A stretch of 64,000 bases of DNA, from positions 10,024 to 74,023 of the forward strand of contig JAGXNS010000003.1 of assembly GCA_019894855.1 (NCBI GenBank), read 5' to 3'. This DNA comes from Promethearchaeota archaeon. GTDB lineage: Archaea > Asgardarchaeota > Lokiarchaeia > Sigyniarchaeales > SOKP01. The notes under the pieces were generated by a model. It was given only the letters and a program-made list of their open reading frames with translations. It made no database searches and was not told the origin of the DNA. The position numbers and the translations under genes were made by a program. Shown here one piece after another: positions 1-64,000 of the stretch; position 1 is the stretch's first letter, and the number at the start of each line of letters is the position of its first letter.

Positions 1-1905
1 AACCGCTTTTTGTACAGATCTTGTATTCCCAACTTTATCACTGAGAGGAAATAAGGTTTGAACGCCTTTCATGCTTTTTCTTTCAGACTTTTCAGGGCGT
101 CCCATGCGAGTCCCCATAAAATAAGGAGCTTTATTTCTAATTTCGATGGGAGAAATGCTCGAAAAATAATCGAAGACATTGTCTTCATTTTTCATATTAA
201 CAAATTCCTTATGGTTTAAATTGAATATAGTTTCATATATTTCTATCGTTGCCTCATCAAGAATTAAGCAATTTTCATTAACAACATGAGGAACAAATGC
301 GCTTTCTAGAATTTCCTTAATGGTAGTTCTATTTTTTAAATTTATTTTCTTTGTCTTATCATCGTAGCCAGCAGTCAAAGCTTCTCTTAAAGTACTCAAA
401 TCACTTACGGAAATATTTCCCCAATAATCGGTGTACTTAGGATGCAAGGGCACAGCAAATTTTAATGCTAAATTGATCGCTTCTTTTGCCGAAGGAATAT
501 TATTAAAAGGATCATCGATAAATTTATGGAATTCCTTGTTTGATTCTAGTTCTGTTTTTAATGCTTCCTCTAGCTCTAAAGCCCACCATTCCTCAACATA
601 CCCCGATGGGACCAGTTTGTGGTTATTTTCAGAAAACTCCCCAAATCCAAAGAGAATATCTCCCAGAAAAAGAATTTCTTTTATATCTTGAAAGAGTTCT
701 TTTGCCTTTTTTGCGCTCGAAATCCTTACTACGCTCCCATTTTTGAGTTTTACTATAGGTGGTTCTATCGAGTTCACGGGGCAAATACTGGTGCTTTTTC
801 CAGGTCTTTCAATTCTCAACTGCGTTCCAATTGCTATAAAATCGTCCAAAACTCTCATAGTTGCAGGATGTAATCCTGCTGCTGCTAATCCAGTATTACG
901 AGATCTTCCATAACGCATTCTGTGTCCGCCAATTTTGGAAGGATGGCTAAAAACAGGTCTACCAGCGATAATATCAGAAACATATTTAGAGTTAGGAGTG
1001 ATTTCTTTAGTAGACTTGCTCACTAAACTATCCTTTTTGTTTACTTTCTCTTCTTTTTGTGCGATATCTTTAAGTTTTCCTAGCCAATTCCAACCTTCTA
1101 ATTTCATATTTTGAGCAATCTTAAGAAGTTTTGGAGCTTTTAGTAATATCCCATCGTTTAATACTAAACAAGCCCCACCTCGAATTTTATTCGTTTTGAT
1201 TCTAGGTAAATCCCTAAACGCTGATACTTCTTCATCTTCAGTAGAGTCTCCGTTTATCTCAACAGGTAGATGTTCTACGGCGTATCGAATTTCATCGTTA
1301 GATGAGGGATATTGCAAGTGAACTCTCCGATCGTATAATTTGACTTCTTCAACGAATCTTCCTATTTCACCCTCAGTCGCTTCATATTTTGGAATATTTG
1401 ATCGTTTCCTAACATAATCCGCAATCAGAACACATAAAGCGGCTGTTGTACCTCCAGCAGCCCTAATCGGACCTGCAAAATATAAAGATAAGTATTTATT
1501 GTTGTGTTGATCCTCCCGTATTAATATTTTTGATATACCCTCAAGAGGAGCGCTAACAACACCCATAGTTTTTACAGCAAGACCTACACGGATAGCTCTT
1601 TCCACCCTTTCCTCTAAAGAGGCAATTTTTACGATTTTTTGGTCGAGAATGTCAGAAACTACTTGAAACACAATCTCATCTTCCTTTTTTCCTTGACTTT
1701 TTAAAACTCTTATTATATCAGCGACGCCCTTTGGGCCTACTAATTTTTCTACTCTTCCTGCTAAATCTTTAGCTTGAGGAGATTCTACAAAAGTTTCAGG
1801 ATCAAGTCCTTTTTGGCGTGCCTTTTCTGCAATTTCGTAGCATTTATCAACATCTCTTTGCAACAGAGAAAAGTAGTTTTCCACCTTCTTACTCATTTCT
1901 ACCAT
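1..1905 (-). CDS. DNA polymerase II (PolD) large subunit DP2, N-terminal 635 codons; the gene runs off the left edge
   Basis: Absent from the ORF track because there is no stop in the window. My translation of the minus strand from ATG 1903-1905 gives MVEMSKKVENYFSLLQRDVDKCYEIAEKARQKGLDPE...SLYFAGPIRAAGGTTAALCVL...KIGGHRMRYGRSRNTGLAAAGLHPATM, typical of the archaeal DP2 N-terminal region. Confidence 0.85.
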   Translation of the reverse strand, partial: MVEMSKKVENYFSLLQRDVDKCYEIAEKARQKGLDPETFVESPQAKDLAGRVEKLVGPKGVADIIRVLKSQGKKEDEIVFQVVSDILDQKIVKIASLEERVERAIRVGLAVKTMGVVSAPLEGISKILIREDQHNNKYLSLYFAGPIRAAGGTTAALCVLIADYVRKRSNIPKYEATEGEIGRFVEEVKLYDRRVHLQYPSSNDEIRYAVEHLPVEINGDSTEDEEVSAFRDLPRIKTNKIRGGACLVLNDGILLKAPKLLKIAQNMKLEGWNWLGKLKDIAQKEEKVNKKDSLVSKSTKEITPNSKYVSDIIAGRPVFSHPSKIGGHRMRYGRSRNTGLAAAGLHPATMRVLDDFIAIGTQLRIERPGKSTSICPVNSIEPPIVKLKNGSVVRISSAKKAKELFQDIKEILFLGDILFGFGEFSENNHKLVPSGYVEEWWALELEEALKTELESNKEFHKFIDDPFNNIPSAKEAINLALKFAVPLHPKYTDYWGNISVSDLSTLREALTAGYDDKTKKINLKNRTTIKEILESAFVPHVVNENCLILDEATIEIYETIFNLNHKEFVNMKNEDNVFDYFSSISPIEIRNKAPYFMGTRMGRPEKSERKSMKGVQTLFPLSDKVGNTRSVQKAV

Positions 1906-2173
1906 AATAGTGTCCGCACAAAGATAAGATAATTAATCCTATCGTTGAAAATTAAGTTACACAATGTTAAATTTCAAGGTTCAAAATAAAATATTTTATT
2001 AATAGGTTAGTTGAATCGAACTATTTGAATTTGAGGAGATTTAAAGTTTTTGATAAAAGTATGATAATTAGTATGCCCTCCTAATAATTATAAACATTGT
2101 TTATTCTTTAATAATAAATAATTTATCTTTATCTTTTAATAAATATAATAATTCTATCAAGGGAGAATCAGAC

Positions 2174-3952
2174 TTGGAAACCAGAATCACAGAGCAGAAG
2201 AAGGTTATTCTAAATAAACTAATAAATTCAGGGATAAATATTTCTCCTACAATGTTAGATAACATTCTGAACATAAATAATCCGTTGAAAAACTTAAATC
2301 TCCTTATTAAGGAAATAAGTTTTATTCCCTCATTTAAGAGTCACTTAACGGAAACTGTAATAAAAGATATTTCAGACGAAAAACTTCAAAGAGTGCTGAA
2401 ACGCAACATATCTAAAACCAATTCTCTGCTATTACAAGAAGAAACCAAAAACCCCCCCGAATATTCCAATCTTCAACAAGAAGCAGTTACGAGCTCCTTA
2501 ATGGATAAAAAACTCCCATCAGAATTTTCGCCGGTTATTGAAAAATCTAAAACAGAATACAAAAGCCAAGAAACTTCTAATAGAGATCCCTTGCCTAAGC
2601 AAATAACCAAAATGCAAAACACAAAAAAAACTCCAAGATTTGAATCGACCAAATCTATTTTTACATTTAAACCTATTGCTAAAGAATACAAATCTAATTA
2701 CGAAATTATTCAAGATCCTACAAATAATTTATTTACTAATGGAAAATATGAAGATTTTTACGAATTAACGCTTGATAAGTATAATAAGCTTAAAAATCTC
2801 ATCAGAAAACGACCAGAAGTAAGTTCGGCTACCAACATCAATAACATATTTAGGATATCTAGTAGTATTGAAATATCAACACTTGGTTTAGTAGATAAAA
2901 TTCGTCAAACAAAAAAAGGGAATTATCTTTTTACTTTGGAGGATTTAACAGGCAAGATTAGCGTATTGATTCAAAATAATTCGGAGAACTTAGATTCCGT
3001 CAAAATTATAGAAAGAACTCTAAATGATCAGATGGTGTTCGTTAAAGGTTTGTATAATCCTGGTGAACATGGGAGAAAAGGAATAATTTTTGCCTCATAT
3101 ATTTCAAAAATAGATATTCCAACAAATTTTCAGCCTAATTTATCACCCGATCCTCTCTCAATCGCTTTAATTTCCGATATTCACATTGGAAGCAAAGAGT
3201 TTGAAGAAGGCTTATTTACTAAATTTATTGATTTTTTAAACGGTAAAAGTAAAAATAAACTCCTAAGAGAAAAGGCGGGAAGAATAAAGTACTTAGTCAT
3301 TAATGGCGATCTAATTGATGGAATAGGTATATACCCCAACCAACAAGAAGATCTCGTTATCGCAGATATCTACGAACAATTCAAAAAAGCTTCTGATATT
3401 CTTTTAGAAATTCCGGATTATATTAAAATATTTTTTGTATCTGGAAATCACGAACCAGTAAGAAACGCAATACCTCGACCCGCTGTACCAAAGAAATACT
3501 GCGAAGATTTAGTTAGCATGGGAATCAAATGTCTGGGTAACCCTTCTTTAATTAAAACTCATAATGTCAACACACTTATATATCATGGGGAGAGTATGCA
3601 TGATATTAATAGATTAATTCACGATTTAGACATTAATAAACCGATCGAGACCATGAAAGAATTTTTAATAGGTAGACATCTTGCTCCAATGTTTGGGGGA
3701 AAAACGCAAATTGCTCCTGTAAACACAGATCATCTAATAATAGAAAAGATTCCCGATATCTTTCATACAGGACACATACATATAAACGGAATAGGAAAAT
3801 ACAGGAATGTAACTCTCGTAAATTCAGGATGTTTTCAAGCTCAAACTGACTTTATGAAAAGCTTTGGGATAATACCTACTCCCGGTATAGTACCAGTAAT
3901 TGAATTGGATTCTTTAGATTTTTTATCACTCGATTTTAAAAAAATTAATTAA
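2174..3952 (+). CDS. DNA polymerase II (PolD) small subunit DP1 (calcineurin-like phosphoesterase/exonuclease)
   Basis: Phosphoesterase motifs ISDIHIGS, INGDLIDG, VSGNHEP and HTGHIH. Divergent from DP2. TTG start. Confidence 0.85.
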   Translation: METRITEQKKVILNKLINSGINISPTMLDNILNINNPLKNLNLLIKEISFIPSFKSHLTETVIKDISDEKLQRVLKRNISKTNSLLLQEETKNPPEYSNLQQEAVTSSLMDKKLPSEFSPVIEKSKTEYKSQETSNRDPLPKQITKMQNTKKTPRFESTKSIFTFKPIAKEYKSNYEIIQDPTNNLFTNGKYEDFYELTLDKYNKLKNLIRKRPEVSSATNINNIFRISSSIEISTLGLVDKIRQTKKGNYLFTLEDLTGKISVLIQNNSENLDSVKIIERTLNDQMVFVKGLYNPGEHGRKGIIFASYISKIDIPTNFQPNLSPDPLSIALISDIHIGSKEFEEGLFTKFIDFLNGKSKNKLLREKAGRIKYLVINGDLIDGIGIYPNQQEDLVIADIYEQFKKASDILLEIPDYIKIFFVSGNHEPVRNAIPRPAVPKKYCEDLVSMGIKCLGNPSLIKTHNVNTLIYHGESMHDINRLIHDLDINKPIETMKEFLIGRHLAPMFGGKTQIAPVNTDHLIIEKIPDIFHTGHIHINGIGKYRNVTLVNSGCFQAQTDFMKSFGIIPTPGIVPVIELDSLDFLSLDFKKIN

Positions 3953-3986
3953 ATTCTTCTACTTTTAATTGTATTAGGTGCTTTAA

Positions 3987-4661
3987 GTGAATTTTGCGAT
4001 CCCACGTGGCAATACCTCGGAGATGGTTTTACATATTTGGAAAATTATAGTGCTTCCAAGTATGCAACAAGATGATTTTTTGCACCTTATTTCTTTTGAA
4101 CTGTTCCTATTCTCGCCTAAAGAGGCAAATGAATTCATAAATGTAGCCATTCACGAAGGTTATCTAATACTAGAAGGAGATGAGCGAATTAAATTATCAG
4201 AATCTTTAGCTCTTGAGTTAAACAAATGGCATGAAAAGAGAAAAAGGGACATTTTAGAAAAGATAAAAGATGTCAACGATTTCAGGGATGATTCTAAAAA
4301 TAATGATACAAATAAGTTCAAAATTCTATTAAAAGCTCTACTTGATAAAGGAACTATAAATAGAGCAGTAGCAGAATCAGATAGCGCATACAAATTTAGA
4401 ATTATCGATTCTGAACAAAAAATAATTAAAGCTGAAGTTCAAGGTTCTCAAGAGATTCCGTATAACATTGAGATAAACATAAATGAAAAAGAGATAAAAC
4501 ATAATTGCCACGATTTTCGAAATAAAAGAGCAGAAAATAAAAAATTCTGTAAACACTTAGCGAAATTATTTCTCCTCTTAAAAATAAAAAACGCGGATTT
4601 AGCATCGTACTTTCTTGAGAGTATTACCAAAGATATTAATAATTGGAATTTCCTATCTTAA
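3987..4661 (+). CDS. Hypothetical protein, DUF2240-like N-terminal region with a C-terminal SWIM-like zinc-finger remnant
   Basis: The segment FLHLISFELFLFSPKEANEFINVAIHEGYL resembles DUF2240. The C-terminus NCHDF...FCKHLAKLF resembles SWIM CxC...CxH with one Cys missing. The true start may be ATG 4062 (see the hairpin feature). Confidence 0.35.
   Translation: MNFAIPRGNTSEMVLHIWKIIVLPSMQQDDFLHLISFELFLFSPKEANEFINVAIHEGYLILEGDERIKLSESLALELNKWHEKRKRDILEKIKDVNDFRDDSKNNDTNKFKILLKALLDKGTINRAVAESDSAYKFRIIDSEQKIIKAEVQGSQEIPYNIEININEKEIKHNCHDFRNKRAENKKFCKHLAKLFLLLKIKNADLASYFLESITKDINNWNFLS
4032..4064 (+). repeat. 11-bp inverted repeat (hairpin) with an 11-nt loop; its 3' arm contains ATG 4062
   Basis: CATATTTGGAA / AATTATAGTGC / TTCCAAGTATG. 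All 11 positions pair, one as G-U. Confidence 0.6.
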
Positions 4662-5977
4662 ATTAATTTTTTAAACACTACATTCTTTATCTTAACTTTA
4701 TTGGTTTGGAGTATTATCGGTTTATAATTTAATAATCGATACTCTTTTACTTTTTTAATCTGAGACAAAACTCGTTCTATTAATTTAAACTCGATGTCAA
4801 GTTTTACAATTTTCGTTCGACCATAATGACCCATCGATTTTGTTATAGCAGTTATTAATCCTGACAACGCTAATTCATTGATGTAATCACTAATCCTTCT
4901 GTGTGTCAATTGTTTCACATTTGGAATGATTTGTGCCAATTCTGAATGAGCTTCATAAATATCTCCTGAAGTAATTATGTGTTCTTTAGTATATTTTGAC
5001 AATAAAAAGATGGCCGTCAACGTTAGTTTTGCTTGAAGAGGCATCGAAAAGATATATTCAACAATGTGATCTTTATCTATATCTTTTTGAGCTTTTTCTA
5101 CATGATTTTCCATTATTTTTTTAGTTTGGTTTCGTTCTGCAATTTCTCCAGCCTTTCTTAACAACTGAAGAGCTTTTCTCGCATCACCATGTTCTTTTGC
5201 TGCTAGACCTGCACAAAGCTTTATAACTCCATCGTCAATAACGCCTTCTTTAAAAGCTATTTCTGCTCTTAGTTTAAGAATGTCGTAGAGTTGGTTAGCA
5301 TTATAAGGTTTAAAGACAATTGGTTCTTCTTCCTCTAGATTAGATGTAACTCTCGCATCGAGGGATTCTGTGAATTTTAGTTTATTAGATATACCGATAA
5401 CACTCGTTCTACAGTGATCTAAGCTCTCATTTAACCTCGTTAAGTTATATAAGATTTCATTTCCTCCTTTTTTTTCAATCAGAATATCTATTTCATCTAA
5501 TACAAGAAAACAAATGCCATCTTTGATATATTGGTCTAATAAACCTAATAATTTCTTGAGAATTACGTCTTTAGGTAAACCCGTTGATGGAATTTTTTCT
5601 TTACCAACTATCGTATTGTAGATATGAGCTAAGATTCTGTAAGGTGTAGATACTACTGTACAATTAATATATACCCACCAGGGAGGATTGGTGGAATGTT
5701 GGGCAAGTTTTTGTGAAATATACCTTACAGTAGCCGTTTTACCCGTACCAGTCATCCCATAACACAAGAAATTAGGAGGAACATCACCTTTTAAGGCACA
5801 TGCAGTTATACCAGCTATCTTCTCGATCTCTGAATTCCTGTGAGGTAAAACATCAGGAATAAACGACGGTTCGAGAGCTTCTCGGTTTTTAAAAAGTTTC
5901 GGTCCTTTTAAGTAGTTCTGGTAAAATTTATCGATATTGAATGAATACATTCCTTTTTCGTTATGATTAGTCAACAC
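4658..5977 (-). CDS. cdc6: Orc1/Cdc6 replication initiator (AAA+ plus winged helix)
   Basis: Walker A GMTGTGKT, Walker B LVLDEID, GDARKALQLL sensor region, C-terminal winged-helix-like tail. Confidence 0.9.
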   Translation of the reverse strand: MLTNHNEKGMYSFNIDKFYQNYLKGPKLFKNREALEPSFIPDVLPHRNSEIEKIAGITACALKGDVPPNFLCYGMTGTGKTATVRYISQKLAQHSTNPPWWVYINCTVVSTPYRILAHIYNTIVGKEKIPSTGLPKDVILKKLLGLLDQYIKDGICFLVLDEIDILIEKKGGNEILYNLTRLNESLDHCRTSVIGISNKLKFTESLDARVTSNLEEEEPIVFKPYNANQLYDILKLRAEIAFKEGVIDDGVIKLCAGLAAKEHGDARKALQLLRKAGEIAERNQTKKIMENHVEKAQKDIDKDHIVEYIFSMPLQAKLTLTAIFLLSKYTKEHIITSGDIYEAHSELAQIIPNVKQLTHRRISDYINELALSGLITAITKSMGHYGRTKIVKLDIEFKLIERVLSQIKKVKEYRLLNYKPIILQTNKVKIKNVVFKKLI

Positions 5978-6286
5978 ATATTTGCACCATGTAAATATTT
6001 TCCACTTGAAGTTATACCAATATTTAATATTTCGATTCCACGCTATTTAAATTTATTTATTAAACGAAAAAGTATGAATAAAATGTTAAAGCTTTAATAT
6101 GCTAGTTTCATAACCTTTAATTTGCAGCGATTAAATCGATAGTTTATAATATTATTGTCGGAACTTTAAAAGATAATTATTTAGGAAGCAATATTATTAA
6201 GGGTTTAGTATAATTAGTTATATTTGCCAAAATTTAATTTTAATTAAAAATTATTGCAAACATTCATTTAAATTACTGTAAAATTT
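5978..6286. other. Candidate replication origin (AT-rich intergenic region next to orc1/cdc6)
   Basis: A 309-bp AT-rich spacer directly upstream of cdc6. It holds two direct copies of AATATTT..TTCCAC (about 5994-6008 and 6038-6053) that resemble ORB/mini-ORB TTCCAC cores. No clear inverted partner was found. Confidence 0.3.
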
Positions 6287-7057
6287 ATGTCTAAAAATAA
6301 TAAGGGAGATATCAAGAGAAGAAATGTAAGACTCGCTATACTATTGACTTTTACGTTTATCAGTTTGCTTTTTTTTAACTTTCTGATTATCTCTATCATC
6401 TTTACACCGGCTGATTGGTTAGCGACATTAATTTTTAGTGTACTTTTTATTGTCCCAGCATATTTTTCGAACGCTGGAATGGTTATTGTCGGAGGTGGTA
6501 AACCATTAGATAAAGGTAAACTTTGGCGCGACGGCCGTAGAATTTTAGGAGATCACAAAACAGTATCTGGACTTGTCAAGGGACCTTTATACATCGGGAT
6601 ACCCTTAAGTATTGCATTATTCTTGCTGTTTTTTATTTTATGGCCCGCCATACAACAGATTCCAATTGAGGGTGCTTCTCTTGGAGTTTATAATTTATAT
6701 CCTGAATTGTTTTATTATCAGTATTATTTTATTGGAGGTTCATTTCCAATAGGAATAGTTATTATACTTTTAAGGATTGTCTTTTGTTCCTATGGTGCAG
6801 CTATTGGAGATTTAGCTGGATCTTTTCTGAAAAGAAGAGTTAATATTAAAAGTGGAGCGCCTTTTTGGATCGTAGATCAATTAGATTTTGCGGTAGGAGC
6901 TCTGATTTTTGCTTTAATTCCGGCTATATTTTTTCCAGGATTGTACTTGATCCCAGATCTAAACATCGTAATATTTCTTCTCATTTTAACACCCTCCGTA
7001 AGCCTTATATCTAATACAATAGCGTATCTAATTAATTTAAAAGACGTGCCCTGGTAA
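6287..7057 (+). CDS. carS: CDP-archaeol synthase (CarS, DUF46 family), longer than usual
   Basis: PAYFSNAGMVIVGGGKPLDKG...DGRRILGDHKTVSG and GDLAGSFLKRR...FWIVDQLDF match CarS signature regions. Multi-pass membrane protein. Confidence 0.75.
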   Translation: MSKNNKGDIKRRNVRLAILLTFTFISLLFFNFLIISIIFTPADWLATLIFSVLFIVPAYFSNAGMVIVGGGKPLDKGKLWRDGRRILGDHKTVSGLVKGPLYIGIPLSIALFLLFFILWPAIQQIPIEGASLGVYNLYPELFYYQYYFIGGSFPIGIVIILLRIVFCSYGAAIGDLAGSFLKRRVNIKSGAPFWIVDQLDFAVGALIFALIPAIFFPGLYLIPDLNIVIFLLILTPSVSLISNTIAYLINLKDVPW

Positions 7058-7066
7058 TAAAAATGC

Positions 7067-7582
7067 TTAAATTTTAACTACATCACACTTAATTCTGACT
7101 TTAAACCCATCGCTACTAACAAAAATAACATACCGTTCGAAAATTTCGTTAACTGCTTTTATGTAATTACCATTACATCCTATGGCTATTCCTCGTTCCT
7201 CGTACGAAAGAAAACCTACAATTACATTCATTTTTCCGGTAAAAATATTTCTTTCGATTCTAACTGTATGAATATAAGGATCTGGAAAAAACCCATAAAC
7301 TAAGTTAACTAGTACCTCCTCTTCCCGTACAATCACGATTTTCCTATGCTGAAATTTCTTCCTCAGATAGGGCAATTTAGACTTTGCATTAAAATAATTT
7401 TCGTTTTTTAGGAAAAAAAATACAAAATCCTTTATTATAATCACATTTTGGGGGGGACTTTTGGTAGTTTCATAAAAAAAATGAAAAAGTAAAAGTTCTT
7501 CATTAGAAAAAATCTTTTTTACAATCAACTTTTGATAAAAAAACAAATTATTGATGAATGAGTTAGAAACTGTGCTCAACAT
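7067..7582 (-). CDS. Hypothetical protein with a NusA-like KH-type segment
   Basis: FFPDPYIHTVRIE...MNVIVGFLSYEERGIAIGCNGNYIKAVNEIF resembles a NusA KH domain (GxxG-like IGCNG). Confidence 0.3.
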   Translation of the reverse strand: MLSTVSNSFINNLFFYQKLIVKKIFSNEELLLFHFFYETTKSPPQNVIIIKDFVFFFLKNENYFNAKSKLPYLRKKFQHRKIVIVREEEVLVNLVYGFFPDPYIHTVRIERNIFTGKMNVIVGFLSYEERGIAIGCNGNYIKAVNEIFERYVIFVSSDGFKVRIKCDVVKI

Positions 7583-7703
7583 ATAATTACATTTTCAAAC
7601 CTATTATTTTAAACTCCTAGAAAAATTAAATCAAACAACAAAAGGTTTAATTTTAAACGAGATTAATTATAGTAAATCTATACTGAAAATAATTAAGTTT
7701 CAC

Positions 7704-8141
7704 ATGAAAAAAGCAGGATTTGAGTTTAGAGATCATACTGCCGATGTTCAGGTAAGAAGTTGGGGATCATCATTAGAAGAAGCCTTTTCGCAAACCGCTT
7801 ATAGTTTAATGGCGACAATAACGCCAAACTTAAAAAAAATAACTCCTAAAGTCGAAAGAGAACTAACTATCGAGGCTGAGGATAAAGAAGCCCTACTATT
7901 TGATTTTCTTTCTGAATTTTTATATATTTTTGATGTTGATGAGCTTATTTTTAATCAAATCTATGTGCGTTCAATTGAAAAGTTCAATGATAAATATAAG
8001 CTGCGTGCTACTCTAATAGGTGAAAAATTCGACTTAAATAAGCACGAAATAGGAATTGAAGTTAAAGCTATAACATATTCTTTCTTAAATATAGAAGAAA
8101 AACACGAAAGCACTATAATAGATATAGTATTCGATATTTAA
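7704..8141 (+). CDS. Archease (RtcB activator)
   Basis: The N-terminus FEFRDHTADVQVRSWGSSLEEAF and C-terminal VKAITYS are typical of archease. RtcB is the neighbouring gene. Confidence 0.9.
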   Translation: MKKAGFEFRDHTADVQVRSWGSSLEEAFSQTAYSLMATITPNLKKITPKVERELTIEAEDKEALLFDFLSEFLYIFDVDELIFNQIYVRSIEKFNDKYKLRATLIGEKFDLNKHEIGIEVKAITYSFLNIEEKHESTIIDIVFDI

Positions 8142-8293
8142 CTTCGAAATAATTTTTGGATAATAATATCATTCAAAATTTTATTGTATTCATATCGATA
8201 TACTATTCTTGTCTCTGGGTTTATCATGAAATAATAAAAACAATATTTCTTTGTTTGGAAAATTCAAATTAAATAATAAGAAGAAGTAAATAT

Positions 8294-9766
8294 TTATCCT
8301 TTTACAACGCCAATTGGAACTAACCTCACAATTTTTTCTACAATACCTAGATCTTGGCTCACTTGGACTACCTGATCTATGTCTTTATATGCTCCAGGAG
8401 CTTCTTCCGCAATTATTTTAGGAGATGCAGCTCTTACGGTAATTCCTTTATTCCTTAGATCTTCCTTTATTTTAGCGCCCCAATATTGTTTTGTTGCCTT
8501 AGATCTTGACATCAAACGCCCAGATCCATGAGCTGTCGAACCAAAAGAGAGATCCATTGCTTTTGGTCTCCCAACACATAAATACGAAGCGGTTCCCATA
8601 GTTCCCGGAATTAAAACTGGTTGACCTATACTTTTATAATCACGGGGTATATCTGGATGCTCTGGTGGGAAGGCTCTAGTTGCGCCTTTTCTGTGGACGT
8701 TTAATTTCATTTTTTTCCCGTCAACATCATGTTCTTCTATCTTTAAGATATTATGACAAACACCATAAATTAATTTAAAATCCAGATCGTCCAAACTCCT
8801 TTTAAAATGTTTTTGGAAAGATTCTCTTAGCCAATGCGTTATTAACTGGCGATTAGTAAACCCAAAATTTGCAGCACAAGCCATACTTTTCAAGTATTGT
8901 ATTGCCTCCGGAGTATCGGCTGGTACACAAGCTAACTCGCGATCTGGTACTTTTATTTTGTATTTTCTCATTGCTTGCTCGACATTTCTAAGTGAATCCG
9001 TGCACACTTGATGACCAAGAGCCCGAGAACCAGTATGAACCATGATAGCTATTTGATCTTTATCAATGATTCCCAATTTCTTTGCCACTGACTCATTATA
9101 AATCTCATCAACCTTTTGTATTTCGAGAAAATGGTTACCGCTCCCTAAAGAGCCGAGTTGTTTTATTCCTCTTTGCTTTGCTTTTTGAGATACTAATATT
9201 GAATCAGCGTTTTTCAAAAAACCGTTTTCTTCGCAATGCTCTAAATCCTCTTTTATAGCATAATCATTATCTAATGCCCAATTTAAGCCGTTATCTAAAA
9301 CATCATCTAATTGCGAGGAATTGATGCTTAATTTTCCTTTACTTCCTAATCCGGATGGTATATTCTTAAAAATAGAGTCTAGTAAGTTAGGAATTGAACT
9401 TTCAATATCTTTAAGGTGAAGATTTGTTCTTAGAATTCTCACACCACAGTTTATATCGTATCCTACACCACCTGGGGAAACCATTCCAGAATAAGCGTCT
9501 GTTCCTGCTACACCCCCAATACAAAAACCATAACCTTGGTGTGCATCAGAGAGAACAATAGCGTGTTTTTGTATGCCGGGGAGACAAGCTACATTACTAA
9601 TTTGATCCAAAGTTCTATCGTTTTTAATTTTTTCTAAAATGTAATCGTTAGCATAAATATGGACTGGTACTTTCATTTGAAATTTTTCGATCTTTCCTTC
9701 TACTCGAGCCATTAAAGTTTTTTGAGGGATTTCGTAGATGTTTTCATCTATTTTATTCACATTCAT
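8294..9766 (-). CDS. rtcB: RNA-splicing ligase RtcB
   Basis: GVGYDINCGVR, GSGNHFLE, HTGSRALGH, HRKGATRA and STAHGSGR motifs. No intein-like insertion. Confidence 0.95.
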   Translation of the reverse strand: MNVNKIDENIYEIPQKTLMARVEGKIEKFQMKVPVHIYANDYILEKIKNDRTLDQISNVACLPGIQKHAIVLSDAHQGYGFCIGGVAGTDAYSGMVSPGGVGYDINCGVRILRTNLHLKDIESSIPNLLDSIFKNIPSGLGSKGKLSINSSQLDDVLDNGLNWALDNDYAIKEDLEHCEENGFLKNADSILVSQKAKQRGIKQLGSLGSGNHFLEIQKVDEIYNESVAKKLGIIDKDQIAIMVHTGSRALGHQVCTDSLRNVEQAMRKYKIKVPDRELACVPADTPEAIQYLKSMACAANFGFTNRQLITHWLRESFQKHFKRSLDDLDFKLIYGVCHNILKIEEHDVDGKKMKLNVHRKGATRAFPPEHPDIPRDYKSIGQPVLIPGTMGTASYLCVGRPKAMDLSFGSTAHGSGRLMSRSKATKQYWGAKIKEDLRNKGITVRAASPKIIAEEAPGAYKDIDQVVQVSQDLGIVEKIVRLVPIGVVKG

Positions 9767-9919
9767 ACTAATTAGACTAGTGATATTTTTTTCATAAATT
9801 TTATGTTTACCAATTTTAATAGGACAAGCTTATTTAATTTAATAAAAATAGAAAAATAAGCCAACTCAGATTCAAGAAATTAGAAAATGTAGGTTATAGG
9901 TTATATGAAAAAATTTATG

Positions 9920-10519
9920 TTATTTTACTTCAATAAACTTGAGCAAGCCAAGATCGTCTAAATCGTCGATCATTACATCAATCTCTGCCTTTGGAACGCC
10001 AGCCTCCTCTGCTATGTCAGCTACAGTGTGAAATCCATCGGCTAAATGAGCGATTTTATACTGTTCCTTGTTTAAAAAACCCTGAATGATTACTTGGGAA
10101 GGAAGACGTTTTGAAGTCCATGTGGGCTTCTGGTCTTGAACTTTCCGTAAATCTTCCTCCGAAAGCACCATGCCCTTTTTAGTTAGTAGTTTTTGAGATT
10201 TTACGAAGTCTTTTTCATAGATTTTTAAAATAGGTATCTTTATTTGGATTTCTGCTATATGACCGTTTTTTAACATGTCATCCATAATATTTTCAAATCC
10301 TGTGAACAACCTAACATCTCCCGACCAATCCTTCATTTGGTTTCCATACTTATCCAGGAATTTGTCGATAATATCACTTAAAATTTTGTGCGTTATTTTG
10401 GCATCGTCATTCTTGTCAGCAGCTGCTGTGCACAGTATCCCTTCCTTAAAAACAAGAAGGAGATAGAATATTTGCATATCGATGATTTTTAATTCACCTG
10501 ATCCTTTCGAGAACTCCAC
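9920..10519 (-). CDS. Roadblock/longin-like N-domain protein with a C-terminal winged-helix
   Basis: The C-terminus HTVADIAEEAGVPKAEIDVMIDDLDDLGLLKFIE is wHTH-like. The frame stays open and coding-like up to 10657 (..NVYLISNFTGICLIHRKYGTIEFNQDLVSGFLTALKDFS) with no ATG/GTG/TTG there. Confidence 0.4.
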   Translation of the reverse strand: MEFSKGSGELKIIDMQIFYLLLVFKEGILCTAAADKNDDAKITHKILSDIIDKFLDKYGNQMKDWSGDVRLFTGFENIMDDMLKNGHIAEIQIKIPILKIYEKDFVKSQKLLTKKGMVLSEEDLRKVQDQKPTWTSKRLPSQVIIQGFLNKEQYKIAHLADGFHTVADIAEEAGVPKAEIDVMIDDLDDLGLLKFIEVK

Positions 10520-10921
10520 TGAAAAATCTTTTAATGCTGTTAAAAAGCCAGATACTAAATCTTGATTAAACTCTATTGTCCCATACTTCCTATGAATTAA
10601 ACAAATGCCCGTAAAATTTGATATTAGGTAAACATTGTGAAGGATTACAATCCACTCCTTATAACATAATTATATTTTTTTTTATTAATAATATAAGTTC
10701 TACTATTTATAATTTCATTTAAGTAAAAATAGCAATTCCTACATTAAATATAATAGAAGAAATCTCAAATTAAAATCTGTTTTTTCTCCCTTATACAAAA
10801 ATAATTTTTAAATGGTTTCCTATTAGCTTTATTCTTTTTTTTTATGAATTGTTAATATCGTAATTAGATTGAAATTGATTTGTACATTATTAGAATCAGA
10901 TATCATACATAAGGGAAGAAG

Positions 10922-11236
10922 ATGGATTATTACACATTTTTCGTAACTGTACCTAATTTTGAAGAGGGTAAAAAAATTGCAGACTTATTAATAGAAAATA
11001 AATTAGCAGCCTGCGTAAATATCATACCTAATTTATTTTCCATATATTGGTGGGAAGGAAAAATAGAAAGAGATAACGAGTTACTTTTAATAATTAAAAC
11101 CACTGAAAAAAATTGCGATTTAATAATTAAAAAAATCGGAGAAGTTCACAGTTATTCGAACCCCGAATGCGTTGCTTTCAAAATCGAGAAAGGATCTAGG
11201 AAATATTTGGATTGGATTGACGAAGTTGTAGATTAA
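10922..11236 (+). CDS. cutA: Divalent-cation tolerance protein CutA
   Basis: KLAACVNIIP...SIYWWEGKIE...ELLLIIKT...HSYSNPE. Confidence 0.85.
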   Translation: MDYYTFFVTVPNFEEGKKIADLLIENKLAACVNIIPNLFSIYWWEGKIERDNELLLIIKTTEKNCDLIIKKIGEVHSYSNPECVAFKIEKGSRKYLDWIDEVVD

Positions 11237-11260
11237 AATAAGTAATGCGTTGTAAATATT

Positions 11261-12073
11261 ATGACATTTGACATCTTTCAAGTTGATTGGATTACAGTTG
11301 ATATTATCATAATAATATTGTTAATCCTGCTTTTAATCTGTGTAAAGGTACTTAAAGAAATTTATAGATGGAGATTTTTTTTTTCAAATGTTTCAACGAT
11401 TAGGAAAGTTGATAACCTTCTGGATATTAACAATCAGTTTTCGTCTATATCTATAAAAAAGTGCACTCTGACTGCATCTAACGTTTTTCAGCAAGAAGAT
11501 ATAATAAAACCGACAATAGTTTTAATAAAAAGGTATCGAAAACTAATGATGTTGAAAGCACTCACAGAAGCATTTTGCACGTCTGGATATAATGTGATAA
11601 GCCTACGGCTTAAAATATCAAATAAAAATTTGATGGAACGATTGATATCTGATATAGAAAAAGAGTTGCAACAAACTTTTCCTTCTATTATCATGTTTTA
11701 TAATCAAGATATTAACTTGTTAAGCCAGAATTATAATGTTATTGATTTTACTAAAAAAGTGTTACCTTTGAATCTTCTTTTGAAAGACTACCATTGTAGC
11801 AACATAATTTTGATTAACCCACGCTTAAATTATTACAATCTGAAACTATTTTTAACTTTACTAACTGATTCAAACAAAAATTCTAAATTAATTACGATAT
11901 TTAGTGAGAAATTAAATCCATTTTTTAAAAATAAGAAAGTAAAAAAGATACTACATAATAAAGAAACATTTAAATACACCAAATATACTATTATCCAAAA
12001 AAGTAAAAGCACATTCAAGTATTACGAAACATTACTTTTAAGCGTAATATTTAGATATATTGAGAAACAGTAA
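11261..12073 (+). CDS. Hypothetical membrane-anchored protein
   Basis: N-terminal hydrophobic helix (ITVDIIIIILLILLLICV). No recognisable domain. Confidence 0.3.
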   Translation: MTFDIFQVDWITVDIIIIILLILLLICVKVLKEIYRWRFFFSNVSTIRKVDNLLDINNQFSSISIKKCTLTASNVFQQEDIIKPTIVLIKRYRKLMMLKALTEAFCTSGYNVISLRLKISNKNLMERLISDIEKELQQTFPSIIMFYNQDINLLSQNYNVIDFTKKVLPLNLLLKDYHCSNIILINPRLNYYNLKLFLTLLTDSNKNSKLITIFSEKLNPFFKNKKVKKILHNKETFKYTKYTIIQKSKSTFKYYETLLLSVIFRYIEKQ

Positions 12074-12098
12074 AAAAGATAAAAGCGATTAATTTCTA

Positions 12099-12806
12099 AT
12101 GAAAGGCCATAAAATTCTAAGAGATCATTTAAATACCGTTACCTATTCTGAAAACCACTTGAAACTATTACAACAAAAAAGAGAACGATCTAAAACTTTG
12201 TTGGAGATGTTCGCTAAAGAGGGTTTGAATCTATTTATTTATGGTAGTATTGCTCGAGGCGATATTCATAACGATAGCGATATTGACATGGTTTTAATCC
12301 AAACTATCGCTCCGTATCAAATAGAAATAATACTCGACAAGAACGGTTTTAGTAATTACTTCAGAGAAATCATTATGGCAACTCCCACTGACACATTAAA
12401 ACTCTACATTTATTTAGACGAGTTAGAGAGCATAACAATTCCATTATCCAAGTTCAATAAAAAATCAAGCGAATTTTACGATTTTGGAGGAAAAATTAAC
12501 CTAAACCAAGTAAAAAATAGTATTAGAGTGCCTGGAATTGATAAAAGGTTAGTTTTAATTCAACCCCTTTCTAATGGTCATGAAGAATATTCGATTATTG
12601 GAAATGAAAATTTAGCTGCAAAGCAGTTGAATGTTAGTATTGATTTGATTAATGAAAGAAAAAGAGTTCTTTTAAAGAGAGAAAAATTTGGAAAAACAGG
12701 CGTATTTCTAAAGAGATTAATTGAAATGAACGAGACTACCGAAGATGTGTTACAAAAATTAGCCAATAAAAAATCAATTGTGAGAAAAAAACTGTTACAA
12801 AGATGA
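12099..12806 (+). CDS. Pol-beta-type nucleotidyltransferase domain protein
   Basis: YGSIARGDIHNDSDIDMV (GS...D.D motif). Confidence 0.6.
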   Translation: MKGHKILRDHLNTVTYSENHLKLLQQKRERSKTLLEMFAKEGLNLFIYGSIARGDIHNDSDIDMVLIQTIAPYQIEIILDKNGFSNYFREIIMATPTDTLKLYIYLDELESITIPLSKFNKKSSEFYDFGGKINLNQVKNSIRVPGIDKRLVLIQPLSNGHEEYSIIGNENLAAKQLNVSIDLINERKRVLLKREKFGKTGVFLKRLIEMNETTEDVLQKLANKKSIVRKKLLQR

Positions 12807-13954
12807 GAGATCCAATAATTTTAGAATCTAAAGCACAGACATTTTACGTAAAAAAAGAAGGAATTCCTAAAGGATGTCAACAATGTTTAAAGGGTACTAA
12901 AGCAGTATTATTTCTTAATGGAATCTGTCAGAATCCCAAACATTGCTGGTGGTACTGCCCGATTTCTGAAAAACGAAAAGGTAAGAAAGATACCTATATA
13001 AATGAGATTCAAATATCTTCTAAAGAGCAAATACTCCTCGAACTTAAAGCTATTAATGCGAAAGGGATGAGTATTACGGGCGGAGACCCATTATATGAGC
13101 TCAACTTAAAAAAAACGCTTGAATATATCAAATTCATCAAAGATATTAAAGGAAAAAAGTTTCACATCCACCTTTATACCAACGGTCTTAATTTTAGTAA
13201 AGAAATTGCGGTAAAACTCGCTCGAGCAGGGTTAGACGAAATTAGATTCAACCCATCAAAAGAAAATTGGAACGTGATTAAATACGCATTAAACAATGGT
13301 ATGTCTGTAGGTGCTGAAGTACCTGTGATTCCAGAAGAGGAATATATAGAAAATTTGAAAAAATTCATTTTTTATTTGAACAAAATAGGCGCAGATTTTA
13401 TCAATTTGAATGAATTTGAGTATAGCTTACCAAATAGTCAAAACCTTAAAGACCGAAATTTTAAGTTGGAAGCAGGTACAATAGCATCTGTAAAGAATAG
13501 TAAAGAATGTGCAATGAAGCTCATGCGTGATATCGTTCCAAAAGTTCCAATAAAAATTCATTTTTGTACGATTATAGCTAAGGATTATTGGCAATTGAGA
13601 GAAAGGTACTTAAGACGCGCAAAAACTATTAAATTACGATACGAAGAAATCACGAGAGATGGGTTGTTATTATACGCTTTAATAGAAGGCGAGAAGAAGA
13701 ATATTGAAGAGTTTTGTAATCTTTTATTAAAAGAACTAAAAATCCCACAAAACTTCTTTTCTTACGAAGCAACTACTATTAAATTACCATTAAAGTTTGC
13801 TATGGAAGAATCTTTTATGGATTTACTAATTCAACATAAATTACAAGGATACGTAATAGAAATGACACCGTTTCGAGAAGATAGATATCAACAAATAACG
13901 GAAAAAACACCTATCATGTTATTCAAAGAAGAGATGGGACTAAATGATTATTGA
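12803..13954 (+). CDS. Fe-S/radical-SAM-related protein (pyruvate formate-lyase-activase-related, COG2108-like)
   Basis: Cys cluster CQQC...CQNPKHCWWYCP and GGDPLY. 4-nt overlap with the upstream gene. Confidence 0.45.
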   Translation: MRDPIILESKAQTFYVKKEGIPKGCQQCLKGTKAVLFLNGICQNPKHCWWYCPISEKRKGKKDTYINEIQISSKEQILLELKAINAKGMSITGGDPLYELNLKKTLEYIKFIKDIKGKKFHIHLYTNGLNFSKEIAVKLARAGLDEIRFNPSKENWNVIKYALNNGMSVGAEVPVIPEEEYIENLKKFIFYLNKIGADFINLNEFEYSLPNSQNLKDRNFKLEAGTIASVKNSKECAMKLMRDIVPKVPIKIHFCTIIAKDYWQLRERYLRRAKTIKLRYEEITRDGLLLYALIEGEKKNIEEFCNLLLKELKIPQNFFSYEATTIKLPLKFAMEESFMDLLIQHKLQGYVIEMTPFREDRYQQITEKTPIMLFKEEMGLNDY

Positions 13955-14390
13955 TACCGTCACTCTTAAGGATTTAGATGAAATATACAATTTAGAAAGA
14001 AATTCTTTTAAGAAGGACTCATTTTCTAAAGAATTAATTCTTAATTTAATAATAAAAAACACATATTTTTTTAAGCTCATCGATGACGAATTATCGAACA
14101 GTATTATAGGGTTCATCATTATTATTCAAGATCGAGACGAGAGAGTAAACTTGATTAATTTTTTAATTAGAAAAGGGGAAAGAAAAAGAGGCTATGGGAG
14201 TTTTCTTTTAAGATACACCTTGAAAAAAGTAAAAACATCGGATGAGATAAAAACAATTGTATTGAATGTGAACTCCAAAAATAAAGCTGCTATAAGCTTG
14301 TATGAAAAATTTAATTTTCGAATTGCACAAAGAATAGAAAATTATTATCGGGACAAGCAAAGCGCTTATTTAATGATATTGAACATTTAA
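13944..14390 (+). CDS. GNAT family N-acetyltransferase (RimI/Ard1-like)
   Basis: Acetyl-CoA motif RKRGYGSFLLRY. Typical size. Confidence 0.7.
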   Translation: MIIDTVTLKDLDEIYNLERNSFKKDSFSKELILNLIIKNTYFFKLIDDELSNSIIGFIIIIQDRDERVNLINFLIRKGERKRGYGSFLLRYTLKKVKTSDEIKTIVLNVNSKNKAAISLYEKFNFRIAQRIENYYRDKQSAYLMILNI

Positions 14391-14460
14391 TCATTTTCTA
14401 AAAACCAAGACTTATAAATAAATTCTATTATAAATTGTGTATAGAACGCATTGATAATGT

Positions 14461-14472
14461 GCTTATAAAAGG
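14461..14472 (+). promoter_or_regulatory. TATA-like box upstream of the small ORF 14500..14652
   Basis: GCTTATAAAAGG lies about 30-38 nt upstream of the ATG. Confidence 0.3.
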
Positions 14473-14499
14473 AAACTAAACTAAAAGGTTTGAATTATT

Positions 14500-14652
14500 A
14501 TGTCGTTAGGAAACGAATTAAAAGACGAAATTAAAAAAGGTGTTACTCTCCAAAAGGTTGACGATGAAGACATGAAAAAACGCGAAGAAGAGAAAAAGAA
14601 ACGAATGGAAGAATTAGAAAAAATTAAACAAGCCTTGGGAGCAACAGATTAA
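14500..14652 (+). CDS. 50-aa miniprotein with a WH2/beta-thymosin-like motif
   Basis: Below the ORF-track size cut-off. My translation is MSLGNELKDEIKKGVTLQKVDDEDMKKREEEKKKRMEELEKIKQALGATD. It has its own TATA-like box and is followed by an oligo-T tract. Confidence 0.5.
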   Translation: MSLGNELKDEIKKGVTLQKVDDEDMKKREEEKKKRMEELEKIKQALGATD

Positions 14653-14700
14653 ATTTTACGAGTTTTTGTATTTTTATATTTTTTTTCTTTATTCTTATTT
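14653..14700 (+). terminator. Oligo-T rich putative archaeal terminator
   Basis: ATTTTACGAGTTTTTGTATTTTTATATTTTTTTTCTTT lies immediately after the stop. Confidence 0.3.
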
Positions 14701-14798
14701 AACTCACAATTCCCCAAGCAAGATGCAATTTGAGTGTGTTAAACTTAATTGTTAGGGTTAATTATAAAAATTTAGGAATTTTAAGTTTGAAGTGCCCA

Positions 14799-15872
14799 AT
14801 GAAAATTCTGGATATTGATAAGAAGGAAGAAACCATTTCATTAAGAATCGAAGATTTAAACGATCTATGGACGCTCTATAATACTATTGCCAAAAACGAC
14901 CATGTTACTTCACGAACAAACCGTAGAATCGTTTTAAAAGAAGGTTCTAAAGGAGAAAGAAAACAAATGAAATTGAAACTTAATGTCGATTCTATTGCAT
15001 TCCACGAGTTTTCAAATCGGCTGCGAGTGAAAGGAACTATATTAGAAGGCCCAGAGGATTTTGTTTCGTATGGAACATATCATACGTTTAATATAGAACC
15101 AGGGCAAAAATTAACAATTGAAAAACCTAAGTGGTTAAAAAGCGAGATTAAACGTCTTAGGAAATCGCCTAGATTTCAAACTGATTTTGTCATGCTAATA
15201 GTAGCGATCGAAACAGGGTTGGCTACAATCGCGCTCATAACAAATTATAGTCATAATAGAATAGCTACGGTAAAAAAAAACATCCCAGGTAAAAGATACG
15301 AGCAATCATATCGAAATAAAGCGTATGAAGAATTCTATAATGATATTAGTAGCATAATTAAAGAAAAAATAGAAAGTGTAGACATAAAAATCATTATAAT
15401 ATGTGGTCCAGGGAGCACAAAGGATCACTTAAAACGATATATTAACGAAAAAGCCCAAATAACGAGGTTACCGAAAATCGTAAGCATTCAAGCTAGTTCA
15501 GGAACTGAAAGTGCTATTCTAGAAACTCTTAAATCAAAAGAACTCAAACTCCTTAAGAAAAATGTTAAAATTTTCCTTGAAACCGAGAAAATTGAGGAAA
15601 TTTTTCAGTTATTCAGTACCAATTCTGATTTGATTGCAATTGGATTCGATGAAATCTCGAATGCCATTGAAAAAAGGGCAGTAAAGGAGCTTTTTTGTGC
15701 AGATATTCTTATAAGGGGAGCATCAAAAAAACAGAAATTAAGAATAGAACAATTATTAAACGGTGTAGAATCTCTGGGTGGAGAAATTCATATCTTAAGT
15801 AGCGAACACCCAACAGGGCAACAGATAATTGATTTGGGATCTATTGTTGCCATTTTAAGATTTAAAATTTAA
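14799..15872 (+). CDS. Pelota (Dom34) mRNA surveillance factor
   Basis: MKILDIDKKEETISLRIEDLNDLWTLYN is a typical Pelota N-terminus, with an eRF1-like central and C-terminal part. The track start at 14730 (TTG) is probably an over-extension. Confidence 0.85.
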   Translation: MKILDIDKKEETISLRIEDLNDLWTLYNTIAKNDHVTSRTNRRIVLKEGSKGERKQMKLKLNVDSIAFHEFSNRLRVKGTILEGPEDFVSYGTYHTFNIEPGQKLTIEKPKWLKSEIKRLRKSPRFQTDFVMLIVAIETGLATIALITNYSHNRIATVKKNIPGKRYEQSYRNKAYEEFYNDISSIIKEKIESVDIKIIIICGPGSTKDHLKRYINEKAQITRLPKIVSIQASSGTESAILETLKSKELKLLKKNVKIFLETEKIEEIFQLFSTNSDLIAIGFDEISNAIEKRAVKELFCADILIRGASKKQKLRIEQLLNGVESLGGEIHILSSEHPTGQQIIDLGSIVAILRFKI

Positions 15873-15902
15873 GAACTATAAAATCATACTTTTAATTCTA
15901 AC

Positions 15903-16943
15903 ATGAATGATAAAATACAGTATATAGATAAAACCTCTAAAATCCCACTAATGGGAGTAGATTTTTTAGGGATCATTGATAGAGGAACAAATGTAATCGA
16001 ACTTAAACCAAATACTCTTTGTAATCTCAAATGCAAGTACTGTTTTGTAAGTTCTGGTAATTACGATACTAACTTCATTGTAAATTCCAACTACTTAATT
16101 GAAAAAGTTCTAGATATTATCAGAATAAAAGGAGACTATAATCTCGAAATTCACCTTTCACCCTATGGAGAGATATTACTTTACAGAGAACTCGAAAACC
16201 TTTTAAAAAAACTCTCAGAAATCAAAGGAATCTCAATTAGATCAATGCAATCTAATGGCTTATTACTTTCGAAACCAGTTATTAATAAATTAAAAAAATC
16301 CAAACTCACTCGAATTAACATAAGCCTAAATAGTTTAAAAGAAGAGACGGATTGTTATCTATGTAATTGTACTCAGTATGATGTCGACAAGCTTATTAAA
16401 AATATTTATACGCTGATGAACTCCAACATACAGGTATTGATTGCACCAGTATGGTTTCCCGGAGAAAACGACAAGGATATTGAAGAAATTATAGAATTTG
16501 TCCTTAACGTGAGGAATGAGGGATATTCAGAGAGTCAATTACAAATAGGTATCCAGAAATATTTAATTTACAAGACTGGTAGAACCCTAAAAAAAATACA
16601 ACCAAAATCTTGGGATTATTTTTATTTATATTTATCGCGGTTGGAGAAAAAATTCAAGATTAAATTAAAACTTGGACCTAGCGATTTTGGAATTCATAAA
16701 CGAAAACGCGTATCAACCTTGGATCTTCAGAAAAATCACATCGTTAAAATAGAAATAGTATCAAGGGGAAGGTGGGAAAATGAGTGTATTGGTAAAATCA
16801 ATGATTCTCTTGGAATAAAGGTATTATTGAAAAAACCTCTTGTTTTTTCGGATGGATTAATTGGAAAGGTTATTGAAGGTAAGGTAATAAAAGCAAATTA
16901 CAAAGATAATATACTCACTGCCTTATTTCCTCATAAATTGTAA
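15903..16943 (+). CDS. Radical SAM protein (COG2100-like)
   Basis: CNLKCKYC (CxxxCxxC) close to the N-terminus. Confidence 0.65.
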   Translation: MNDKIQYIDKTSKIPLMGVDFLGIIDRGTNVIELKPNTLCNLKCKYCFVSSGNYDTNFIVNSNYLIEKVLDIIRIKGDYNLEIHLSPYGEILLYRELENLLKKLSEIKGISIRSMQSNGLLLSKPVINKLKKSKLTRINISLNSLKEETDCYLCNCTQYDVDKLIKNIYTLMNSNIQVLIAPVWFPGENDKDIEEIIEFVLNVRNEGYSESQLQIGIQKYLIYKTGRTLKKIQPKSWDYFYLYLSRLEKKFKIKLKLGPSDFGIHKRKRVSTLDLQKNHIVKIEIVSRGRWENECIGKINDSLGIKVLLKKPLVFSDGLIGKVIEGKVIKANYKDNILTALFPHKL

Positions 16944-17026
16944 CTTAATAAAAAGACTAAAAATTATAATTACGAATTTACATAAGAATAGTATCGCAAT
17001 TTAACATTAATCAATATTTTTATGGT

Positions 17027-17659
17027 TTGATTGTAATGAGTCCAATTATAACGCATGAAGATGAACTTGAATTAGCAAGTATGGAAAAAGAATTAATGAC
17101 CCAAATAAGGAAACTAGCAAAAGCTCAGAGTACTTTAATTGATTCTCAAAAAAAATACGCCGAAAATTTAAAAAAAGCAACACTTACTCGGGAAATGCTA
17201 AATAGAACTTTTAGAGATGTATTGAAACACATGCAAACTCTAGTGCGAGAGAAAAGATCAAATATTAAAGATGAAGAAGTGAAATTATTCCAAGATATCA
17301 TTCACAAAAACGATGGATACATAGAAGTGAACAACAAATATATTGATTCGATTAAGGACATCGCCGTAAAAAAAGACTACTTAGTAGAAAAAAAATACGA
17401 ATTTGCTTCAGCTTTAAACGAAGTAGCAAACAGAAGGAGCGTAGTCATCAAAAAAGCATTATCTGTTGAGAAAAAAAAAAACGATTTAATCGAAGGAGAA
17501 AAAATGAAACTCTTAGAGTCTGGATTGAATGATTCGCAAAGAGATTTTGATCGTGCTCGAGATATTTTATTAAAAAAAATACACCAATTTTTAGAAGTTA
17601 AGAACGAAGTAGATGAACTCTGGGTTAATTTGAAAAATAGCGTTGACAAAGCAAGCTAA
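17027..17659 (+). CDS. Coiled-coil protein, function unknown
   Basis: Heptad-like, K/E-rich helical sequence throughout. Confidence 0.4.
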   Translation: MIVMSPIITHEDELELASMEKELMTQIRKLAKAQSTLIDSQKKYAENLKKATLTREMLNRTFRDVLKHMQTLVREKRSNIKDEEVKLFQDIIHKNDGYIEVNNKYIDSIKDIAVKKDYLVEKKYEFASALNEVANRRSVVIKKALSVEKKKNDLIEGEKMKLLESGLNDSQRDFDRARDILLKKIHQFLEVKNEVDELWVNLKNSVDKAS

Positions 17660-17790
17660 CTTTAAATTTTTTTTATTTTATTTTTGAATACAATATCAAC
17701 TATGAACTTAACTTTATTAAATAGTTCAAATATATAATTATTAGAAAAAATACTTGGATAAATAGCAATTATTAACTTAGAGAGAATAAA

Positions 17791-18231
17791 ATGGCAGAAG
17801 AATTCGCAAATTTCATGCAAGAAACAAAAAAGGCTCCATTAGAAGAAAAACTAAACGCCTTTGGAGACATTGTTGAAAGAATGATGTCTGTAATTCTAAA
17901 AATACCCGATTTAGTAGATCAGTCTTTAGCTTCTGTAAATCAAAAAATATCCACATTGGAATCACGATTTAATACAATTAACAATGAAGTATCATCACTA
18001 CGGACCAAAGGCGGTGGGATATCCCCCGTAATCGCTTCACCTTCTTCTCCAAGCAGCGCACCACCACCTTCTGGAGGTCCACCCGGAGGTCCACCCGGAG
18101 GTCCACCGCCACCACCTGGGGGTCCACCTGGGGGTCCAGGAGCTGCTCGTCCAGCTAGCCCTGTGAGCTTAAGAGGTGCGATAATGGGTGAATTAAAGCA
18201 ACTTTTTTCTAAGAGAAATCAATCGGGATAG
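17791..18231 (+). CDS. Coiled-coil / poly-proline / C-terminal amphipathic helix protein
   Basis: N-terminal helix (VNQKISTLESRFNTINNEVSSL), then SAPPPSGGPPGGPPGGPPPPPGGPPGGPG, then SLRGAIMGELKQLFSKR. Confidence 0.6.
   Translation: MAEEFANFMQETKKAPLEEKLNAFGDIVERMMSVILKIPDLVDQSLASVNQKISTLESRFNTINNEVSSLRTKGGGISPVIASPSSPSSAPPPSGGPPGGPPGGPPPPPGGPPGGPGAARPASPVSLRGAIMGELKQLFSKRNQSG
18073..18141 (+). repeat. Tandem 12-nt GGAGGTCCACCC-type repeats (coding GGPP), a GC-rich island
   Basis: ggaggtccaccc x3 (the last with one change), then gggggtccacct and gggggtccagga. Confidence 0.85.
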
Positions 18232-18759
18232 TTAATTTACGAATTATTTTTCTAAAATAATTTCGCTCCAAACCTTCGCGATTGAAGAAATATTCTCTGC
18301 ATCATTTAAATGTGTTTTAACTTGAAGAAGATTTAGTTTCAGTCGTTCACTTTTAAGTATTAACCTAAGCGTTTTTAAAATCAATTAAAATTAAAACTAA
18401 AAAAAAAATATAATACTATAAGAAGCATTCTATTTTGATTTGATTTCTTTGGTGTAATAATTATTAGTAATGGTTCAAAAGTAAACAGGGTAAAAGTCGC
18501 TCACGATCTACAAAGACAAATCCTAGAAATTACATCCCTCGTTAGGGTTTTAAATAATTATTATTATAAAAAAGCAAAGATAGAAAAAAAACTAAAACCT
18601 CTTACATTAAAAAGATTTAACGATGAGTTAAAAATTATAAAAAGTGACGGAAATTGGCTTCATACCGTTCCGATAGCTATAAACTCGTTAAGTGACGAAT
18701 TAACCATCGATAAGGATTCTTTTAGATTTCCTGATAGCATAATTCTATTTGAGGCGTGG

Positions 18760-20187
18760 ATGAATTTAGGTTTTGGAGCGCTTTTTCCTAGAATAGCAAT
18801 CCATTACAAATTTCCTGGATTTTTAAAAGGAGAAAAAACGAGGAATGTTTTTCAATTCATGTATTCAACTTCTAGAGGATTCGGATTCCCTATATATTTT
18901 GGTCCAGAATTCTATGGGTATATATTAACTATAGGTAAATTATTAGAACCCTTGTTTAAATGGAGCCACACTATCTGTCACAGAGCAAATCAAGCGATTT
19001 TTCTTGTTGGAAAAAAATACAGAATTAAAAGACATCATCCTGGAGAATTTGAATCCGTAATAATATCAGAGTATAAAAACAACCTCTTTAAAGGAATTGA
19101 CACCCTTTTACACGGTTATTACACGCAAGACCCAAAAACACTTGGTGTGTTTCCAAGTTTAGAAAATGCACTTGATAACGTTACATTTTCTTATTCGGTT
19201 GGAGATCACGCTATGTCTGTTGAAAGCGAAAAATCAAAGAAAATAATTAGCGTACCATTAATTACGCATGATACTATAGTTCGTAAATACAACGTGAATT
19301 TTTACGACTATTTAAATAATTTAATGGCAACAGAAAAGTTGATAAAAAGAAAGATCATCCACTTTAAACAGCTTAAAAAAGAGTTTATTAGTAATTTAAA
19401 GAGAACCGATAGAATTAAATTTAGGATTGATCAATCAAAATCATTTTCAGTTCCAAGTTTGAAAATATCTCAAAAATTTTCTAAAATTCAAGAATGTTCC
19501 CTTCATATTCGACTTATGGAAATAATTATGAAAATGCTATGGACAACTCCCCTTTATACTCACACGATTCATAAAACTATTGACGAAGAATTCAATCTTC
19601 AAAAGCAGAAACGAAATGATTTCATTACTGATTTTAGTAATTTATCAATAGATTCAATTTTTTTACTTTACATAAAGAAATTCGAAGAAAATAACTCTTT
19701 TCTTTTCAAAGAAATGGAAGTAATCAATGAGCTAATTAAACTTAGAGATCGTATGGGGACTATGTGGCTTTATTTTAAGGAGAAACATTTCAATTTTGCT
19801 TTGAAAAAACTAAACGATCTTTCTACTTTATCGTTGAATGACTTTAGTTATAGAAAAGTTGTAAATGAATACATTAATAATCTTATTCCTATTTTCTCAA
19901 TTTATGAAATTTTTAGTAGAACTCTTTCAGAATCAGTTTATCCAGAATCAGTTCCTCAAACAAAACGGTTGGGGGGGTATTTAGCTAGTATATTAACTTC
20001 AAGGTTTAATCCCTTCGGAATAAATCTAATGAATCTTTTTAATAAATTAGCGTTTAATAACTGGAGCTATCTAATAATAAACCGAAAATTAAATCAGAAA
20101 CAGTTTTTCAAATTGATAGTGAAACTTCCTATATGGAAAAATATTCCTAAAACTGTTAAAAAGGTAATATTGAGCTCAGAATTTTAA
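18760..20187 (+). CDS. Large hypothetical protein
   Basis: The long ORF is open and coding-like from 18439, with no canonical start before 18760. No recognisable domain. Confidence 0.45.
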   Translation: MNLGFGALFPRIAIHYKFPGFLKGEKTRNVFQFMYSTSRGFGFPIYFGPEFYGYILTIGKLLEPLFKWSHTICHRANQAIFLVGKKYRIKRHHPGEFESVIISEYKNNLFKGIDTLLHGYYTQDPKTLGVFPSLENALDNVTFSYSVGDHAMSVESEKSKKIISVPLITHDTIVRKYNVNFYDYLNNLMATEKLIKRKIIHFKQLKKEFISNLKRTDRIKFRIDQSKSFSVPSLKISQKFSKIQECSLHIRLMEIIMKMLWTTPLYTHTIHKTIDEEFNLQKQKRNDFITDFSNLSIDSIFLLYIKKFEENNSFLFKEMEVINELIKLRDRMGTMWLYFKEKHFNFALKKLNDLSTLSLNDFSYRKVVNEYINNLIPIFSIYEIFSRTLSESVYPESVPQTKRLGGYLASILTSRFNPFGINLMNLFNKLAFNNWSYLIINRKLNQKQFFKLIVKLPIWKNIPKTVKKVILSSEF

Positions 20188-20217
20188 ATATTCAGGTGGG
20201 AGTCGATTCTAACGAGA

Positions 20218-20829
20218 TTAGAATTCAAGAAAGCCGGGGTCGTCAAAAATATCCTCGATTTTTTTTGCCCTCTTCATGTCACTCTCGTCATGCTCTGTAA
20301 ATAAAGAATCGTCATCTGTTTTAATTCCTTTCTCTAACTCAAGAGAGTCTAGTTGAAGTAAAGCATCCTTTTCTAACCTTTTATATTCTTCTGCTTTAAT
20401 TTTCCATTTATTAACTACATCAAGGTTGATATCGTCTTCATCTTCTAAGGCCTCAGCAGCTTTAGCTTTGCAAATATCCGATAAAATAGAATATACTAGA
20501 ACTAATTCCCCCCATTCATTTTTCTTTTTAAGTTTGCCTATGCGTTTTTCTAATCTCTGAAGTTCTTGATCCGCGTAATGAATATCGATAAAATCTCCAA
20601 AGGCATCAACGGGTTCTGATATAGAATTAATTAAAACATCCTTTGTTAAGCCACAATGACCACACTTCACTGTAGCAATTGCGCTTTTCCTAATATTCTT
20701 AACCTTGACAGATTTTTCACCGCAATCCATATTAAATGGGATAACCATTTAGTTATTTGGGCACGTGAAAATCTTTGGAACTCTCTTAACTCTTTTATAT
20801 GATTGTTGTTTACGTTTCCTTCTTCCCAT
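20218..20829 (-). CDS. elf1: Transcription elongation factor Elf1 homologue with an acidic C-terminal extension, interrupted by a 30-nt BHB mini-intron
   Basis: Exon 1 (20755-20829) encodes MGRRKRKQQSYKRVKRVPKIFTCPN. Exon 2 (20218-20724) encodes CGEKSVKVKNIRKSAIATVKCGHCGL...ISEPVDAFGDFID. Joined, they match the Elf1 zinc ribbon CPxC-x20-CxxC and the LSEPVDVY-like motif. Confidence 0.75.
20725..20754 (-). other. Putative bulge-helix-bulge mini-intron (30 nt) within elf1
   Basis: Sense RNA is UGC[CCAA](AUA)[ACUAAAUGG]UUAUC[CCAUUUAAU][AUGG](AUU)GCG, with two 3-nt bulges around a 4-position helix (3 pairs plus an A-A mismatch). It contains an in-frame UAA. Confidence 0.6.
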
Positions 20830-21216
20830 TATTCAAACACTAATTATTGTATATACTAATTAAGAAAAGCATAACAAAAAAGTTTTGTTACAATAATTTA
20901 TAGTAGGCATAAAAAACATTTTATTTCCTTGAGTTCTTAATTTGGGCCTCAATTTGTTTATTGGTCTTTTAGTTTAATGAGTTTTTTATTATGATTAATA
21001 TCTTTAAAATTCATTTTTCGATTAGTAAACTTATTTTCTTTTTTATTTACATAAAATTTTTTATTAAAAGAAAAAAGAGTTCTAAGAATTTTAGAAACAG
21101 TTTAGAGCCGAATTTTAGTATAAATCGAAAAATTTTTTAGGAATGATACCTTATTTCAATTACTCTTTTTCACTGAATTATCCTAGCAGTTTAAAAAAAA
21201 TGAGTGGATTTTAGGT

Positions 21217-22317
21217 ATGGAACATACGAATTTGTCATTAGAATATGATAAGAGCTTGATAGAAAGGGTTTTGGACGATCTCGATATGAGATACATTATT
21301 ATGTTTTTATATGTTATCAGAAATGACTTGTTTAAAGACTTAAAGGATTCAAAAATTATAGAATCCTATGAGAGAGTCATTATCTTAGACGAAATATTTA
21401 AAAATAACGTATTTAACTTATGGGAAGAAAATTTTATTGATATAGCGATCGATTTAGGCTTGTTTAAAAATATTCGTAGTATTAGAGAATTTAATCATAA
21501 TGATGGGGATTTTATAATACGATTAGGAGAAGAAACAATTACAATCGAGAACGACAAAATATCAGTTCCAGACCATACTCTTTTCTTAATGATAAATAAA
21601 AAATTTAAATTTCTTACAAGAAGAAATTATAATTTAGCATTGATTAAATTAAAGGGAGTCAAATGTCAGAATAGTAATCTTATTCATCCATTTATATCTC
21701 AAATAGGAGAAAACGATTACACAATATCCGATGATATATACTACATATTAGATCAATTTGGCAACGTTTATCAAGCAATCAAAATTGAGATCACAATCGA
21801 AGGGGTTCACCAGAAATTTTTAGATATAAAAGAAAAAATTAACGAGTATATAGATATCTTTGAACCAAAATTAAGGAGTAAACCCGTTTTAAAAAAAATT
21901 TTTGAAGCGATTAAGGGTGAGAAAGATGTTTTTAAATATCTGAGGGATGAAAAAATTGAACTTCCTGATAAGTTCAACTTTGATGAAGATACAGAGAGGA
22001 ACGAAATTGGCAACGATTGGCATTTTAGAGTGATGGCAATACTGAACGCTAGGTTTAGGATGGAACAACTCGACGAGAAAATATTAGAAACCAAAAAATA
22101 TTATTCTGGAAAAGACAAAAAGTTTAGTTATCTTGAATTTATTGAAAAAGTTTCATTTAACGAAGATAATATAGTAAACAAAATTCAAAATGTTCTACTT
22201 AAATTTAGAGAGGATTTAATAAAAATTAATAAAGAACTTGAAGTATTAACGAAGAAAGAATTAAAATTATTAAATTTAGATTATGAACGGTATTTAATTA
22301 CAAGAAGTGATGATTAA
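21217..22317 (+). CDS. Hypothetical protein (gene 1 of an 8-gene cluster)
   Basis: Long ORF with no recognisable motifs. Confidence 0.4.
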   Translation: MEHTNLSLEYDKSLIERVLDDLDMRYIIMFLYVIRNDLFKDLKDSKIIESYERVIILDEIFKNNVFNLWEENFIDIAIDLGLFKNIRSIREFNHNDGDFIIRLGEETITIENDKISVPDHTLFLMINKKFKFLTRRNYNLALIKLKGVKCQNSNLIHPFISQIGENDYTISDDIYYILDQFGNVYQAIKIEITIEGVHQKFLDIKEKINEYIDIFEPKLRSKPVLKKIFEAIKGEKDVFKYLRDEKIELPDKFNFDEDTERNEIGNDWHFRVMAILNARFRMEQLDEKILETKKYYSGKDKKFSYLEFIEKVSFNEDNIVNKIQNVLLKFREDLIKINKELEVLTKKELKLLNLDYERYLITRSDD

Positions 22318-22319
22318 AT

Positions 22320-23276
22320 TTGAAGTGTTCAGCGTGTAACATCGAAATGGAACCTTTGGTTTCTGGAATTTACCAATGTCCTCAATGTCGAAAAATTGTA
22401 AAAAAAAAAGACGAAAAAGCTGAACTTGAAGATATAAAAAAGGTAGAAAAAGGAAAATTTCTCGAAGGAGAATATTTTCATAATATCGCAAGTATAAATA
22501 AAAAATACGAAGTGTGCGAACAAGGTATTATAATAAGCAAAACTGAAACTCGTTTATTTGCTGCGTTAATCTGTCATAGTGCTTATTTAAGAGAAGAAAA
22601 ATACGTGAGACTCTCATGGTGGAAAAGTTTTCAGCATGCTGGCATGTTTAAAATCTATGAAAAAGATGTATTAAATAACCTAATAGTCACATTAGAAAAA
22701 ATTAATAAGGATTTTGACGATATTTGGACTTGGGGCGGAACATATGTAAAACAAGAACCTAAAACCAAAGATGCACTAGAGAAGGAAAAATACTTAGACT
22801 TAATAAAATTCAGGATTTTAGAACATCGAACTTGCCCAAAATGTCAAAAAAAAATGACAAAAAAGAAATCTCATTACGAATGTCAACATTGTGGTGAAAT
22901 AGTTATACTGGAGGGGTATAATCAACCAATTTTTAACATACAATCATCAGAGTTGGATTTGCGTTTTCAAACTAATTTCCCAATCAATTATTACTTACCA
23001 GTAAGCGGTATAACTGTGAAGTGGTTAATGGGGGAGTGGAAAGCACTAGCGGTTATTCACGCTAAAGATAATCCTAATAAGCGATGGCTAAGATTTTATT
23101 GGTGGATGCGAGACTTAAGCAGTCTATTAAAGTACGGGCAGAGAGAAATAGGTGAAGGAATCCAAATGGGCTGGAAAGCCCAAAAGGGCGTAGCGTCTCC
23201 TAATATTTATGATAAAAAACTTGTAACGCCATTAATCAATGCCTTAAAGAGAATAAAACAAGAGTTAAATTGGTGA
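22320..23276 (+). CDS. Hypothetical protein with an internally duplicated zinc-ribbon plus WW-motif module
   Basis: CSAC..CPQC then ..ALICHSAY..YVRLSWWKS. This is repeated as CPKC..CQHC then ..ALAVIHAK..WLRFYWWMR. Confidence 0.45.
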   Translation: MKCSACNIEMEPLVSGIYQCPQCRKIVKKKDEKAELEDIKKVEKGKFLEGEYFHNIASINKKYEVCEQGIIISKTETRLFAALICHSAYLREEKYVRLSWWKSFQHAGMFKIYEKDVLNNLIVTLEKINKDFDDIWTWGGTYVKQEPKTKDALEKEKYLDLIKFRILEHRTCPKCQKKMTKKKSHYECQHCGEIVILEGYNQPIFNIQSSELDLRFQTNFPINYYLPVSGITVKWLMGEWKALAVIHAKDNPNKRWLRFYWWMRDLSSLLKYGQREIGEGIQMGWKAQKGVASPNIYDKKLVTPLINALKRIKQELNW

Positions 23277-23301
23277 AACTGAAAAAAACCATACCATTAA
23301 G

Positions 23302-24450
23302 GTGAACAAAATGGAAAGAAATCAAGAAAGCACTTGGCATGAACTGCTTCAAGACTTCGAGAGGGGCTTAGAAAAAGCTATTGATGAACTCGAAAAACGA
23401 GATGTGGAAAACATACCTGGTGCAAAGGAAGCTTTAAAACAAAGGTTAAAGAATATGAAGCTTCATTTTCCTAAAAATAATGGTGAAATTTTCTTAAAAT
23501 CCATTGACGACAAAATTCAAAACGCGTTTTTCCCAAACACAAACGATTTTTCTGAAGCATTTCAAAAGATAATAAAATCTCGTACTCACGAACAGGATTT
23601 TATCATAAACGAGCTGTTAAACGGATTTGTGGCATCAAAAGCCAAAGCTGTTGCTACGGGAACTCAAGGACCTGTAATTGATAGAATGGTTGAAGCTTTT
23701 AGTAAAAGAAATGATTTTCATATTATTGATTATCAATTTTATGCTATGTTTGGAGACCCAAATAAGCCTCGACACTATATTAAAAGCCAACTTGAAGAGT
23801 TAGTTAAATTATTTGGTCTCGTGTCAAAAGAATTAATTATCGAAAAAGATGTTAGAAAAAGTGAAGAAAAAATATTCACTTTTTACACTTTTCCGGAAAA
23901 AATTATTAAAATACTTGAAAAGAAATATTTAATCCTAGACGAAAAACTAGGATATACGTACGTTTCTGAAGCATTTGATAGAAATGTATTCATATGTATG
24001 TTCTTAGCAAATGTGGCCATTAATAGGGATGATTTAGATAAGATTGGTGGATCTTATACATTGAATGGTATCTCAGCCATTTTTGCATTAATTCTGCTGT
24101 TAAGTTTTTTACCTAAATTATCAGTAGATGAAACAAACCCCATCCTTAACGATCCTAATTACGATGCAGATACTATGAGTGTAATACCTAAATCTTGGAT
24201 GATGAGACAAGTTTTAGAACCGTTGTTCGAACCTTTAATTAAAATCATTGCTTACAGATTAGGGGGCGGTTTATGGTTGTCTAAAATAATTGAATCAGAT
24301 ATTAATAAAAAAATCCATAATCAAATACGTTTTTTGATTAAAGATGTCAATAAATGGGTTCTCGGTCAACTCGTAAGAGTAGAAATACCAATTTTCGTAG
24401 AAATTTCGAATATATTCACAGAAATCATAGTGGGCTACGATGAAAGTTAA
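23302..24450 (+). CDS. Hypothetical protein
   Basis: Long ORF with one hydrophobic segment (ISAIFALILLLSFL). The likely start is ATG 23311. Confidence 0.4.
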   Translation: MNKMERNQESTWHELLQDFERGLEKAIDELEKRDVENIPGAKEALKQRLKNMKLHFPKNNGEIFLKSIDDKIQNAFFPNTNDFSEAFQKIIKSRTHEQDFIINELLNGFVASKAKAVATGTQGPVIDRMVEAFSKRNDFHIIDYQFYAMFGDPNKPRHYIKSQLEELVKLFGLVSKELIIEKDVRKSEEKIFTFYTFPEKIIKILEKKYLILDEKLGYTYVSEAFDRNVFICMFLANVAINRDDLDKIGGSYTLNGISAIFALILLLSFLPKLSVDETNPILNDPNYDADTMSVIPKSWMMRQVLEPLFEPLIKIIAYRLGGGLWLSKIIESDINKKIHNQIRFLIKDVNKWVLGQLVRVEIPIFVEISNIFTEIIVGYDES

Positions 24451-24467
24451 TAGCAATGATAAATTGA

Positions 24468-25784
24468 GTGAGAATTATGAGTTATAAAAAAAAATCGACA
24501 AGGAATGTTAGGCCTGGGAGAAAAAGGGAGAAATGGACCGATATCTTACCAAGGTACCTTACGTTTTTAACTCATATGCGCCCAATTCTAAGAGAAACAA
24601 GAAGGATAATAATTGATTTGGATGCTGACCTTCTTTTAGATACAGAAATTCTAGACAAAATCCGAGAAGAGGAAGAAAAACGAAACTTTAGAAAAGTGAG
24701 AGCTTTATCAGAATTTTCCGCAATGTACAGGTCAAACATATATGAAATTATTAAAGATTTCTTAGTTAAATATAGGAATCAAATACCTATTTTTGATATT
24801 AAAGATTATATTATTGAATTCTTATACGAATCAGTCGGGGCTCTCAATGTTTTGTTACACATCACTAATCCAGACGAAGCAAATTTAGAAAACACAATTT
24901 TATATGTTTTAGTTAAATTTATTGAAGAACGGCTCTTCCCGAGAGGTAGAAATTTAAGCATTATATATAGTAAATTATTAGGTTATTCTTCAGATTTGTA
25001 CGATTGTCAAAGACATATGCTCCAACCACATACTTATTATCGAGAAAAATTAGAATCCTCTGATTTGTTTGAAATTCCGGGAATTTCCCCTAAAGTTTAT
25101 AATATCATTAATAATATAACCTCACTCTTTAATTTGGATCCGAATTTCGGAGAATTCCCTGAAAGAGAAAATCAAGAACTGCCAATAATATTAAAATCTG
25201 AAGTATTCGATCCATATATTGATTCTATAGCAAATGCAGAAGAAGAAGCTATCGAACAAATTTCTGAACGATTCGGATTGCGAATAATAGACGGAATTTT
25301 TCTGGTTCCAAGAGAGGGCTTAGTAGATTTACTAACAGAAAATAATTTTTTACGAAAAAATTCACAATCAGATGGAAAAGTACGATTAATACCACAACTA
25401 AGCAATGAAAGCTTGTTTCTCTATTATTTAGCTTTCTCATCCCAGCGAAGAGGATTTTTATCGAAGGAATTAATAAATTGGATTTCAATGAATTTTGCTT
25501 TTTTGATTTATATGGGTATATTGAAGTGGAAATTGTCAGACCAAAACATTTTCTATCCTATCTTTAAGGATTTACAAACAAATGAGAAGATTTTACCTTA
25601 TTTGATGAAGCTTCTCTGTTTTCCCAACTATCTAGGTATTGATAAAATGAAAATACGTGATTCTCCGCAATACAGAAAAGAAATTTTTAACTTCATTGGT
25701 TCTCAAATCGATAACCTTAAAGATTTTATCTTAGAAATAGCAGAATTTTGTGAAAAATTTGATAAACAAAGAAAAAATAACTAA
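24468..25784 (+). CDS. Hypothetical protein
   Basis: Long ORF with a basic N-terminus (KKKSTRNVRPGRKREK). The likely start is ATG 24477. Confidence 0.4.
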   Translation: MRIMSYKKKSTRNVRPGRKREKWTDILPRYLTFLTHMRPILRETRRIIIDLDADLLLDTEILDKIREEEEKRNFRKVRALSEFSAMYRSNIYEIIKDFLVKYRNQIPIFDIKDYIIEFLYESVGALNVLLHITNPDEANLENTILYVLVKFIEERLFPRGRNLSIIYSKLLGYSSDLYDCQRHMLQPHTYYREKLESSDLFEIPGISPKVYNIINNITSLFNLDPNFGEFPERENQELPIILKSEVFDPYIDSIANAEEEAIEQISERFGLRIIDGIFLVPREGLVDLLTENNFLRKNSQSDGKVRLIPQLSNESLFLYYLAFSSQRRGFLSKELINWISMNFAFLIYMGILKWKLSDQNIFYPIFKDLQTNEKILPYLMKLLCFPNYLGIDKMKIRDSPQYRKEIFNFIGSQIDNLKDFILEIAEFCEKFDKQRKNN

Positions 25785-25809
25785 ATTAGAATAAAAAGAG
25801 AAGAGAAAA

Positions 25810-26919
25810 ATGAGCAATTCAAAAGAAGATGGAGGCAAGAACATAACTTTCACTGAAGATGTCATTAAAAATAGGTTAGGCAAATATGGCGCGGTGTATT
25901 TTCCTTCCACAATACAAGAATCAATCGATGATATTCTAGGTAATGAGAACAAAAAAGAAATTTTACACGATTTCTTTAAAGCTTTGAAGAAATACTATGA
26001 ATTTAGTAAACGATTAAAAGGTGCAAAACTCAACCCTAGTTTGACTGTTCTCTTGTATGGTCCTCCAGGTACAGGTAAAACTTCTCTTACGAGAGGGTTT
26101 GCAAAACATTACGATATTCCAATATGCGTAGTAGAAACGGATAGGTTAGTTTCTCCTTTGCTAGGAGATACGATAAAACAAATTAGGAATGTTGTGGATC
26201 TTGCGGCAGAAATAGCAAAGGAACGAGGTAATTTTATCCTATTCTTTGATGAAATAGATTCTATAGGCTCCGAAAGGTCAAATATTCATGAAGTAGGTGA
26301 GATCAAACGAGCTGTTATTTCATTTTTACAAGTAATTGATAGAATAAATTATGAAGGAGTACCCTTAGCAATATTTGGGGCTACAAATCATCAAAATCAA
26401 TTAGATTCAGCGATTTGGAGGCGGTTCACGTTTCACTTTAGCTTTGAATTCCCAGATTATCATCTGAGAAGAAAAATAATTGAATCGTTCCTTGCAAAAG
26501 TTAAAATTGCGAAAATTGGTGTTGATGACTCAATTTACTCAAATTTAACAGAAGAATACGAGAAGATTCAAAAGATACATAGTAATCTTTCACATAAACT
26601 AGGATATGAAATTTCCGAGTTTAGTGATACTCTACTTTGGGATGAAATTAATAAAAATAATAAAAACGAAGGATTGTTAGAGCTCACAATAGGATTTTCA
26701 GGCTCAGATATTGAAAGAGGAACAAAGGTTTCACTTTTAAAAGCTATTAACACAGAGCGATTAACTTACGATTTATTTTACAATTCTTTAAAATTAGTGG
26801 GAGGGACCGCTATGCATGTTGAAAGACAAGATAATTTAAGCGATTCAAAGAAAATTTTTTTAAAATCTTCGAAAAATAAGCAGGAAAAACGCAATATGAA
26901 AGGTCCTCCAGAGATCTAA
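25810..26919 (+). CDS. Classical-clade AAA ATPase (single AAA domain)
   Basis: Walker A LLYGPPGTGKTS, Walker B ILFFDEIDS, second region of homology GATNHQNQLDSAIWRRF. Confidence 0.85.
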   Translation: MSNSKEDGGKNITFTEDVIKNRLGKYGAVYFPSTIQESIDDILGNENKKEILHDFFKALKKYYEFSKRLKGAKLNPSLTVLLYGPPGTGKTSLTRGFAKHYDIPICVVETDRLVSPLLGDTIKQIRNVVDLAAEIAKERGNFILFFDEIDSIGSERSNIHEVGEIKRAVISFLQVIDRINYEGVPLAIFGATNHQNQLDSAIWRRFTFHFSFEFPDYHLRRKIIESFLAKVKIAKIGVDDSIYSNLTEEYEKIQKIHSNLSHKLGYEISEFSDTLLWDEINKNNKNEGLLELTIGFSGSDIERGTKVSLLKAINTERLTYDLFYNSLKLVGGTAMHVERQDNLSDSKKIFLKSSKNKQEKRNMKGPPEI

Positions 26920-26966
26920 TACATTTTTTTTAATTACTTAATAAAAGATTTAATTTACTTGATAAA

Positions 26967-28001
26967 ATGGAAACAGAACTATTTAACCTTGAAAAGATAA
27001 AGGGGCTAACCGCACCCATTAAAAATTTACAAGGAAAGGTCAACCAGGTATCAAACCTCGTAAAAAATTTAGAATCTGAGCAACAGATTGCTTCATTATA
27101 CGACGAAAACGATTCATTTTTAAAAGATTTCACACAATTAACTAAATTAGTAGAGAAAATCAACGATAATTTAAAGATTGTCTCAAACCACAACATTAAC
27201 AAATTTTTAAAGTTGAAAAACTATTTAATCAATAAATACAAGCAATCGATTAATGATAGACTGAAAATCATTGATTTGGACAATGACTATCTAACACAGA
27301 TTGGCCTTTCTTTAATTGAAAATAAAAAAATTAGTAAAATAATTGAAAAAATTAACCACGTTCCTTCTGTTAGCATTAAACAATGGCTTGATTTAATAGA
27401 TTCTTTAAATCAGAACACCCTTTTTCTAAAATCTGTTGACATTCTGAGAGAACACTATAAAATAAATTTACAGAACAAATTAAAAAAGGAACTGGCTAAA
27501 ATACCCTATAATGTAGAACCTTTCATAATCGAAGATTTTAAAAGACAGTTTCATATTACACCCGAGATAAACTACACTAAATTCATTCAATCGCTTGAAC
27601 ATAAACTGACTGAAGAAGAATTAAAATCGAAGAAAGAAATCTTGGAAAAAAACAAAAAAAGACAAGAAATTGAAGAACTAAAAAAACGACAAGAAGAGCA
27701 ATCAGAATCTTACGAGAGTTATTTAAAATTATCTAATAAAGAATTCAAAAGAATGTTGCGAAAACAGAAGCGTGAAAAATTAACTGACATTAATGATACG
27801 GAAAACGATAAAACATTTGAAATAACAGAAGAAATCTCTCAAAAAATCGAGATGTTTAAAAAACAAATGGATAAAAGATCTAATGAACATCACGTTACTC
27901 TCGGTGATTCCAGTGCAGACCCAATAGAATTAATTAAGGAAAGAAAAAGAAAAAGAAAAGAAGAATATGACAAATTTAAGGATCATTTTGAAAGTGATTA
28001 A
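26967..28001 (+). CDS. Coiled-coil, highly charged hypothetical protein
   Basis: K/E-rich helical repeats (KKRQEIEELKKRQEEQ, KERKRKRKEEYDKFK). Confidence 0.4.
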   Translation: METELFNLEKIKGLTAPIKNLQGKVNQVSNLVKNLESEQQIASLYDENDSFLKDFTQLTKLVEKINDNLKIVSNHNINKFLKLKNYLINKYKQSINDRLKIIDLDNDYLTQIGLSLIENKKISKIIEKINHVPSVSIKQWLDLIDSLNQNTLFLKSVDILREHYKINLQNKLKKELAKIPYNVEPFIIEDFKRQFHITPEINYTKFIQSLEHKLTEEELKSKKEILEKNKKRQEIEELKKRQEEQSESYESYLKLSNKEFKRMLRKQKREKLTDINDTENDKTFEITEEISQKIEMFKKQMDKRSNEHHVTLGDSSADPIELIKERKRKRKEEYDKFKDHFESD

Positions 28002-28014
28002 ATATTAAAGCGGA

Positions 28015-29640
28015 GTGATTCTACTCATTAATAAAAATAGGACCGAGATTAAAGTAGGGGAGGATAAGATTTTTATCGAAGATCAATTCACTTTGGTACA
28101 AGGAAAATTTAAGCTTAATCAACTCCACGAATACTATAGTGACGATTATCTTCAGATTCAAGAAAATCTGGATTTAATTCCAGTAGAGAAAATTATTAAT
28201 GTAATTTCAAACGAATCAAATAGTTTATCTGGTTTAACAAATTTTACGAAAATACTCAACCTCCTATCAGGTTATAGTAAGATCGTTGAAAATAATCTAG
28301 AAATCTACTTAAAATTTAGTAAAAATATAGAAATTTTGTATACCCTCTTTAAGTTAATTTATTTCTCAGCAAAAAAGAAAATCCTGTTTAAAGAGTTAGA
28401 ATTATCAAAAATTCGTAAATCTTCAAGCAATATCTTAGCGATTGTAGATTTAATGAAAAGTTTGACCGAATCTATAAATAATTATAAGGTGAAATTGTCC
28501 TACATCAAAGAAGATTATTTTCAACGTAAAAATCAAATTGATAAAATCAAGAAAGATCTAACAACTTGTAAAACCCTAATTCAAGAACAATCTCAAATTA
28601 AAAAAAATTGCTTTAATCAAATTAATAAAATTACTAGACAATTAGAAGGATCAAAAACAGAAAATGAAGATAATTCTTTTTTAAGTTTAGGTATTGAAAC
28701 AAATTTAACGAATTCAGAGAAGATTAGAGCCCTTCAAAAAAAAGCAAAAGATACTCAATATGAAAGTAACAAGATTAGACTAAGAGCAAAACAATCACAA
28801 GCAGAATTCGAGGAGCTATTACCAAATTATGAAATTTACCGAAATGATTATGAAGAAATTTTAGAAACCATAAACAAAGAAGAGAAAAGATTGAGGCAAG
28901 CTCAAAAGAATTATGAAAAGGAACTTAGAGAAAATGAAGAAATTCAATTTGGAAAGACTGAAGAGTTACTCTCACAACCTATTAGACCATATTTAGAGAT
29001 TGAACATGAAATACTAAAAGTTGAATCTGAACTGGATAATTTATCGTTTCCCACCAATTTAAAGAAGAAAAACTTTCTAAGTAATATGCCCTTAATGATA
29101 GAGAAGTTTAAAGAAATTGACGCTATCCTTAGAAATCACGATGAAAAAATAAATATTAACGCAAATGAAGAAGAAATCGAAGAATTTTTTGAACAGTTTC
29201 GTATTTTTGAGAATCTTATTAATGACATTGAAAATATTACGAATAAATTTCTAAAAACAATTCAACTCCAAGTACAATTTAACCTCGTTACAAACAAAAT
29301 GAACACTGCTTTCCTGATAAAGACGGATTTCGCAAGAAAATCCAAAATTCGAGTAAATTTTGAGAATTTAACTACTCCTGAAAAAATTTTTTTCATAATT
29401 AGTTTTTTTATCTCGTTCAAAGTTTTGTTAAATTCAAAAAATATTATTTTTTCAAATTTATTTATTCTTCCTATATATAATACTAAAGGTGGTTCAATAT
29501 TTAGAACCATCAGGAAAATTATACCATTATTTGAAACTGACGAAAATTTATCTGATGTGAGTATTATATTGCTTATGTCAAACTTAGAGTTGAAAAAAGA
29601 TATCGATAATTTGAAAATTATAAAAGTAAATGAGAGATGA
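28015..29640 (+). CDS. SMC/Rad50-like coiled-coil protein with degenerate ATPase head motifs
   Basis: The N-terminus FTLVQGKFKLNQL sits where Walker A (GxNGSGKS) would be. A central coiled coil of about 350 aa follows. The C-terminus NLTTPEKIFFIISFF..IIFSNLFILPIY sits where LSGGE and Walker B would be. Confidence 0.35.
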   Translation: MILLINKNRTEIKVGEDKIFIEDQFTLVQGKFKLNQLHEYYSDDYLQIQENLDLIPVEKIINVISNESNSLSGLTNFTKILNLLSGYSKIVENNLEIYLKFSKNIEILYTLFKLIYFSAKKKILFKELELSKIRKSSSNILAIVDLMKSLTESINNYKVKLSYIKEDYFQRKNQIDKIKKDLTTCKTLIQEQSQIKKNCFNQINKITRQLEGSKTENEDNSFLSLGIETNLTNSEKIRALQKKAKDTQYESNKIRLRAKQSQAEFEELLPNYEIYRNDYEEILETINKEEKRLRQAQKNYEKELRENEEIQFGKTEELLSQPIRPYLEIEHEILKVESELDNLSFPTNLKKKNFLSNMPLMIEKFKEIDAILRNHDEKININANEEEIEEFFEQFRIFENLINDIENITNKFLKTIQLQVQFNLVTNKMNTAFLIKTDFARKSKIRVNFENLTTPEKIFFIISFFISFKVLLNSKNIIFSNLFILPIYNTKGGSIFRTIRKIIPLFETDENLSDVSIILLMSNLELKKDIDNLKIIKVNER

Positions 29641-30161
29641 TGAGAGATCAAATGGAAGCTGTGAATTTTGAAGAAATAGTGAAAAATATTGCTAAAATTA
29701 TTCTAACAAGCCCCCAAAAAATGATTAGAGAAGAAGATCTCCTGATTTTAACTAAGAACTTGGATTTTGAGCAGGTGATAAACGCTGTTTATTCAAATTT
29801 AAAAAATGTAGGGTTTGAATTTATTAAATCGAAGTTCTTAGATCAAAATTATTACATTTTAACTTCTGAAGGAAAAGATGATAGAGTTACTCCATCACAA
29901 TACGGAACTCTCGTCCTAATCCTTGCGCTTAGCAAAGAATTGGATGATAATTTAGACATGGATGACCTAAAAGATATTTTTAAAGAAGTATGGAATACTG
30001 ATATGAAATTTTTAATCGAAAACGATTATTTAAGGAAAATCGAAGATCAAAATATATTAAAAATAACGCCATTAGGAAAAGCGCTATTAAAAAATATAAT
30101 TAAAGATATTGAATTAAAAAACCTATTGGAAGCCTTTAAAAGAAAAAAAGAAACAGCATAA
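29637..30161 (+). CDS. Tandem winged-helix protein (ScpB/KITE- or Vps25-like architecture)
   Basis: Two WH-like halves (IAKIILTSPQKMIREEDLL...NYYILTSE and YGTLVLILALSK...ILKITPLGKALL). ATGA overlap with the upstream SMC-like gene. Confidence 0.35.
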   Translation: MMRDQMEAVNFEEIVKNIAKIILTSPQKMIREEDLLILTKNLDFEQVINAVYSNLKNVGFEFIKSKFLDQNYYILTSEGKDDRVTPSQYGTLVLILALSKELDDNLDMDDLKDIFKEVWNTDMKFLIENDYLRKIEDQNILKITPLGKALLKNIIKDIELKNLLEAFKRKKETA

Positions 30162-30181
30162 GTAAAAAAAAATAGATTTAC

Positions 30182-30565
30182 CTATTCCTTGTCTAAATCG
30201 ATTTTAAATTGGTCGTAAATTTTTTTCACGCGATCAGCAGTAGGGCCAGTGCCTCTCACACCATCTTCATTTACGATAATTTTCCCATTTAAAATAGAAA
30301 TAATGTTTTGGTCTTCAATGTGATTTACATGCCCTTTGGAAAAAATTGTTGCAATTCTGTCTGCTAATGCCTGCATAGGAAACGGTTCTTCTTCAACAGT
30401 TACATAACGATAATACGAACTTCTAATCATTAGTTTTGGGAAAACTTTACCTTTTTCATTTTTAACATTTGTAAGAATGAGATTACTGTCCTCTGAAACT
30501 CCTTTGAGTTGACCTACGAAGAATTTATCATTATCAAGATAAACTTTAACAATTTTATCAATCAA
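30182..30565 (-). CDS. Sm-like (LSm) domain protein with a C-terminal extension
   Basis: KIVKVYLDNDKFFVGQLKGVSEDSNLILTNV matches the Sm1-like pattern. Confidence 0.5.
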   Translation of the reverse strand: MIDKIVKVYLDNDKFFVGQLKGVSEDSNLILTNVKNEKGKVFPKLMIRSSYYRYVTVEEEPFPMQALADRIATIFSKGHVNHIEDQNIISILNGKIIVNEDGVRGTGPTADRVKKIYDQFKIDLDKE

Positions 30566-30689
30566 TAAACCTAATTCGGTATTATATTGCCTTAGACTAA
30601 TATTTCAACACCTTCAATAAAAAATATTTTTTGTTTTATTATTATACTTTTATTTAAAATTTAACCAATCTATTACCAATCTCTATTAA

Positions 30690-31349
30690 TTAATCGGAGA
30701 ATAATTCTTTTATTAATTCGGGTATGTTTTCATCTGTAATTGCACTGGTTGTAAATATTTTTATATTCGGATTTATTTCTAATGCATCACTAATCATATT
30801 TTCAATATTTACATCTATCACATCGACTAGATCAACTTTGTTAATAATAGCTACATCTGAAAATTTAAACAACATCGGATGCTTTCGAATAACCCATGGT
30901 CCTTCCGTAATAGACACTACGACTATTCTTTTATCAGTACCTAAAATAAAATCTGAAGGACATATTAGATTTCCTACATTTTCTATAAAAATTACATCGT
31001 ATTCACTTAAATCCGAATTCTTTATCACTTGAGAAATGTGATAAGAATTTAAGGCACATTCCCTGCCAGTGTTTATCTGGATGGTTTTTACACCATGTTT
31101 TTCTATACGATCAGCATCAATTCTCGTAGTTACATCTCCGTTTATTACTAAAACTCTTCTATTTTTAGAAATCCTCTTAGAAATTGACTCTAAAATCGCG
31201 GTTTTTCCAGCTCCTATAGCTCCAACGACATCAAAAGAACGAATATTATACCTTTTGAGCAACTCTTTATTTTGAGCTGCTAAGTTATCGTTATTTTCAA
31301 TTAAATCCTCATTTAACTCAATTATTTTTGATAACTCTTCTTCTGGCAT
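30690..31349 (-). CDS. hypB: Hydrogenase nickel-incorporation GTPase HypB
   Basis: G3E family motifs GAIGAGKTA, ENVGNLICP, INKVDL. Confidence 0.8.
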   Translation of the reverse strand: MPEEELSKIIELNEDLIENNDNLAAQNKELLKRYNIRSFDVVGAIGAGKTAILESISKRISKNRRVLVINGDVTTRIDADRIEKHGVKTIQINTGRECALNSYHISQVIKNSDLSEYDVIFIENVGNLICPSDFILGTDKRIVVVSITEGPWVIRKHPMLFKFSDVAIINKVDLVDVIDVNIENMISDALEINPNIKIFTTSAITDENIPELIKELFSD

Positions 31350-31450
31350 TAATAAAACTCAATTAATAGATAAATCAATAATGATAAAAAAAATAGCATT
31401 TATTCGTTGATATTTTTTTCGGATTTGAGTTATAACAATATCATAAATAA

Positions 31451-32350
31451 CTATCGATTTTTCAGTTTGTAATTATAAACGAGATATGAAGCGAGGATTC
31501 CCCCCAAATCAGGAAGATAAATTAATAGGGCTGGAGGATAGTCAATAGCAAACAATAAACCGGGAATTAACTTTATTAATATTAAGACGATTATAATGGT
31601 TTTCCCTTTCATCCTTATCGGCATAAAAAAAATTAAAAATGTCATTTGTCGTTTCCAATTTATAAATATCATGAAGCAGATAACACCTAATAAAGCACCC
31701 GAGGCTAAGCCATAAGGGATTATTATTACAAACCCAGGAGGTATTAAGAGCATCTCCACTATGATCCATAATATAAAATAAACCAAACCAGAGAATAATG
31801 CGCAAACCAGATACAAACGCAGTAAGAATTTTGTTCCAAAAGCCTGTTCAATATTTTTAATAATCATGTAGAAAAAAAGTATAATGATAAATAGAAAAAA
31901 TAATTCAAACAAATTAGAAATATAACTCACAAATACTGATGTAACAAAAGTCCATAACCAAAAATCTAAAAAACTGAGCCTACTTAAGGTTAAATACAAT
32001 GGATACGCTATACTCGCAATAGACAAAACAATTATCGCTATAATTAAGATTTTCGTTCCGTTATTTTGAGTAGGTTCAAATTTATAACTTTTATAAAGCT
32101 TAGTGGTTTTCTGCTTCTGCTTATCTTGTCTTTTCATATATTTCTTGAAATTCCTTGAAGTTCTATGCGAAGAAACACTTTTTGTTGGCGTTTCTCCTAA
32201 GCCTGAAAATGTATTCGGAATATGTTTTAGTTCGAAAGTGCATTTATGATTTTCAGGTAAGCGATGCTCTTTACAAAACGCTCCACCACAATACTTACAT
32301 TTGAACGGTAATAAATCAATCTTTTTCCCACAATGTTCGCAAAATGTCAT
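31451..32350 (-). CDS. AN1 zinc finger fused to a rhomboid-like membrane domain (catalytic His apparently replaced)
   Basis: Perfect AN1 pattern CEHC-x10-CKYC-x4-CKEH-x5-HKC. The rhomboid-like IEQAFGTKFLL and YGLASGAL (GxSG) are kept, but PDLGGILAS stands where AHxGG is expected. Confidence 0.55.
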   Translation of the reverse strand: MTFCEHCGKKIDLLPFKCKYCGGAFCKEHRLPENHKCTFELKHIPNTFSGLGETPTKSVSSHRTSRNFKKYMKRQDKQKQKTTKLYKSYKFEPTQNNGTKILIIAIIVLSIASIAYPLYLTLSRLSFLDFWLWTFVTSVFVSYISNLFELFFLFIIILFFYMIIKNIEQAFGTKFLLRLYLVCALFSGLVYFILWIIVEMLLIPPGFVIIIPYGLASGALLGVICFMIFINWKRQMTFLIFFMPIRMKGKTIIIVLILIKLIPGLLFAIDYPPALLIYLPDLGGILASYLVYNYKLKNR

Positions 32351-32536
32351 GGATTATACCTATAGCGTTGGAAAATACTAATTATTATTTATTGCTTTCT
32401 TTTCCTACATTTTTCTATATCTATTCTAAATAACCTTTGATCCTTCATATTTTTTTTTAAAATTTCTTATCACTCTCAAAACAAGATTGGACTTTAAAGG
32501 AATTAAACTAAATAATTATTGTTTTATCATTTATGT

Positions 32537-33496
32537 TTATGGAAGATAGAGATTTAGGCTAATGGAGGTATTCATAATAACCATTGTTATAATAAATAGT
32601 GGCACTAATGACCCAATCAATCCAAAATATACTTTTTTTTTCCATTTCCATATATTTTGCCCATCGAGAATTCCAAAGGGAATCATATTGAATGACCCTA
32701 ACATGAAATTTAAATACGCTCCTATACAAAAGATATAATTCAGTGGATATAATGACTTTGGAATAATAAATGAAATTAGAAACAATAGTGTGCCATACAC
32801 CAGATTTACGAAAGGACCTGCTGCTTTACATAAACCCGTTTTTCTGCTAATCTTGTCAAGACCTAAAACGACGACTGCTCCAGGTAAAGCAAACCTTCCA
32901 AGAGAGACTAAAGTCATCAGCAAACCATATGTAAGTAACCTAAATTTTGTCTGCAATTTAAAATGAACAGCTACTTGGCGGTGTCCTAATTCGTGAAAGA
33001 GAAAAGCAGTTACGTAAAAAGTTGAAAGAATAAACAAAGTCCAAAGATAGGTAGAACCTATACTGGAATAAAAGCTCATTATTCCTATGGCATAAATTAT
33101 TATCCCTGCAATTAAGAAATGAGTTAGTTCAGATTTATGAGCCAGAAATATACCCTTGAACGAGATTCCTGAGTCAGGATCGAAAGCATTTTCTGGAACT
33201 GCCTGTTCTTGCCGATACCAAGTATAAGTCCCATCGCTAGTACCTCGAATTACACCGTCTGCCATGCTGCTTTGTGCTACATTATGAGAAATTACTTGAG
33301 TAGGCGCTGTATATGAAGGAGTTATTTGCGAACCTTGATGTGGTGTGAAATTTAAGCTTTCAATAACAATATTACACTCATGATCAATAGGATCTTTATG
33401 AAGTGTGCAATAAGATTGGCCACATTTAGAACAACTAAACAATTCGGAAGTCTCGGTTCCACAATGATAACATACCGGCATTTTTTTTACTTTCAC
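32537..33496 (-). CDS. AN1 zinc finger fused to a site-2 protease (M50 family) membrane metalloprotease
   Basis: AN1 pattern CYHC-x9-CSKC-x4-CTLH-x5-HEC, plus the HELGH zinc site and NMIPFGILDG (NxxPxxxLDG). Confidence 0.75.
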   Translation of the reverse strand: MKVKKMPVCYHCGTETSELFSCSKCGQSYCTLHKDPIDHECNIVIESLNFTPHQGSQITPSYTAPTQVISHNVAQSSMADGVIRGTSDGTYTWYRQEQAVPENAFDPDSGISFKGIFLAHKSELTHFLIAGIIIYAIGIMSFYSSIGSTYLWTLFILSTFYVTAFLFHELGHRQVAVHFKLQTKFRLLTYGLLMTLVSLGRFALPGAVVVLGLDKISRKTGLCKAAGPFVNLVYGTLLFLISFIIPKSLYPLNYIFCIGAYLNFMLGSFNMIPFGILDGQNIWKWKKKVYFGLIGSLVPLFIITMVIMNTSISLNLYLP

Positions 33497-33659
33497 TTTT
33501 TTTATTTACTTAAGAAGAACTTATATATAAGTTATAAAGTTCAATCTTAATAAATTCTAACAGATTGTTTAATTAAGTGATTTCTCCCGCATTCTTAATT
33601 ACCATAAAATAATTAAATAACAATTTACCTACTTATTTATACAAAGTAACTAAAAATAG

Positions 33660-33914
33660 TTGAATATTACGGGGAAAAAAACAGTTTATTGCCCAACATG
33701 CGAACAAAAAGTCATTCTTAGAAGGAAGAATTTTGAACATATTTACCACGAAATACTTTGCTTCTCCGTCATCTTAACGGCTGGTTTAGGCTTTATACTT
33801 TATTTAATCTTAAAATACAGCAAACCAAAAGACAGATGCCCAAATTGTGAGGCACAGTTCGATCTCAACAATCTTTCAGATAGCAAAATTCTTGAAGAAG
33901 ATGTTACTAATTAG
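33660..33914 (+). CDS. Small LITAF/SIMPLE-like zinc-knuckle membrane protein
   Basis: CPTC, 16 aa, a hydrophobic stretch (ILCFSVILTAGLGFILYLIL), 8 aa, then CPNC. TTG start. Confidence 0.4.
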   Translation: MNITGKKTVYCPTCEQKVILRRKNFEHIYHEILCFSVILTAGLGFILYLILKYSKPKDRCPNCEAQFDLNNLSDSKILEEDVTN

Positions 33915-33917
33915 TAT

Positions 33918-34172
33918 TTACTGAACTTTCATTTCGTTTTTGCATCGTGGGCAAATACGATCTTTTTCTGATAATTCTTTTTTCATTAATACCTTTTTGT
34001 ATTTACATTTTGGTTTAGAGCAGATAAGAACAAATTTCGTCAATTTTATTGGTTCTTTTTCGCCTTTCTTTTCTATCGGCTGAGTCTTATGTTTTCTTGT
34101 TGATCTTCCGTCCTCTTTTTTCTCAGGTTTTTTTTCAGATCCTTCTGTTTTTATCCACTTATCTAATCCCAA
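33918..34172 (-). CDS. Small lysine-rich protein with a C-terminal zinc ribbon
   Basis: CSKPKC...CPRC. TTG start. Confidence 0.4.
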   Translation of the reverse strand: MGLDKWIKTEGSEKKPEKKEDGRSTRKHKTQPIEKKGEKEPIKLTKFVLICSKPKCKYKKVLMKKELSEKDRICPRCKNEMKVQ

Positions 34173-34304
34173 TTTTGTGTCACTTAATCATCTTTAACTG
34201 TTTAATTCTCTCAATATAAAAATAAAGTAATTGTTCATAAAATATAGCTCTCATTAATTAATATAAAAAGAATAAAAAAAAATGTTACTGATCGACACTC
34301 AAAA

Positions 34305-35546
34305 TTAATGCACTTGAACTTTTCCTTCAATCAAACGCTTCCGTAAGTCAATAAAGTACTCCTTGCTTAACATCTCTTCAGAAACTTCTTGAGCTATTTT
34401 ATCAATGCTCGCAAAGTTCACATTTTCAGCAGGGATCAGTTCTATCGAATTAACCCAAGGATCAGTAATAGGTCGTCCAATCTGGGAAAGTAATTTTACA
34501 TGTGCTTCTAAAATATCCCCTTCTCCTCTTTTATAGATTTCTCTACTCATTTCTGTGCCTAGAATGTTATACAATTTACCTACATGGTTTATCGGGTTTT
34601 TTCCACAAACCGCTTCCAAACTCATCGGTCTACAAGGAGTAATTAATCCATTTGATCGATTACCTCTTCCTACTTCACCATCATCTCCAGCTTCAGCTGA
34701 AGTTCCAGTTATCGTAAGATAAAGAATCCCTTTTTCCACTTTATCTCCCACATTTACTTGGCAAGTGACTTCGCGTTCGGGGATGATTTTAGACGCCAAA
34801 TCTAAAACAGCGTCTTTAATTTGATTTGTGTAATTAATATAATCATCGGCGTTATTGATGTATTTGCTAACCATAGCAGCTGCTACCGTAATTCCTACTT
34901 TATTACCGAGTCTTTCCGTCATAACTTTAATGTCTTCTCCCGAAGCTTTACATTTCTTTTTGAATTTATCTGAGTTAAGTAAATATTCCGCTTCTAATGT
35001 AATCTTTTCTACATCTGAATAGGGCGCATAACCCACTCCAAAGCTCGTATCGTTTGAAAGTGGTATGTCGTCTGTGTGGTGGGAGTCATCAAAAACTCCA
35101 GTTAAGTCTATAGATCCAGGTCGGACGGCATAATCGAATTGAATGTCTCTATTAAGGTCAAGATTCCTAAAAATTTCAGCGAGAACTTTTCTTTGGGTGT
35201 CAATACAAATAGTCGCAACTGGTATGTATTCTAATTTACTTTCAGTTCCACATTCAGTGAGGATTTGATTTATTGCTCTTCCCACTATTAAAAAATATTG
35301 TGGTTGAATTATTAATCCTCCACCAAATTCTGGTTTAGCAGTTCCCCCAACTAGTGCGGCTTTATCAACATTATGATGATAAACCCTATTGTAATTTTCC
35401 AAATAGTACACACAAAGTGCTCTCGAGCACGCATCGGCTACGGCGTCACACACGCTATCAGGGTGCCCCACGCCTTTACGCTCGCATATTTCCGGAAATT
35501 CACTTTTTTCGATCGGTAAAAAATTCGCTTGTGTAATTTTCAACAT
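34305..35546 (-). CDS. mat: Archaeal-type S-adenosylmethionine synthetase
   Basis: [17 protein letters not shown] near the N-terminus. Archaeal MAT length and layout. Confidence 0.9.
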
Positions 35547-35636
35547 TTTAAATAAACTCTATGTGAATGATATAAATAGTTATTTTAATTATGTGTCTTA
35601 AAAATTAATGACATTTATAAATAATTATTGATAATA

Positions 35637-35666
35637 ATATGCATGTTTTGCATGAAATATGCTCAT
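35637..35666. promoter_or_regulatory. GCATG-repeat motif in the divergent mat / HTH-CBS intergenic region (possible operator)
   Basis: atatGCATGttttGCATGaaatatGCtCAT. Confidence 0.25.
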
Positions 35667-35699
35667 AAATTATAATAATTAAGCTTTACGAATTTTAAA

Positions 35700-36266
35700 A
35701 TGGACGTATTACCAGATTCTTCACAAATTAGAAGCTTACGAAAGAGTTTAAATATTAGTCAAAAAGAGTTGGGAGAGAAATTAAGCATTTCTCAATCTAC
35801 GATATCAAGAATAGAAAATGGGACTATGGATCCCCCCTACTCGAAGTTTAAACAAATTTATGAATTTTTAGAAAATGAAAGAATATCTCGTAAACGATCG
35901 ATAAGACATGCCGTAGACATTCTTACTCCAGAAATTATATTCATAAATCCACATTCAACTGTGAGAGAAGCCGTAGAACTGATGACAAAATACAATATAT
36001 CACAAATACCAATTTTAGAGAATAATTATAATTATGGAAGTATTACTTCTAAAAAAATTCAGAAATATATAACTGATGATCCAGTAATTTTGAATCTAAA
36101 GGTAACCGATGTTAAAGAATTGCCTTTTCCAGAAGTAGAAAAAAATTGGAATGTAAAAGACATCTCAAGTTTATTGTTAAATTACTCCGCTGTTTTGGTT
36201 AAAGAAGACAGAAGGTATATAGGGATAATTACAGATTCTAATTTTCTTAAACTTACGAGTAAATAA
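35700..36266 (+). CDS. XRE-type HTH plus CBS-pair transcriptional regulator
   Basis: LRKSLNISQKELGEKLSISQSTISRIENG, followed by CBS-like repeats. Confidence 0.75.
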   Translation: MDVLPDSSQIRSLRKSLNISQKELGEKLSISQSTISRIENGTMDPPYSKFKQIYEFLENERISRKRSIRHAVDILTPEIIFINPHSTVREAVELMTKYNISQIPILENNYNYGSITSKKIQKYITDDPVILNLKVTDVKELPFPEVEKNWNVKDISSLLLNYSAVLVKEDRRYIGIITDSNFLKLTSK

Positions 36267-36391
36267 AAGAGCCCATATGTACAAACCGGAATTAAAGAGT
36301 TAATTTTTCTAATAAGTAAATCATACCAAAATCTTATATCACAATAAAAAAATTTTATTAAACTATTTAGCTTTCTTAGATTTGGGAATAA

Positions 36392-37402
36392 ATGAATAGT
36401 TCTATAATTGAAAAAATTGACGATTTGTTAAAGAGTGCAAGTTTTGAGACATTTAGGATAGATAACTTTTGCAATAAAAAAAGTAAATTTTGTTTTGATT
36501 TACTCGTCAAGAAGAACGATCTTATATTTAGCGTGAAAGTTTTTACGAACATCGATAATATAAGTGCTGAAATTGTTAACGATATTAAATCATTGTCTAT
36601 GTTGCTAAAATCTAAACCTTTATTAATAGGTTTAAAAAATCGGTACAACGAATTAGAAGATAACACTATTTATATTAGAGACGAGCTACCATTCATTACT
36701 TTAGCGACTTTAGAAAACATAATTGAAAAAGATTTATATCCCTACATTCTGGCGAGAAGAGGCGGTGGTATAATGTTTTTAAACGGAAATGTTATGAAAT
36801 TCATTAGAGAAAAGCAGGAGATATCACGAAAAGAATTATCAGAGTTACTTGGTGTAACAAAACGTACCGTATGTGCTTACGAAAATGAAAGCATGCGACC
36901 TTCTGAAAAAGTCGCTAAAAAACTATCAAATATCCTAGAAAATAAAGATCTCTTTAGGAAAATTAATCTTTTTGAATGGAATATCAAATTTGAGATTGAT
37001 TGGAAAGAACCCCGAGAGTTCACTGCTCGAAATCCTTTTGAAACTCACCTTCAAGCAGTTTTAGACGACATTGGACTTTGTTCTTATTGGTACAAAAATA
37101 GCCCAATTCCGTTTAAATTATCCTTATATTCCAAAGTCTCTAATGATAATAAGGAAAAAAATGTGTATCCTCTTTTTTCGGGCGTTTCAGAAGAGGATAA
37201 AAAGATTAACGAACTTAGTCTTAATTGCTTGAATAAGTTCAATAAATTATTTCATGTAAATTCTCTCTTTATAGTAAATAACGACATTAAAATACCAGAT
37301 TCGTTAAGAAAAATAAAAGTTCCTATTGTTAAAATTAGAAATTTAGAAAAAATAGATGACGAAGAGGAATTTATTGACCTCGTACAAGAATCAGGAATTT
37401 AA
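36392..37402 (+). CDS. Archaeal HTH (XRE-type) regulator, COG1395-like
   Basis: Central REKQEISRKELSELLGVTKRTVCAYENE. Confidence 0.55.
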   Translation: MNSSIIEKIDDLLKSASFETFRIDNFCNKKSKFCFDLLVKKNDLIFSVKVFTNIDNISAEIVNDIKSLSMLLKSKPLLIGLKNRYNELEDNTIYIRDELPFITLATLENIIEKDLYPYILARRGGGIMFLNGNVMKFIREKQEISRKELSELLGVTKRTVCAYENESMRPSEKVAKKLSNILENKDLFRKINLFEWNIKFEIDWKEPREFTARNPFETHLQAVLDDIGLCSYWYKNSPIPFKLSLYSKVSNDNKEKNVYPLFSGVSEEDKKINELSLNCLNKFNKLFHVNSLFIVNNDIKIPDSLRKIKVPIVKIRNLEKIDDEEEFIDLVQESGI

Positions 37403-38072
37403 CCAAGGCGTTATTTGTGGCATTGACGAGGCGGGGAGAGGCCCCGTATTAGGACCAATGGTAATTTGTGGCGTGTGTTTTTTCGAAACTGAGTTAAAAT
37501 TGCTTGTTGATATAGGAGTTAAGGATTCAAAGAAATTATCACCCAAAAAACGGTCTGAGCTAGCTAAAATAATAAAGAAAAAATGTAAAAATTATAAAAC
37601 TATCGTAGTTTCGGCTCAAGAAATCGATGCGAGAGAAAAAAAAAGAATTACTTTGAATAGACTTGAAGAAATTAAGATGGCAGAAATAATCGAAGCGTTA
37701 AAGCCCAACGTTATTTATGTCGACGCTGCAGATGTGAACGAAGCAAGGTTTGGGAAATCTATCCAAAAACTTCTTAAATATTCGCCTACTAAAATAATAT
37801 CTAAACATAAAGCAGATGATTTATACCCGATCGTCTCAGCTAGCTCAATAATTGCAAAAGATACGAGAGATAGCATTATTGAAGAATTAAAAAAGAATTA
37901 CGGAGATTTTGGATCGGGATATCCCTCCGACACGCGATCTATAGAATTTCTGAGAAAATGGGTAATAGAAAAGAAAAAAGCTCCACTGATCGCTAGAAAA
38001 TCTTGGGAAACTACGAAAAAAATAATCAGCGAGGAACTATCTAACACTAAAATAACTGATTTTGTAAAATGA
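37356..38072 (+). CDS. rnhB: Ribonuclease HII
   Basis: GIDEAGRGPVLGPMV, DSKKLS, DAADV, SASSIIAKD. 47-nt overlap with the upstream gene, so the start is uncertain. Confidence 0.85.
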   Translation: MTKRNLLTSYKNQEFNQGVICGIDEAGRGPVLGPMVICGVCFFETELKLLVDIGVKDSKKLSPKKRSELAKIIKKKCKNYKTIVVSAQEIDAREKKRITLNRLEEIKMAEIIEALKPNVIYVDAADVNEARFGKSIQKLLKYSPTKIISKHKADDLYPIVSASSIIAKDTRDSIIEELKKNYGDFGSGYPSDTRSIEFLRKWVIEKKKAPLIARKSWETTKKIISEELSNTKITDFVK

Positions 38073-38111
38073 GATTTACAATCATATCTATTATGATTCC
38101 TCTATTTTAAA

Positions 38112-38870
38112 TTATTTTTGAACAGTTAAAATAATGTGATTTGCAGCGTATTTATGAATGTTTATGCTATCGATTATTACATAACCCGCTTTTTCAATAA
38201 TTTTTTTTTCTTGAATATAAATTTTTTCAGACTTTTCTACGCTGTCAATTGATTGAGATTTTATCGCGAGAATTAAAAATCCCTTATTTTTTAGATAATA
38301 ATTGCAATTTTCAATGGCTATTTGTGCTTGATTAGGTTGAGCGATGTCTTGATAGACTAGATCGATAGGAGTAAAAATAGATTTAGCATAACTTTCTGGA
38401 AAATTAGCATTACCTAATATTGGGATGATGTTCTTTCTCTTATCGGTGTTTTGAATCAATTGTCTCATACTACGTTCAGCAAATTCGACTCCGTAAATAA
38501 CTCCGTTGTAAACAATGTCCGAAAGATGAGAAATTGTAGTTCCAGAGGATGCTCCTAAATACAAGCAACTTAAATCTTTCGTCAAGAATTCCAACGAAGG
38601 CTTTTCCAATATCATCGCAGCTAATTTACTTCTAAAGGGATCCCATTCTCGATATTCCTCTCCTTTAAAAGTAATTAACCTCTCCCCATATACCTTATTG
38701 CCCGGAATTAAGTTTTTAGAATAAAGTTTTGGATTCTGTGGTAACCCCGAAATATAAACATTAGAAAATCTTGGATGGGTTCTTATGTTGATGTTGCTCA
38801 ATTTAACTTTACCACCTTTTTTTTTTACTTGTTTGTTTTTTATTCGATCTAATCTTAGTTTTGGGCTCAC
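38112..38870 (-). CDS. flpA: Fibrillarin-like rRNA/tRNA 2'-O-methyltransferase
   Basis: LYLGASSGTTISHLSDIV SAM motif. An alternative TTG start at 38801 would remove the overlap with nop5. Confidence 0.9.
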   Translation of the reverse strand: MSPKLRLDRIKNKQVKKKGGKVKLSNINIRTHPRFSNVYISGLPQNPKLYSKNLIPGNKVYGERLITFKGEEYREWDPFRSKLAAMILEKPSLEFLTKDLSCLYLGASSGTTISHLSDIVYNGVIYGVEFAERSMRQLIQNTDKRKNIIPILGNANFPESYAKSIFTPIDLVYQDIAQPNQAQIAIENCNYYLKNKGFLILAIKSQSIDSVEKSEKIYIQEKKIIEKAGYVIIDSINIHKYAANHIILTVQK

Positions 38871-40044
38871 TTCTTTTTAATGGAGGTTTAGGATATTTTT
38901 TCTCAATTTCCTGAATTTTATCGTTTATCACCTTTGAAAGCACATCGGCTACAAACTCTCCTCCAAAATAATCTACTTTTGCTGAAATGCCAATTTTTCC
39001 TGATATCACTCGAGATATTTTCCCTCTATTCCATGGTTTACTTCCCCGGATTAGGTTCCACTGAAAAATTAATCCATGTTTTGGGCGTTTTTCACCGGTT
39101 TTAAGGAACCTATATAAAGCCTTTTCAGCTCCCAATAGTTGAATTCTTGAAGCTGGCATGAATGCTAATCTTTTTAAACTTCCCGCTTTTGCTATTAATT
39201 TCGCTCCAATTAAACCTCCAACTAAAGCAAAAAGATTTGGAGCAATTTGTTCCATTACTAAATCTAAATGTACCTCTAATTCATGCGTAAAATCGTCCAA
39301 AGATAAAATTTTATTAGCGTATTTTTTAATTAAGCTAAGATCAATATCTGCTCCCATTGATTGGGAAGCTAAATTCTGCAGCATTTTAATTCTTGCTTCT
39401 TTAAAACCAAACTCTTGATCGATCTTATTATAGGTGAAATTATCACGGTTTCCTAAAACTGAGATGAGTTTTGCTATAAGGACATTATCTTCTATTATTT
39501 TATCAACTAGTTCTGGAAAATGTAAACCATACCATTCTCTCATGCGGCTTGAGAATAAACTTATTGATTTTTTAAGAATATCCAAAGTTTCTATGATTTG
39601 AACAACTTCTACATCTCCTTTACTTCCAAATTGACTAATTTGTTCTTTGATCAGTTGTTCTTCAACTTTCTTAAAGAAAGAGAGAATTTCGTCCCGTGTT
39701 TTCGTGATACCTATTTTTTTCAATTGATCACTCAAATTGAAGCGAAAATTTTTAAATTCTAAAGATAATTTTTCAAAAGAAGTGTTATATCCTAAATTCT
39801 GCATTGTTATGTCTTTTAGTTTTCTATTATCAAACACAAAATCATCAAAACCAGAAGTGTTTAATTCATTCATAAAGTCTAAATACTCTTCTGAGAGAGT
39901 ATCGCTATTTAATGAATTATAAAAATTTATTGATTTTTGAATGTCGTCTAAGAAATCTATATAATTAAGGAAATTTCCTCCATCATCAATAGCAAATATC
40001 CCTATTAAAGAGTCAATAATATAACATCTCATTATTCTATACAC
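38809..40044 (-). CDS. nop5: Nop5 (Nop56/58) C/D box sRNP protein
   Basis: The NOSIC/Nop domain (APNL..LVGGLIGAKLIAKAGSLKRLA, GAEKALFR-like LGAEKALYRF) and a KKxK tail. Confidence 0.9.
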   Translation of the reverse strand: MYRIMRCYIIDSLIGIFAIDDGGNFLNYIDFLDDIQKSINFYNSLNSDTLSEEYLDFMNELNTSGFDDFVFDNRKLKDITMQNLGYNTSFEKLSLEFKNFRFNLSDQLKKIGITKTRDEILSFFKKVEEQLIKEQISQFGSKGDVEVVQIIETLDILKKSISLFSSRMREWYGLHFPELVDKIIEDNVLIAKLISVLGNRDNFTYNKIDQEFGFKEARIKMLQNLASQSMGADIDLSLIKKYANKILSLDDFTHELEVHLDLVMEQIAPNLFALVGGLIGAKLIAKAGSLKRLAFMPASRIQLLGAEKALYRFLKTGEKRPKHGLIFQWNLIRGSKPWNRGKISRVISGKIGISAKVDYFGGEFVADVLSKVINDKIQEIEKKYPKPPLKRSEPKTKIRSNKKQTSKKKRW

Positions 40045-40102
40045 TTGTCTTAGTAAAATTCCTCAAATAATAATAATAATCATTTCTTACATAATAATAG
40101 TA

Positions 40103-41029
40103 ATGCTTGAACTAAATATTTCTGAATTAAAATTAAACTCTCCTTTAATTTTAGCCTCCGGCATTTTAGGTGTTTCTTATTCTAGTATGAAAAGGTTAAT
40201 TGACGCTGGATTTGGCGCAATTACTACTAAATCAATTGGTCCTGTCCGAAGAAAGGGATTTAAGAATCCTTCAATCATTGAAGTTTATAATGGCTCGTTT
40301 TTAAATAGTGTAGGTCTTGGAAATCCAGGAATAAATAGTTTTATTACAGAAATTAAAGAAATTAAAAAATTCGGTTTCCCTTTAATTGTAAGCGTTTTCG
40401 GAGATAACACCGATTCTTACATTGATGTCGCCTCAAAAGCAGAAAAGGCAGGGGCTGACGCTATTGAAATTAACATCTCTTGCCCGCATGCTGAAGTGTC
40501 TAGCATAGGAATTGATAAAAATTTAACTTATTCAGTTGTTAAAGCTATAAAAGAGAAAATAAGTGTTCCTTTGTTTGTTAAACTAAACCCAAACGTAACC
40601 AATATGGACGACATTGCTTTAGCAGCACAGAAGGGGGGTGCCGATGGAGTAGTCGCAATTAACACTCTTGCTGCTATGAAGATTGATATTAACGTAAAAA
40701 GACCTGTTTTATCACATGGAGGCGGAGGGCTTTCAGGAAACGCAATACATCCCATAGCTGTGAAAAAAGTCTACGATCTATATAAAATTTTAAAAATCCC
40801 TATAATTGGATGCGGAGGGGTATCTACTTACGAAGATGCGATTGAATTTTTCTTGGCAGGGGCTTCTGCTGTTCAAATTGGAACTGCTCTGTATCAAGGA
40901 TATGGAATAATCTCCAAAATTAATCAGGGATTAAAAAAATATCTTAAAGAAAACGATTACAATTCAATCTCTGAAATTAAGGGTTTAGCGCATAATTACA
41001 AAACGCAGGAGGTACCCGATTTTGACTAA
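40103..41029 (+). CDS. pyrD: Dihydroorotate dehydrogenase, catalytic subunit (class 1B)
   Basis: NISCPH, GGLSG and GCGG motifs. Confidence 0.9.
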   Translation: MLELNISELKLNSPLILASGILGVSYSSMKRLIDAGFGAITTKSIGPVRRKGFKNPSIIEVYNGSFLNSVGLGNPGINSFITEIKEIKKFGFPLIVSVFGDNTDSYIDVASKAEKAGADAIEINISCPHAEVSSIGIDKNLTYSVVKAIKEKISVPLFVKLNPNVTNMDDIALAAQKGGADGVVAINTLAAMKIDINVKRPVLSHGGGGLSGNAIHPIAVKKVYDLYKILKIPIIGCGGVSTYEDAIEFFLAGASAVQIGTALYQGYGIISKINQGLKKYLKENDYNSISEIKGLAHNYKTQEVPDFD

Positions 41030-41858
41030 AAACATGGTTAAAACAGTAAAAATAACGAAAATCATCGACGAATGCCATGGAGTAAAAACTATCATATTTA
41101 ACAAACAAAATTTGATAAAACCTAAACCGGGACAGTTCCTAATGATTTGGTTACCTGGTGTTGATGAAATTCCAATGTCAATATCGTCTTATGGCGATAA
41201 TGATGAGTGGTCTATAACTGTTCAAAATGTTGGGGAATGTACTAATGCGATTCACCAACTTAAAATAGGAGATTATATTGGAGTTAGAGGACCAATCGGT
41301 AACTACTTTAACATACCTCAAGAAAGGAATAAAAATTTGTTTTTGATCGGGGGCGGAATAGGGGTTGCTCCACTTAAATTTCTCGCTTCAGAATTACAAA
41401 GATTGAAGCATAATTTTAAGTTAATCCTTGGTGCAAAATTAAAAAATCAACTTGTATTCAAGAACGAAATGATTTATCACAATCAAGAAGGGTTTGAAGT
41501 TCATTTCTGCACTGATGATGGTAGTTATGGCGAAAAAGGATTTGCTACAGAAATCTTCGAGAGTCTTATTAAAAGCATGACCAGAAAGGAGTTACAAAAT
41601 ACGGTAGTTTTTACCTGTGGTCCCGAAATTATGATGCTTAAGTTGCTTCACATATGCCTTGAAAATAAAATTGAACTTCAAGCAAGTCTTGAAAGAATTA
41701 TGAGGTGTGGTTGTGGCTTGTGTGGTTTATGCGTTATCGATCCTCTTGGGTTATTAGTTTGTAATGATGGACCCATTTTTACATCAACTATTTTAGAGAA
41801 AATGGAAGATTTTGGAAAATATAGGAGAGATTTTTCTGGGAAAAAAATATCACTTTAG
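41022..41858 (+). CDS. pyrK: Dihydroorotate dehydrogenase electron-transfer subunit
   Basis: FAD/NAD fold with the 2Fe-2S motif MRCGCGLCGLC. Overlaps pyrD. Confidence 0.85.
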   Translation: MTKNMVKTVKITKIIDECHGVKTIIFNKQNLIKPKPGQFLMIWLPGVDEIPMSISSYGDNDEWSITVQNVGECTNAIHQLKIGDYIGVRGPIGNYFNIPQERNKNLFLIGGGIGVAPLKFLASELQRLKHNFKLILGAKLKNQLVFKNEMIYHNQEGFEVHFCTDDGSYGEKGFATEIFESLIKSMTRKELQNTVVFTCGPEIMMLKLLHICLENKIELQASLERIMRCGCGLCGLCVIDPLGLLVCNDGPIFTSTILEKMEDFGKYRRDFSGKKISL

Positions 41859-41914
41859 AAAATATTGTTATTTGCTCCAAAAAATACAAAATTTTTTTTC
41901 TTTTACCACATAAT

Positions 41915-43555
41915 ATGCTATATAGAATGAATGACCTCACAAATTCTGAAATAGAACATAAAATCTCCAGAGAAATTATCGAATATTTACTAAAAAATCC
42001 AGATACTCCTCGCTATAAAATTACAAACCTTAAAGGAAAATTTGGAAAGAAATATAAGTATCATAAAGTTATTAAGAACGCTCAAATTCTGCATAATGCT
42101 ACTGAAGAGGAATTACGAGTTGTTACACAACTCTTAAAGAGAAGAATAACAAGAACCATTTCAGGCGTTTCTGTCATTGCAATAATGACAAAACCTCTTC
42201 CTTGCCCCGGAAAATGTGTATATTGTCCCGGACAAGATTCTCAACCGGATCAAAAAGTAGCTCAATCGTATACCGGTCATGAACCGGCTGCGATGAGATC
42301 TATCCATAATAATTATGATCCTTATGAACAAGTACGGAGTAGGATCAGAGATTTAGAGGCGATTGGCCATATTGTTGATAAAATCGAGATAGTTTGTATG
42401 GGAGGAACATTTTTATCATCACCTATCGACTATCAAGAAGAATTCATCAAAGGAGCATACGAAGGAGTAATTGGGGCCAAAGTTATTTCGTTAGAAGCAG
42501 CCAAAAAACTAGCGGAGAATTCAAAAAGAAGACTAATAGGATTGACAATTGAAACTCGGCCTGACTATTGTACAGAGTCTTATGTAGATATGATGCTGAA
42601 TTATGGAGCAACAAGAGTAGAAATTGGGATTCAAACGGTTTTAGATGATGTTTACAAAAAAGTGAATAGAGGGCATACAACCCAAGACAGCATTGATGCT
42701 ATAAGGATTGCAAAAGACGCTGGTTTAAAAGTAAATGCTCATATTATGCCTAATCTACCCGGTTCTAACTACTCTAAGGATTTAGAAATGTTTGATGTTC
42801 TTTTTTCTTATCCCGGTTACCGTCCAGATATGTTGAAAATTTACCCTTGTGTGGTAATTAAAGGAACTATATTATATAATTGGTGGAAAGAAGGCGAATT
42901 TACACCATATTCATTAGATGAATTGGTTGAATTAATATCAAATGTAAAACAAAAAATCCCTTCTTATGTGAGAATACAGAGAATTATGAGAGATATACCT
43001 GCGTTTCTAATTGAAGCAGGATGTAAAAAGAGTAATTTAAGACAATTAATACACAAAAGATTAGAAGAACAACATTCAAAATGTAATTGCATAAGATGTC
43101 GAGAATATGGAATAGCTAAAAAATCTAAAATTTTTGATGAAAATATATTTGAAAATATTAAATTATATCGTCAAGATTATGAAGCTTCTAATGGACAAGA
43201 AACATTTCTATCTTACGAAAATAAAAAGGAAGATTATCTCGTAGCATACTTGAGATTAAGAAAACCTTCAGAATACGCTCATAGACCCGAGTTGAATGAT
43301 GGAAAAACAATGGTAGTAAGGGAAGTTAAAGTCGTAGGCGAACTAGTTCCTAAAGATAAAAAACCGCTTAGGAATACACAACTTCAACATCGCGGATTTG
43401 GTAAACTACTAATGGAAAATGCTGAAAAAATTGCTCTTGAAGATTTTGACTCTAAAAAATTAGCTGTAATAAGTGGTATAGGTGTGAGGACCTGGTTTTA
43501 TGAGCTTGGTTATACTCTTGATGGATGCTATGTCTCAAAAACCTTAAATGATTAA
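41915..43555 (+). CDS. elp3: Elp3-type radical SAM / GNAT tRNA modification enzyme
   Basis: PCPGKCVYCPG cluster, and a C-terminal GNAT with QHRGFGKLLM. Confidence 0.9.
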   Translation: MLYRMNDLTNSEIEHKISREIIEYLLKNPDTPRYKITNLKGKFGKKYKYHKVIKNAQILHNATEEELRVVTQLLKRRITRTISGVSVIAIMTKPLPCPGKCVYCPGQDSQPDQKVAQSYTGHEPAAMRSIHNNYDPYEQVRSRIRDLEAIGHIVDKIEIVCMGGTFLSSPIDYQEEFIKGAYEGVIGAKVISLEAAKKLAENSKRRLIGLTIETRPDYCTESYVDMMLNYGATRVEIGIQTVLDDVYKKVNRGHTTQDSIDAIRIAKDAGLKVNAHIMPNLPGSNYSKDLEMFDVLFSYPGYRPDMLKIYPCVVIKGTILYNWWKEGEFTPYSLDELVELISNVKQKIPSYVRIQRIMRDIPAFLIEAGCKKSNLRQLIHKRLEEQHSKCNCIRCREYGIAKKSKIFDENIFENIKLYRQDYEASNGQETFLSYENKKEDYLVAYLRLRKPSEYAHRPELNDGKTMVVREVKVVGELVPKDKKPLRNTQLQHRGFGKLLMENAEKIALEDFDSKKLAVISGIGVRTWFYELGYTLDGCYVSKTLND

Positions 43556-43872
43556 TTTTTTCTATTTGATTTATTTTAATAAGAGTTAAAGATTAATACA
43601 AAAAAAATTAAATCTTATTAAATTTATCAAATTACCATCTTAACTATTTGTGATCTATATTGGTAGGAAAATCGTTAGAAGAACTTGTTCGAGAAATTCC
43701 TCATCTTTCCTTATAGCAAATAAGCATTTTATCAGCTGCATAAAAATTATAAAAATAAACTTGATTTCTTATCTTAATGAACTAAATTTTAGATTTTCCA
43801 TACAATATATTAAAATTATAAAATGAATTAAACAGTTCATAGTAGAACGATATAAATCTCAAATGATTTAAC

Positions 43873-45792
43873 ATGTATGATTTTGATTATGACGAATTAG
43901 GAATGAAGTGCGGCTTGGAAATTCATCAACAACTGAATACTAAGAAGAAACTATTTTGTAGATGCCCAAGTAAACTTCTGGGTAAAAAAGAATCTGATTT
44001 TACCATAAAACGATTAATGAGACCCGTTTTAGGTGAGATGGGAACCTTTGATAAAGCAATGCTTACTGAATATGAGAAGAACATAAATATAGAATACGAA
44101 TGTTATAATGATGAGATTTGTACCTATGAATTAGACGAAACTCCTCCTTTTTCATGTAATAATGAGGCGAGAAAAATCGCTTTAAAAATTGCTCTGCTTT
44201 TAAATTCCAACATTATTGAAGAAATGCATGTCTGCAGGAAGAATTATCTCGATGGAAGCGTCCCTTCTGGGTTTCAAAGAACAATGATCCTTGGAACAGA
44301 TGGTTTTGTTACGTTAAAAACTGGAAAAAAAGTGAGAATAGAGATTTTAAGCTTAGAAGAAGATTCAGCAAGGAAAATAAAAACTATTAATAAAACTAAT
44401 TATTTCCGCTTAGATAGGTTAGGAATTCCTTTAGTTGAAATCACAACTAAGCCTGATATAAATAACCCTGAGGAATGTAGAGAGTGTGCTGAGCGTTTAG
44501 GATTATTATTATGGTCTACAAATGTGAAGAAAGTTCTCGGTTCAATTCGACAAGATATTAATGTCAGCATAAAAAAAGGGACGAGAATTGAAATTAAAGG
44601 CGTTCAGAAGTTAGAATGGATACCAATCCTTATAAATCACGAGATATCACGTCAAATTGGACTTCTGAATGTTAAAGAAGAATTAGAACGAAGAAAATTA
44701 ACTGAACGAGATGTTCATGATAAACATTCTGATTTGACAGAAATTTTCTCTAATGAGAGCTCTAATTTAGCGTCTAAAGAGATATCCTCTGGTAAGAAGC
44801 TTTACGGTATAAATTTAAAAGGATTTAAAGACATTTTTGGAAAACTTTTAATTAAAGATTATCGATTTGGAACAGAAGTAAGTAGTAAAGTTAAATCTCT
44901 GACTGGATTAAATGGAATTATCCATTCTGATGAAGATCTTAAAAAATACAATTTTTCCGAAAGCGATGTTAAAAAAATTAAAAATAATCTGAATTCAAAG
45001 GAAGAGGATTGTTTTGTCTTGGTTTTAGGAACAGAAGAAAAAGTGTCTAAAGCAATAACTACTGTAGTAGAACGAGTGAAACAAGCATTCAAAGGAGTTC
45101 CTCCAGAAACTAGGAAAGCTTTAGAAAATGGCAATACTGAATTTTTAAGAGAATTGCATGGTGGTGCAAGGTTGTATCCTGACACGGACTCAAGGGCAAT
45201 TATGAACGATATCAAAGAAATTAACGAGATTAAAGGAAATCTACCCGATTATCCATGGAATGTAATAAAAGAATATGCTAAATCTTATCACATAGAAGAA
45301 TCATCGGTAAAACAGTTGTTTTTCACTGGAAAATTAAACCTCTTCAAAAAATTAATCAAAATTTATCCAGATAATCCATCTATAATTATAAACAAGATTC
45401 TAAATACTACTACAGCTCTTCGACGTGAAGGCAAAGATGTCGGTAATATTAAGGAATCTGATTTCGAAGAGATTTTCATGTATTTAAAAAATAAAGAGAT
45501 TAGTAAAGAAGCGATAGAAGAAATTATGATAATGAAAGCTGATCATCCCGAACTTACAATTATCGAAATAAAAGAACGCTTAAAGCTTGAAAGTATAAGT
45601 TTGGAAGAATTATCTAAAATAATTGATGATGTGATAGATAATAACATCGAAATTGTTAAACAAAAAGGTATGAGGGCAATTGGACCTCTCATGGGAGAAG
45701 TGATGAAAAAAGTGAGAGGGAAAATCGATGGAGCAATTATTTCAAGAGAAATGAAGAATAAATTAAGTTTAAAATTAAAGGAGTTGAAGTAA
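43873..45792 (+). CDS. gatE: Glu-tRNA(Gln) amidotransferase subunit E
   Basis: The N-terminus GLEIHQQL is GatB/E-like. Archaeal length. Followed directly by gatD. Confidence 0.9.
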   Translation: MYDFDYDELGMKCGLEIHQQLNTKKKLFCRCPSKLLGKKESDFTIKRLMRPVLGEMGTFDKAMLTEYEKNINIEYECYNDEICTYELDETPPFSCNNEARKIALKIALLLNSNIIEEMHVCRKNYLDGSVPSGFQRTMILGTDGFVTLKTGKKVRIEILSLEEDSARKIKTINKTNYFRLDRLGIPLVEITTKPDINNPEECRECAERLGLLLWSTNVKKVLGSIRQDINVSIKKGTRIEIKGVQKLEWIPILINHEISRQIGLLNVKEELERRKLTERDVHDKHSDLTEIFSNESSNLASKEISSGKKLYGINLKGFKDIFGKLLIKDYRFGTEVSSKVKSLTGLNGIIHSDEDLKKYNFSESDVKKIKNNLNSKEEDCFVLVLGTEEKVSKAITTVVERVKQAFKGVPPETRKALENGNTEFLRELHGGARLYPDTDSRAIMNDIKEINEIKGNLPDYPWNVIKEYAKSYHIEESSVKQLFFTGKLNLFKKLIKIYPDNPSIIINKILNTTTALRREGKDVGNIKESDFEEIFMYLKNKEISKEAIEEIMIMKADHPELTIIEIKERLKLESISLEELSKIIDDVIDNNIEIVKQKGMRAIGPLMGEVMKKVRGKIDGAIISREMKNKLSLKLKELK

Positions 45793-47163
45793 ATGAGTGA
45801 TTCGTTAAAAGGATATAAAGAAAAAGCTAGAGAATACCTAGAAAAGAATAATATTCAAATTTGGGATATCGTCGAATTAAAAACAAAAAAAACCACTTTA
45901 CAAGGGATAATTTTACCCAGAAATGAGTATTCTGCTCCTAATTTTATTGAAATTAAATTAAAAAACAATTATAATTTAGGCATTAATTTAAACGATGTAA
46001 TAGAGATTACAAAAACCGGTAAAAAAGAGGCAATCTATAAAATTCCAGAAAAAAAATTCCCAAAAAATAAAAATTTACCAAACATCAAACTTCTGGGTAC
46101 AGGAGGAACAGTGGCATCAAGGCTAGATTATACTACCGGTGCGGTTATCCCCTCTTTCACTCCTGGAGAATTGTTTAGTTCCGTCCCAGAATTAGCAGAG
46201 GTATGTAACCTTGAATGTGAGACTGCTTTTGAGATTTTATCGGAAAACATGAAACCAGAATATTGGCAAGAACTAGCAGAAAAGATTAAAAGCGCAGCAG
46301 ACGATGGAATCGACGGAATATTAATAGGACACGGAACCGACACGATGAGCTTTACAAGTGCTGCTTTAGCTTTCATGCTTGAGAATTTGTCTATTCCTAT
46401 AGTGATTACAGGAAGTCAAAGAAGCTCTGATCGTCCATCCTCTGATGCCGCTATTAATTTGATAAACGCTGCTGTTGTAGCAAGTTCAGATATTTCGGAA
46501 GTTTTGGTCACAATGTTAGGATCCTCTTCACACGATTATGGGTTAATCCATAGGGGTACACTCGTCAGAAAAATGCATTCATCACTAAGAGAGGCATTCC
46601 GTACTATTGATCAAGTTCCACTAGGCATGATCCAAAACAGAAAAATTAAGATGTTTAGTTCAGATTATAAGAAGAGATCAAATCGAGAAATTATATTAAA
46701 GACAAAATTTGAGAAGAAGATCGCACTAGTCTACTCTTACCCTGGTATGGAAAGTGAATTAATTGATTTTTATATCGATAAGGGCTATAAAGGAATAGTA
46801 TTTGCAGGGACAGGACTAGGTCACATTAGCACATATGTTCATGAAACTATTAAAAGAGCAATTCAAGAAGGAATCACTATCCTAATGACCACTCAAACCT
46901 TGCATGGGTTCGTTGGAATGGACGTATATTCCACTGGGAGAGAGTTACAAAATCTTGGTGTTATTCCTGGAAAGAATATTTTACCAGAGGTAGGTTACGT
47001 TAAACTTGGTTGGGTTCTTGGCCAAACGCAAGATTCAAATGAAATTAAAAATCTACTATTAACAAATATCGCTGGAGAGTTTATAGATAGGGAACTACCA
47101 ATCGCTTTTAATTACAACATTGATAGACTATTGAAGAGTAAAACCTTTGTAAAAAATCAATAG
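45793..47163 (+). CDS. gatD: Glu-tRNA(Gln) amidotransferase subunit D (asparaginase-like)
   Basis: GTGGTVAS and HGTDTM asparaginase motifs. Confidence 0.9.
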   Translation: MSDSLKGYKEKAREYLEKNNIQIWDIVELKTKKTTLQGIILPRNEYSAPNFIEIKLKNNYNLGINLNDVIEITKTGKKEAIYKIPEKKFPKNKNLPNIKLLGTGGTVASRLDYTTGAVIPSFTPGELFSSVPELAEVCNLECETAFEILSENMKPEYWQELAEKIKSAADDGIDGILIGHGTDTMSFTSAALAFMLENLSIPIVITGSQRSSDRPSSDAAINLINAAVVASSDISEVLVTMLGSSSHDYGLIHRGTLVRKMHSSLREAFRTIDQVPLGMIQNRKIKMFSSDYKKRSNREIILKTKFEKKIALVYSYPGMESELIDFYIDKGYKGIVFAGTGLGHISTYVHETIKRAIQEGITILMTTQTLHGFVGMDVYSTGRELQNLGVIPGKNILPEVGYVKLGWVLGQTQDSNEIKNLLLTNIAGEFIDRELPIAFNYNIDRLLKSKTFVKNQ

Positions 47164-47250
47164 TTTTTTCTTACAAATCTATAATTGCTATGCAAAATAA
47201 TAAAAAATTTAAACTTTTATTAATTAGATATTACTAATTCGATAAAGTAA

Positions 47251-47988
47251 GTGATCTTTATGGGAAAGCGTATATTAGCTCAAAGAAAAGGATACGGCCA
47301 TTTATGGGCTCGATCTCCAAGTCACCGACATGTAGGAAAGGTAAAGTATCGCCCCTTCAAGAAAGATGAAAAATTGTTAAAATTTAAAGTGATTGAATTC
47401 CTCCACGCTCCAGGTAGAGGAGCCCCAGTAGCTAGAATTAGGTACGAAGACGGTGTAAAAAGTTTATGGCTACCTCCAGAAGGAATATATGAAGGACAAG
47501 AATTTCTCCAATCAAAAACGGGATACGGGCAAGAAGTAAAAGTCGGAAATATCCTACCTATTAAAAAGATACCAATAGGAACGCTTGTATTTAACATCGA
47601 AGGTACTCCGCTAGACGGTGGTAAATTCGCGAGAGCATCCGGAGTTTCTGCAATCGTTCGAAACAAATCTGGAAAAAATATTGAAGTGTTATTTCGGTCA
47701 AAAAAAACTAAATGGTTTAATGAAAATTGCCTTTGCACCGTAGGAGTAGTTGCAGGTGGAGGTAGAACAGATAAACCTTTCCTGAAAGCAGGAAACGCAC
47801 ACCACGCTTACCGCTCTAAAGCAAAAAAATGGCCGGTCGTTCGGGGAGTTGCTATGAACGCAGCAAGCCACCCATATGGCGGAGGCGCAAAACAAAGCCC
47901 CCATAAACCAACAACCACTTCTAGAAATGCTCCTCCTGGTCGAAAGGTTGGTCAAATCGCAGCTAGGCGTACAGGTCATCAAAATTAA
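47251..47988 (+). CDS. rpl2: Ribosomal protein uL2
   Basis: MGKRILAQRKG..., GRGAPVA, VRGVAMNA..HPYGGG, APPGRKVG. The likely start is ATG 47260. Confidence 0.95.
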   Translation: MIFMGKRILAQRKGYGHLWARSPSHRHVGKVKYRPFKKDEKLLKFKVIEFLHAPGRGAPVARIRYEDGVKSLWLPPEGIYEGQEFLQSKTGYGQEVKVGNILPIKKIPIGTLVFNIEGTPLDGGKFARASGVSAIVRNKSGKNIEVLFRSKKTKWFNENCLCTVGVVAGGGRTDKPFLKAGNAHHAYRSKAKKWPVVRGVAMNAASHPYGGGAKQSPHKPTTTSRNAPPGRKVGQIAARRTGHQN

Positions 47989-48135
47989 AATCTGTTTTTA
48001 ATACTTCTCTTTCTACAATACAGCCATTGTGATATTTTTACTGGAATATTTGCTTTTTAATAACAATTTAAAAAAAGAATAATAATTGATCATAGATTAT
48101 TTCATATATAGAGATAATAAAAGAGTTAAGTAGCT

Positions 48136-57688: not shown

Positions 57689-58777
57689 ATGCACCGTCTA
57701 ATTTTTCATTGTGATCTCGATTGCTTTTTTGCTGCTGTTGAGGAACGGGACTCCCCTGATTATAAAGGAAAACCTGTAATAGTTGGAGCAGATCCAAAAG
57801 ATGGAAAAGGAAGAGGAGTTGTAAGTACATGCAACTACGAGGCACGAAAATTTGGTCTCCATTCAGCAATGCCTATTTCTCAGGCTTTTAAAAGATGTCC
57901 ACATGGGATATATCTATTCCCAGATTTTAAGAAATATCACGTAGCTTCGAAAGAAGTTATGGATATAATTAACTCTTATTCAATAAAGTTCCAACAGGTA
58001 AGTATAGACGAAGCTTATCTCGATGTATCCGATATCTGTGGAAATTTTGAAGATGCCAGGATCTTGGCTGAAACTATAAAGAATCAAATCCAAAGTATTG
58101 TTGGTATCACAATTTCGATTGGATGCGCTTCTACTAAATCTATAGCAAAAATAGCTTCCGATTATAATAAGCCTAATGGTATTACTGTAGTTGAGCCAAA
58201 AAAAGAAAGAGAATTTTTAGAAGATATGGATATTACTCGGATTCCAGGGATTGGAAAAAAATCTAAAATTTATTATAATAAGAAAGGGATTTCTACTATA
58301 GGCGATATTATTAACACTCCATTACCTAAAATGATACATTTATTTGGAAAAAACGGAGAATGGGTATGGAATATTGCTAATGGATTAGATAAAAGAGAAG
58401 TAAAAGAATTTAGTGTTGAACGGAAGTCAATAAGTAAAGAAAGAACTTTCTATGAGGACACTAGTGATTTTGATGTAGTCTTATCTAAGCTTGAAGAAAT
58501 TAATAGTAAAATTCATGAATTCGTATACAAAAATAAGATTTATTACAAGACAGTAAGTTTAAAAATAAGACTTGAGGGCTATTTAACCTTCACTCGCGCG
58601 CATTCTTTTATTCATCACATTCAAGATAAGAAAAAGGTTTTACGAGTTATCACCGATTTAACTAACCAATTTTCTACAATGAATAAGAAAGTTAGATTAG
58701 TCGGAATTAAGCTATCGAACTTGAAAAAATCTCCAAGTACATTTCAAAAAACCATTATAAATTATATAGAAAATTAG
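57689..58777 (+). CDS. dinB: Y-family DNA polymerase IV (Dpo4/Dbh/DinB)
   Basis: HCDLDCFFAAVEER, SIDEAYLDV, little-finger C-terminal domain. Confidence 0.9.
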   Translation: MHRLIFHCDLDCFFAAVEERDSPDYKGKPVIVGADPKDGKGRGVVSTCNYEARKFGLHSAMPISQAFKRCPHGIYLFPDFKKYHVASKEVMDIINSYSIKFQQVSIDEAYLDVSDICGNFEDARILAETIKNQIQSIVGITISIGCASTKSIAKIASDYNKPNGITVVEPKKEREFLEDMDITRIPGIGKKSKIYYNKKGISTIGDIINTPLPKMIHLFGKNGEWVWNIANGLDKREVKEFSVERKSISKERTFYEDTSDFDVVLSKLEEINSKIHEFVYKNKIYYKTVSLKIRLEGYLTFTRAHSFIHHIQDKKKVLRVITDLTNQFSTMNKKVRLVGIKLSNLKKSPSTFQKTIINYIEN

Positions 58778-60471
58778 ATTTTCTTTGAATCTTTAAAAAG
58801 CTCAAAAATATCCATCTCATAATCAATAGTATCTTCAGGTAAAAGATTTGGCTCCTTAATTAATTTAGCAAGATAATATGTTTTTGATCCTCTCTCTAAA
58901 TATTGTAATACGGTATATGCTCCTTCTAAATGACTCCCACAACATAAACTCCCATGGTTGGCAAGGATTACTGCGCTTCTATCTTCTAAACTTGCTTTTA
59001 CATTATCTGCTAATTCTTCACTTCCAGCCTCACCGTAATCCGAACATAAAACCTCTCCTCCTAAGTAGGGCACAAGTTCTTCCATTATTGGAGGTAAAGA
59101 CAAATTGAGAGTACTGAGTATTGTTGAGTACATTCCGTGAGAGTGAATAATTGCATTCACATCTTCTCGATCTTTGTAGATTCCTAAGTGTAGGTGTTTT
59201 TCTACTGAGGGATTTCTTTCTCCCTCGATTACTTTGCCCTCAAGATCAATAATTAAGATATCCTTTGGTTCCATATCTTTGTAGATAACATTACTAGGGG
59301 TGATTAGAACGAATTCTTCATCACCCTTTTTAATTCTCATGCTTACATTTCCGGCTGATCCAATAACGTGGCCTTCGCTTAATAACTTTTTACAAATTTT
59401 TACTATTTCTTCTTTAAATTTGTTACTTGGTTTATCTAGTATCTCCTTTTTTTCCTTATATTCTTCAAATACTTCGGGATTTAATACGTGAGAAGGAATC
59501 CCATTGTTTAACCACATGTTAATATCTTTAAGGAGCATTTTAGATTGTCTATTAACTACTTCAGTTGTATTTCCACCAATATGGGGCATTACTATAACAT
59601 TATCTAATTCTAAAAACTCATTATCTTCATCGATGGGCTCTAAAGGAAATACATCTAAAGCAGCTCCAGCGATCTCGTTTTTCTTTAAAGCTCCGTATAA
59701 ATAATCGTAATCAACAAGGCTTCCTTTAGCCAAATTTATTAAAAATCCAGAGCTTTTCATCATTTTAATCCGGTTTTCATTAATAAGATTATCATTTTCA
59801 TCAGTTGCTACTGCATGTAAGGTAATAAAATCTGATTCTTTCATTAAAAAGTCAATATCTGTTTTGTCGCCGTAATCTTTAACAATTTCCTCGGAAACAT
59901 ATGGATCATATATTAGAAATTTAACACCAAATGGTTTTAATCGTTCGGCTACTCTTTGTCCAATTTGACCAAAACCAACTATACCTATTGTTTTATTTTC
60001 TAATTCGCTTCCCATGAATTTATTATAACAATTAATCCAATCTTCAAACTCAATAATTTCAAAATTCTCTGAATGTAGGAATCGGTCTAATTTAGTAAGA
60101 TTTCTTGCCATAGATATTATTAAGCCAACAGTTAATTCAGCAACTGCTACGACATTTCTGTTTGGCGTGTAAATAATAGGTATATTTTTTTTGGTAGCAG
60201 CGTCTAAATTGATGTTGAAAGGATCCCCACGACAAGATGCAATCAGCTTTAAGTTTGTCTGTTCAAAAAGTTCTGCTTTTTTTAAATCGTCTGCTACAGT
60301 TATGAAGACATCGTAACCCCTTAATTTTTCAACCATTTCTTTAATATCAAAATATATATTTCCAGTATCTCTCCAACTCTCATAGGTTACTTCCATTTTC
60401 TTTTGCAATTCTTCTAAAACTTCATCACTTATACTTGCTGTTATAAATGCTTTCATAATTTCTCTACCCAA
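58774..60471 (-). CDS. Fusion of a D-isomer 2-hydroxyacid dehydrogenase with a class II aldolase/adducin domain
   Basis: The N-half has GIVGFGQIGQRVAERL (NAD fold). The C-half has GNVSMR, IHSHG and ANHGSL. The likely start is ATG at MKAFITAS. Confidence 0.65.
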   Translation of the reverse strand: MGREIMKAFITASISDEVLEELQKKMEVTYESWRDTGNIYFDIKEMVEKLRGYDVFITVADDLKKAELFEQTNLKLIASCRGDPFNINLDAATKKNIPIIYTPNRNVVAVAELTVGLIISMARNLTKLDRFLHSENFEIIEFEDWINCYNKFMGSELENKTIGIVGFGQIGQRVAERLKPFGVKFLIYDPYVSEEIVKDYGDKTDIDFLMKESDFITLHAVATDENDNLINENRIKMMKSSGFLINLAKGSLVDYDYLYGALKKNEIAGAALDVFPLEPIDEDNEFLELDNVIVMPHIGGNTTEVVNRQSKMLLKDINMWLNNGIPSHVLNPEVFEEYKEKKEILDKPSNKFKEEIVKICKKLLSEGHVIGSAGNVSMRIKKGDEEFVLITPSNVIYKDMEPKDILIIDLEGKVIEGERNPSVEKHLHLGIYKDREDVNAIIHSHGMYSTILSTLNLSLPPIMEELVPYLGGEVLCSDYGEAGSEELADNVKASLEDRSAVILANHGSLCCGSHLEGAYTVLQYLERGSKTYYLAKLIKEPNLLPEDTIDYEMDIFELFKDSKKI

Positions 60472-60556
60472 TTAAAAGATTATCCATTCTTTAAGTATTA
60501 GATTATATAATCACACAATTATATATAGATTATATGATAAAAACAACTGAATTTAG

Positions 60557-60907
60557 CTAAAACATCAAGCTCTTCAGTTTCATTAAATTTCGAATGTTTC
60601 CTTCAATGACCTTTATTTTTCCTGAAGAATACGCTTTCACCGCTCCGAGCTCTTTGTTAAAAAGTTCCAATAATATCTTTTCTGAAGTAAACTCGATTTT
60701 AACTGTAGCAGTTTCATCGCTAGCGTTATCTTTAACCTCTATTCCTTGATCCTTATTAACATAGATCATAACGCTACGGTTAGTGTCTAAAAATGAAATT
60801 TGTATAGGGTCGTTATAGTTTGTTAATTTTTTTCTTACTTTTTCTGTATTAATATAACGATTTTCAATTTCTTTTAAACAAGATTCAAAACTTTCAAAAT
60901 TTGACAA
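60557..60907 (-). CDS. SCP2 (sterol carrier protein 2-like) domain protein
   Basis: The C-terminus AYSSGKIKVIEGNIRNLMKLKSL is typical of SCP2. Confidence 0.6.
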   Translation of the reverse strand: MSNFESFESCLKEIENRYINTEKVRKKLTNYNDPIQISFLDTNRSVMIYVNKDQGIEVKDNASDETATVKIEFTSEKILLELFNKELGAVKAYSSGKIKVIEGNIRNLMKLKSLMF

Positions 60908-61009
60908 TTCTATTCACCCTTAAAATACGAAAACAAGTTTTACTATTAATTTTAATGTTAATAATTTACTATCATTTATAAAAATATTAAAATTAAAAAC
61001 CAGAAAAAA

Positions 61010-62527
61010 TCATAAACTATCAATTTTAGATTTTAGGTTTTTCCACTCGAGGTAAATTGTTTTGAATTTATCAGAGACAGCAGGATCGTTTTTTACATCT
61101 TCAAATGCTAATAAATTACTAATAATCGATTTGTAATTGGAATAGTACTTTAATCCTATTAGAGTATTTATTGCAGTACCAATAAATGCTGAATCTCTAA
61201 TGCAGGCAACAGAAATTTGATTATCTAATATATTAGCTAACAATTTGCAAAACTCATTAGATTTAGCCATCCCACCTGCAACATATGTTTTTGTGCTAAG
61301 GTCAGTTTGATTGCGCAACACTTGATGATTTTCAAATATCCCGAATGCTATGTTTTCAAGAACGCTCCGGGCAAAATTTTCAATTTTAGGGACTTCCTCA
61401 GACACCATAATAGGTGGTTGAAAAACAAAAGCACCCCTCTTAATAGAAGTAGTATTTTTTATATTCATCTTTTCAGGACCCAAGTAGGTGTAAGTCGAAA
61501 AAGCTCCTGGCGTTGTTCTTTTTAGATATTCCTCTACTAAAGAATCTGGATTGTCAGTAAAGCTTGATAAAAATGCTTCTTTAAACCAATTGTAGGACGC
61601 GCCCGTGTTGCCCGCATTGCTTTCAATTAACCATTTTCCTTTTATCGAATGGCATGAGGTCCAGAAATTACAATTAGGATCAAAAATGGGTTTATTTACA
61701 ACGAGTTCAAGAGGTGATGTAGTACCTAAACTAATGCCTATGTCTCCTTCTTCGATTACACCCATACCTAATAAAGTTGCTTGTGTATCTCCGCCCGATT
61801 TTACAAAAGGAATTCTTTTAAGGTCAGTATCGAATCTTTTGTTTAAATTTTCTTTTAATTCGCCCACAATAGCTCCTGAATCAACAATATCTGGAAAAAA
61901 ATCGGGATCAAAATTGAAAGTGTCTATTATTTCAGAACTCCATTCTCCTTTTTTAATATCCAGTATTTGGGACTCAGCTGCAGAGGATAGATCAGAACAA
62001 AAATTTCCCGTAAGTTTGTAGACTAACCAATCATCTAATGTCAATACTTTTTTAATTTTTGCATAAACTTCTTCAGCTTCTTCTTTAAACCACAATAATC
62101 TTGCTAAACAAAATAGCAGAGACGGACTGTGTCCCGTTATTTCAAACAGATCCCTTTCTGAAAATGCATCGTCTATAAGATAGGCTGAATCAATACCCCG
62201 AATATCGATATTGGGTCCTCCATAGACAGCGCTTCCTTTTTCGTCTAGAAAAACGGAGGCAATTCGTTGAGTACAGGTTGACAAACCTATAATCCTTTTG
62301 TTATTAGATTTGGAAAGAACAAAATCCATTCCCATAATAACCTTTTTCCAAAGGTCCTCCATATCAAAGCGTTTAGCAAAACCATCTAAATCTTCGTTAT
62401 ATATTTTTAATTCTTGAGTGTTATAGATTTTAATTTTTAATTGTTCGGATACTAACCCTACCTTTATTAAATTGGAAGAAATATCTATCGTTAAAATTAA
62501 ATTTTCATCTTTTTCCATAATTCTCAA
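61010..62527 (-). CDS. FGGY-family carbohydrate kinase
   Basis: Two-domain sugar kinase pattern (ILTIDISSN..., GGDTQATLLG, AGGMAKS). Confidence 0.7.
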   Translation of the reverse strand: MRIMEKDENLILTIDISSNLIKVGLVSEQLKIKIYNTQELKIYNEDLDGFAKRFDMEDLWKKVIMGMDFVLSKSNNKRIIGLSTCTQRIASVFLDEKGSAVYGGPNIDIRGIDSAYLIDDAFSERDLFEITGHSPSLLFCLARLLWFKEEAEEVYAKIKKVLTLDDWLVYKLTGNFCSDLSSAAESQILDIKKGEWSSEIIDTFNFDPDFFPDIVDSGAIVGELKENLNKRFDTDLKRIPFVKSGGDTQATLLGMGVIEEGDIGISLGTTSPLELVVNKPIFDPNCNFWTSCHSIKGKWLIESNAGNTGASYNWFKEAFLSSFTDNPDSLVEEYLKRTTPGAFSTYTYLGPEKMNIKNTTSIKRGAFVFQPPIMVSEEVPKIENFARSVLENIAFGIFENHQVLRNQTDLSTKTYVAGGMAKSNEFCKLLANILDNQISVACIRDSAFIGTAINTLIGLKYYSNYKSIISNLLAFEDVKNDPAVSDKFKTIYLEWKNLKSKIDSL

Positions 62528-62549
62528 GAAAATGGTAAGTTATTTTGAT

Positions 62550-63185
62550 CTAAGAAAAATATTTACGAACAACCTCTCCCCGTGGAGTTTTTTCTTCAAA
62601 TATAATTGCTTGAAATGAAGATATTTTAGTTCCTTTTATATCTTTCCAAGCGTCAGAAGAAATCCACGCTTTACTACATGTATGATTAAGAAAAGTCTCA
62701 ACATCCCAATTCCTATCGTGATCGATTGGAACTTGTGGAAGAAGCAATCCTCTTCTCATTCCTCTCTCCGCTATAAGTCCATCCCTCCCTATCACAATTT
62801 TCTCAAGATATTCATTCGGAGAGCTAACTTCTAATATCTTTGGAGGAGTTAATATTGAAATTTCAATAGTAATATTATCCATTTCATCAATAGATACAGA
62901 TGAGAAACGAGTATCTTCAGTTGCTGAACTGATTGAAACTTTATGAATAACATCGTATAATGCAAATTTTGGTTCTATATATCCTATACAACCTCTTAAA
63001 GGATTACCTTTCACATTATGAGTATTTAAAGTGACAAATGCTCCATAATTTTCCTTAAATTTTTCTTTTAAAACCTCAGGTATAATGATATGTTTACTAT
63101 TCTTAAGGTAATACTCGATATTCTCTCTTGCAAATTGTAGTAACTCTTTTCCGTCAGCTGTGGTGAAGATTTCTTTATCTGCCAT
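62550..63185 (-). CDS. AMMECR1 domain protein
   Basis: GAFVTL...LRGCIGY signature. Confidence 0.85.
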   Translation of the reverse strand: MADKEIFTTADGKELLQFARENIEYYLKNSKHIIIPEVLKEKFKENYGAFVTLNTHNVKGNPLRGCIGYIEPKFALYDVIHKVSISSATEDTRFSSVSIDEMDNITIEISILTPPKILEVSSPNEYLEKIVIGRDGLIAERGMRRGLLLPQVPIDHDRNWDVETFLNHTCSKAWISSDAWKDIKGTKISSFQAIIFEEKTPRGEVVRKYFS

Positions 63186-63238
63186 TTTTTCACATTAAGA
63201 TTTTGCTTTCTATAAGGATGACAAATTATAATAATTAC

Positions 63239-64000
63239 TTAAATTGTTCCTTTAATTACATTTCCAATAGGATTAGATTCATCAATATTTACTTCTATGC
63301 CTCTTAAAAATACTTTCCATATGTGAACATTTGTTTGATAGTTTTGGAAAGGTGAAAACTTTGCTTTTGATTTGAATTGTTTTGATTCAATAGGATAATC
63401 CACCCCCCGATCTACGACAATTAAATCAGCATCGTATCCCGCTTTAATAAAACCTTTATTATTTAATTTAAAAATTATTGCTGGATTTTCTGAAGTAATT
63501 TTAACAAATAATTCTAAAGAAAATTCATTTTTAAAAACTTGATTTAGTACTATTAAAGGATATGACTCAAATCCAGGAAATCCTGAGGGCGCGTCGAGAA
63601 ACACTTTGTTTTTCTCTTCGGAGGTATGTGGTGCGTGATCCGTGCCCAATAATTTTATATTACCTCGTTTAAGCTCCTGAAATAGATAAGATATGTGCTT
63701 TTCATTTCTTAAAGGTGGGAGGACTTTAGCATAATTAGGATTTTCAATACGAATAGAATCAGCTAATAATAGATGATGTGGTGTTATCTCAAATGTAATT
63801 CTTAAGGATTTATTCGTGCTTAACGCTTTTTTAATCAAGGAGTAGCTATCCCGGCAACTAATATGACAGAAATGGATAATAGGATAATCTTCAGGGATTA
63901 AATCTAAATCCACAAGAACTTTATAATAGTTTTCAAGAATAAAATTCACAAATTTAGCTTCCATGTAGGTTGGGTATAATTTATTATGCAGTTTTAAAAG
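63239..64000 (-). CDS. Dihydroorotase-like cyclic amidohydrolase, C-terminal part; the frame stays open to the right edge
   Basis: TPHHLLL, GTDHAPH and DADLIVVD motifs. The reading frame continues upstream of the track's Met at 63964 to position 64000. Confidence 0.7.
   Translation of the reverse strand, partial: LLKLHNKLYPTYMEAKFVNFILENYYKVLVDLDLIPEDYPIIHFCHISCRDSYSLIKKALSTNKSLRITFEITPHHLLLADSIRIENPNYAKVLPPLRNEKHISYLFQELKRGNIKLLGTDHAPHTSEEKNKVFLDAPSGFPGFESYPLIVLNQVFKNEFSLELFVKITSENPAIIFKLNNKGFIKAGYDADLIVVDRGVDYPIESKQFKSKAKFSPFQNYQTNVHIWKVFLRGIEVNIDESNPIGNVIKGTI

What the first reader, a model, noticed from the sequence alone, without database searches (positions are those of the whole stretch)
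7704..9766. RtcB ligase and archease sit in the same window as two intron-bearing mRNAs, implying systematic mis-annotation
About 60 genes were inspected here, and two of them carry BHB-type insertions that standard ORF callers would report as truncated or split genes. RtcB is the ligase that seals BHB-excised exons, and archease is its activator; the two are encoded convergently at 7704-9766. If the frequency seen here is representative, mRNA splicing could affect a sizeable share of the proteome of this organism. Stop-free in-frame introns would be invisible to ORF inspection. This is a context argument, not proof of a functional link.
Basis: inference. Interest (0 to 1): 0.6.

Follow-up and report, generated by a model that had tools for sequence, protein, structure and literature searches.

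The report
Ordinary RtcB-archease pair, few mRNA introns
The RNA ligase RtcB and its helper archease are really there, but they are the standard tRNA-splicing genes found in almost every related archaeon. A genome-wide search found no protein-gene introns beyond the two already seen in this window, so mRNA splicing is rare here rather than systematic.

Summary
Archease (7704-8141, +) and an intact RtcB (8294-9766, -) lie tail to tail, 152 nt apart. Congeneric genomes carry the same genes with exactly those 30 and 33 nt missing.

The inference drawn from them does not hold:
- **RtcB is generic.** It is single-copy here and present in 78 of 81 sampled Asgard genomes.
- **The co-location is inherited gene order.** RtcB lies about 10-17 kb from Elf1 in relatives whose Elf1 has no intron.
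- **The splicing endonuclease is the expected type.** It is the (alpha-beta)2 form, as published for Asgard archaea.
- **The genome-wide scan found nothing more.** I ran a BHB plus reading-frame-restoration scan of all 2.54 Mb. BHB-like motifs were no more frequent than under a decoy pairing rule. About 690 candidate junctions were tested with Pfam or against relatives, and only the two known introns passed.

Within the family the introns are patchy, present or absent among species of one genus. This scan has already noted such mini-introns on other DNA (126 notes in at least 76 genomes).

The parts
7704..8141 (+). Archease gene (145 aa), cofactor of RtcB
   Evidence: Pfam PF01951, E=3.8e-42, profile 1-136 of 136. 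It is kept next to rtcB in 6 of 8 informative family genomes.
8142..8293 (.). 152-nt spacer between the two convergent stop codons
   Evidence: ORF coordinates. The tail-to-tail arrangement means the two genes cannot share one transcript.
8294..9766 (-). RtcB 3'-phosphate/5'-OH RNA ligase gene (490 aa), uninterrupted
   Evidence: Pfam PF01139, E=3.1e-169. 605 bits to P. horikoshii RtcB with the metal-binding and His-nucleophile motifs kept. Single copy in the genome.
20755..20829 (-). Elf1 exon 1 (25 codons, MGRRKRKQQSYKRVKRVPKIFTCPN)
   Evidence: Sequence and translation.
20725..20754 (-). 30-nt BHB mini-intron in Elf1, splitting the first zinc knuckle (CPN|CG)
   Evidence: BHB geometry: central helix 3/4, outer helix 3/5, inner hairpin 7/8. 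Pfam Zn_ribbon_Elf1 spans the spliced junction. G065, G057, G077, G008 and G049 lack exactly these 30 nt.
20218..20724 (-). Elf1 exon 2 (168 codons plus stop)
54489..54607 (-). Hydrolase exon 1 (39 codons plus 2 nt, ending ...CHPHP-Q)
54456..54488 (-). 33-nt BHB mini-intron in an alpha/beta-hydrolase gene (HPHPQ|YGGDM)
   Evidence: BHB: central helix 4/4, outer helix 4/5, inner hairpin 8/9. G065, G008, G077, G049, G057 and G040 have contiguous homologues across the junction. G071 has the same 33-nt insert.
53936..54455 (-). Hydrolase exon 2 (172 codons plus stop)
   Evidence: Hydrolase_4 profile position 18 starts 8 residues after the junction, that is, in mid-domain.

Best explanation
The locus 7704-9766 is the ordinary archaeal RNA-ligation module. 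RtcB joins the 2',3'-cyclic-phosphate and 5'-OH ends left by the splicing endonuclease. Archease speeds up its guanylylation. Its main work in this organism is tRNA splicing (Asgard tRNA genes are heavily interrupted) and probably rRNA processing.

The same enzymes, together with the (alpha-beta)2 endonuclease encoded on two other contigs, very probably also splice the two mini-introns in the Elf1 and hydrolase mRNAs. That is a side job affecting a handful of genes. It is not a genome-wide layer of expression.

The presence of RtcB in the same 64-kb window is inherited gene order and carries no functional message.

- Shown: the gene identities, their intactness, the endonuclease type, the intron-less orthologues, and the negative census.
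- Inferred: that the two inserts are actually cut and ligated in the cell.
For: - **Identity and intactness of RtcB and archease:**
- **RtcB is generic:** single copy here and present in 78 of 81 Asgard genomes.
- **The RtcB-archease pairing is a published association:** PMC3973293 and PMC4604427. The pair is kept in 6 of 8 informative family genomes.
- **tRNA workload:** 9 of only 22 tRNAs detected by ARAGORN carry introns. Preprint 10.64898/2026.10.13.758758 reports about 2.2 intervening sequences per tRNA gene in some Asgard families.
- **Endonuclease type:** EndA alpha plus beta, as published for Asgard archaea (PMC5829648).
- **Synteny without the intron:** RtcB lies 10.3-17.4 kb from Elf1 on the same contig in G008, G057 and G077, whose Elf1 is intron-less.
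- **Census:** no excess of BHB-plus-frame-restoring sites over a decoy pairing rule at any length or score.
  - 166 strict candidate sites by Pfam gave only Elf1 spanning, with the hydrolase in mid-domain.
  - 402 relaxed candidate sites against G065 and G008 gave only the two known introns spanning without stops. Marginal hits were resolved as gene starts or an antisense shadow ORF.
  - 118 strong-BHB candidate sites of other lengths gave none.
- **Genes split in other Asgard genomes are intact here:** rnhB, uppS and the AMP-phosphorylase-like gene.
Against: - No RNA evidence of any kind.
- The census is not exhaustive.
  - The assembly is 84% complete.
  - The structural filter passed 5/7 (strict) and 6/7 (relaxed) independent positive introns from relatives.
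  - Lengths outside 28-36 nt were tested only for strong motifs, and only 118 of 233 such candidate sites.
  - Genes without an orthologue in G065 or G008 could not be detected, nor could stop-free in-frame introns or UTR introns.
  - The coding-potential filter had to be relaxed after it lost both known positives, so its sensitivity is partly tuned on them.
- It is mildly odd that both introns of a 2.5-Mb genome sit in one 64-kb window (about 2.5% chance for the second).
Confidence: 0.82

Rival explanations
1. One reading: mRNA BHB splicing is systematic in this organism, affecting a few per cent of genes. The two introns seen among about 60 genes would then be a representative sample. Most of the others would have escaped my scan because their motifs are relaxed, their lengths unusual, or they are in frame and stop-free.
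For: - 2 of about 60 genes in the window carry introns.
- The relaxed-specificity (alpha-beta)2 EndA is present.
- One of 7 independent positive introns fails even my relaxed filter.
- Other agents' notes list many different Asgard genes with such introns.
Against: - About 690 candidate junctions were tested and nothing new was found.
- No enrichment over decoy controls.
- With a detection probability of roughly 0.5, zero new hits gives an upper bound of about 6 further introns. A 3% rate would predict 70 or more.
- Three genes that are split in relatives or other Asgard genomes are intact here.
- Every mini-intron I could delimit in this family is 30 or 33 nt, inside the best-covered length range.
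Confidence: 0.06
2. The co-location is functional: RtcB-archease and the intron-bearing genes form a linked unit, co-regulated or co-inherited as a splicing island.
For: RtcB, Elf1 and the hydrolase are on one contig within 46 kb. The RtcB-Elf1 spacing is conserved in several relatives.
Against: - The conserved spacing exists equally where Elf1 has no intron, in G008, G057 and G077.
- The genes are separated by about 10 and 45 kb of unrelated genes on both strands.
- Both EndA subunit genes are on other contigs.
- The rnhB gene in the same window is intron-less here but split in relatives.
Confidence: 0.03
3. The two inserts are not spliced at all. Under this reading the genes are decaying pseudogenes, or are expressed as separate or truncated polypeptides, so RtcB has no mRNA role here.
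For: - No RNA evidence.
- In-frame ATG codons lie in or just after both inserts, so truncated products are conceivable.
Against: - Both inserts have the exact BHB geometry.
- The Elf1 insert of G030 differs at 14 of 30 positions from that of G000 yet keeps the hairpin through paired changes (TAAATGG/CCATTTA against TATTTGG/CCAAATA).
- The exons stay conserved and open in several genomes.
- The Elf1 split falls inside a zinc knuckle and the hydrolase split inside the HPHP-x-GG motif, so the halves would be non-functional alone.
Confidence: 0.07

Closest known systems
RtcB-Archease 'tRNA splicing operon' (Pyrococcus horikoshii and many bacteria and archaea; Desai et al. 2014, PMC3973293; Desai et al. 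2015, PMC4604427)
   Same: The same two protein families lie adjacent. RtcB is 605 bits to the P. horikoshii enzyme with all active-site motifs kept. The adjacency is conserved in relatives.
   Different: Here the genes are convergent (tail to tail, 152 nt apart), so they are neighbours and not an operon. In two genera of the family (G019/G030) and in another family (G029/G048), archease is not within 1.5 kb of rtcB.
cbf5 pre-mRNA BHB intron of Crenarchaeota (Watanabe 2002; Yoshinari 2006; Yokobori 2009, PMC2738675)
   Same: An endonuclease-type (BHB) intron sits inside a protein-coding sequence in an organism with a hetero-oligomeric EndA. It shows gain and loss among relatives.
   Different: The genes differ (Elf1, an alpha/beta hydrolase, and rnhB in relatives) and so does the phylum (Asgard). 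The inserts are very uniform mini-introns of 30-33 nt consisting of the BHB core only. Splicing has not been shown experimentally.
(alpha-beta)2 splicing endonuclease with the Crenarchaea-specific (L1) loop (Aeropyrum pernix, PDB 3P1Z; Hirata 2011, PMC3241643; Kaneta 2018, PMC5829648)
   Same: There are two paralogues of about 200 aa. One (contig C127) aligns end to end with the A. pernix catalytic subunit, with Tyr/His/Lys kept and the loop segment KPR... present. The other (C95) lacks the catalytic His.
   Different: Nothing unusual. This is the type already published for Asgard archaea, so it does not single out this genome.
BHB intron in the 5' UTR of HVO_1309, Haloferax volcanii (Schwarz 2020, PMC7714728)
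   Same: An experimentally shown case of EndA acting on an mRNA. It was found as one single extra substrate in a whole-cell survey, which matches the 'rare side job' picture.
   Different: That intron is in a UTR, is 46 nt long, and sits in an organism with an alpha'2 EndA. UTR introns were not searched for here.

Membership tests
RtcB RNA ligase (PF01139) | Full-length match to the family profile | tested here: met
   564 bits, profile 1-426 of 426.
RtcB RNA ligase (PF01139) | Metal-binding Asp/Cys/His residues and the His that is guanylylated (P. horikoshii D95, C98, H203, H234, H329, H404; numbering from memory) | tested here: met
   DINCG, GSGNHF, HTGSR, CHNI and AHGSGR align to the P. horikoshii motifs.
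RtcB RNA ligase (PF01139) | Ligation of 2',3'-cyclic-phosphate or 3'-phosphate ends to 5'-OH ends | not testable with these tools
   Needs an enzyme assay.
Archease (PF01951) | Full-length match to the family profile | tested here: met
   144 bits, profile 1-136 of 136.
RtcB-archease operon (Desai 2014) | Both genes co-oriented in one transcription unit | tested here: not met
   The genes are convergent. They are adjacent neighbours only. The adjacency is conserved in 6 of 8 informative relatives.
(alpha-beta)2 splicing endonuclease | Two separate EndA paralogues, only one with the catalytic Tyr-His-Lys triad | tested here: met
   The C127 ORF keeps the triad (VYKKGPGLEHSPF...SVRKK). The C95 ORF has KDSAKF where M. 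jannaschii has KEHSVY. Both pass PF01974.
(alpha-beta)2 splicing endonuclease | Specific loop (L1/CSL) in the alpha subunit that gives broad substrate range | tested here: inconclusive
   The loop region aligns without a gap to A. pernix (ISKPRLEYFSKP against VEKPRGADFEGP). No structure or assay is available.
Archaeal BHB intron in an mRNA (cbf5 type) | Two 3-nt bulges separated by a 4-bp helix at the exon-intron boundaries | tested here: met
   Elf1: 3/4, 3/5 and 7/8 pairs. Hydrolase: 4/4, 4/5 and 8/9 pairs in the canonical register.
Archaeal BHB intron in an mRNA (cbf5 type) | Removal restores a conserved, contiguous protein | tested here: met
   Intron-less orthologues in congeners. The Pfam Elf1 domain spans the junction.
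Archaeal BHB intron in an mRNA (cbf5 type) | Spliced mRNA and excised (circular) intron detectable | not testable with these tools
Systematic (proteome-scale) mRNA splicing | Many further intron-bearing genes in the same genome | tested here: not met
   0 further cases among about 690 tested candidate junctions. No excess over decoy.

The most novel reading that the evidence does not exclude
Each genome carries only a handful of mRNA mini-introns, but across this Asgard family they form a fast-turning-over population. Each species has a different small set (Elf1, hydrolase, rnhB and others), with presence or absence differing within one genus and the same site occupied in non-sister genera. 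At pan-genome scale many gene families would then be affected. The introns would be gained and precisely lost on short timescales, conceivably through the EndA/RtcB machinery itself (reverse splicing) or through recombination with spliced-RNA copies.
Probability: 0.2. Interest if true: 0.7.

Novelty: already known. Interest (0 to 1): 0.3.

Why it matters
The result puts a number on a tempting extrapolation. tRNA-type introns in Asgard protein genes are real and gene callers miss them. In this genome they affect about 2 genes, at most roughly 8 out of about 2,300. They do not affect a sizeable share of the proteome.

Finding RtcB or archease nearby is no predictor of such introns. For annotation, a BHB-aware check belongs where a conserved motif is broken by a 30-33-nt stop-rich insert, and wholesale re-annotation is unnecessary.

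The presence/absence pattern among congeners is the more useful lead for how such introns arise and disappear.

Tried and rejected
- **Broad BHB scan, intron length (L) 16-120 nt.** I scored 15 base-pair positions and tested for reading-frame merging. It gave about 100,000 hits, no more than a decoy pairing rule gave, so it was useless on its own.
- **Strict coding-potential filter** (5th-order three-periodic Markov model, 94% correct frame on 90-nt windows). It removed both known introns, so I relaxed it.
- **A 'no start codon near exon 2' filter.** Rejected, because both true exon 2 segments have an in-frame ATG in or just after the intron.
- **Seven marginal spanning hits from the relatives test.** Each resolved to something ordinary:
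  - C80:27316 is an antisense shadow ORF of a conserved gene.
  - C55:37240 is a GTPase gene start.
  - C90:25399 is a TTG gene start.
  - C139:575, C33:12129, C12:2428 and C66:36361 are gene starts.
- **Twenty junctions that relatives span only through stop codons.** All are an ordinary gene end followed by a gene start.
- **'Stops inside' Elf1 matches in distant Asgard families.** I first read them as introns. They are just the natural end of a shorter Elf1. The notebook was corrected.
- **One combined alignment of Elf1 and rnhB introns for a formal covariation count.** MAFFT put the two groups out of register, so I dropped it.
- **Not run.** The last 115 of the 233 strong-BHB candidate sites with lengths outside 28-36 nt, and a statistical test for stop-free in-frame introns.
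Full report
**What is at 7704-9766**

The window is G000:C104:10024-74023 of a 2.54-Mb metagenome-assembled genome in 170 contigs. It has 32% G+C and is 84% complete.
- ORF 7704-8141 (+) is a full-length archease (PF01951, E=3.8e-42).
- ORF 8294-9766 (-) is a full-length RtcB (PF01139, E=3.1e-169).
- RtcB scores 605 bits against the Pyrococcus horikoshii enzyme. The motifs DINCG, GSGNHF, HTGSR, CHNI and AHGSGR are all present, with no stop or insert.

The genes are convergent with a 152-nt spacer. They are therefore neighbours and cannot form an operon.

**The rest of the machinery**

- RtcB is single-copy in this genome. It was found in 78 of 81 sampled genomes of the phylum.
- Archease lies directly beside rtcB, in the same convergent arrangement, in G071, G065, G057, G049, G008 and G040. 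It does not in G019, G030, G029 or G048.
- An RtcB-archease gene association is well known (PMC3973293, PMC4604427).
- Two EndA paralogues of about 200 aa lie on other contigs.
  - The C127 protein aligns end to end with the catalytic subunit of Aeropyrum pernix EndA (3P1Z_B). It keeps Tyr, His and Lys and the loop segment.
  - The C95 protein has lost the catalytic His.
- This is the (alpha-beta)2 type with relaxed specificity, exactly what Kaneta et al. reported for Asgard archaea (PMC5829648).

It is a property of the whole superphylum and not of this genome.

ARAGORN finds only 22 tRNAs, 9 of them with introns. This fits a recent preprint reporting that Asgard tRNA genes are heavily and cryptically interrupted (10.64898/2026.10.13.758758). 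tRNA splicing alone is enough to explain why these genes are present.

**The two mRNA introns are real features**

Earlier notes of this scan gave their positions. I re-derived them.

*Elf1.* The sequence reads ...TGCCCAAAT|AACTAAATGGTTATCCCATTTAATATGGAT|TGCGGTGAA..., with the insert at 20754-20725 on the minus strand.
- In the canonical register, with cleavage after the second nucleotide of each 3-nt bulge, it has 3/4 central-helix pairs, 3/5 outer pairs and 7/8 hairpin pairs.
- Splicing gives CPNCGEKS. The Pfam Elf1 zinc-ribbon then spans the junction.
- The Elf1 genes of G065, G057 and G077 (same genus) and of G008 and G049 are exactly 30 nt shorter at this point and read CP(N/S/E)CGEKS.

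*Hydrolase.* The insert is at 54488-54456, 33 nt.
- It has 4/4, 4/5 and 8/9 pairs.
- It splits the HPHPQ|YGGDM motif.
- G065, G008, G077, G049, G057 and G040 have contiguous homologues. G071 has the same insert.

**Is the co-location meaningful?**

No.
- In G000, rtcB and Elf1 are 10.5 kb apart.
- The same spacing on one contig is seen in G008 (10.3 kb) and G057 (10.7 kb), and it is 17.4 kb in G077. Elf1 is intron-less in all three. G071 and G040 also keep it.
- The neighbourhood is inherited gene order that exists with or without the intron.
- The hydrolase is 45 kb away, and the endonuclease genes are elsewhere in the genome.

**Genome-wide census**

*Step 1: geometric scan.* I scanned both strands of all contigs for the BHB geometry and asked whether removing the putative intron merges two open frames. 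A decoy pairing rule (x pairs with the complement of its true partner) served as control. At every length (16-120 nt) and score, real hits were no more numerous than decoy hits. For example, 1086 real against 1299 decoy at 14 or more of 15 pairs.

*Step 2: mini-intron model.* I added a coding-potential model and a model in which the whole interior is one hairpin. This left 166 candidate loci of 28-48 nt.
- Pfam on the junction peptides gave a domain spanning the junction only for Elf1. It gave a mid-domain start only for the hydrolase.
- Every other hit began at profile position about 1 or ended at the profile's end, which marks an ordinary gene end followed by a gene start.

*Step 3: relaxed set.* A relaxed set of 402 loci had length 28-36 nt, central helix at least 3/4, outer helix at least 2/5 and at most 2 hairpin mismatches. 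I tested it by searching concatenated junction peptides in two relatives that lack the known introns, G065 and G008.
- Both positive controls came out on top, without stops (E down to 8e-30).
- No other junction was spanned without stops.
- Seven marginal cases and 20 cases 'spanned through stops' were inspected by eye. All were gene starts, gene ends or an antisense shadow ORF.

*Step 4: other lengths.* 118 strong-BHB loci of other lengths gave nothing.

*Step 5: genes split elsewhere.* rnhB, uppS and an AMP-phosphorylase-like gene were reported split in other Asgard genomes by other agents. They are intact here.

**Sensitivity and bound**

I collected independent positive introns from relatives: four rnhB introns, two Elf1 introns of genus g3 and the G071 hydrolase intron.
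- They pass the strict structural filter in 5 of 7 cases and the relaxed one in 6 of 7.
- All of them are 30 or 33 nt.

Allowing for losses at the ORF and coding filter and for genes without a usable orthologue, I take an overall detection probability of about 0.5. This figure is my estimate. Zero new hits then bounds further introns at about 6 (95%).

That gives about 8 or fewer in roughly 2,300 genes, scaling from the window's gene density, which is 0.3-0.4% or less. The window's 2 in 60 is not representative.

Stop-free in-frame introns remain invisible to this approach. From base composition, a random 30-nt insert escapes an in-frame stop with probability about 0.45. That class should therefore be about the same size as the visible in-frame class and cannot be large.

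**Distribution among relatives**

- The Elf1 intron is present in G000 and in genus g3 (G030, G019), at exactly the same codon boundary.
  - 16 of 30 positions are identical between G000 and G030.
  - The hairpin shows paired changes: TAAATGG/CCATTTA against TATTTGG/CCAAATA.
  - It is absent from three congeners of G000 and from genus g2.
- The rnhB intron (DEAGR|GP, 30 nt) is present in G077 (a congener), G008, G049, G019 and G030.
  - It is absent from G000, G071, G057, G065 and G040.
  - It is absent from all 71 sampled genomes outside the family.

So each genome has its own small set, and precise loss, or gain at the same site, is frequent. This is the most interesting by-product of the work.

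**rtcB itself**

rtcB is uninterrupted in G000. In another genus of the phylum (g26: G047, G064, G070, G038, and probably G028) it carries a 29-30-nt insert at PD|AHQGYG.
- The insert contains a stop or shifts the frame.
- It has an all-G:C central helix (CCCG/CGGG), a 3-nt 5' bulge and a variable hairpin.

Other agents of this scan have reported rtcB mini-introns many times in DPANN archaea.

**Comparison with what is known, and verdict**

- The locus is a normal RtcB-archease pair, which is already known.
- The closest precedents for the mRNA introns are the cbf5 intron of Crenarchaeota (PMC2738675) and the single 5'-UTR intron found in a whole-cell survey of Haloferax EndA substrates (PMC7714728). 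That paper still counted cbf5 as the only other example.
- I found no paper on mRNA BHB introns in Asgard archaea.
- This scan has noted them 126 times in at least 76 genomes. These are unchecked AI notes and I treat them as leads only.

It is wrong that its position or the local frequency implies systematic mis-annotation.

Noticed in passing
window 20725-20754; loci L021-L026 (Elf1) and L079-L085 (rnhB): Intron presence and absence differ within one genus. The Elf1 intron is in G000 and genus g3, but not in three congeners or in genus g2. The rnhB intron is in congener G077 and in genera g2 and g3, but not in G000. The G000 and G030 Elf1 introns sit at the identical site, share 16 of 30 bases, and keep the hairpin through paired changes. 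This implies repeated precise loss, or gain or transfer at one site.
   Followed up: partly
L096-L099 (G047:C58, G064:C175, G070:C93, G038:C1): In another Asgard genus (g26) the rtcB gene itself carries a 29-30-nt insert at PD|AHQGYG. The insert contains a stop or shifts the frame, and has a 4-bp G:C central helix and a variable hairpin. It is a candidate BHB mini-intron in the ligase's own mRNA. rtcB of G000 has none.
   Followed up: partly
table: G053:C31, G044:C5, G035:C16, G026:C1, G074:C1, G003:C38: In several other Asgard families the RtcB match is split (residues about 28-108 and 106-490) within one open frame of 970-1015 aa. That is a roughly 500-aa in-frame insertion, most likely an intein.
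   Followed up: no
window 20218-20829 (Elf1): Elf1 of this family is 193 aa. It has an acidic or coiled C-terminal extension of about 110 aa that is absent from the 80-90-aa Elf1 of other Asgard families. G008 and G040 have a second Elf1-like copy.
   Followed up: no
G000 contig C55, about 37240 (outside the window): A small Ras-like GTPase gene reads ATA-ATC-AAA-TTT... where G065 and G008 have ATG-ATC-AAA-TTT (MIKFKVVVAGAKNVGKT). There is a TGA two codons upstream and no ATG, GTG or TTG. Possible readings are a non-canonical ATA start, a recent start-codon loss, or a sequencing error.
   Followed up: no
whole genome G000: ARAGORN finds only 22 tRNA genes in an 84%-complete genome, 9 of them with introns and several with odd anticodon positions. 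Many tRNA genes are probably missed because of multiple or non-canonical introns, as the 2026 preprint on Asgard tRNAs describes.
   Followed up: no
G000 contig C33, about 9177 (outside the window): An RNA 3'-terminal phosphate cyclase (RtcA, PF01137) gene starts here, directly after a 388-codon upstream gene. The genome therefore also has the end-healing partner of RtcB, unlinked to rtcB.
   Followed up: no
window 20725-20754 and 54456-54488: Both detectable mRNA introns of a 2.5-Mb assembly lie in one 64-kb window. A priori the chance for the second is about 2.5%.
   Followed up: no

Follow-up and report, generated by a model that had tools for sequence, protein, structure and literature searches.

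An ORF of only 50 amino acids, lying on the forward strand of the 64,000-nucleotide stretch of archaeal DNA that we analyzed (the window), raises two questions: whether so short an ORF is a gene at all, and whether its product could be an actin-monomer-binding protein of the WH2 or beta-thymosin type. An earlier note on this DNA, which comes from a Promethearchaeota archaeon (Promethearchaeota being NCBI's present phylum name), leaned to the affirmative on both and took the ORF to look like a discrete transcription unit. The translation given there, from an ATG start to a TAA stop, was reproduced exactly in our analysis. G+C makes up about 30% of the window. The positions of all elements discussed below are collected in Table 1.

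We looked for homologues of the 50-aa protein by a word-seeded search of 5.8 billion proteins and found 230 matches; the 120 listed are 48 to 52 aa long and 70 to 98% identical to it, and 22 contigs carry an identical protein. Those homologues that come with an organism name are all Asgard, with MAG labels of Loki-, Hod-, Hermod-, Thor- or Sigynarchaeota or of Promethearchaeota. When we scanned one genome per GTDB species for the locus, the small ORF was located in at least 44 loci, all from Asgard MAGs save for one contig filed as a Nanopelagicaceae MAG. That 62-kb contig (L017, DATKTW010000134.1, 'Candidatus Nanopelagicaceae bacterium') holds the whole Asgard gene block, with proteins about 85 to 94% identical to those of the window, and is evidently mis-binned Asgard DNA.

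The pattern of substitution is that of a coding sequence. We compared 28 distinct DNA sequences over a core of 42 codons that aligns without gaps: variable columns numbered 19, 14, and 41 at codon positions 1, 2, and 3, third positions being nearly saturated, and codon differences were synonymous in 4884 cases versus 2763 nonsynonymous. The small protein is also conserved more strongly than the proteins of its neighbors: in locus L025 it is 91% identical, versus 44% for the GNAT-family acetyltransferase upstream and 64% for Pelota downstream. An Rfam scan of positions 13900 to 15000 gave noise and no match. We conclude that the ORF is a real gene under purifying selection. The automatic names attached to its homologues ('multidrug resistance efflux pump', 'H-NS', and 'spermidine/putrescine-binding protein') are mutually inconsistent labels for a K/E-rich peptide, and we set them aside.

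The signals around the gene are conserved as well, although not all of those that had been proposed. In the earlier note the gene was credited with a TATA-like box shortly upstream of its start codon; this sequence, TTATAAAA in the window, is replaced even in close relatives by TCATAAAA, TCAAAAAA, or CCAAAAAA, and the box is probably not the promoter. A second block farther upstream, by comparison, hardly varies: when the upstream regions of the window and of ten close relatives were aligned with MAFFT, 27 of its 29 columns were identical, and it is likely the promoter of the small gene. Because this block is kept and the box is not, the gene seems to own a promoter, and the description of a discrete transcription unit looks right even though its promoter element differs from the one named. 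Of 29 distinct flanks, 19 carry an SD-like tetramer (GGTG, AGGT, GAGG, or GGAG) at 4 to 20 nt 5' of the ATG; its usual form in relatives is AAAAGGT(G)TTGA. The oligo-T tract that had been noticed after the stop codon is present, and tracts of five or more T residues occur within 50 nt past the stop in all 29 distinct relatives; since the region is AT-rich, such tracts are weak evidence of a terminator. A scan for sigma-70 promoters and intrinsic terminators was set aside as not informative for an archaeon.

Table 1. Elements of the small gene and its product, in coordinates of the window
Feature	Position	Strand	Basis or remark
Conserved upstream block CTAAAAACCAAGACTTATAAATAAATTCT with TATA-like TTATAAAT	14396..14424	+	MAFFT of upstream regions; likely promoter
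TATA-like box of the earlier note	14461..14472	+	In window, not kept in close relatives
SD-like element AAAAGGTTTGA	14483..14493	+	About 7-18 nt 5' of ATG
50-aa CDS MSLGNELKDEIKKGVTLQKVDDEDMKKREEEKKKRMEELEKIKQALGATD	14500..14652	+	Stop codon included; translation checked
WH2-like segment, residues 3-21	14506..14562	+	hhalign, AF2, conservation
LQKV, counterpart of the WH2 LKKV/LKKT core	14548..14559	+	Alignments, including HMMER to N-WASP LKKV
Charged C-terminal helix, residues 22-45, E/R/K type	14563..14634	+	AF2, conservation
Oligo-T tracts T5, T5, T8 past the stop	14663..14686	+	Read from sequence; archaeal terminator-like

Gene order around the small ORF is fixed. All of the at least 44 loci listed read CutA1, a 270-aa protein, a nucleotidyltransferase, a radical SAM protein, the RimI-type GNAT, the small ORF, and Pelota, followed by a further radical SAM protein, a 207-aa coiled-coil protein, and a 146-aa poly-proline protein. 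The GNAT and Pelota genes are thus the immediate flanks in every one of these species-level loci, and the order GNAT-small ORF-Pelota is kept even around a divergent orthologue (P0150). Together with the same-length homologues, this fixed order in at least 44 Asgard genomes bears out the conservation on which the earlier proposal had been made to depend. The neighbors in the window are housekeeping genes (RimI-type acetyltransferase, Pelota, radical-SAM enzymes, RtcB, archease, and Cdc6/Orc1), and we found no actin, profilin, or gelsolin gene near the ORF; the link to actin developed below is one of domain architecture elsewhere in the family and not of neighbors in the window.

Two further observations concern these surroundings. 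The upstream GNAT gene (13944-14390, + strand) encodes a RimI-type N-terminal acetyltransferase (TIGR01575, 77 bits versus a cut-off of 86) and has an 11-nt overlap with the stop of the radical-SAM gene before it; that the N-termini of the small protein (MS-, MTP-, MAP-) are typical substrates of such an enzyme is pure speculation. There is also a second group of orthologues, with a canonical LKKV (P0139 and P0140; loci L055 and L058), whose genes are divergent from a pair encoding a MoxR-type AAA_3 ATPase and a VWA protein, with a Roc/Arf-type GTPase gene close by.

What kind of protein does the gene encode? Structure prediction with AF2 from the family alignment (pLDDT 81) gives a helix at residues 5 to 13, a loop at 14 to 21, and a long helix at 22 to 45, the last with a pLDDT of 89 to 93. 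The first part, the WH2-like segment, consists of an amphipathic helix (L3, L7, I11), then G14, and then L17-Q18-K19-V20-D21; paralogous family members have LKKV where the window protein has LQKV. The second part is a charged helix that ends in an amphipathic stretch, RMEELEKIKQAL. Among 37 close members, I11, K13, G14, V15, L17, R28, E29, K34, R35, E38, K41, A45, L46, and G47 are invariant. In a wider alignment of 79 family sequences, which includes representatives at 50% identity, position 3 is L, I, or M, and the N-terminal half keeps L7 (94%), I11 (92%), G14 (96%), L17 (100%), K19 (88%), and V20 (81%), while the C-terminal half keeps K34 (96%), R35 (100%), E38 (100%), L39 (96%), and L46 (95%). 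Conservation in the family is highest in the charged helix, to which nothing in WH2 corresponds; P0150 and similarly divergent syntenic orthologues keep this helix better than the N-terminal motif. As aligned, the conserved N-terminal positions L7, I11, G14, L17, K19, and V20 are exactly the hallmark positions of WH2: the predicted amphipathic helix carries the conserved hydrophobic residues L7 and I11, and G14 is followed by LQKV at a fixed spacing that falls on the N-WASP and Spire cores in HMMER and hhalign alignments. A Foldseek search of the AF2 model against the PDB gave 0 matches, which is no surprise for so short a helical peptide.

We then asked how well this correspondence is backed by scores. 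Pfam reported neither WH2 (PF02205) nor Thymosin (PF01290) on the 50-aa protein at E<=10, and NCBIfam gave no match. The Pfam WH2 gathering threshold is 23.1 bits, which the protein does not reach, and among its 37 close members the model was reported for 1, at E 0.059. Divergent family members score higher: P0147 passes at 23.7 bits, and P0142 (from a Sigynarchaeota MAG), P0136, and P0180 reach 16.5, 14.1, and 13.4 bits. P0147 sits on a contig of 797 bp with 55% G+C. An HMM built from a hand-entered set of nine canonical WH2 sequences (from WASP, N-WASP, WAVE1/2, WIP, MIM, Vrp1, and VASP) ranks the ORF first of 1085 six-frame segments of the window; at 5.6 bits and E 0.77, the ORF as a single sequence is not significant.

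At the level of profiles there is a modest resemblance. The family alignment matched the same nine hand-entered sequences in hhalign over residues 5 to 24, with a score of 21.4, a P of 7e-5, and a probability of 61-63%. When the columns of the family alignment were shuffled 300 times, the scores had a mean of 8.4 (sd 2.1) and 1 of the 300 reached the real score, and the match is therefore not due to composition. We also searched family profiles against 177,635 PDB sequences. The family profile listed a construct of triple N-WASP WH2 with actin first (3m3n_W, E 1.5e-4), along with 2vcp_D (N-WASP WH2) and 2d1k_C (MIM WH2), and a profile of the divergent members again listed 3m3n_W first (4.6e-4), with a Spire WH2 construct second (3mn7_S, 4.4e-3). 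These whole-sequence E-values are significant because near-identical repeats are summed; per repeat they are 7-98 and singly non-significant. For calibration, a Pfam-certified WH2 protein (P0164) matches the same PDB chains at 8e-8 and 0.033.

An exhaustive HMMER profile scan of 1.84 billion representative proteins found 62 at E<1e-3, all of them family members except P0164, P0165, and P0182, and these three are WH2 or thymosin-repeat-like proteins. Two of them pass Pfam WH2 (P0164 at 45.8 bits and P0182 at 25.8 bits). P0192, which belongs to the P0182 cluster, is encoded on a Tara Oceans contig with few genes and probably comes from a eukaryote. Support from the profiles for WH2 likeness is thus consistently positive and modest, and we regard the resemblance of the small protein to WH2 as real but weak by sequence. 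The residue-by-residue line-up drawn in the earlier note is upheld insofar as hhalign reproduces it beyond mere K/E composition, although Pfam WH2 stays silent on the window protein. Neither of the two sequence-based outcomes that the note named as refutations, absence of the ORF from relatives and a likeness of K/E composition only, was observed.

Other families fared differently. The note had also called the protein beta-thymosin-like, and in architecture this is apt: it is a stand-alone protein of 50 aa with a predicted helix-LxKV-helix layout, the second helix spanning residues 22 to 45. Its sequence, by comparison, shows no detectable relatedness, the core reading LQKVDD and not LKKTET. 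With no Pfam Thymosin match and an hhalign probability of 0.9% for the family against three beta-thymosins, we rejected kinship. DUF3006 (PF11213) scored 13.9 bits on the 50-aa protein against a gathering threshold of 32.3 and was sub-threshold in 22 of 37 members (best E-values 2.8e-4 and 4.1e-4), the match spanning model positions 26-65 of 67 only. The H-NS N-terminal coiled coil (H-NS_N) was sub-threshold in 9 of 41 members, with a best E of 1.3e-4. Both thus appear in more members than WH2 does, and both were rejected as partial matches, under their cut-offs and centered on the charged helix.

The link to actin comes from proteins in which the unit is repeated or fused, in all of which the C-terminal charged helix is kept. 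In P0146, P0151, and P0172, a unit of about 40 aa follows an N-terminal domain of about 130 aa that resembles Asgard profilin. Pfam Profilin is sub-threshold on two of these domains (P0146, E 2.5e-4; P0151, E 1.5e-3) and absent from P0172, but a profile of the three sequences matched the PDB entries 5zza_P (5e-13), 5yed_A (8e-12), and 5zzb_A (2e-11), which we take to be the structures of Loki and Odin profilins deposited by Akil and Robinson (2018), as well as 7pbh_A, 'Profilin' (7e-11). In these fusions the profilin domain is followed by 1-4 complete 40-aa units and then by a conserved C-terminal domain (CTD; TDYIYDDFQLL...). They are rare, forming 3 clusters at 50% identity, and one MAG (locus-tag prefix ACTSUE) has a single-unit protein alongside a four-unit profilin fusion. 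Head-to-tail arrays with a period of about 45-50 aa occur as well, of 8 units in P0124 and 4 units in P0179. In P0160, P0161, and P0177 the unit follows a leucine-rich repeat (LRR) domain; in P0163 it is joined to a segment that by eye is a putative ribbon-helix-helix (RHH); P0160 has sub-threshold Pfam matches to DUF6290 and NikA-like (RHH-type) families past its unit; and Zn-ribbon domains, too, are among those fused to the unit. The WH2-type pattern recurs in the repeated units, as in LLGEITSETPRLKKID, LMDEIHSIPTLQKIS, and LIDFFKKGGKLEKPD. The profilin fusions, tandem arrays, and LRR-unit proteins all support a role that involves actin.

The CTD of the profilin fusions deserves a remark of its own. 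This domain of about 50 aa (..TDYIYDDFQLLxVKxxIExLIKKEF..) is present in P0146, P0151, P0172, P0148, and P0171 (locus L008 and others), and also in proteins that consist of a unit and the CTD alone. Neither Pfam nor NCBIfam matches it, and it may be an oligomerization domain. An AF2 model of the profilin-unit-CTD fusion P0172, made from a 7-sequence alignment, had a pLDDT of 46 and was unusable.

Considering these results together, we regard the small protein as a probable WH2-like module with putative actin-binding function. More specifically, we find it somewhat likely that it is the cytosolic, single-unit founder of an Asgard-specific family and binds Asgard actin (lokiactin) monomers as a WH2 domain does; actin binding, the binding site, and the effect on polymerization are what we infer here. 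Helix 5-13 would sit in the barbed-face cleft of actin and end at G14, and L17-Q18-K19-V20 would lie extended along the actin surface, like the LKKV/T of WH2 domains. The acidic DDED and helix 22-45 would then extend along the same actin and form a thymosin-like sequestering cap or, alternatively, serve as a rigid spacer to the next subunit. A single unit would buffer actin monomers or hand them over, while arrays of 4-8 units and profilin-unit-CTD fusions would gather several monomers and could nucleate filaments. Against this reading stand the weak scores of the single sequence, the lead in conservation of a charged helix foreign to WH2, the larger number of members with sub-threshold DUF3006 and H-NS_N matches than with WH2 matches, and the lack of cytoskeletal genes nearby.

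A first alternative, which we judge unlikely, is that the unit works as an adaptor whose partner is not actin, for instance as a ligand or regulator of Asgard profilin or of another cytoskeletal or signaling protein, and that its likeness to WH2 is convergent, a matter of a short amphipathic helix and a basic patch. The range of fusion partners would suit it, since a unit joined to profilin, LRR, ribbon-helix-helix, and Zn-ribbon domains is a promiscuous module, and so would the fact that the C-terminal helix, and not the WH2-like part, is conserved best. Loki and Odin profilins, moreover, did not bind VASP polyproline (PMC8410842). The conserved N-terminal positions, however, match the actin-contacting positions of WH2 one for one, WH2 repeats come closest to the family among sequences that are not members of it, and tandem arrays suit binding to the subunit of a polymer.

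It is also improbable, to a like degree, that the product is simply a small, highly charged helical protein with a coincidental likeness to WH2: a coiled coil, a single alpha-helix, or a nucleic-acid or ribosome factor tied to Pelota and the RimI-type acetyltransferase. Such a protein would be in keeping with the K/E/R-rich sequence, with the sub-threshold H-NS and DUF3006 matches, with the insignificant WH2 score of the single sequence, and with the invariance of the GNAT-small ORF-Pelota order in at least 44 genomes and in a divergent archaeon. Adjacency to Pelota and the GNAT says little, however, because unrelated housekeeping genes (CutA1, RtcB, and radical SAM) are part of the conserved block as well, and the second orthologue group lies elsewhere, beside MoxR and VWA genes. 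Pfam and NCBIfam yielded no match to a ribosomal or translation family, the fusion partner is profilin and not a translation factor, and the column-shuffle control opposes a compositional origin of the WH2 match. That the ORF arose by chance in AT-rich intergenic DNA, as its length below the usual gene-calling cut-offs might suggest, is scarcely credible and already refuted by conservation, given the codon-position pattern with its excess of synonymous differences, the 230 homologues of one length class, the conserved SD-like element and promoter block, and the absence of an Rfam match.

If the WH2-like reading is correct, how does the Asgard unit relate to known actin-binding systems? With WH2 domains (PF02205; WASP, N-WASP, WAVE, WIP, MIM, Spire) it shares an identical spacing, L-x3-I-x2-G-x2-L-x-K-V, as well as acidic residues past the core, as in WAVE, and a modular use, alone, in tandem, or beside profilin-related or proline-rich elements. 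It differs from them in being archaeal, and the window protein scores under the Pfam threshold and has Q for K/R at the second core position. Every occurrence of the motif in the Asgard family, moreover, comes with a conserved charged helix of about 25 residues, which makes for a repeat unit of about 40-45 aa versus 17-30 in WH2. By these sequence features the family is distinct from WH2 proper, a family of its own with an obligatory second helix. Beta-thymosins such as thymosin beta-4 are likewise stand-alone proteins of about 45-50 aa, in which an LxKx core at 17-20 separates the N-terminal helix from a second one, and this helix-LxKx-helix layout is that of an actin-monomer sequesterer; the small protein, by contrast, has no LKKTET, and its C-terminal helix is longer and of the E/R/K type.

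The repeated and fused forms have counterparts of their own. P0124 and P0179 are head-to-tail arrays like the tandem-WH2 nucleators (Spire, Cordon-bleu, and Vibrio VopL/VopF), although their period is longer, at about 45-50 aa, and they are at most candidate nucleators. In VopL, WH2 repeats are followed by a dimerization domain, an arrangement that profilin-(unit)n-CTD recalls. Leiomodin and tropomodulin have an LRR and then WH2, and P0160, P0161, and P0177 likewise have an LRR and then the unit, a likeness of architecture at the level of the LRR class. A trypanosomatid profilin combines profilin and a WH2-like element in one polypeptide, as the Asgard fusions do, but there the motif is inserted within the profilin fold, whereas the Asgard proteins have 1-4 complete units past the profilin domain (PMC10907219). 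Within Asgard archaea themselves, gelsolins have WH2-like central motifs of four residues, LRRV, LKHV, LVDV, and LKDV (PMC7444086, PMC9433394, bioRxiv 10.1101/2025.11.30.690169), whose contact with actin has been seen crystallographically (PMC7444086, PMC9433394); Loki actins, for their part, conserve the actin residue Asp25 (PMC9433394). These motifs come from the same organisms as the small protein and presumably share an LxxV-type actin contact with it, but they are four residues in a linker past a gelsolin domain, with neither a separate gene nor a module of helix plus LKKV.

Published work credits only profilins and gelsolins as regulators of Asgard actin (PMC12050087; bioRxiv 10.1101/2025.11.30.690169), and within the literature that we searched, neither reviews nor recent primary papers mention a stand-alone Asgard protein of the WH2 type. 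The earlier statement that no WH2-type regulators are known for archaeal actin therefore holds for a stand-alone protein, although not for the four-residue motifs already published for gelsolins (PMC7444086, PMC9433394). A broader proposal, that Asgard archaea hold an undescribed, ancestral WH2-type module for binding G-actin, in the form of stand-alone 50-aa proteins, arrays of 4-8 units, and profilin fusions, we advance tentatively, as a possibility a shade under even in our estimate. To our knowledge, the invention of WH2 domains is credited to eukaryotes, from which bacterial effectors later borrowed them. A conserved Asgard family that bears the WH2 signature, with profilin fusions in some genomes and Spire- or Cobl-like arrays in others, would backdate the origin of WH2, and control of actin monomers by WH2-type elements, possibly with filament nucleation, would then predate eukaryogenesis. 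The family would supply concrete candidates for sequestering as well as nucleating factors, its arrays and profilin fusions being candidates for the missing actin nucleators of Asgard archaea.

Several other genes of the window merit mention. The 146-aa poly-proline protein (17791-18231, + strand), whose gene is always three genes downstream of the small ORF, begins with about 75 aa of helical character, followed by an S/P/A-rich linker and a (GGPP)n/PPPPP tract, and closes with a C-terminus that hardly varies (consensus RPASPVSLRGAIMGELKQLFxKR). Its 222 homologues are all annotated as hypothetical, and those with an organism name are all from Asgard MAGs. A motif from its C-terminus, SLRxxIMGE(L/I)K, directly precedes units like the small protein in P0160, P0161, P0163, P0177, and P0178, which are the LRR and RHH fusion proteins. 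In architecture, poly-Pro together with an amphipathic helix recalls factors of the WASP/VASP type, and we compared the C-terminal motif RGAIMGELKQLF with a WH2 helix, RGALLDQIRQGI; the hhalign match was not significant (P 0.026, probability 1.9%), and this candidate was rejected. Polyproline motifs of Asgard proteins have been noted in general terms only (PMC8410842). Directly upstream of the poly-proline gene in all of the at least 44 genomes lies the gene for the 207-aa predicted coiled-coil protein (17036-17659, + strand), which has a weak match to Syntaxin_2 (E 0.03) and to no other family.

Elsewhere in the window, a 199-aa protein (9920-10519, - strand) gave weak matches of the Longin-like (E 4.8e-4) and the winged-helix (E 3.4e-4) type and may be a protein of the eukaryotic-signature type. 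A PolD small-subunit-like protein (DNA_pol_E_B/Metallophos) and Cdc6/Orc1 are encoded on opposite strands at 2174-5977, and a replication origin may lie nearby. Nine co-directional ORFs at 21217-30161 (+ strand) have an operon-like look and almost all are without a Pfam match, the exceptions being an AAA ATPase (25810-26919) and a double zinc ribbon (22320-23276). Finally, two adjoining proteins (31451-33496, - strand) have N-terminal AN1-type zinc fingers, in one of them together with a peptidase M50 segment.

What the first reader, a model, noticed from the sequence alone, without database searches (positions are those of the whole stretch)
20725..20754. 30-nt bulge-helix-bulge mini-intron splitting the first zinc knuckle of Elf1
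Upstream of ORF 20218..20748, in the same frame, lies ATG 20827-20829 encoding MGRRKRKQQSYKRVKRVPKIFTCPNN, then TAA, then directly the track's ORF (MVIPFNMDCGEKSVKV...). Elf1 family proteins have a basic N-terminus followed by F-x-CPxC-x20-CxxC...LSEPVDVY. Here the CPxC knuckle is interrupted. The sense RNA folds as UGC[CCAA](AUA)[ACUAAAUGG]-UUAUC-[CCAUUUAAU][AUGG](AUU)GCG. This gives a 3-bp outer helix (UGC/GCG with one G-U) and a central helix of C-G, C-G, A-U plus one A-A mismatch. Two 3-nt bulges lie on opposite strands, and the inner hairpin has a perfect 7-bp core (UAAAUGG/CCAUUUA). Cutting after the 2nd bulge nucleotide removes 30 nt and yields UGC CCA AAU|UGC GGU, encoding CPNCGEKS. 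This restores CxxC and the 20-residue spacing to the second CxxC. It is a second, independent case with the same geometry and an in-frame outcome.
Basis: partly seen in the sequence, partly recalled or inferred. Interest (0 to 1): 0.85.

Follow-up and report, generated by a model that had tools for sequence, protein, structure and literature searches.

The report
Mini-intron inside an archaeal Elf1 gene
A 30-base insert splits the gene for transcription elongation factor Elf1 in a Lokiarchaeota (Asgard archaeon) genome and has every sequence hallmark of an intron cut out by the tRNA-splicing machinery, which would make Elf1 only the second archaeal gene known to have such an intron inside its coding sequence.

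Summary
It rests on comparative sequence evidence only; there are no RNA data.

- **Junction.** On the minus strand, ATG 20829 opens a 25-codon exon. Bases 20754..20725 carry an in-frame TAA. Removing exactly these 30 nt gives a 193-aa protein, ...KIFTCPNCGEKSV.... It matches Pfam Elf1 end to end (67.8 bits, against 39.5 for the annotated 176-aa ORF).
- **Relatives.** Of 111 related Lokiarchaeial loci, 62 lack the insert and encode this same junction. The other 49 carry an insert at the same codon boundary, 28, 30 or 32 nt long.
- **Structure.** All inserts fold into a bulge-helix-bulge (BHB) or relaxed BHB shape whose rule-based cut sites give the in-frame product. Six base pairs show compensatory changes.
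- **Selection.** Both exons are under strong purifying selection (dN/dS 0.02-0.08). The paired part of the intron evolves 4-8 times slower than four-fold degenerate sites.
- **Machinery.** RtcB ligase and Archease are encoded in the same window.
- **Caveat.** The fold alone is no better than chance in this AT-rich DNA. In the window the 5' site is relaxed, not canonical.
- **Second case.** An alpha/beta hydrolase gene carries a similar 33-nt insert at 54456..54488.

Verdict: a new member of a known kind (the closest precedent is the crenarchaeal cbf5 intron). I found no report of it in Asgard archaea.

The parts
20755..20829 (-). Elf1 exon 1: 25 codons, MGRRKRKQQSYKRVKRVPKIFTCPN. It holds the basic N-terminus and the first Cys of the first zinc knuckle.
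   Evidence: for the sequence. Among 48 intron-bearing alleles there are 35 distinct DNA sequences, differing almost only at synonymous sites. For exon 1 alone, dN is 0.02-0.07 against dS 0.6-1.2.
20725..20754 (-). 30-nt BHB-type mini-intron, AACUAAAUGGUUAUCCCAUUUAAUAUGGAU, with an in-frame UAA at 20749..20751.
   Evidence: It is absent, with identical flanks, from the intron-less relative L052. Inserts of 28, 30 or 32 nt sit at the same site in 49 of 111 loci. Covariation is shown. The 25 non-loop nucleotides evolve 4-8 times slower than four-fold degenerate sites.
20218..20724 (-). Elf1 exon 2, including the stop codon: CGEKSVKV...CGHCG...SEPVDAF, plus a roughly 115-aa Lokiarchaeia-type C-terminal extension.
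   Evidence: Whole-CDS dN/dS is 0.02-0.08.
20761..20774 (-). 5' strand of the outer (exon-exon) helix: AGAUUUUCAC, a bulged G, then UGC.
   Evidence: MFE and constrained folds. 92.9% of cells pair across 25 distinct sequences. The exon-exon duplex is stronger in intron-bearing alleles than in intron-less ones (-9.8 against -6.6 kcal/mol).
20710..20723 (-). 3' strand of the outer helix: GCG GUG, a bulged A, then AAAAUCU.
20757..20760 (-). 5' strand of the central helix, CCAA. It pairs with AUGG at 20727..20730 as C-G, C-G, A-U and an A.A mismatch.
   Evidence: The third pair shows A-U, G-C and G-U. The fourth pair is A-U in the 28-nt and 32-nt alleles but A.A in most 30-nt alleles.
20727..20730 (-). 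3' strand of the central helix, AUGG.
20754..20756 (-). Nominal 5' bulge AUA, with the predicted cut between 20755 and 20754. In the window it lies in a relaxed internal loop.
   Evidence: It is a canonical 3-nt bulge in L020, L069 and the 32-nt family.
20724..20726 (-). Canonical 3-nt 3' bulge AUU, with the predicted cut between 20725 and 20724.
   Evidence: It is unpaired in the MFE, the centroid and the RNAalifold consensus. It reads AUU in 30 of 33 distinct variants.
20731..20753 (-). Inner hairpin of the intron: 7-bp core UAAAUGG/CCAUUUA and loop UUAUC.
   Evidence: G-C to C-G and A-U to G-C or C-G compensatory changes. The loop evolves at about the neutral rate.
20850..20863 (-). A/T-rich TATA-like element, UUAAUUAGUAUAUA, about 24 nt upstream of the exon-1 ATG. 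I infer that it is the promoter of a leaderless or short-leader transcript.
   Evidence: Read from the sequence and conserved in close relatives. This is inference only; the promoter tool covers sigma-70 promoters only.
8294..9766 (-). RtcB RNA ligase, the presumed exon-joining enzyme acting in trans.
   Evidence: Pfam PF01139, 564 bits. The public record names it an RtcB family protein. Its role at this intron is inferred.
7704..8141 (+). Archease, the known cofactor of RtcB.
   Evidence: Pfam PF01951, 144 bits. Its role at this intron is inferred.

Best explanation
The Elf1 gene of this Lokiarchaeota genome is interrupted between codons 25 and 26, inside the first CxxC zinc knuckle, by a 30-nt archaeal bulge-helix-bulge intron.

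Proposed mechanism:
1. The gene is transcribed from just upstream of ATG 20829.
2. Exon 1 (AGAUUUUCAC.UGC) pairs with exon 2 (GCGGUG.AAAAUCU), and the intron forms its own hairpin. This presents the two splice sites about 4 bp apart on opposite strands.
3. The splicing endonuclease EndA cuts after 20755 and after 25 (20725). In Asgard archaea EndA is the (alpha-beta)2 type, with the loop that allows relaxed substrates.
4. RtcB, with Archease, joins the exons. Both are encoded 11-13 kb away in the window.
5. The 30-nt intron is released, probably as a circle.
6. The spliced mRNA encodes a 193-aa Elf1 with an intact C4 zinc ribbon.
7. Ribosomes on unspliced RNA stop at the in-frame UAA two codons into the intron.

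Shown here: the insert, its exact borders, its structure and covariation, selection on both exons and on the intron, and intron-less alleles.

Inferred: the enzymes involved, the circular intron, and any regulatory role.
For: - **Protein level.** Removing the insert restores a full-length Elf1 match (67.8 against 39.5 bits). It also gives an end-to-end alignment with yeast Elf1 from solved Pol II complexes, with both zinc knuckles aligned.
- **Natural intron-less alleles.** Sixty-two of 111 loci encode the predicted junction, and many encode proteins of exactly 193 aa. L052, only 8% diverged in DNA, has identical flanks without the 30 nt.
- **Lengths.** Inserts at the same codon boundary are 28 nt (L020), 30 nt and 32 nt (16 loci in two unlike sequence families), so reading through them cannot work.
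- **No internal start in L034.** This allele has two in-frame stops and no start codon for exon 2.
- **Structure.** L020, L069 and the main 32-nt family (L024 type) have a strict 4-bp central helix flanked by 3-nt bulges. Across 25 distinct sequences, 88.3% of cells pair against 35-47% in slid controls. Six pairs carry compensatory changes, which 0 of 500 shuffles reached. RNAalifold independently recovers the outer helix, the AUU bulge, the central helix and the hairpin.
- **Selection on the gene.** dN/dS is 0.02-0.08 among intron-bearing genomes whose synonymous sites are near saturation. Exon 1 alone has dN far below dS.
- **Selection on the intron.** Its 25 non-loop nucleotides diverge 4-8 times slower than four-fold sites of the same gene. 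The 5-nt loop diverges at about the neutral rate.
- **Selection on exon pairing.** Exon-exon complementarity and synonymous codon choice are tighter in intron-bearing alleles (Mann-Whitney p = 8e-4, not corrected for phylogeny).
- **Machinery.** RtcB and Archease are in the window. Asgard archaea carry (alpha-beta)2 EndA with the L1 loop, the type that cleaves relaxed BHB motifs (PMC5829648).
- **A second case.** A 33-nt insert sits in the alpha/beta hydrolase gene at 54456..54488.
Against: - There are no RNA data of any kind, so splicing is inferred.
- In the window and in most 30-nt alleles the fourth central pair is A.A and the first inner pairs are weak. The 5' site is therefore a loop, not a 3-nt bulge.
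- The MFE fold places a 3-nt bulge (AAC) two bases further 3'. A cut there would remove 28 nt and break the frame.
- The fold alone is not unusual for this AT-rich DNA.
- EndA itself was not found in the window, so its presence in this genome rests on the literature.
- Most alleles keep an in-frame AUG, GUG or UUG just before exon 2. Separate translation of exon 2 cannot be excluded in those lineages.
- The statistics do not fully correct for shared ancestry.
Confidence: 0.86

Rival explanations
1. The gene is split. The 26-aa peptide and the 176-aa ORF (or the 176-aa ORF alone) are the real products, as the public annotation implies.
For: Gene callers annotate a 176-aa 'hypothetical protein' (MBY8978977.1) and many similar clusters. 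An in-frame AUG, GUG or UUG precedes exon 2 in most alleles.
Against: - The 176-aa product lacks one of the four zinc ligands and the whole basic N-terminus, both of which align with yeast Elf1.
- Exon 1 is under strong purifying selection and always ends in ...CPx.
- L034 has no start codon for exon 2. In L020 the intron's AUG is out of frame.
- I see no Shine-Dalgarno-like sequence before AUG 20748.
Confidence: 0.04
2. The ribosome deals with the insert during translation, by stop-codon read-through, frameshifting or a T4 gene 60-style bypass.
For: The arrangement looks superficially like gene 60: a stop codon follows the take-off region closely, there is a hairpin, and the gap is short.
Against: - Read-through would place 10 residues inside the CxxC knuckle. 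It is impossible for the 28-nt and 32-nt alleles.
- The take-off codon (AAU or AAC) and the codon before exon 2 (GAU) do not match, and no matched pair is conserved.
- The covarying central and outer helices place the borders in BHB geometry, which bypassing does not need.
Confidence: 0.03
3. A small palindromic insertion has disrupted the gene, leaving a decaying pseudogene.
For: The gene has an in-frame stop and the annotation is truncated. The insert is an imperfect palindrome flanked by a 2-nt direct repeat (AU), as some insertion footprints are.
Against: - The insert persists across lineages with saturated synonymous sites, while both exons keep dN/dS of 0.02-0.08 and intact frames.
- The insert itself is under purifying selection.
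- It is found in 49 independent loci from many samples.
Confidence: 0.02
4. The insert is removed from the RNA, but not by EndA and RtcB. An unknown nuclease and ligase pair, or a self-cleaving activity, does the job.
For: The 5' site in the window is not a canonical bulge. No enzyme assay exists.
Against: - Strict BHB geometry in several alleles gives exactly the in-frame cut sites.
- Nothing in Rfam matches, and 30 nt is far too short for a group I or II intron.
- The known machinery is present (PMC5829648).
Confidence: 0.05

Closest known systems
BHB intron in the cbf5 pre-mRNA of Crenarchaeota (Desulfurococcales and Sulfolobales; Watanabe et al. 2002; Yokobori et al. 2009, PMC2738675)
   Same: - It is a short intron (33-39 nt in several species) inside a protein-coding sequence.
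- The BHB motif is relaxed.
- The hosts have the (alpha-beta)2 endonuclease.
- Presence is patchy, with lineage-specific precise loss.
- Gene callers routinely miss it.
   Different: - The gene is different (Elf1, a transcription elongation factor, not a pseudouridine synthase).
- The phylum is different (Asgard / Lokiarchaeia, not Thermoproteota).
- Here there are four sequence families of 28-32 nt at one site.
- cbf5 splicing has been shown experimentally; this has not.
Archaeal tRNA and rRNA BHB introns, including non-canonical hBH, HBh' and BHL forms (Marck and Grosjean 2003; PMC5829648)
   Same: The geometry is the same: outer helix, 4-bp helix, two bulges on opposite strands, and cuts after the second bulge nucleotide. 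One site is canonical and one is relaxed, as in HBh'/BHL substrates. The same enzymes are expected.
   Different: The substrate is an mRNA, and coding sequence forms the outer helix. The reading frame constrains the product. Unspliced RNA can be translated up to an in-frame stop.
HVO_1309 mRNA of Haloferax volcanii, cleaved by EndA (PMC7714728; PMC10485636)
   Same: It is an mRNA substrate of the tRNA splicing endonuclease. It is the only other archaeal mRNA case listed in a 2023 review.
   Different: The gene and the phylum (Euryarchaeota) are different, and the endonuclease there is the alpha2 type. No comparative series of intron-bearing and intron-less alleles is described in the passages I read.
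HAC1 / XBP1 unconventional splicing in eukaryotes (IRE1 plus tRNA ligase / RtcB)
   Same: A short intron is excised from an mRNA by a protein endonuclease at stem-loop sites. The exons are joined by the tRNA ligase, which is RtcB in metazoa. Splicing changes which protein can be made.
   Different: The nuclease (IRE1) and the recognition motif are different. That system is a regulated stress response. Nothing here shows regulation.

Membership tests
Archaeal BHB intron (EndA substrate) | Two 3-nt bulges on opposite strands, separated by a 4-bp helix | tested here: inconclusive
   In the window the 3' bulge AUU is canonical. The central helix is 3 bp plus an A.A mismatch, and the 5' site lies in an internal loop. 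The strict motif is present in the homologous introns of L020, L069 and the main 32-nt family. The window version fits the relaxed forms described in PMC5829648.
Archaeal BHB intron (EndA substrate) | Flanking helices on both sides of the motif (h and h') | tested here: met
   The outer helix has 13 pairs with two single-nucleotide bulges. The inner hairpin has a 7-bp core. Pairing is 92.9% and 85.3% of cells across relatives.
Archaeal BHB intron (EndA substrate) | Cutting after the second nucleotide of each bulge yields a functional ligated product | tested here: met
   The rule gives UGC CCA AAU|UGC GGU, which encodes CPNCG. This is the junction of 62 natural intron-less alleles. The same holds for the 28-, 30- and 32-nt variants.
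Archaeal BHB intron (EndA substrate) | Structure maintained by compensatory change | tested here: met
   Six of 26 pairs have changes on both sides, which 0 of 500 shuffles reached. Slid controls show 0-3 such pairs.
Archaeal BHB intron (EndA substrate) | Cleavage by EndA and ligation by RtcB, demonstrated | not testable with these tools
   RtcB and Archease are encoded in the window. EndA was not found among the window's ORFs. The Asgard EndA type is taken from PMC5829648.
Elf1 / ELOF1 (Pfam PF05129) | Score above the Pfam gathering threshold over the whole domain | tested here: met
   The spliced product scores 67.8 bits against a cut-off of 29.8, over profile positions 1-76 of 79.
Elf1 / ELOF1 (Pfam PF05129) | C4 zinc ribbon (CxxC ... 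CxxC) preceded by a basic N-terminus | tested here: met
   This is met only after the 30 nt are removed. C23/C26 and C46/C49 align with the cysteines of yeast Elf1 (8tvy_O), and MGRRKRK aligns with MGKRKKS.
Elf1 / ELOF1 (Pfam PF05129) | Binds RNA polymerase and acts in elongation | not testable with these tools
   No test was possible. The roughly 115-aa acidic, coiled C-terminal extension has no Pfam match.
Programmed translational bypass (T4 gene 60 type) | Matching take-off and landing codons flanking the gap | tested here: not met
   The codons are AAU or AAC against GAU. No matched pair is conserved, and gap lengths vary between 28 and 32 nt.
Group I / group II intron or other curated RNA family | Match to a catalytic intron or other Rfam model | tested here: not met
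   No Rfam family reaches its threshold anywhere in the window. The insert is only 30 nt.

The most novel reading that the evidence does not exclude
BHB mini-introns in protein-coding genes may be a common, still-turning-over feature of Lokiarchaeial genomes, not a one-gene curiosity.

- This window of about 60 genes holds two of them, in Elf1 and in an alpha/beta hydrolase. Extrapolated, that would mean tens to more than a hundred per genome.
- They show precise gains or losses between close relatives.
- They differ in sequence family at one and the same site.
- Expression of the host genes depends on the tRNA-splicing machinery.

If so, protein-enzyme mRNA splicing would be routine in the archaeal lineage closest to eukaryotes. 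A share of the 'truncated' or 'hypothetical' Asgard proteins in public databases would then be annotation artefacts.
Probability: 0.35. Interest if true: 0.9.

Novelty: new member of a known kind. Interest (0 to 1): 0.75.

Why it matters
- **Rarity.** Enzyme-spliced introns inside archaeal protein-coding genes are known from very few cases. A 2023 review counts 'at least two archaeal genes', cbf5 and HVO_1309, and expects more (PMC10485636).
- **New gene and new lineage.** This adds a new gene with unusually rich comparative support. I found no report of one in Asgard archaea. It sits in Elf1, a transcription elongation factor shared with eukaryotes.
- **Annotation.** Dozens of protein clusters in public databases, mostly from Lokiarchaeota/Promethearchaeota MAGs, hold a truncated 176-aa 'hypothetical protein' that lacks a zinc ligand. 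The real product is probably a 193-aa Elf1.
- **A natural experiment.** The series of strict and relaxed BHB variants, 28 to 32 nt, at one site can be used to test the substrate rules of the Asgard endonuclease.
- **Scale.** With the second intron 34 kb away, a genome-wide search for such introns in Asgard archaea looks worthwhile.

Tried and rejected
- **Structure-only BHB scans of the window, to find more introns and to measure significance**. They returned hundreds to thousands of hits and were useless. A stricter scan matched random expectation, 12 against 11-19. I conclude that structure alone cannot identify these introns in 31% G+C DNA.
- **Sequence search for the hairpin core** and **a covariance model of the Elf1 intron**. 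Both found only the Elf1 site, so this is not a repeated element within the window.
- **Overlapping ORF pairs as possible split genes.** 38112..40044 turned out to be Nop5 plus fibrillarin, and 36392..38072 an HTH protein plus RNase HII. These are ordinary adjacent genes.
- **Ribosomal protein L2 (47251..47988).** I suspected a missing N-terminal domain, but the ORF reads through intact.
- **Pfam scoring for the hydrolase intron.** It does not discriminate: 34.4 bits spliced against 33.0 unspliced. Homologue length and motif do.
- **Choosing between the QY and QF junctions of the hydrolase.** Homologues carry both, 72 against 32, so they cannot decide.
- **The sigma-70 promoter and terminator scan.** It does not apply to archaea.
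- **Literature.** Eight full-text searches found no report of an Elf1 intron or of Asgard mRNA BHB introns. The library lacks most subscription journals, so an existing report cannot be excluded.
- **tRNAs.** ARAGORN found none in the window, so the intron could not be compared with this genome's own tRNA introns.
Full report
**1. What is in the sequence**

The window is 31% G+C archaeal DNA. The ORF in question is identical to MBY8978977.1, a 176-aa 'hypothetical protein' on an 81-kb contig of a Candidatus Lokiarchaeota MAG.

On the minus strand, ATG 20829 opens MGRRKRKQQSYKRVKRVPKIFTCPNN, followed by TAA. The annotated ORF then starts at once, MVIPFNMDCGEKSVKV.... The 30 nt at 20754..20725 read AACUAAAUGGUUAUCCCAUUUAAUAUGGAU.

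**2. Protein-level test**

Pfam PF05129 (Elf1) has a gathering cut-off of 29.8 bits. Three versions of the protein score as follows.

| Version | Bits | Profile positions matched |
|---|---|---|
| 30 nt removed (193 aa) | 67.8 | 1-76 of 79 |
| Stop read through | 47.4 | 1-76 of 79 (with a 10-residue insertion) |
| Annotated 176-aa ORF alone | 39.5 | 28-76 |

The spliced product aligns from residue 1 with yeast Elf1 from solved Pol II elongation complexes (8tvy_O and others). The basic N-terminus and both CxxC knuckles are in register.

**3. Comparative test**

- **Protein search.** A search of 5.8 billion proteins returned many 193-aa Lokiarchaeota/Promethearchaeota proteins, 79-94% identical. 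They read ...KIFTCPNCGEKSVKV..., which is exactly the predicted junction. It also returned a set of 176-aa proteins starting MD[TIV]PFNMDCGEKS, which are the same truncation in other genomes.
- **DNA census.** I fetched the DNA from one genome per species and from metagenome contigs. Of 111 loci with a readable junction, 62 have no insert, 32 have 30 nt, one has 28 nt and 16 have 32 nt. Every insert lies between codon 25 and codon 26.
- **Sequence families.** The inserts form four families:
  - the window's type (30 nt, plus the 28-nt derivative L020);
  - a related 32-nt type (L024 and others);
  - two divergent types (L034, 30 nt; L106 and L108, 32 nt).
- **What the lengths exclude.** Inserts of 28 and 32 nt shift the frame, so translation through them cannot give Elf1. 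L034 has two in-frame stops and no start codon for exon 2.
- **Exact borders.** L052 differs from the window by 8% in coding DNA and lacks the insert. Its flanks are identical (...TGCCCAAAT|TGCGGTGAAAAATCT), which fixes the borders to within a 2-nt repeat.
- **Distribution.** In a neighbour-joining ordering, each intron type is confined to its own clade. Intron-less alleles are nested among intron-bearing ones (L052, L062, L053, L054, L072, L011). That implies repeated precise loss, or gain.

**3a. Junction statistics (chance estimate)**

From, about 2e-6 of all (position, length) pairs meet the tailored BHB criteria. The junction defined by homologues coincides with the BHB cut sites, so the chance of that coincidence is of order 1e-5.

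**4. RNA structure**

- **The window's fold.** The minimum-energy fold of the window sequence has four elements:
  - a long exon-exon outer helix (AGAUUUUCAC.UGC with GCGGUG.AAAAUCU);
  - a 3-nt AUU bulge;
  - a CCA/UGG central helix;
  - a 7-bp hairpin.
- **Weak points.** The fourth central pair is A.A. The 5' splice site lies in an internal loop, not a clean bulge. The BHB-compatible conformer is 0.6 kcal/mol above the MFE.
- **Strict versions in relatives.** L020, L069 and the main 32-nt family have a perfect 4-bp central helix flanked by two 3-nt bulges.
- **The cut rule.** Cutting after the second bulge nucleotide gives the in-frame CPxC product in every variant.
- **Covariation.** On a 25-sequence alignment, 88.3% of cells pair, against 35-47% when partners are slid. 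Six pairs show changes on both sides, which 0 of 500 shuffles reached. They include A-U to G-C in the central helix and G-C to C-G in the hairpin.
- **Independent prediction.** RNAalifold recovers the outer helix, the bulge, the 3-bp central helix and the hairpin tip.

**5. Chance**

The fold by itself is not remarkable. The z-score is -2.64. A scan tuned to this geometry finds 12 sites in the window, against 11-19 in random sequences of the same composition. The case rests on the junction coincidence described in 3a and on the evolutionary evidence.

**6. Selection**

- Among intron-bearing genomes, dN/dS of the spliced CDS is 0.02-0.08, with dS of 0.6-2.3. Exon 1 alone has dN of 0.02-0.07 against dS of 0.6-1.2.
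- The 35 distinct exon-1 sequences differ almost only at synonymous sites.
- The 25 non-loop nucleotides of the intron diverge 4-8 times slower than four-fold degenerate sites of the same gene. The 5-nt loop diverges at about the neutral rate.
- Exon-exon pairing is stronger in intron-bearing alleles (-9.8 against -6.6 kcal/mol), and synonymous codons are more uniform. For example, Ile20 is ATT in 17 of 17 intron-bearing contexts against 27 of 49 intron-less ones. This test is not corrected for phylogeny.

Together these results exclude a pseudogene. They show that the RNA element itself is maintained.

**7. Machinery**

The window encodes RtcB (8294..9766, 564 bits) and Archease (7704..8141). 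I found no EndA among the window's ORFs. [quoted passage not shown] Some Asgard genomes also have introns in 92-95% of their tRNA genes (PMC11291895).

**8. Mechanism proposed**

1. The gene is transcribed from an A/T-rich TATA-like element about 24 nt upstream of ATG 20829 (inferred).
2. The exon-exon helix and the intron hairpin fold.
3. EndA cuts at 20755|20754 and at 20725|20724.
4. RtcB with Archease ligates the exons.
5. A 30-nt intron is released.
6. The spliced mRNA is translated into a 193-aa Elf1.
7. Unspliced RNA yields only a 26-aa peptide, because of the in-frame UAA.

Steps 1 and 3-5 are inferred from known archaeal tRNA and cbf5 splicing. Whether splicing is constitutive or regulatory is unknown.

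**9. Rival explanations**

- **Separate polypeptides.** Contradicted by selection on exon 1, by the split zinc knuckle and by L034.
- **Read-through or bypass.** Contradicted by the 28- and 32-nt alleles and by the lack of matching take-off and landing codons.
- **Pseudogene.** Contradicted by dN/dS and by conservation of the intron.
- **Assembly artefact.** Contradicted by 49 independent loci.
- **A non-EndA RNA-level mechanism.** It cannot be excluded without an assay.

**10. Comparison with what is known**

The nearest precedent is the cbf5 intron of Desulfurococcales and Sulfolobales. It is 33-39 nt in several species, has a relaxed BHB, occurs in hosts with (alpha-beta)2 EndA, shows lineage-specific loss and is often mis-annotated (PMC2738675). 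In 2020 a primary paper still listed 'one mRNA' with a BHB motif and added HVO_1309 of Haloferax (PMC7714728). A 2023 review counts 'at least two archaeal genes' (PMC10485636). Eight full-text searches found nothing on Elf1 or on Asgard mRNA BHB introns. The library is incomplete. I therefore file this as a new member of a known kind.

**11. A second case in the window**

While listing open frames in the gaps between the longer ORFs, I found that the alpha/beta hydrolase annotated at 53936..54442 is also truncated.

- **Reading frame.** From ATG 54607 the frame reads ...CVALMCHPHPQFLWV, then TAA, then IPRKGKYGGDMYNNVV... in the same frame.
- **Homologues.** One hundred and ten homologues are full length, most of them 212 aa, and read HPHPQ[YF]GG[ND]M. 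The closest relatives are again annotated as truncated 169-aa ORFs, in three of the four loci fetched with a 44-aa ORF called just upstream.
- **Fold.** The fold has a 6-bp outer helix, an internal loop (CCACA opposite AAGU), a 4-bp helix UCCU/GGGA, a 3-nt bulge CAA and an inner helix.
- **Predicted splice.** The BHB rule removes 54456..54488 (33 nt) and gives HPHPQYGGDM in a 212-aa product.
- **Length variant.** One relative (L129) has a 32-nt version.
- **Open point.** An alternative rod-like fold has similar energy, so the exact cut sites are less certain than for Elf1.

Two such introns among about 60 genes suggest that the phenomenon is not rare in this lineage.

Noticed in passing
window 54456..54488 (minus strand); exons 54489..54607 and 53936..54455: There is probably a second BHB-type mini-intron, 33 nt with an in-frame TAA, in an alpha/beta hydrolase gene (Abhydrolase_11 / Hydrolase_4). 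Removing it gives a 212-aa protein with HPHPQYGGDM, matching most of 110 full-length homologues in length and motif. The closest relatives carry the same insert, and it is 32 nt in L129. The 5' bulge CAA and a 4-bp helix are canonical; the 3' site is a relaxed internal loop. An alternative rod-like fold has similar energy.
   Followed up: partly
window 7704..8141 (+) and 8294..9766 (-): Archease and RtcB, the RNA ligase pair that joins exons after EndA cleavage, lie next to each other and convergently transcribed (3' ends facing), 11-13 kb from the Elf1 intron.
   Followed up: partly
public protein clusters P0053, P0055, P0067, P0119 and others; window 20218..20748: Dozens of database clusters, mostly from Lokiarchaeota/Promethearchaeota MAGs, hold a 176-aa Elf1 fragment that gene callers produced by starting at an ATG inside the intron. 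One cluster has 85 members. The window's own record is named 'hypothetical protein'.
   Followed up: yes
loci L106 and L108 (metagenome contigs SDBV01004505.1 and SDBT01007600.1): These two divergent intron-bearing Elf1 genes have ATA where all the others have the ATG, GTG or TTG start codon (ATAGGTCGACGT...). Either they use an unusual start or the true start lies elsewhere.
   Followed up: no
window 20218..20560 (minus strand): Lokiarchaeial Elf1 carries a conserved C-terminal extension of about 115 aa. It is acidic and coiled-coil-like, ends in ...IFDDPGFLEF, and has no Pfam match. The yeast and human Elf1 chains that matched in the PDB search are only 64-145 residues long.
   Followed up: no
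window 21217..30161 (+ strand): A run of eight closely spaced same-strand ORFs of 174-541 aa. Seven have no Pfam match beyond one AAA ATPase (25810..26919) and a double zinc ribbon (22320..23276). This may be an uncharacterised operon.
   Followed up: no
window 38112..40044 (minus strand): Nop5 and fibrillarin (the box C/D RNP core) are adjacent. The longest ORFs overlap by 62 nt only because of upstream alternative start codons. This is not a split gene.
   Followed up: yes
locus L005 (DATKTW010000134.1) and protein P0137: A contig that carries a typical Lokiarchaeial intron-bearing Elf1, and an RtcB from the same cluster as the window's, are both labelled 'Candidatus Nanopelagicaceae bacterium' in public records. 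This looks like a mis-binned or mislabelled MAG.
   Followed up: no
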